Source: Bdellovibrionales bacterium
GTDB lineage: Bacteria > Bdellovibrionota > Bdellovibrionia > Bdellovibrionales > DASUEL01
Direction: 5' to 3'
Assembly: GCA_050250255.1 (NCBI GenBank)
Contig: JBFWOZ010000052.1
Location: forward strand, 1-18,259
DNA length: 18,259 nt
Shown here: positions 1 through 18,259 of the stretch, one piece after another
How positions within the stretch are numbered: the first letter of the stretch is position 1
Layout: each line of letters starts with the position of its first letter
The notes under the pieces: model-generated
The model's database searches: none
Told to the model about the DNA's origin: nothing
The model's input: only the letters and a program-made list of their open reading frames with translations
Position numbers and translations under genes: made by a program

Positions 1-42
1 CAACTAAGAGCGAGTCATTCACAACGGAACTCTGCTTATTTT

Positions 43-414
43 TTATTTTCTCTGTGGAAGAACAACGTCAAATTTTTCTGTGTTGTCTCCTACCTTTACT
101 CGCACTTCCATTTCTATAGGCGTCCGTGTCCTGCTGAGTTCTGAAACATATTCTCCGTGAGAAAGTTTTTTTAATTTTAACGTACGTTTTCGGTTTTGTT
201 CCAAAATAAGCACATCAATATGTGCATTTGCGAGATCTACGACTACCATCGGCTTACCCACTAAAGAAAATGAAATTGTTTTTTCTCCAGGTTGCACATT
301 GAGTGTTACAAGATTTCCTGAGCGGGAAATATTTTGTAAATCAGGCTGCGCAAATTTATCTTCTGCCATAGCTGTAAGTGATATGTGCATTGCAATTGTG
401 ATAAACCATTTCAT
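43..414 (-). CDS. Hypothetical secreted protein (123 aa)
   Basis: ATG with AAGGAG RBS (complement of 421-426). N-terminus looks like a signal peptide (MKWFITIAMHISLTAMA). Lies 10 bp downstream of the bEBP gene, so probably co-transcribed. Confidence 0.7.
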   Translation of the reverse strand: MKWFITIAMHISLTAMAEDKFAQPDLQNISRSGNLVTLNVQPGEKTISFSLVGKPMVVVDLANAHIDVLILEQNRKRTLKLKKLSHGEYVSELSRTRTPIEMEVRVKVGDNTEKFDVVLPQRK

Positions 415-424
415 TTTAAGCTCC

Positions 425-1813
425 TTATAAATCTTCTTCAGGCTCAGTCACATCATCCGAGATGAGGCCGTACGCACGCTCTTTTCGATAAAGCGTGCGG
501 CGACTAATGCCTAATGTTTTTGATGCCAAATCTTTTTTGTGTTCGAATTGAGAAAGTATTAAGCGAATGTATCTTTCTTCGAGTTTTTCAAGAGTAGGAG
601 TGTCCGAATACAATTGCTGAAATGTAGCTTTTGCCGTTGCAATGGCACTGCCGCGGATTTCGTCAGCAGCTATCAGTTCATTTCTACTTAATACGACCGT
701 ACGTTCAATCACATTTTCAAGTTCGCGCACGTTGCCTGGCCAAGGATGTGCCATTAGTTCGGCAAGGGCTTCTGGAGTTACGCCTCGTACCTTCGAATTA
801 TTTTGAACGGAGAACTTTTCTACAAAATGTTCTACGAGAAGTGGAATATCTTGAGGTCTTTCTCTCAGGGGGGGGACACGAACGGGAATTACATTCAGAC
901 GATAAAAAAGATCTTCCCGAAATTTCCCTTCTTTTACCATTGTATTAAGATCGCGATGAGTGGCTGTAATAATACGCACATCAATTTTTTTACTCGTATT
1001 TCCTCCGACAGGGCGGATTTCCTTGTCCTGTAACACGCGCAAAAGTTTTGCTTGAAGCGAAAGACTTAAGTCGCCAATTTCGTCTAAAAACAAAGTGCCA
1101 CCCTCGGCAACTTCAAATAAGCCTTTTTTGTTTTCAGTTGCCCCTGTAAAAGAACCTTTCATATGTCCGAAGAGTTCACTTTCTAAAAGGTTTTCTGGAA
1201 TAGCCGTACAATTAATAGGGACGAAAGGCTTCTTGCTTCTTTGGCTGCAAGAATGAATCGCGCGGGCGGCTAGTTCTTTTCCGGAGCCGCTCTCCCCACT
1301 AATAAAGACATTGGCAGAAGCATGGGAAACCCTTTTGATAAGATCAAAAAGTTCCATCATCGCAGGACTTTTTCCAATAATATGGTCGAGATGAAATTCT
1401 TTTTTAAGCTCTCGCTTTAACACTTTATTCTCAGTTGTAAGCTGTGAACGCTCTTGAGCTCTTTTAACTAGGAGAATGAGTTCATCCATTTTAAATGGTT
1501 TCACTATGTAATGGTAAGCCCCGAGCTTCATTGCTTGAATGGCTGTTTCGATAGAACCAAATGCGGTCATCATAATCGAAACAATGGAGGGATAATCGTT
1601 TTGAACTTTCTGGAGGAACATCATCCCGTCAATGTCTTTCATTTTCAAATCGGTGATGAGGATGTTTGGGACCTCGTTTTTGAATTTAACAAGAGCTTCG
1701 GCTACGGATGTAAATTGAGTAACTTGATAGCCTTCTGCTGTAAGCATGTCCTTGATGAGCCGGCCCATTTCGATGTCGTCGTCTACCACTGCTACTTTTT
1801 TTGCTAAACCCAT
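425..1813 (-). CDS. NtrC/AtoC-family sigma54-dependent response regulator (REC-AAA+-HTH)
   Basis: Receiver domain (VVDDD, ITDLKM, MMTAFG, YIVKP), Walker [24 protein letters not shown], Walker [29 protein letters not shown] and Fis-type [14 protein letters not shown]. Confidence 0.96.
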
Positions 1814-1843
1814 CTGTTATTTCCTTCTTTTCTTTTTGATAAG

Positions 1844-1859
1844 TACAATTATTATACCC
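1844..1859 (-). promoter_or_regulatory. Putative promoter of the bEBP gene (sigma54-like GG-N10-GT, also containing TATAAT)
   Basis: Minus strand reads GGGTATAATAATTGTA about 30 bp upstream of the start. Could be a -24/-12 variant or a sigma70 -10 box. Confidence 0.35.
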
Positions 1860-1897
1860 GTATCAAATCGAATATAGGTCACAATGGTCGCAAAAAA

Positions 1898-1933
1898 ATG
1901 ACAATATGTCATCATGATTTGTGACAAAATGGC
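1898..1933. promoter_or_regulatory. Tandem palindromic operator/UAS (GHCA-N3-TGDC x2)
   Basis: Perfect palindrome ATGACA-ATA-TGTCAT (1898-1912) and TGACA-AAA-TGGC (1922-1933), 23 bp apart. The same motif recurs upstream of the other promoters. Confidence 0.6.
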
Positions 1934-2002
1934 CCAAATGCTGATTTTAAACACCTTAGTTTTGCTCTCGTAATTGGCAGGATTCTTGGAATTGAACTTC
2001 TC

Positions 2003-2560
2003 ATGAAAATCGTACTCACAGGCGGGCCCTCTGCTGGAAAAACCACTCTCGTTCAAATCATTGAGCGAGAGTTTAGAGATTTTGTCGTTACAGTTCCAGA
2101 AAGCGCCAGTATTCTTTTTAAAGGTGGAATGTTTAGGGGAGCTAGCGAGCTAGATTTAATTTATCAGCAACGTGCGATTTATTATTTACAAGTTGAGCTC
2201 GAAACGCTCGCGCAGAAAAAAAATCCAAATAAGGTGATTGTTTGTGATCGTGGTTCGCTGGATGGAATGGCGTATTGGCCAAGTACGAGCAATATTTCAT
2301 TTTTAGAATCCATTGGGACAACAGTGAGCCATGAATGTGAGCGTTATGACTGGGTTTTGCATTTAGAAACTAGTGCAAGTCATGCTTACGATATTTCTAA
2401 CCCTATAAGAATAGAATCGTACGATCAGGCGAAGATTGTTGATGAGAAGGTGAAGGCGGCCTGGAGTAGTCATCCTAATCGCGTCATAATATATAACTCG
2501 CAAGCCTTTTCGCGCAAAGTAGAACAGGTTTTAAAAATCATGCACCAGATTTTATTTTAG
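2003..2560 (+). CDS. AAA_28/NadR-like P-loop ATPase/kinase
   Basis: KIVLTGGPSAGKTTL Walker A, VPESA, and VIVCDRG-LDG motifs. Confidence 0.85.
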   Translation: MKIVLTGGPSAGKTTLVQIIEREFRDFVVTVPESASILFKGGMFRGASELDLIYQQRAIYYLQVELETLAQKKNPNKVIVCDRGSLDGMAYWPSTSNISFLESIGTTVSHECERYDWVLHLETSASHAYDISNPIRIESYDQAKIVDEKVKAAWSSHPNRVIIYNSQAFSRKVEQVLKIMHQILF

Positions 2561-2607
2561 AATTTACGAATGTAATGCCGATCTCAAACTGAATCGAAGT
2601 CAGATCC

Positions 2608-3366
2608 TTAGCTGGACAAATTTGCATGCGGTCTATGCTTGAAAACTTGATAATAAAGCATAACCCAAAATAGTGCTCCAGAAGTTATTACTGGTACGAC
2701 AAAGCCAGCATATTCGAATTTTTTGAAGCAGTATCCACCAACAATAGAACCTAAAAAGAAAAAGAATATAATGCCTGTGCGCATGAGGTTGGCCTGCACT
2801 TCGCTGTTCAATTCACCGTTAAGTTTTTTCTTATTTAAAAATCTTACTATGCCAATTCCAAGGTCAGTCGTAATCCCGGTTAGATGCGTTGTGCGAATAA
2901 CAGATTTGGAAACGGTTGCAATCGTGCCGTTTTGAATTCCGCAGATAAGACAAAGTAAAGCGAGAAGCAGGTAGTCTCTTGAATTTTCAAGAGGCTCGCC
3001 AAATTTTCCAAAACGTCCTGTCAGGCCCAAAACGAGAACGATAGTAATCAAAAAAAATATCAAACCAAACGTAATGTAGTATTTGGGACGTTTATGAAGT
3101 TTTAGGCGTATATCCACTAGTTGGCCGCTGAGCATACAGCCAAAAAGAAAAAATAGAGGAACGATCAACATTCCAAGTGCGTGGCTTGTATCGGTTTGAT
3201 TAATTTCATAACCAAAGAAGGTTGCAAATCCAGTGACATGGGATACAAAGCGATGGACGGCCATAAAGCCGCCGATATTTAAAAGGCCGGCTTGAAAAGC
3301 CATTGCCATCCAAACGGTAATGTTGCTTGGAGTATAGTGAGAAATAGATTCATTTCCAAATAGCAT
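2608..3366 (-). CDS. YoaK/DUF1275 family membrane protein
   Basis: Multiple TM segments with AG..N.GGF, FVSHVTG, GIQNG and RTTHLTGITTDLG motifs. Confidence 0.9.
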   Translation of the reverse strand: MLFGNESISHYTPSNITVWMAMAFQAGLLNIGGFMAVHRFVSHVTGFATFFGYEINQTDTSHALGMLIVPLFFLFGCMLSGQLVDIRLKLHKRPKYYITFGLIFFLITIVLVLGLTGRFGKFGEPLENSRDYLLLALLCLICGIQNGTIATVSKSVIRTTHLTGITTDLGIGIVRFLNKKKLNGELNSEVQANLMRTGIIFFFFLGSIVGGYCFKKFEYAGFVVPVITSGALFWVMLYYQVFKHRPHANLSS

Positions 3367-3443
3367 GCTTAAGTCTATTATAATTAGTGCAGATGCGCGA
3401 TGTTTTATTTATATATTCCAGAGTTGGCTGCTTTTTATTTTTC

Positions 3444-3474
3444 ACGCAACATCTTCTAAATAAAGATGTTGCGT
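3444..3474. repeat. Perfect 12-bp inverted repeat hairpin (possible terminator or mRNA stabiliser)
   Basis: ACGCAACATCTT-ctaaata-AAGATGTTGCGT, just downstream of the 3489..3920 gene. No U-tract on the sense (-) strand. Confidence 0.55.
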
Positions 3475-3488
3475 TTGAGAAATGGATA

Positions 3489-3920
3489 TCAGAATTGCGG
3501 CTTCACTTTTTCCCACCCATATATATGACCTAGGGATAAGGCCGAAATTCCAACAAGTACCAGCTCTATTGAATGTTGCCAAACTCCTATGAGAAGAACA
3601 ATAAAGCCAATAGAATGAGCGATAATGTTGAAGGGGTGCAAATGCAAAAGAACAATTTTTCCTAAGGTTGTCTCAGCGAGTTTCAGTGGGTCTACTGTAC
3701 TCACAGATGCATAAGAGATAAGACGATACGCGACAAGTACTCCTAAGGCCATCATCCAATTTTGATACCACATAAAGTAAACGACCCAAGGTAATCCTGC
3801 CATTTCTATAAACAAACTTCGAGGGTGTGCACGCTTCAACACATATCTTTTCAATGATGTTAGTTCGAAAGTTGATTCATCAGCGTAAAATTCACCTTTA
3901 TAAATCACTGTAGTATTCAC
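3489..3920 (-). CDS. Hypothetical membrane protein (143 aa)
   Basis: GTG start with AAGGAG RBS, about four hydrophobic segments, internally repeated HP...W pattern (AHPRSL..FMW / LHPFNI..GVW), and a sigma54 motif upstream. Confidence 0.75.
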   Translation of the reverse strand: MNTTVIYKGEFYADESTFELTSLKRYVLKRAHPRSLFIEMAGLPWVVYFMWYQNWMMALGVLVAYRLISYASVSTVDPLKLAETTLGKIVLLHLHPFNIIAHSIGFIVLLIGVWQHSIELVLVGISALSLGHIYGWEKVKPQF

Positions 3921-3976
3921 TTTGTCTCCTTAGTTACTGTTAAGGAATAAATTTCCTCACATGTTTGCGATTGAGT

Positions 3977-3993
3977 TGCAAAGGCATGACCAA
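3977..3993 (-). promoter_or_regulatory. Sigma54 -24/-12 promoter
   Basis: Minus strand TTGGTCATGCCTTTGCA, exact GG-N10-GC, about 55 bp upstream of the GTG at 3920. Confidence 0.65.
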
Positions 3994-4068
3994 CAAGCAA
4001 AAGAGCTTTAAAGACTTTTGGTGGAATTTTAGATTCTTGTCCTGCCATTGACGCCATGTGCCTGCTCG

Positions 4069-4079
4069 GTCATTATGAC
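4069..4079. promoter_or_regulatory. Palindromic UAS candidate between divergent sigma54 promoters
   Basis: GTCA-TTA-TGAC matches GHCA-N3-TGDC and lies roughly midway between the promoters at 3977-3993 (-) and 4142-4157 (+). Confidence 0.45.
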
Positions 4080-4141
4080 TCAAACTTTTAAAAGTACCTG
4101 TTCATTTCAAATTAAATGTTGTTTTTAGCAAAATGCTGGTC

Positions 4142-4157
4142 TGGCACACAATGTGCT
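4142..4157 (+). promoter_or_regulatory. Sigma54 -24/-12 promoter (predicted TSS ~4168)
   Basis: TGGCAC-ACAAT-GTGCT with GG 4143-4144, N10 and GC 4155-4156. Confidence 0.75.
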
Positions 4158-4179
4158 CTAGTGGTTTGTGTGTTTGCAA

Positions 4180-4842
4180 GTAGCGACGCTAGTTATAGCT
4201 CCGGTGGGTGTAAGTCCCGCAAGTGAAAATACCAGTTGTCACTTTAGCTTGGACCACTCAGAGGCAGGGTAACTTGCCTCTGAGCGGCTGGTCGACAAGA
4301 TCTACAAAAAGTTCGTGTTGTGGATCTAGCAAACAAGCAGGTTTTAGCGAAAGCGAACCTTTGAACTCAAACATCTGTGAACGCTCGGAACGAATGGCGG
4401 GAGATGTAATAAAGAGGCCGAACCATTGAACGCAGGTGAAGGCAATAGGATTGATGAAGATCTGGTAAGAGCAGTCAGTCTCTCTTTAAAGAGGTAGAAG
4501 GAAAACATGATTGTAAGGAGAAATGATGAAAGCGCGGAACCACTTGATGATCGGCGACAGGTGACTGTCGGCAAAAAAGCGTTAGATAAGTGTGTGCTTA
4601 CAACTTTGTTGAGAGTGCCATCGAAACCATACGCTAAAGTTATTAAGTGGGGCGGATGAGATCAATAAGTATTCTTTTGAAGGTGTGACCTTCGGAAGAA
4701 GTACGAGGATCTCTGGAACTGAAGCCTAGCTTCAGTTTTTGAGCTGTTCTGAGGAAATCTCAATGGGCAGTTCTTAAAATGGGAAGTGGAGCCATCGGGA
4801 GGAATAAATTTATTTTCCCTCTCGGTGCGCCACTCTCCTTAC
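4180..4842 (+). ncRNA. ORF-less group II intron (ribozyme domains I-VI, no intron-encoded protein); 3' end 4842 or 4847
   Basis: 5' end GTAGCGACG (GUGYG-like). DI closing stems 4187-4190/4531-4534, 4192-4196/4523-4527 and 4199-4202/4517-4520. GGGTGTAAGTCCC hairpin and a 12-bp GUAA-tetraloop hairpin (4257-4284). GCCGAACC..GGTGAAGGC motif. DII 11-bp stem 4540-4550/4640-4650 with a GUGA tetraloop, then J2/3 GGA (4654-4656). DIII 4658-4713, DIV mini-hairpin 4717-4737, DV 4741-4773 with AGC triad, AU bulge and GAAA(U) loop. DVI 4781-4839 followed by TAC. Confidence 0.88.
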
Positions 4843-4876
4843 TTAATTTATTAGAAAATTCTTAAAAGGAGAATGT

Positions 4877-5875
4877 ATGAATACTCAAAACGTTATAATC
4901 TGGGCTGTAGATCCAACTCAAAATCCAAAAGATTCAAAAAATATTATTAAAGAAATGAAACTATGGAGTAGGGCTCTTGATTGTAAGATTCTACCTGTGA
5001 CTGTGATTCCACAACCCCTTTTTAGAATGCCAATTCAAGTTGAAACATTAGGAGAAAAAAGTTTAAGTAAAATTGTTGAAAAATCTGTTCGGAACTTCTT
5101 AGCAAAAGCAAATTTTAAAGGACACTTACCTCCGCAATTTATTTCTATCCCGTCTTCTTCTCGAAGAACGAAAGCCAGTGCCCTTGCACAATTTGCCGAG
5201 AGAAATGGAGCTCAACTTATCGTCTCTGCTACAAGTGCTCGAAAAACATGGTACCCCCGTATTGGTGGTTTCGCTGAAGCGCTTATTACAATATCTCGCA
5301 CTCCTGTTTTGTTATTGAATCCACAAGCCAAAATTTCACCTCGTATTTCTTCTGTTATGTTTCCAACGGATTTTAGTGGCAGTTCAAAAACTGCTTTAAT
5401 GAGGTTGGCGCCTTGGCTCAAAAAATTGAATGCCAAAGTTTTGCTTTACAACCAAATGGAGACTCCATTCGTACATATTCCAGCGTCCGGAGTCTATTTG
5501 CCTGAATACTATCAAGAGACACTTGCCACCTCTCAAGAGGCTTCACGAAAGAAAAAAGCTAATAATTGGTCCAAGATTATTGAGGAGCAGGGTATCTCTG
5601 TTTCATCTTTAGTAGAAAATCAAAAGTCTATTTTATCAGATGACATTATCTCCGTGGCAAACCGCACGAAAGCTCAGCTCATTGCTATGCCGAGTTATTC
5701 AAGCCCAATTGCAAGAGCCTTTTTGGGAAGCACAGCTCGAGAAGTTCTTTTACAGGCTAAGTGTCCAGTTTTGATTTTTTATCGACCCAAAGCTTTGAGA
5801 CCAGCAAAAAAAGAAGCAGACGAGCAAAGCAGAGCACCATTTGAATCATCTTCTCTGACGGCAAATTTATATTGA
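4877..5875 (+). CDS. Tandem-domain universal stress protein
   Basis: Two USP domains (IIWAVDP...IGGFAEALI..SRTPVLLL and MFPTDFS...FLGSTAREVL..AKCPVLI). AGGAG RBS at 4867-4871. Confidence 0.92.
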   Translation: MNTQNVIIWAVDPTQNPKDSKNIIKEMKLWSRALDCKILPVTVIPQPLFRMPIQVETLGEKSLSKIVEKSVRNFLAKANFKGHLPPQFISIPSSSRRTKASALAQFAERNGAQLIVSATSARKTWYPRIGGFAEALITISRTPVLLLNPQAKISPRISSVMFPTDFSGSSKTALMRLAPWLKKLNAKVLLYNQMETPFVHIPASGVYLPEYYQETLATSQEASRKKKANNWSKIIEEQGISVSSLVENQKSILSDDIISVANRTKAQLIAMPSYSSPIARAFLGSTAREVLLQAKCPVLIFYRPKALRPAKKEADEQSRAPFESSSLTANLY

Positions 5876-5906
5876 TAAGTTAGTTGCAAGGTCCCCATCT
5901 CAACCC

Positions 5907-5960
5907 AACCCCGAGATTTGAATACTTTTAAAGTTTCAAATACTCGGGGTTTCCTTATTT
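5907..5960 (+). terminator. Probable intrinsic terminator after usp
   Basis: Long hairpin AACCCCGAG-ATTTGAA..TTCAAAT-a-CTCGGGGTT followed by a T-rich tract. Confidence 0.6.
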
Positions 5961-6018
5961 TGCTTATATCTAAAGCACATTTTTGCTGCACTCGCCAACT
6001 CCTCTACTTTTTTTGAAA

Positions 6019-6029
6019 GACAACTTGTC
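6019..6029. promoter_or_regulatory. UAS candidate GACA-ACT-TGTC
   Basis: Recurring palindrome about 65 bp upstream of the -24 element at 6093. Confidence 0.55.
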
Positions 6030-6091
6030 CACCATTATTGCCAAAAGATCACGTCTTTGTATGAGAGCTTGTTCTCAGCGTATTTGAATGT

Positions 6092-6107
6092 TGGCACTTC
6101 ACTTGCC
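6092..6107 (+). promoter_or_regulatory. Sigma54 -24/-12 promoter
   Basis: TGGCAC-TTCAC-TTGC, a full consensus match. Confidence 0.85.
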
Positions 6108-6134
6108 ATAGCAACTCGTCGCATAGGGGATATT

Positions 6135-7658
6135 ATGAAAATCATTGTATTATTATTAATTGTTACAAGCTCAGTAGTTTGGAGTTCAGAGTCACCGATG
6201 AGTACTCAGGAAGCGTTAAGACGATTTCATGCTCAGCCAAAAATTTTTATGGAGGAAATTCCAACCAAATGGTCTGAGACAGGCCAAAAGAAAAAATCAA
6301 CGTTTCCTAAGAGCTCCATACAAACAAAATCTTTCTTGAATAAAAAGGATTCGTTACGTCAACGACTGTGTACTCAGAACGGTAGGAGGCAGAGATGTCC
6401 TACATTTAGAGAAAATAATATTTCCCTATTTCTTGAAAAGTCCAATCATGTATTCATCGACGAGGGTATTAAAACGACATTTCAAGAATTTTTTGAGGGA
6501 GTTCCATCGTTTCGGAATATTCGAGATATTGATAAATACCGAGAGCTAGAAGTCGCTCAAAAACCTTGGTCTGATACCTATTGGCCTCTTTACATGGGAG
6601 CTCTTGGGCAGCGTTATGGTGATCCAAATTTCCCATCAAGTGACTGGTTGTCCAATTTTAATTACGTTTCAAAATTCGATATCTTTGACGGAGGTCCAAA
6701 AGATCAGCTCGCTCCTTCTGAAAAATATGATTTTTTATTAGGGGATCGAGCAAAGACTCTTACTGAGAGTATGTGGAATCAAGGCCGATACTACTATGAC
6801 AGCGGAGGTGATGTCGAAAGATGGATGGGACTGTGTCATGGTTGGGCTGCGGCTTCTTATATGCTTGCTCGACCTACTAAGTCTGTCGAGGTTACGGCAG
6901 CCGATGGTGTAACAAAAGTGAAAATGTATCCATCGGACATCAAGGCGCTTGCAACACTGCTTTGGACAAGCGACCAAAATAACACGCTCTTTGTTGGTGG
7001 TCGATGCAACGATAAATCGCCACCACGAGACGAAAACGGAAGAATTATTAGCAGTCAATGCTTCGACACGAATCCTGGAGTTTGGCATTTGGCTTTAATC
7101 AATAGAATCCGACAGGGAAAACCATTCGTATTTGATGCCTCTTACGATTATGAAGTGTGGAATCAGCCAGTACTTGGTTATTCGTTCAAATATGTGAACC
7201 CTGAAACTATGGAAGACTCAGAGGATCTCAATCAGTCTGTGATTCCGATTGAAAATTTCAAGAATGACAAATTTAAAAAATACCGATCATCACAGAGTAA
7301 GTTCATTGTTGGAATTTCGATGGAGGTTATTTATCTCGCGGAAAATCTTCCTTCGATACAAGATTACGATTCACCAGATTTTGATAGCAGAATGAGAGTG
7401 CGCTACCTTTATGATCTTGAGTTGAATGAGGGCTGGGACATCATTGGTGGTGAGTGGTACCATAACGCACACCCTGACTTTATTTGGACTCCACAAAGTG
7501 GGACTCGAGCGATGTCATCAGGTGACTACATGATCCGTTCCAAGTGGCAAGCTGGGCGCTCTGTACCAGCCAACTGGCTGTCAGCTGCACGCTATTCCTC
7601 TCGTGAGTCGTTGCCGTTAGCCAATGTTGTAGAAAAATTAATTGAATGGGCCCAATAA
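6135..7658 (+). CDS. Secreted transglutaminase-elicitor (GP42-like) family protein
   Basis: Start revised from 6057 to ATG 6135 because of the AGGGGA RBS, the signal peptide MKIIVLLLIVTSSVVWS, and the promoter lying inside the longer ORF. Motifs PWSDTYWP, LAPSEKYD, WMGLCHGWA, PSDIKAL, DTNPG.WH, EVWNQPV, GGEW and HPDFIW. Confidence 0.8.
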   Translation: MKIIVLLLIVTSSVVWSSESPMSTQEALRRFHAQPKIFMEEIPTKWSETGQKKKSTFPKSSIQTKSFLNKKDSLRQRLCTQNGRRQRCPTFRENNISLFLEKSNHVFIDEGIKTTFQEFFEGVPSFRNIRDIDKYRELEVAQKPWSDTYWPLYMGALGQRYGDPNFPSSDWLSNFNYVSKFDIFDGGPKDQLAPSEKYDFLLGDRAKTLTESMWNQGRYYYDSGGDVERWMGLCHGWAAASYMLARPTKSVEVTAADGVTKVKMYPSDIKALATLLWTSDQNNTLFVGGRCNDKSPPRDENGRIISSQCFDTNPGVWHLALINRIRQGKPFVFDASYDYEVWNQPVLGYSFKYVNPETMEDSEDLNQSVIPIENFKNDKFKKYRSSQSKFIVGISMEVIYLAENLPSIQDYDSPDFDSRMRVRYLYDLELNEGWDIIGGEWYHNAHPDFIWTPQSGTRAMSSGDYMIRSKWQAGRSVPANWLSAARYSSRESLPLANVVEKLIEWAQ

Positions 7659-7688
7659 AAACAATTCTAAATATAAAAAGGAAGTCGT

Positions 7689-7880
7689 ATGAAAACTCGC
7701 TTATTAATTTTGCTATTTTATCTGACACCTTTCACCTGCATCGCCTCTAATTCAGAACCTGAGCTTCGACGTGTACTTGATTACAAAACTTATAAAACAA
7801 TATGTGTAGTGGAGGCGAAGCATGTTGAATGGGACATTTTGACAAAATACAATGCCAATTTGTCAAAACGCCATCGTTAA
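7689..7880 (+). CDS. Small signal-peptide-like ORF, possibly a truncated remnant
   Basis: AAGGAAG RBS and hydrophobic N-terminus MKTRLLILLFYLTPFTCIA. The 3' part overlaps UAS motifs of the next operon. Confidence 0.3.
   Translation: MKTRLLILLFYLTPFTCIASNSEPELRRVLDYKTYKTICVVEAKHVEWDILTKYNANLSKRHR
7833..7865. promoter_or_regulatory. Tandem UAS candidates
   Basis: GACA-TTT-TGAC (7833) and GCCA-ATT-TGTC (7854), 21 bp apart, i.e. about two helical turns. Confidence 0.55.
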
Positions 7881-7902
7881 GTCATCTATATTAAAGATGA
7901 GC

Positions 7903-7919
7903 TTGGTCGGTAAATTGTA
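7903..7919 (+). promoter_or_regulatory. Sigma54-like promoter (-12 GT variant)
   Basis: TTGGTCGGTAAATTGTA, GG-N10-GT, between the UAS pair and the CBS start. Confidence 0.5.
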
Positions 7920-7971
7920 ATGTAAAGCCGATAGAATCTACAGCCTATCAACTTTCCAATGGAGGAAAATC

Positions 7972-8379
7972 ATGAAATCGATCCCAAGCGTACAAAAATA
8001 TATGACCTATATTCCTAAGAGTATCGGTTTTGATCAATCTATTGAGCAAGCGGTCAGTGTTATGCGGGAACTTCGAGTTAGACATCTGCCGGTTCTCAAA
8101 GGCGGAAAGCTAGTAGGCGTATTAAGCGATCGCGACATTAATCTGGTACTTGGATTTAAAGATGTCGATCCAAAAAATATGAAAGTGGAAGAAGCTTACA
8201 CACCTAATCCTTATTTTACAAAACCTTCTGCGCCTCTTAATGAGGTTGTTGCAGAAATGGCAGAACATAAATATGGATGCGCGCTCGTCGTGGATAACAA
8301 CACCCTAGTTGGAATTTTCACTGAGGTAGATGCATTTCGAGCCCTCTCTGAACTATTAGAAACTCGTCTTAAACACTAA
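7972..8379 (+). CDS. CBS-pair domain protein
   Basis: VQKYMT...VRHLPVL..LVGVLSDRDI and YGCALVV..LVGIFTEVD. GGAGG RBS. Confidence 0.93.
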   Translation: MKSIPSVQKYMTYIPKSIGFDQSIEQAVSVMRELRVRHLPVLKGGKLVGVLSDRDINLVLGFKDVDPKNMKVEEAYTPNPYFTKPSAPLNEVVAEMAEHKYGCALVVDNNTLVGIFTEVDAFRALSELLETRLKH

Positions 8380-8393
8380 CAAAAGAGAAAAAG

Positions 8394-9548
8394 ATGAAAA
8401 CGCTCGGTTTAATTACTTTGATTTTAGGTCTTTCTCATGTTGGATTCGCGAAAGAGCGCAAGGAACAGGCGAGTGTGCGCACGACGATGCATGAAATCCT
8501 GTTTCGAATGCAAGCACTCCGTCCTTATATGGTGAGTAAAGAAAGCTTTGAAGATCCTAAGAATGAACAAAAGATCGCCGAGCAATTAACGAAACTGACT
8601 CAACTTGTGAAGACAGCAAAGCACGACAAGCTCTCTAAGGCCCCTGGGCTACGGATGTCGAAGCAAGTTTTGCAAGAGCATCTTGACGATACGACCCGTA
8701 TTTTCAAAATTGGGAACAAAGATTATGCTCGTTGGTCTCTCAACTCGACCTTCACAATTTGCATGAGCTGCCACACTCAGGCACCTTCGGAGTCTCGCAA
8801 CTGGAGTTTGATTGGGTTTACAAAATTTGGAAGTGATTTTGAGCATGCAGAGTTTTTGTTTGCTGCAAGAGACTTTGATCATGCTTTAGAGAAGTATGAT
8901 GTCCTGATCGACGGGTATCCTGGCAATAAAATAAGGGCTTTGGAATTAGAAAAATCCATTGAACGAAAGATGGCCATTTTTGCAAGAGTAAAGCGCGATT
9001 TTAAAGGTGGATTAGAGAGCGTTTTGCGAAGCCAGAAAAATACAGAATTACCTCAATATGTTAAGAAAAATTTGATGGCCTGGGAGGCCTCATTTCGTGA
9101 AGCCGCAAAACATTCATTTCCAGATCCAAAAACATCTAACGATGAACAAATAGAAAAATACGTGACCCAAGAAATGAAAAAGGGCCTTTGGGATCGTATG
9201 ATTCAGGCCGCGGATCCGCGACTCACTAAAAATCTTATTATCTCGGGCATACTTTACGAGTATCTGAATTTACATCCTGAAACTAAGATTCGACCAAATA
9301 TCCTTTTTTGGCTTGCGCAATGTGATCAAACTTTGAACAATAATTTTTTCTATTCTCTTTCAAATATCTATCTCAAAGAATGTATGAATCATTACCCGAA
9401 TCATCCTGTGGCGAAACAATGTTTTAAGGAGTATGAAAGTAATACGCTTTTTTCTTATAGTGGATCTGGCGGTACTCATGTACCAAGCGAAGTTCAAAAG
9501 GAACTAAATAATCTGCGCAAGAAAATCTATAGAGAAACCGTGCAATGA
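8394..9548 (+). CDS. Periplasmic monoheme c-type cytochrome-like protein with helical/TPR-like C-terminus
   Basis: Signal peptide and a single CXXCH (CMSCH, 8760-8774) at the end of a helical N-domain. TPR-like AEFLFAARDFDHALEKYD follows. Confidence 0.65.
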   Translation: MKTLGLITLILGLSHVGFAKERKEQASVRTTMHEILFRMQALRPYMVSKESFEDPKNEQKIAEQLTKLTQLVKTAKHDKLSKAPGLRMSKQVLQEHLDDTTRIFKIGNKDYARWSLNSTFTICMSCHTQAPSESRNWSLIGFTKFGSDFEHAEFLFAARDFDHALEKYDVLIDGYPGNKIRALELEKSIERKMAIFARVKRDFKGGLESVLRSQKNTELPQYVKKNLMAWEASFREAAKHSFPDPKTSNDEQIEKYVTQEMKKGLWDRMIQAADPRLTKNLIISGILYEYLNLHPETKIRPNILFWLAQCDQTLNNNFFYSLSNIYLKECMNHYPNHPVAKQCFKEYESNTLFSYSGSGGTHVPSEVQKELNNLRKKIYRETVQ

Positions 9549-10951
9549 AAATCCAATTTTTAGGAGCCGCACAGACCGTGACCGGGAGTCGTACCTTGAT
9601 GGAACATCGAGGTTACCGAATGCTCGTGGATTGTGGGTTATTTCAAGGCCCTAAAGAGAAGCGCCTTTTGAATTGGAATCCTTTTATCGAGGCTCAGCAT
9701 CTCGATGCAGTGTTGCTAACGCACGCACATATTGATCATTCAGGATATATTCCTAAACTTGTAAAAGAGGGCTACACAGGTCAGATTTTTTGTTCCGCAG
9801 CAACCCGAGATTTAGCTCATATTCTTTTACTCGACTCCGCTCATTTGCAGGAAGAAGATGCTTTATTTGCTAATCAGACAGGGTATTCCCATCATAATCC
9901 AGCCCTTCCTCTTTACACGACTCAAGATGCAATCACCTCACTCAAGCAGTTTCACATTGTAGATGATGGAATTTGGCAAACGCTATCTCCTGATATCCGC
10001 TTTCGACTCACAAGATCAGGTCATATTTTAGGTTCACGATTTATACAGGTGGCCTATGATGATGCGAATGAAACAAAAATCATTACTTTCTCAGGAGATT
10101 TGGGAAGTGGTCGCTCTCAAGTATTGAAACCGCCTGTCACAGGCCTTGAAACTGATGATCTCGTATTGGAATCCACCTATGGTGATCGAACTCATCCGAC
10201 TGATGATTTGAAAGCTCAATTATCGGCCATCATTTCTCGAGTCGTAAATCGCGGTGGTGTTTTAGTAATTCCTGCATTTAGCGTGGGTCGAACTCAAGAA
10301 ATTCTTCTTTTGATTCGCCAACTAGAAGAGCAGAAAGCCATTCCGTCGTGTCCCGTTTACTTAGATAGCCCTATGGCTAATCATGCAACTGATATTTATA
10401 TCCAACACACAAAAGATCATCAGCTCGTTGTTTTGAATGGTGAGTTGAAACCACCAGTATGTACGAGTCAGTATATTCCTGTCCGCACACCGCAAGAATC
10501 AAAAGCATTAGCGCGAAAAAAAGGTCCAATGATTGTTGTTTCGGCTGCGGGCATGTTGACCGGAGGAAGAGTGATGCATCACTTGAAGTATCGTTTACCA
10601 CAGCTGGAAAATGCTGTACTATTTGCTGGCTATCAAGCGGAAGAGACAAAGGGCCGTCTTTTGCAAGACGGCATCAAAACTTTGAGAATTCATCACGAAG
10701 AAATCCCTGTAAAAGCGGAGATTGCCACAATCGAAGGACTCTCGGCACATGCAGATGCCGAAGAAATCATCTTGTGGGTCAAAGCGTTTCGCAGAGGTCC
10801 CAAAAGAATATTTATTAATCATGGGGAAGAACATGCTGCCAGACATTTGGCAAAACGGATATCTCAAGAATTAAAAATTGAAGTTATTGTACCGAAGATG
10901 TTTCAAGAATTTGATTTGTCGCATGGAGAAATTTATGAAAAAAGAGCTTAA
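9545..10951 (+). CDS. MBL-fold beta-CASP metallo-hydrolase (YSH1-like putative ribonuclease)
   Basis: FLGAAQTVTGS, DCGLFQG, THAHIDHSG, GHILGS, SGDLG, ESTYG, PAFSVGRTQE, GYQAEET.GR, SAHAD and HGE. ATGA overlap with the upstream gene. Confidence 0.95.
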   Translation: MKIQFLGAAQTVTGSRTLMEHRGYRMLVDCGLFQGPKEKRLLNWNPFIEAQHLDAVLLTHAHIDHSGYIPKLVKEGYTGQIFCSAATRDLAHILLLDSAHLQEEDALFANQTGYSHHNPALPLYTTQDAITSLKQFHIVDDGIWQTLSPDIRFRLTRSGHILGSRFIQVAYDDANETKIITFSGDLGSGRSQVLKPPVTGLETDDLVLESTYGDRTHPTDDLKAQLSAIISRVVNRGGVLVIPAFSVGRTQEILLLIRQLEEQKAIPSCPVYLDSPMANHATDIYIQHTKDHQLVVLNGELKPPVCTSQYIPVRTPQESKALARKKGPMIVVSAAGMLTGGRVMHHLKYRLPQLENAVLFAGYQAEETKGRLLQDGIKTLRIHHEEIPVKAEIATIEGLSAHADAEEIILWVKAFRRGPKRIFINHGEEHAARHLAKRISQELKIEVIVPKMFQEFDLSHGEIYEKRA

Positions 10952-11423
10952 AAAAGTTATGACTGAGCAAGTTATCACAGTGAATTGGAATGACACTGTT
11001 GATTTTGCCTATGGATTAATGAAAAAAAATAACTTCAGACACCTTCCTGTTGTTGGTGATGGAAAAATCATTGTCGGAGTCGTTTCTGAAAAAGATTTGG
11101 ATTTAGCCATCTGGCTGTCGACACAAGAGTCTGAAAATACATTTAGTGAAATCGTCGCGGAGTATATGAGCTGGCCGGTGGTTTATGTACCTACAGAAAT
11201 GAGCCTGAATGAAGTCACCAAAATTATGAGAGAGAAAAAAATTTCTTCTGTCTTGGTCGCAGACGATGAGCGTTTGGTGGGCATAGTGACTACAGATGAT
11301 ATTTTACGATTTTTCACTGAGCAAGAAATTGAAGAGACGGCGAATGTTGAAAAAGTAAGGGCTTGGTTTTATAAGACACAAATTGGACAACTGGCGTCCG
11401 CATTGGCGAACGTCGGTATTTAA
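10935..11423 (+). CDS. CBS-pair domain protein
   Basis: Start revised to ATG 10935 (GGAG at 10925-10928). FRHLPVV..VGVVSEKDL and ISSVLV..LVGIVTTDDI. Confidence 0.9.
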   Translation: MKKELKKVMTEQVITVNWNDTVDFAYGLMKKNNFRHLPVVGDGKIIVGVVSEKDLDLAIWLSTQESENTFSEIVAEYMSWPVVYVPTEMSLNEVTKIMREKKISSVLVADDERLVGIVTTDDILRFFTEQEIEETANVEKVRAWFYKTQIGQLASALANVGI

Positions 11424-11437
11424 GAAAGGCCGGGTTC

Positions 11438-12337
11438 ATGAAATCAATTATTTTTCCTAAAGATATAAATATTCAATCAGCAGCTGATCGCAGAAGACAG
11501 AAGATCGCGTTTTCGTGGACTCAATTTATGTCCAAGAAAATGAAATGCCCGTTGCAGTCAGTTTCAGTTGTTGAAACTTCTTATACTTTTTTAGGAAGTG
11601 ACGGGACGATGAAGCCTTTTTCCAATTTGAAATTAGGAATAAACCGGAAGGCGAAAGCCAATTCGTTGGTACTTTTTGGTTCTCCAGTGGAAGAGTTATC
11701 CAAGCTTACACGCTCTGATAAATATCAGATGATCACAATGGCCACACACGGACGCAAGGGGATCAGCCGTATTTTACAAGGAAGTGTCGTGGAAGAAGTG
11801 ATTCGTCATTCTGACATTCCAGTTTTTGTATTGGGGCCAAAAGTACAAGAGAAAAACATGCCGACAGCCTCTAAAAAACTAAAACTTCTTGTGGCTACTG
11901 ATTTGGCAAAGGGCGGTCGTTCTGCTGAAGAATTCGCCATTCAATTCGCAAAAAAGACAGGAGCAGGTCTCGTACTTTTGCATTGTCCATTTCAGGGAAA
12001 AGATCCCATGATTCAAATTGCCTTAGGCACACCTGAAGGTCAAAAAGCAGTGGCGGATTTGTTTAAAAATCTCCATAAATCCGCTCTGGATAAAATGAGA
12101 CGACGTCAAAAAAAGATTCAGGCGATGGGAATTCACTGTGAAATGTTTTTGGAGGAAGGGTTTGTTTTTGCGGAGAGAGCCGTAGCAAAAACCATTAAAG
12201 AGCAAAAGCCAGATTTAGTAATAACTGGAACAAATGCTCGAACTTTAGTGGGCCAAGCCTATTTTGGCAGCACCGCGAGACAAACGATTCTTCAATCTCC
12301 TATTCCGGTGATAGTAGTGAAAAGTCGTCGTGCATAG
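11438..12337 (+). CDS. Tandem-domain universal stress protein
   Basis: MATHGRKGISRILQGSVVEEVIR.SDIPVFV and LVATDL...YFGSTARQTI..SPIPVIVV. Confidence 0.92.
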   Translation: MKSIIFPKDINIQSAADRRRQKIAFSWTQFMSKKMKCPLQSVSVVETSYTFLGSDGTMKPFSNLKLGINRKAKANSLVLFGSPVEELSKLTRSDKYQMITMATHGRKGISRILQGSVVEEVIRHSDIPVFVLGPKVQEKNMPTASKKLKLLVATDLAKGGRSAEEFAIQFAKKTGAGLVLLHCPFQGKDPMIQIALGTPEGQKAVADLFKNLHKSALDKMRRRQKKIQAMGIHCEMFLEEGFVFAERAVAKTIKEQKPDLVITGTNARTLVGQAYFGSTARQTILQSPIPVIVVKSRRA

Positions 12338-12344
12338 CGACTGT

Positions 12345-12386
12345 GCCAACTTGTCGTTTCAGACATCCTCACAATGACAGCTTGTC
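12345..12386. promoter_or_regulatory. Tandem UAS candidates
   Basis: GCCA-ACT-TGTC (12345) and GACA-GCT-TGTC (12376), 31 bp apart, i.e. about three helical turns. Confidence 0.55.
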
Positions 12387-12426
12387 GTCATTATTTGTTC
12401 CAGATCATTTTATAGCCTTTAGAAGT

Positions 12427-12442
12427 GGGCCTATGTCTTGCT
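12427..12442 (+). promoter_or_regulatory. Sigma54 -24/-12 promoter
   Basis: GGGCCTATGTCTTGCT with GG 12428-12429, N10 and GC 12440-12441, about 35 bp upstream of ATG 12478. Confidence 0.6.
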
Positions 12443-12477
12443 CAAGTGGATGCTATCACTATTCATGAGGAGTAATT

Positions 12478-13110
12478 ATGAAGAATGTCAGTCCAACAAA
12501 AACCGCAGTGTCATCTTCTGTATGCATCACAAATTGGGGTGCCACAAAGGAAGAAATGAATCTTCATCTTCCAGGAGAAGAGTTTTTGACGAACCCTGAG
12601 ATCGCTACGACTCAGGCGATTACAATCAATGCACGACCTGAACAAATTTGGCCTTGGTTGGTGCAAATCGGACAGGGGCGTGGAGGATTTTATAGCCATT
12701 CATTTCTTGAAAATTTGATCGGTTGTCATGTGAAAAACGTCACAGAAATTCGTCCGGAATTACAAAACTTAAAAGTGGGTGACGAAATCAAACTTCATCC
12801 AAAGGCGCCTGGCTTGCGAGTGAATGTGTGTGATCCTCATCATACTTTGGCAATGGACGGATGGATCTTTCATCTTATTCCGATGGGCCCATGCAAGACA
12901 CGACTCATCAGTCGCACTTATCAATTCCAAGATTTTGAAATGAACGGAATCATGTCGGCGATCTTTGAATTAGCGCATTTCATTATGGGGAGAAAACAAC
13001 TCATCGAAATTAAAAGGCTAGTCGAAGAACAAGCCTCGAGTTTTTGTGTGAGCGATGTGTTGACCAATGAGAATAAACGTCGAATGGCCGGAGAAGTGAA
13101 CCATGGCTAA
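12478..13110 (+). CDS. SRPBCC/START-superfamily protein
   Basis: WGAT.EE...LPGE, TQAITINA.PEQIWPWLVQIGQGRGGFYS, TRLISR and HFIM.RKQL..IK. GAGGAG RBS. Confidence 0.8.
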   Translation: MKNVSPTKTAVSSSVCITNWGATKEEMNLHLPGEEFLTNPEIATTQAITINARPEQIWPWLVQIGQGRGGFYSHSFLENLIGCHVKNVTEIRPELQNLKVGDEIKLHPKAPGLRVNVCDPHHTLAMDGWIFHLIPMGPCKTRLISRTYQFQDFEMNGIMSAIFELAHFIMGRKQLIEIKRLVEEQASSFCVSDVLTNENKRRMAGEVNHG

Positions 13111-13150
13111 TGACATCCTTATCGACTGTTCAAAATTACGATACCAATAG
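13103..13150 (+). pseudogene. Possible truncated gene start (MANDILIDCSKLRYQ*)
   Basis: GGAG at 13090-13093 and an ATG overlapping the upstream stop. The frame runs into the 3' end of the convergent kinase gene. Confidence 0.3.
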
Positions 13151-14434
13151 TGGAAGGGTAAAGGTGAAGGCCGATCCATGATCAGGTTGGCTTTGAACCC
13201 ATATCTTTCCACCATGAGCTTCAACGATTTGTTTGCAAATAAAAAGACCCAGGCCAGTGCTTGACTCACCTGCGGTTGGTCGGGTGCTTGCTTTCCCATA
13301 CTCTTTAAATAATTTGTCGATCTCCCCATCAGGAATTCCTGGGCCCTGGTCAATAATGGAAATCTCAACCATACTAGAGTTCACCAAAGTATGAAGGCTT
13401 ACAGTTGTCCCGCCATTGGAGAATTTTATAGCGTTATTAATAAGGTTGTCAAAAACTCGCATGATTTTTTGTTGATCAACGACCGTCTGAAGTGAATTGT
13501 TTGGCGTGGCCCCAATCTCAAGCCGAATATTCTTTTTTCGTGCAACATCATAATGAATTTCTACTGCGTTTCGCAGCAGTGACGTAATAGAAACAGTGGT
13601 CTTGTCTAGTTTGGGTTGAGCATTATTTGATGAATGCACTTCCGTTAGATCCATCAGGAGGTGACCTAAAGATTGGCAATTTCTTTTTAAAGTTTCAATG
13701 ACTTCTGTGGTGTGCTGAGATTTATTTTTTAAGAATAGTCCTTCTTCTAGGAGCTCAATGTAACCTTGAATAATTCCAAGTGGGGACTTTAAATCGTGGA
13801 GAGTCGTTCGTAGCATGACATCTTTTTGTTTTGCGAGCTTGAGATCACCATAAAGGTTGGATTGTCTAATTACATCGGAGAGGTGTTCGGCTACCGGTAG
13901 GAAAATATTTATATGCTGATCTGAGTAGGTATTATTTGTTCGGCTGGAAAAGAAAATGACACCTATTGCCTGCATATTCACAATCAAAGGAAATGTTAAA
14001 TTAGAGAGCATTCCGTCCATGATGAGCCCTTTTGTTGAGCACGATTCTGGATGATTGTCAGAGTAAACAACAAGGTTGTTTATTATGCGTGGCGTTCGTG
14101 AGAGGAGTAAAAGTTCTAGACTTTTACTTACTGAAGCTGTGTAGCCAGTTTTTAATTGCGTAATAGGAAATTCCGAGCGGACCCATGTTAACTTCAAATT
14201 TCGCCTAGTGTTGTCAACGAGCGCTATTCCTAAGCGATCAAAAGGAATATGTTGTCGCAAGGTATCGTATGCAAAATCAAGAACTTCTGAAAGATGGACA
14301 TTGGAATTTGATTTTTTTGATATTTGTAAAAGAGGGTGATCGAGATCATCCTCTGAGTATTTAACATTTTGCGTATAGTTGAATAGCTTTGATATTTTTT
14401 TGAAGAGATTTGGAAGCCGTTCGGCGCCTGCCAT
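13136..14434 (-). CDS. Soluble GAF-domain sensor histidine kinase
   Basis: GAF (FDRLGIAL..PRIINNL..SNLTFPL..IGVIFFSS), H-box TLHDLKSPL, N-box NLINNAIKFS, G1 DQGPGI and G2 GLGLFIC. No TM segment. Confidence 0.93.
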   Translation of the reverse strand: MAGAERLPNLFKKISKLFNYTQNVKYSEDDLDHPLLQISKKSNSNVHLSEVLDFAYDTLRQHIPFDRLGIALVDNTRRNLKLTWVRSEFPITQLKTGYTASVSKSLELLLLSRTPRIINNLVVYSDNHPESCSTKGLIMDGMLSNLTFPLIVNMQAIGVIFFSSRTNNTYSDQHINIFLPVAEHLSDVIRQSNLYGDLKLAKQKDVMLRTTLHDLKSPLGIIQGYIELLEEGLFLKNKSQHTTEVIETLKRNCQSLGHLLMDLTEVHSSNNAQPKLDKTTVSITSLLRNAVEIHYDVARKKNIRLEIGATPNNSLQTVVDQQKIMRVFDNLINNAIKFSNGGTTVSLHTLVNSSMVEISIIDQGPGIPDGEIDKLFKEYGKASTRPTAGESSTGLGLFICKQIVEAHGGKIWVQSQPDHGSAFTFTLPLLVS

Positions 14435-14482
14435 TTTAAAACTCCAATTTATTAGACTCTAATAATTTTCTGACCATATTTC

Positions 14483-15493
14483 TCATTTGGATTGCATATT
14501 CAGTGCCGCCGCTCCACACACGATAACTTTGCTTCTATGTTGATATTGTTCTATTTTCCGACTGAGAGTTCGTCTGCTGATGCCAAGAATTTGGCTGGCT
14601 TTTACTTTGTTGTATTTTACTTCTTCTAAAATGTTTTTAATATATCGTTCTTCCAAAGTCGAAAGGGAGAGTGGTTCAGTATCAATTTCAAGTTCAGCTC
14701 TAAGATTACGATCTGTTGGCGTAATCGCATTGAGAATGTTCTGAGAATTAATTGCATTGTCATTGGAGAAGATTGTGACTCTTTCAATTACGTTTTGTAA
14801 TTCACGAACGTTACCGGGCCAACTGTGATGCATCAACATATCCATAGCTGAATCAGATATTTCATATTTATCAATCCTATGTTCTGCGGCCAATTTTTTT
14901 AAAAAATGGTTTACGAGCTCAGGAATATCTATCGGGTGTTCTCTGAGAGGGGGAACATGAATAGGTACCACGTTTAAACGATAAAACAGATCTTCTCTAA
15001 ACTTACCATTTTTTACATATATTCCTAAGTCTCTGTGAGTTGCGGTGATAATTCTGATGTTAACCACTATTGTTTTATCACTACCGATCGGTCGAATTTC
15101 TTTATTTTGTAAAGAACGCAAAAGTTTTGCTTGCAGATGAAAATCCAAGTCTCCAATTTCGTCCAAAAAAAGAGTCCCGTTATTGGCAATTTCGAACAGT
15201 CCCTTTTTATCTTTGACTGCTCCAGTAAACGATCCTTTGATATGACCAAAGAGCTCGCTTTCAAGTAATTCTGATGGGATAGCCGTGCAATTTATTGGAA
15301 CAAAGTTATTGGATCTTCTGGGGCTGTAGGTATGTATGAGCTTAGCTACTTCTTCTTTACCTACGCCGCTCTCTCCAGTCACGAGCACATTGGCACATGA
15401 TAGCGATACAGTTTGAACAATTTCCAGCAAGTTCTTCATTGAAGAACTTGCTGCAACGAAATTACTAAGTGTGGGATTGTATGTGTCGATCAT
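14483..15493 (-). CDS. Sigma54-dependent Fis-family activator lacking an N-terminal regulatory domain
   Basis: The AAA+ domain begins about 10 aa after Met. [39 protein letters not shown] and [11 protein letters not shown] are present. Confidence 0.9.
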   Translation of the reverse strand: MIDTYNPTLSNFVAASSSMKNLLEIVQTVSLSCANVLVTGESGVGKEEVAKLIHTYSPRRSNNFVPINCTAIPSELLESELFGHIKGSFTGAVKDKKGLFEIANNGTLFLDEIGDLDFHLQAKLLRSLQNKEIRPIGSDKTIVVNIRIITATHRDLGIYVKNGKFREDLFYRLNVVPIHVPPLREHPIDIPELVNHFLKKLAAEHRIDKYEISDSAMDMLMHHSWPGNVRELQNVIERVTIFSNDNAINSQNILNAITPTDRNLRAELEIDTEPLSLSTLEERYIKNILEEVKYNKVKASQILGISRRTLSRKIEQYQHRSKVIVCGAAALNMQSK

Positions 15494-15596
15494 TTTATAT
15501 TTTATTTGAAGCCATGTGGCTTCATTCCTATGTTTGAATCGTTTATGGTGTATAAGTTGTAATTCGTCAACAAAACTAAAATTATTTATGAAATGT

Positions 15597-15706
15597 ATGG
15601 CTTGTGAATCTTTCTAGTTTTGTATTCTTGATGGCTTGTGAATCTGTGTGCGCATATACAAAATGTCGTTATGTCGTTATGTCGATGGGCTTGTGACAAA
15701 ATGTCG
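15597..15706. repeat. Cluster of direct/tandem repeats and UAS-like sites upstream of the REC-less activator
   Basis: ATGGCTTGTGAATCT at 15597 and 15631, (ATGTCGTT)x2.75 at 15663-15684, ACAAAATGTCG at 15658 and 15696, and GACA-AAA-TGTC at 15695. Confidence 0.6.
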
Positions 15707-15939
15707 CTTGTTGGAGAAGTGCATGTGTACTTTATTCAACTAGAGAAAGTTGGATATTTTTTGCAAAAGGTCGAAGGCGTAGCCTGCGTTACAAAAGTAA
15801 AAAAATAAAATTTGAAAACGAATGCATAGGGAAGAGGTATCTTCACAAAATCGCATGCTTTTTAAAGTCTCTATGCATATTTCATATCGTATCGTTGGTT
15901 ATTTCATATATTCCTTCTTATTTTTTCGCTAATAAATTC

Positions 15940-16443
15940 TTATGTCATAAGATGTTTCCGATCAATTGCAGCAAATGTACGATCGAATCTTTCTTTCCGC
16001 TCTTGTCTATTAAATTTTTCATTTTGTACCTGGCGTTGAACAAGTCTGTCTAAGCCATTCATTTCTTGTGCAATAAGCTGTAAAACATCATCTGATGAAA
16101 CGAGACCGAAAGCATTTCCTGCGTCATCTGTGACAATAATTCGTCGAACGCCCTCTCTCTCCATCTTGTCAATAACAGAAGAAATCCCTTCACTTTTTGT
16201 AACCTGAACGACATTTTTGGACATGACATCTTCCACCAAAGTTGTGTGTGGTAAGTTTTCAGCGACCACACCTAGGACGATGTCACGATCGGTTAAGATT
16301 CCGACGGGCTTGTTCTTGCCATTAGATTCAACAACAACAACTCCGCCTACATGATATTTCTTCATCAGGCGCGCAGCGTGCTGCAGGGTTGCAGTACGCT
16401 CGACGCTGATAAGTTTCTGTGAACATAAATCTGAGATTGGCAT
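15940..16443 (-). CDS. CBS-pair domain protein
   Basis: AARLMKKYHVGGVVVV..PVGILTDRDIV and GVRRIIV..GLVSSDDVL. Confidence 0.93.
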   Translation of the reverse strand: MPISDLCSQKLISVERTATLQHAARLMKKYHVGGVVVVESNGKNKPVGILTDRDIVLGVVAENLPHTTLVEDVMSKNVVQVTKSEGISSVIDKMEREGVRRIIVTDDAGNAFGLVSSDDVLQLIAQEMNGLDRLVQRQVQNEKFNRQERKERFDRTFAAIDRKHLMT

Positions 16444-16456
16444 AAAGTTTTCCTTT

Positions 16457-16921
16457 TTAATTATGAATTGGAATTTGTTTTGTGTTGACCGCTTCGGTTT
16501 TTGGAACTGTAATAGTTAAAACACCGTTATTAAAATTTGCATCAACCTTTTTTTCATCTACAGAGCCAGGAAGTGTAAAGCTTCTTGTATAAGCACCATA
16601 AGAAATTTCTGATAAAAACTTCTTTTTAGTCTCCTTTTTCTTTTCTTCTTTTCGTTCTGCGCTAACTGTTAACTGATTTTTGTCAATTTCCACCTTAACT
16701 TGATCTTTGGTAACGCCAGGTAGATCAAACTTCATAACATAGTTATTGCCTTCATCTACAATTTCACACGAAGGCGAAAAGTTAAATTCTTGCAATCCAT
16801 TTTTCTTTTTTAGCGTTAACATTTCGTTAAATAGGCGATCAAAGGAATCATCAAATTGCGAAAGTTCGCGAAATGTATTCATTTTCTTATTATCAAACCA
16901 AAGTTCTAGTGCATTAGACAT
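16457..16921 (-). CDS. Hsp20/alpha-crystallin small heat shock protein
   Basis: FDLPGV.KDQVKV..LTVSAER, EISYGAYTRSFTLP and A.FNNGVLTITVPK. AAGGAGG RBS. Confidence 0.96.
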   Translation of the reverse strand: MSNALELWFDNKKMNTFRELSQFDDSFDRLFNEMLTLKKKNGLQEFNFSPSCEIVDEGNNYVMKFDLPGVTKDQVKVEIDKNQLTVSAERKEEKKKETKKKFLSEISYGAYTRSFTLPGSVDEKKVDANFNNGVLTITVPKTEAVNTKQIPIHN

Positions 16922-16957
16922 ATTGTCCTCCTTAAAAAGGTTGTTGCAGATTTATAA

Positions 16958-16974
16958 AGCAATGAGAGTGCCAA
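16958..16974 (-). promoter_or_regulatory. Sigma54 -24/-12 promoter of hsp20-CBS
   Basis: Minus strand TTGGCAC-TCTCA-TTGCT, a full consensus match. Confidence 0.85.
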
Positions 16975-17075
16975 TTTTTAGTTACTACCTGCAACACAAT
17001 ATCGAGTCGTCTAATGCGAGTGGATTGTTATCTGGATCTGTTTAAGCGCGTTCTTGGATGAACGACGACTTATGT

Positions 17076-17113
17076 TGAGCCATATCTGACACGGGGGATG
17101 AGCCATATTGTCA
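17076..17113. promoter_or_regulatory. Tandem UAS candidates for the hsp20 promoter
   Basis: TGAGCCATAT repeated 23 bp apart (17076, 17099). The second copy is GCCA-TAT-TGTC. Confidence 0.55.
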
Positions 17114-17203
17114 TAGTAAAATTCGTTTATGTTGACGCTTAGTTTTTAGAACAAAGCGTCTCTAGACAACATTTGTTGAGCTCTACGGGAAGTAACCTGC
17201 GGC

Positions 17204-17235
17204 ATGGGGGGTGCTTTTTGCCCCATTTTATTTTT
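17204..17235 (+). terminator. Terminator-like hairpin with U-tract
   Basis: ATGGGG..CCCCAT followed by TTTATTTTT. No obvious + strand gene lies directly upstream. Confidence 0.35.
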
Positions 17236-17530
17236 ATTGCATCTTTGGAGTCTCCCTTCAATACTTAAAACCTCAGGGGGAATTATGCGTTTTAACTACG
17301 TAAGCGCTTTTACGCCTCGTACGCTAGAAAACTATGCGTGGACCGAGCATCTTAATGCATCAATGAACAGCACACTTTTTAAAAATATGAGGAGGCTCGT
17401 AAGCCTGTACTTGGAGTCGGATCTGCTCCAAACCTTTTTTATAAAACCAACAAACAACAACAAGTTTGCGCCGATCTAAAAGAAAAAAGCATATCAAGCT
17501 TAGTGGCGTTTAACTAGAGAGGATAAGATA

Positions 17531-17947
17531 ATGACTTTCTCAAAAATCAAAATTGAAGCGATTGTTTCGGCACCCGTCGAAAAGGTGTGGATCTATTGGA
17601 CAAAACCTGAACACATCACCAAGTGGAATTTTGCCGTTGACGATTGGCAATGCCCATCAGCCACGAACGATTTGCAGGTTGGCGGTATATACAAAGCCAG
17701 AATGGAAGCAAAGGATGGAAGTTTTGGTTTCGATTTCGAAGCGGTGTATGACGAAGTGATTCCTCAAAAGAAACTCACTTACACAATGGCAGATGGACGT
17801 CAAGCCACCACTCATTTTGAAAGTGTAGGGAATCAAACAAAAGTCACCACCGTCTTTGATGCCGAAAAGCAGAACTCCGAAGAAATGCAAAAAGGCGGCT
17901 GGCAAGCTATTTTAAATAACTTTAAAAAGTATGTAGAAGCGAAGTGA
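17531..17947 (+). CDS. SRPBCC/AHSA1-like (activator of Hsp90 ATPase) family protein
   Basis: APVEKVW.YWTKPEHI.KWNFA.DDW.CP.A.NDL.VGG, MEAKDGSFGFDF and GWQAILNNFKKYVE. GAGG RBS. Confidence 0.93.
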   Translation: MTFSKIKIEAIVSAPVEKVWIYWTKPEHITKWNFAVDDWQCPSATNDLQVGGIYKARMEAKDGSFGFDFEAVYDEVIPQKKLTYTMADGRQATTHFESVGNQTKVTTVFDAEKQNSEEMQKGGWQAILNNFKKYVEAK

Positions 17948-18259
17948 GTGACTTCGTAATGTATTTTAATTGCCCCAATTTGTAATGCAGCCATCCCAAT
18001 TGATTCGTTGGTAGGCATTTGCCGGGATTTGAAAGCGACAGCGGTTGATGAGGGATTGAGAATCCATGCTGTAAGACCCCATGATTTTAATCCCACATGA
18101 AGTTACTAACTAAGACACCGATATGTTCTACTTCACTGCTGTCCGGTTTAATTAGATATTCATAACCATCTGTAATTCGCGCGGGTGGCGGGTTACACGG
18201 GGCAGACGGCCTAGAAGGCGCGACAGTGGCTCACGAAGAAGCAAAAGCACCCCAATAAC

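Follow-up and report, generated by a model that had tools for sequence, protein, structure and literature searches.

A protein-free six-domain group II intron-type RNA in a Bdellovibrionales genome, probably encoded as an exon-less gene behind a sigma-54 promoter

Introduction

Group II introns are known in bacteria as selfish retroelements. Copies without an open reading frame (ORF) are described, in the available parts of one review (PMC4424553), as rare and dependent on related copies that bear a reverse transcriptase (RT). What is a group II RNA without any protein doing between the genes of a Bdellovibrionales bacterium? The RNA lies on an 18,259-nt stretch of DNA (GenBank assembly GCA_050250255.1, contig JBFWOZ010000052.1, positions 1 to 18,259 of the forward strand), hereafter the window. 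An earlier interpretation made from the letters alone (the sequence-only reading) had placed a complete, protein-free group II intron ribozyme at 4180-4847, hidden in an intergenic region and probably maintained as a catalytic RNA. We asked which parts of this description hold, and what kind of genetic unit the RNA represents.

Results

Folding of the window RNA gave a minimum free energy of -239.2 kcal/mol, compared with -191.5 +/- 5.8 kcal/mol for 20 shuffled sequences (z = -8.29). All six group II domains named in the sequence-only reading were recovered in the fold of 4168-4836 (+), far beyond chance (Table 1). The locus is therefore present as proposed, with a slightly wider extent: it runs on the forward strand from 4142, counting the promoter, or from 4168-4170, the start of the RNA, to about 4836-4840.

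Table 1. Parts of the RNA locus and the adjoining gene, in window positions.
Feature	Position	Strand	Basis
Sigma-54 (-24/-12) promoter TGGCACACAATGTGCT	4142..4157	+	Pattern scan and homologs
Predicted transcription start (4168-4170) and 5'-terminal GUGUGUUU	4168..4175	+	Inferred from promoter spacing
Domain 1	4184..4536	+	Helices 2-21 covary; contains Rfam group-II-D1D4-4 match 4202-4352
Alpha, partner of alpha' 4461-4465	4232..4236	+	Helix 6 of pair count
Alpha' 4461-4465, then variable EBS1-like loop 4466-4473 UAAGAGCA	4461..4473	+	Alignment A1 columns 330-344
Domain 2	4537..4653	+	Helices 22-25 of pair count
J2/3	4654..4657	+	GGAU in 19/27 sequences
Domain 3, stem extension window-specific	4658..4713	+	Helices 26-27; single-sequence fold
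Domain 4, a single hairpin	4715..4739	+	nhmmer gap; A1 columns 612-818
Domain 5, 33 nt: AGC triad, AY bulge, xAAAy pentaloop	4741..4773	+	Helix 33
Domain 6-like long hairpin	4783..4836	+	Helices 34-35 of pair count
Usp-family gene	4877..5875	+	Pfam Usp, E 6.4e-17; AAGGAG ribosome-binding site

Family-level pair counts were based on an alignment of 27 sequences (A1), in which RNAalifold identified 221 pairs and compensatory changes in 174 of these. Across the 228 pairs counted, which comprise the consensus pairs and two tertiary pairings, 94.5% of cells were paired, versus 35.5-45.9% when the partners were slid by 1-3 columns. Covariation among homologs, named beforehand as a check on the fold, proved abundant: both sides had changed in 180 of the 228 pairs, versus 71-92 in the slid controls, and the observed values of pairing and covariation were reached by none of 500 shuffles. 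The signal was strong in all six domains across the 27 sequences, and the RNAalifold consensus and pair counts place the domains in the canonical order, D1 to D6.

Single elements could be followed in the same alignment. The alpha-alpha' pairing (helix 6) was paired in 99.3% of cells, with both-side changes in four of five pairs; this interaction had been proposed at 4230-4235 / 4462-4467, and it covaries, although at the corrected coordinates of Table 1. The 5'-terminal consensus RYGUUC pairs with a D1 loop at 4428-4432 (helix 1, A1 columns 6-10 with 294-298), with 96.2% of cells paired and both-side changes in two of five pairs. A generic scan for further tertiary pairings was swamped by chance G/U-rich helices, and only this pairing of the 5' end with the D1 loop was kept from it. 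The proposed upper stem of D3 and GUAA hairpin of D1 are present, as is the GUGA stem of D2, the latter with six supported pairs in place of the 11 bp ascribed to it. D4 in the window copy is the minimal single hairpin that the sequence-only reading had described, and contains no ORF. In most homologs D4 is structured, non-coding and about 200 nt long; the window copy has about 150 nt fewer, model positions 571-722 being a gap in its nhmmer alignment. Stop-free antisense ORFs reach 236 codons, but we put them down to base composition: substitution rates are even across the codon positions (0.309, 0.322 and 0.317 at antisense-frame positions 1, 2 and 3), and stops interrupt this frame in 23 of the 27 sequences.

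D5 has the architecture previously assigned to it, with 9 bp containing the AGC triad, an AU bulge, 4 bp and a GAAAU loop. It is the most conserved part of the RNA: 24 of its 33 columns are near-invariant, versus 9-38% of columns in other domains, and six of the 13 pairs of helix 33 show no variation. The AGC triad and the bulged A are invariant (27/27), the bulge being AU in 22 sequences and AC in five. At 33 nt, this D5 is one nucleotide short and has a pentaloop where a GNRA loop is expected.

The Rfam search proposed alongside the sequence-only reading gave a divided answer. Model RF02003 (group-II-D1D4-4) matched D1 over its full length (model positions 1-138) with 68.9 bits, above the cut-off of 49 (E 1.5e-13), and also matched 14 of 16 homolog loci. 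RF00029 (Intron_gpII), the Rfam model of D5/D6, had no match in the window even at E<=10, none in the whole genome and none in the 16 homolog loci at E<=1. No covariance model thus matched 4741-4842, a result named beforehand as counting against the fold, yet covariation is abundant; we attribute the missing RF00029 match to a variant D5/D6, not to an absent structure. Since its D5 is 33 nt long, has a pentaloop and is missed by RF00029, the core is unlike those of proven ribozymes. Other Rfam matches at E<=10 in 3900-5000, to preQ1-II (22.3 bits) and to miRNA and snoRNA models, were at chance level and were dismissed.

In the family, both ends of the RNA differ in part from intron consensus sequences. 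At the 5' end, U replaces G5 of GUGYG in 26 of the 27 sequences, giving the family consensus RYGUUC; the window has GUGUGUUU, which starts GUGUG. The A of D6 lies opposite C in 20 of the 27 sequences and is paired with U in five, including the window, while two have a C-G pair instead. The sequence 3' of D6 is not conserved among homologs, so that no 3' splice site is visible. A run of at least four T within 16 nt after D6 occurs in 23 of 37 copies, where D6 doubles as a terminator hairpin; the window has no terminator-like site and no U-run behind D6.

The window was scanned for sigma-54 promoters of the type TGGCAC-N5-TTGC, with GG and GC elements at the correct spacing. The window contains two matches, against 0.26 expected: one directly precedes the RNA and the other an HSP20 gene. 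Among the 27 homologs, 25 have the strict motif before the RNA at a constant distance, the C of the -12 element lying 12-15 nt, mostly 14, upstream of the R in RYGUU. Of the two exceptions, one (L021) has no motif and the other (L025) has a TGGCCC variant. The motif was also read by eye in all eight distant homologs from other families of the phylum, and 28 of 32 copies obtained by scanning 185,579 genomes have it too. The genome encodes rpoN, and two sigma-54 activators lie within the window (425-1813 and 14483-15493). With its predicted promoter, rpoN and enhancer-binding activators, the unit fits sigma-54-dependent transcription as far as sequence can indicate. A promoter 12-15 nt before the first base of the RNA leaves no room for a 5' exon, and the position of the RNA directly behind it makes a free-standing ribozyme RNA likely, as opposed to one spliced from a message.

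The flanks were compared with the EBS1-like loop of the alpha' region, our choice of loop being inferred. Complementarity to the upstream flanks averaged 4.85 for cognate and 4.91 for non-cognate combinations, and to the downstream flanks 5.19 and 4.92, respectively; no cognate complementarity was detected on either side. The loop differs between lineages and may be a target-recognition site. In one genome (G215), at least four copies share an identical stretch that begins about 20 nt before the promoter and ends at the U-run, with different sequences on either side; these paralogs were duplicated as promoter-to-terminator units. An intron hidden in an intergenic region is therefore not what we find: the RNA abuts a sigma-54 promoter, its flanks hold no IBS match, U-runs follow in relatives, and paralogs extend from promoter to terminator. 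This group II-type RNA behaves as an RNA gene. The view that it is maintained and not decaying is upheld by covariation in every domain, the conservation of D5, phylum-wide homologs and contigs from an RNA library.

No RT is encoded in the window, in agreement with the sequence-only reading, and an RVT_1 search of the whole genome (99.2% complete, 95 contigs) found none. The genome holds a single copy of the RNA. Among 36 carrier genomes, RT was not found in 18, including that of the window; this comprises three of five multi-copy genomes and 14 of 30 further carriers. The RNA family does not depend on an RT. Homologs span several families and classes of one phylum, and the D5 variant is almost confined to Bdellovibrionota. 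A BLAST search of homolog RNA against PLSDB plasmids gave no match. The RNA tree is partly congruent with taxonomy (13 label changes, with a minimum of 8 and a shuffled mean of 17.9), a pattern that requires some transfer or old paralogy. No near-identical copies are common to different families, and terminal branches have a median length of 0.26 changes per site.

The neighbouring genes form a stress-gene island encoding Usp, CBS and HSP20 proteins and sigma-54 activators. The usp gene begins 40 nt 3' of the RNA on the same strand, with neither a terminator nor a second promoter predicted in between, and may share a transcript with the RNA. In 14 of 35 copies, including the window, D6 is followed at 2-72 nt by a gene on the same strand that has a ribosome-binding site; another 14 of the 35 have no same-strand gene within 400 nt downstream. 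The genes after D6 change from lineage to lineage and encode Usp, HSP20 (three), CBS (two), SDR (two) and YkoF-like (three) proteins as well as unknowns. In the three closest homologs of group f18, the same YkoF-like gene begins 19-24 nt after D6.

Evidence of expression came from the assembled contigs of one soil RNA library (run X4), a type of library that can also hold DNA. One contig of 604 nt aligns to 4177-4775 with 48 mismatches and six gaps, starting 7-9 nt past the predicted transcription start and ending in J5/6, before D6. The RNA-library contigs include a relative of 91% identity with an equally small D4. For one homolog (L023), 22 contigs fall on the RNA (1356-2135) and none on its flanks. 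Many family members are represented by such contigs, which cover the RNA only and do not run on into the downstream gene; as the flanks of relatives are not conserved, absent flank cover says little and is no evidence alone.

Discussion

Taken together, these results indicate that 4168-4836 (+) is a complete group II intron-type RNA of six domains that lacks any protein gene, and probably an exon-less, stand-alone RNA gene behind a sigma-54 promoter. The reading that we favour, by analogy with the hydrolytic endonucleolytic ribozymes (HYERs), is a domesticated, stress-regulated gene for a group II ribozyme that would act in trans. Under stress, the gene would be turned on by RpoN together with an enhancer-binding activator encoded nearby. 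The 5' end of the transcript would be that of the ribozyme itself, pppR-Y-G-U-U, and its 3' end in most relatives would be the D6 hairpin with its U-run; in the window copy, read-through into usp is likely too, because no terminator follows D6. Transcription would directly yield the counterpart of a linear intron after excision. Since the RNA lacks exons of its own, we predict that the catalytic core it has kept works in trans, the EBS1-like loop perhaps pairing with a target RNA or single-stranded DNA that is hydrolysed in the manner of HYERs. It is possible, and we suggest it tentatively, that bacteria throughout the phylum maintain a chromosomal, stress-induced sigma-54 gene that yields a ready-made "excised" group II intron serving as a trans-acting, RNA-guided hydrolase or ligase on cellular or foreign RNA or DNA.

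Several other readings were weighed against this one. The RNA could be a cis-acting leader, a single sigma-54 transcript comprising the ribozyme and a downstream stress gene (usp in the window). It would then either detach its 3' end from the mRNA, hydrolysing the former 3' splice site, or act as a structured 5' cap controlling mRNA stability or translation. The 14 copies with a closely following gene and ribosome-binding site, the uninterrupted path from D6 to usp in the window and the shared YkoF-like gene in three close homologs are what such a leader would show. However, the downstream gene depends on lineage and is absent within 400 nt in as many copies, a U-run stands directly behind D6 in 23 of 37, identity among the G215 paralogs stops at that run, no 3' splice site is visible in the unconserved sequence after D6, and RNA-library contigs never extend into the downstream gene; we regard a leader as rather unlikely. 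A non-catalytic role is improbable in our judgement, and would have the group II fold retained as a scaffold, sponge or sensor (for example of protein or Mg2+) in the stress response, resembling large non-coding RNAs of bacteria such as OLE, with catalysis abandoned. The stress island suits this role, as do a 5' end (RYGUUC) and D6 that have drifted from the splice-competent consensus, and a D5 that is one nucleotide short, has a pentaloop instead of GNRA and, with D6, escapes RF00029. The sequence of D5 itself is nevertheless conserved (the six unvarying pairs, AGC and the bulged A) while the scaffold helices covary freely, the pattern predicted by a working active site.

Canonical domain order, the GUGUG start of the window copy, RT genes in 18 of 36 carriers and the multi-copy genomes would also fit a true ORF-less intron, one that inserts 0-3 nt into sigma-54 transcripts and is spliced from the 5' ends of stress mRNAs, alone or with a trans maturase. 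We consider this very unlikely. A 5' exon of 0-3 nt is unable to hold IBS1, and the flanks show no cognate complementarity. The genome of the window has one copy and no RT. Retrohoming of an RNA would not copy the promoter and the sequence before it, yet the G215 paralogs have the promoter and about 20 nt of preceding sequence in common. U-runs after D6, copies that lack a same-strand gene within 400 nt and the absence of near-identical copies between families (median terminal branch as above) argue in the same direction. The loss of about 150 nt of D4 and the lack of an RT could finally be taken as signs of a dead, functionless intron remnant in decay. Such a remnant is extremely improbable, as every helix is maintained by compensatory changes, the family occurs with its promoter in several families and classes of the phylum, and RNA-library contigs represent many members, including the 91%-identical relative with the same small D4.

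If the domesticated ribozyme gene is the correct reading, this family has retained the catalytic core while losing the protein and the two exons, has acquired a regulated promoter of its own and has persisted across Bdellovibrionota with compensatory evolution, a case of ribozyme domestication and not of RT domestication. No paper among the open-access and bioRxiv texts searched describes a group II ribozyme gene that stands alone or is fused to a promoter. RNAs such as these are missed by surveys that start from D5 or the RT. Were the RNA active, the role of a free group II ribozyme in the cell would become directly testable, and the family would provide compact natural ribozymes with a non-standard D5, comparable to HYERs. 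A gene for a trans-acting "excised intron", if true, would be a bacterial parallel to group II introns becoming trans-acting spliceosomal RNAs.

Among known systems, the RNA resembles the canonical bacterial group II introns described by RF02003 (clan CL00102) in the full-model match of D1, the D1-D6 order, the alpha-alpha' pairing and a D5 that has the AGC triad and a bulge of 2 nt. It differs from them in having no intron-encoded protein (IEP) or RT, no IBS/EBS match in its flanks, a promoter at its 5' end, RYGUUC in place of GUGYG and no match to RF00029. Elsewhere in the same phylum, a locus (L108) with a weak RF02003 match lies behind a terminator hairpin and begins GUGCG. Class IIC introns habitually have these features, so RF02003 may be the class IIC model.

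Circularly permuted (CP) group II RNAs, as described in the available parts of Roth et al. 2021 (PMC8637638), have their domains arranged as D5-D6-D1-D4 and contain a short internal "exon" that is back-spliced into a circle. Like the present RNA, they are large non-coding RNAs recognised by comparative genomics that derive from group II ribozymes and are not mobile RT-bearing introns; the present RNA differs in its canonical order and in that neither an internal nor a flanking exon is evident. C.te.I1 of Clostridium tetani, in the accessible text of PMC4424553, is an independent ORF-less bacterial intron in a genome without a related IEP, and shares these two properties with the RNA of the window. 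It interrupts a transcript and splices from it, whereas no 5' exon precedes the present RNA. That text also notes that ORF-less introns with an unusual D5 may have been overlooked by D5-based surveys, a description that the present family fits.

The closest parallel is offered by HYERs, which the available portions of two papers (PMC12990946, PMC11754743) describe as ORF-less class IIC group II introns that cleave RNA and DNA hydrolytically and sequence-specifically in trans through a 6-nt target site. On that account, HYERs, like the sigma-54-fused family, are group II ribozymes about 0.6 kb long that persist with no intron-encoded protein, and in some genomes either kind is present in several copies (at least four in G215). 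The present family is unlike HYERs, as there described, in its fusion to a sigma-54 promoter, its lack of exon-like flanks, its single copy in the genome of the window, its location in stress islands and its 33-nt D5 with a pentaloop. Hydrolysis in trans, as attributed to HYERs, is the activity that this analogy predicts for the present RNA, with a candidate recognition loop near the active site.

A conserved six-domain RNA without a protein

In the 956-bp gap between a 143-aa ORF and a Usp-family gene lies a single long structured RNA, encoded on the plus strand. Using Rfam curated thresholds, RF02003 (group-II-D1D4-4) was matched at 4202-4352 with 68.9 bits (cut-off 49, full model), the sole match in the whole 18-kb window. 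A permissive Rfam search of 3900-5000 returned otherwise chance-level matches, with none for Intron_gpII (RF00029, the D5/D6 model), so that of the Rfam matches expected from the sequence-only reading, the one in D1 was obtained and the one in D5/D6 was not. RF00029 gave no match either in G000, the genome of the window (3.09 Mb in 95 contigs, 99.2% complete); the element is present there in one copy, and no RVT_1 reverse-transcriptase domain was found anywhere in it, extending to the whole genome the lack of a reverse transcriptase (RT) first remarked in the window.

Coordinates of the RNA, its promoter and neighbouring genes
Feature	Position	Strand	Remark
143-aa ORF	3489-3920	minus	left border of the 956-bp gap
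Sigma-54 -24/-12 promoter, TGGCACACAATGTGCT	4142-4157	+	just upstream of the RNA, likewise in every alignment
D1	4184-4536	+	family structure
D2	4537-4653	+	family structure
J2/3	4654-4657	+	family structure
D3	4658-4713	+	family structure
D4	4715-4739	+	family structure
D5	4741-4773	+	family structure
D6	4783-4836	+	family structure
Usp-family gene	4877-5875	+	right border of the gap
CBS-pair genes	7972-8379, 10878-11423, 15940-16443 (-)		four counted in the window

A BLAST search of 384 genomes from the window's order gave matches in 38, G000 included, and a profile search over the fetched loci yielded 26 distinct full-length homologs of 750-830 nt, all lacking a D4 ORF. Aligned with the window's copy (27 sequences, 924 columns, mean column identity 66%), they share a consensus fold of six domains and 221 predicted pairs, with compensatory changes in 174. 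Pairs of the predicted structure and of two tertiary pairings were then counted together (228 pairs), with partners slid by 1-3 columns as the control. Across the 27 sequences, pairing reached 94.5% versus 35.5-45.9% in the slid controls, 180 pairs changed on both sides versus 71-92, and the covariation score was 0.487 versus about 0.1; none of 500 shuffles attained any of the observed measures. Single-sequence folding of the window's RNA gave z = -8.29 (20 shuffles). The complete six-domain group II fold claimed from the single sequence is thus borne out by the homologs.

The alpha-alpha' pairing claimed with it was confirmed at 4232-4236/4461-4465, with 99.3% of cells paired and both-sided change in 4 of the 5 pairs. 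The 5' end of the RNA, UGUUC (4171-4175), takes part in another long-range pairing, with the D1 hairpin loop GAACA (4428-4432); here 96.2% of cells pair, and 2 of 5 pairs have changed on both sides. The window's copy is a short variant without the ~150 nt of D4 found in most homologs, and in a maximum-likelihood tree it clusters with L025, a homolog likewise reduced in D4 (SH-aLRT 96). Another homolog, L040, carries a 16-nt hairpin inserted in the conserved D1 loop GGGUG-NAAG-UCCC (alignment columns 47-62), indicating that this loop tolerates insertion.

D5 is the most conserved part, with 24 of 33 columns near-invariant, compared with 38% in D1, 18% in D2, 29% in D3, 9% in D4 and 23% in D6. 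Its AGC triad is invariant (27/27), and the two bulged nucleotides read AU in 22 sequences and AC in five. The usual group II D5 has 34 nt and a GNRA tetraloop; here it has 33 nt, with 4 bp in the upper helix and a pentaloop of the form xAAAy (GAAAU in 20/27). D6 forms a long hairpin of some 55-60 nt. Among 16 homolog loci, RF02003 matches 14 and RF00029 none at E<=1, and the non-standard form of D5 and D6 probably explains the silence of RF00029 both there and in the window. Opposite the would-be branch A of D6 stands a C in 20/27 sequences and a pairing U in 5/27 (window included); the A itself is replaced in 2/27, giving a C-G pair. The conservation of the RNA, above all in D5 and its triad, supports the earlier proposal of a maintained RNA with predicted catalytic activity.

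The purine-rich plus strand leaves stop-free stretches of up to 236 codons on the minus strand, aligned between homologs. An antisense protein-coding frame was rejected, with substitutions uniform over codon positions (0.309, 0.322, 0.317) and stops in 23 of the 27 sequences. ORF callers could mis-annotate such frames on the minus strand of 4166-4836 as hypothetical proteins; one, 4344-4574 (-), 76 aa, is in the window's ORF list.

A sigma-54 promoter motif at the 5' end

A regular expression for the strict promoter motif matched 25 of 27 homologs, the exceptions being L025, with the variant TGGCCC, and L021, with no such motif. The same promoter was seen by eye in the same place in all eight distant homologs inspected, and a genome-collection scan, whose set overlaps the 27, found it with RYGU at 11-16 nt in 28 of 32 copies with enough upstream sequence. 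The C of the -12 element stands 12-15 nt, mostly 14, before the R of the conserved 5'-terminal RYGUUC, and the base preceding that purine, read from the alignment, is usually a pyrimidine, as is common at transcription starts. Given this spacing, the predicted transcription start coincides with the first nucleotide of the ribozyme or precedes it by 1-3 nt, too little for a 5' exon carrying an IBS1.

The variable loop after alpha' (alignment columns 335-344, window 4466-4473) was taken as the EBS1 equivalent. It showed no excess complementarity to the 30 nt of its own upstream flank (cognate mean 4.85, non-cognate 4.91) and was no more complementary to the 40 nt of its own downstream flank than to those of other homologs (5.19 and 4.92). 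Sequence 3' of D6 is not conserved among the homologs, and a run of at least four T lies within 16 nt 3' of D6 in 23 of 37 copies in the genome-collection scan. The promoter at the 5' end, the lack of flank complementarity and the U-runs after D6 leave the original description of the element as an intron unsupported.

Duplication as a gene unit

In the genome G215, contigs break inside the element, giving at least four near-identical copies. Identity among three 5' ends starts ~20 nt upstream of the promoter, and among three 3' ends it lasts as far as the U-run, beyond which they diverge. The unit that was duplicated therefore extends from the promoter to the terminator, an outcome that retrohoming of an intron RNA would not yield. 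The G215 copies lie on contigs C10, C23, C27, C30, C32 and C33 (loci L075, L081, L083, L085, L087, L088), where the assembly is broken; contigs of 7.6 and 13.7 kb have copies at both ends, and an array of promoter-RNA-terminator units 7-14 kb apart is suggested. No RT was found in a search of G215. RT domains are absent from G000, 3/5 multi-copy genomes and 14/30 further carriers (18/36), mostly MAGs, in which absence is no proof. G068 has two full-length copies in tandem, with the same orientation and a distance of ~0.7 kb (contig C9, 17479-19705; L073, L078, L030). In G054, an rve_3 integrase fragment (L003 2321-2572, -) directly 3' of the RNA's terminator is a sign of mobile DNA beside one copy.

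Distribution and expression

A separate covariance model of D5-D6 (R1) detected the family in 16/151 sampled genomes of the class and 13/151 of the phylum, including two families outside the order (f16, 4/20; f18, 6/20). RF02003 adds members in family f26 (5/6), with GGCAC-N-TGCT promoters upstream; the few RF02003 matches without the promoter resemble ordinary introns, such as L108, which lies behind a terminator hairpin and begins GUGCG. In three f18 loci (L066, L067, L069), a 94-aa YkoF/Thiamine_BP-like gene starts 19-24 nt after D6, and the 5' end, G(U/C)GUGC, is nearer GUGYG than that of the main group.

An exact degenerate D5 pattern, searched in one genome per species (185,579 species), gave 39 stretches. 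Thirty-six are labelled as Bdellovibrionota-type MAGs (Bdellovibrionales, Pseudobdellovibrionaceae, Bacteriovoracaceae, Oligoflexia), two 'Proteobacteria bacterium' and one 'Streptomyces griseus' MAG. The contig under the Streptomyces label (L136) has a Bdellovibrionota-type D5 and a sigma-54 promoter, and is most likely mis-binned. In a maximum-likelihood tree of 34 copies, terminal branches are long (median 0.26) and family labels cluster beyond chance (13 changes; minimum 8; shuffled mean 17.9; 0/200 shuffles as low), although congruence with taxonomy is not strict, f6 taking 6 changes for 6 rows; together these point to an old history, with paralogy and/or transfer inside the phylum.

The stretch was present in four public runs: three landfill DNA metagenomes of one study, one with the whole stretch on a single 25.7-kb contig and probably its origin, and X4, a soil RNA-Seq library kept as contigs. 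A 604-nt X4 contig matches 4177-4775 with 48 mismatches and 6 gaps, contains no sequence of either flank and has a small D4 as in the window. For L023, a typical homolog (RNA at 1359-2165), 22 X4 contigs of 186-746 nt at >=80% likeness all fall between 1356 and 2135, none on the flanks. This cover is consistent with many family members being present as discrete and fairly abundant RNAs, in contigs that show neither ends nor strand and from an RNA library that may hold DNA.

Genomic neighbourhood

The window is a stress island, with two Usp genes, the CBS-pair genes, an HSP20 gene behind a sigma-54 promoter of its own, a GAF histidine kinase and a beta-CASP/RMMBL RNase-type gene. A CBS, HSP20 or Usp gene lies within 1.5 kb of the RNA in 11 of 26 homolog loci, where SDR, CHAD, PPK2, BON, DUF2267, P-type ATPase and sigma-54 response regulator genes also recur. 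The promoter pattern occurs twice in the window against 0.26 expected; rpoN is present in G000, and the window encodes two sigma-54 activators. The second promoter, likewise strong, TGGCACTCTCATTGCT at 16958-16973 (-), is directly upstream of the HSP20 gene, followed by a CBS-pair gene (16457-16973 and 15940-16443, both minus), and suggests a single RpoN regulon that includes the RNA and these stress genes. The activators, both enhancer-binding, flank the island at 425-1813 (-) and 13136-15493 (-), one with a receiver domain, the other without and adjoining the GAF histidine kinase. Either is a candidate for control of the promoter of the RNA.

At 8394-10951 (+), a 384-aa ORF without a Pfam match overlaps the beta-CASP/RMMBL metallo-beta-lactamase RNase-type gene in an ATGA-type junction, placing an RNA-processing enzyme 5 kb from the ribozyme gene. 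A 533-aa protein at 6057-7658 (+) matches Pfam TGase_elicitor (E 5e-33), a family known from oomycete elicitors and unexpected in a bacterial stress island.

Proposed role and relation to known group II RNAs

The group II fold is maintained in all six domains, its active-site domain being conserved, and a sigma-54 promoter motif is fused to the RNA's 5' end throughout a phylum-wide family. The family RNA has no protein and no exon-like flanks, is duplicated as a gene unit and is covered in an RNA library. We propose that it would be transcribed from the sigma-54 promoter under control of a neighbouring activator, that the transcript would equal a free linear intron, and that, by analogy with HYERs, it may act in trans through the variable loop 4466-4473. 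The main rival is a cis role, with the RNA as leader of a downstream stress gene. A same-strand gene with a ribosome-binding site begins 2-72 nt after D6 in 14 of 35 copies (usp at 40 nt in the window). The leader role is compatible with the window's copy, which lacks a terminator: it has no T run after D6, and a terminator scan of the window found none. The trans and leader roles could coexist.

ORF-less introns are described as rare in bacteria and nearly always beside related RT-bearing introns, C.te.I1 being the lone exception in that account, which also considers it likely that few have been missed, save any whose domain V departs from the known forms (PMC4424553). The open-access and bioRxiv literature searched, that on HYERs included, yielded no account of a group II ribozyme gene that is promoter-fused and exon-less. 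HYERs are reported to be class IIC introns without an ORF, able to hydrolyse RNA and DNA via a 6-nt target site (PMC12990946, PMC11754743), and the IIE and IIF introns are reported to show that a compact group II ribozyme of bacteria may work by hydrolysis alone (PMC3753933). The other known class of non-coding RNA derived from group II ribozymes, as presented in PMC8637638, is the CP group II RNAs, whose domain order is permuted, unlike that of the present family.
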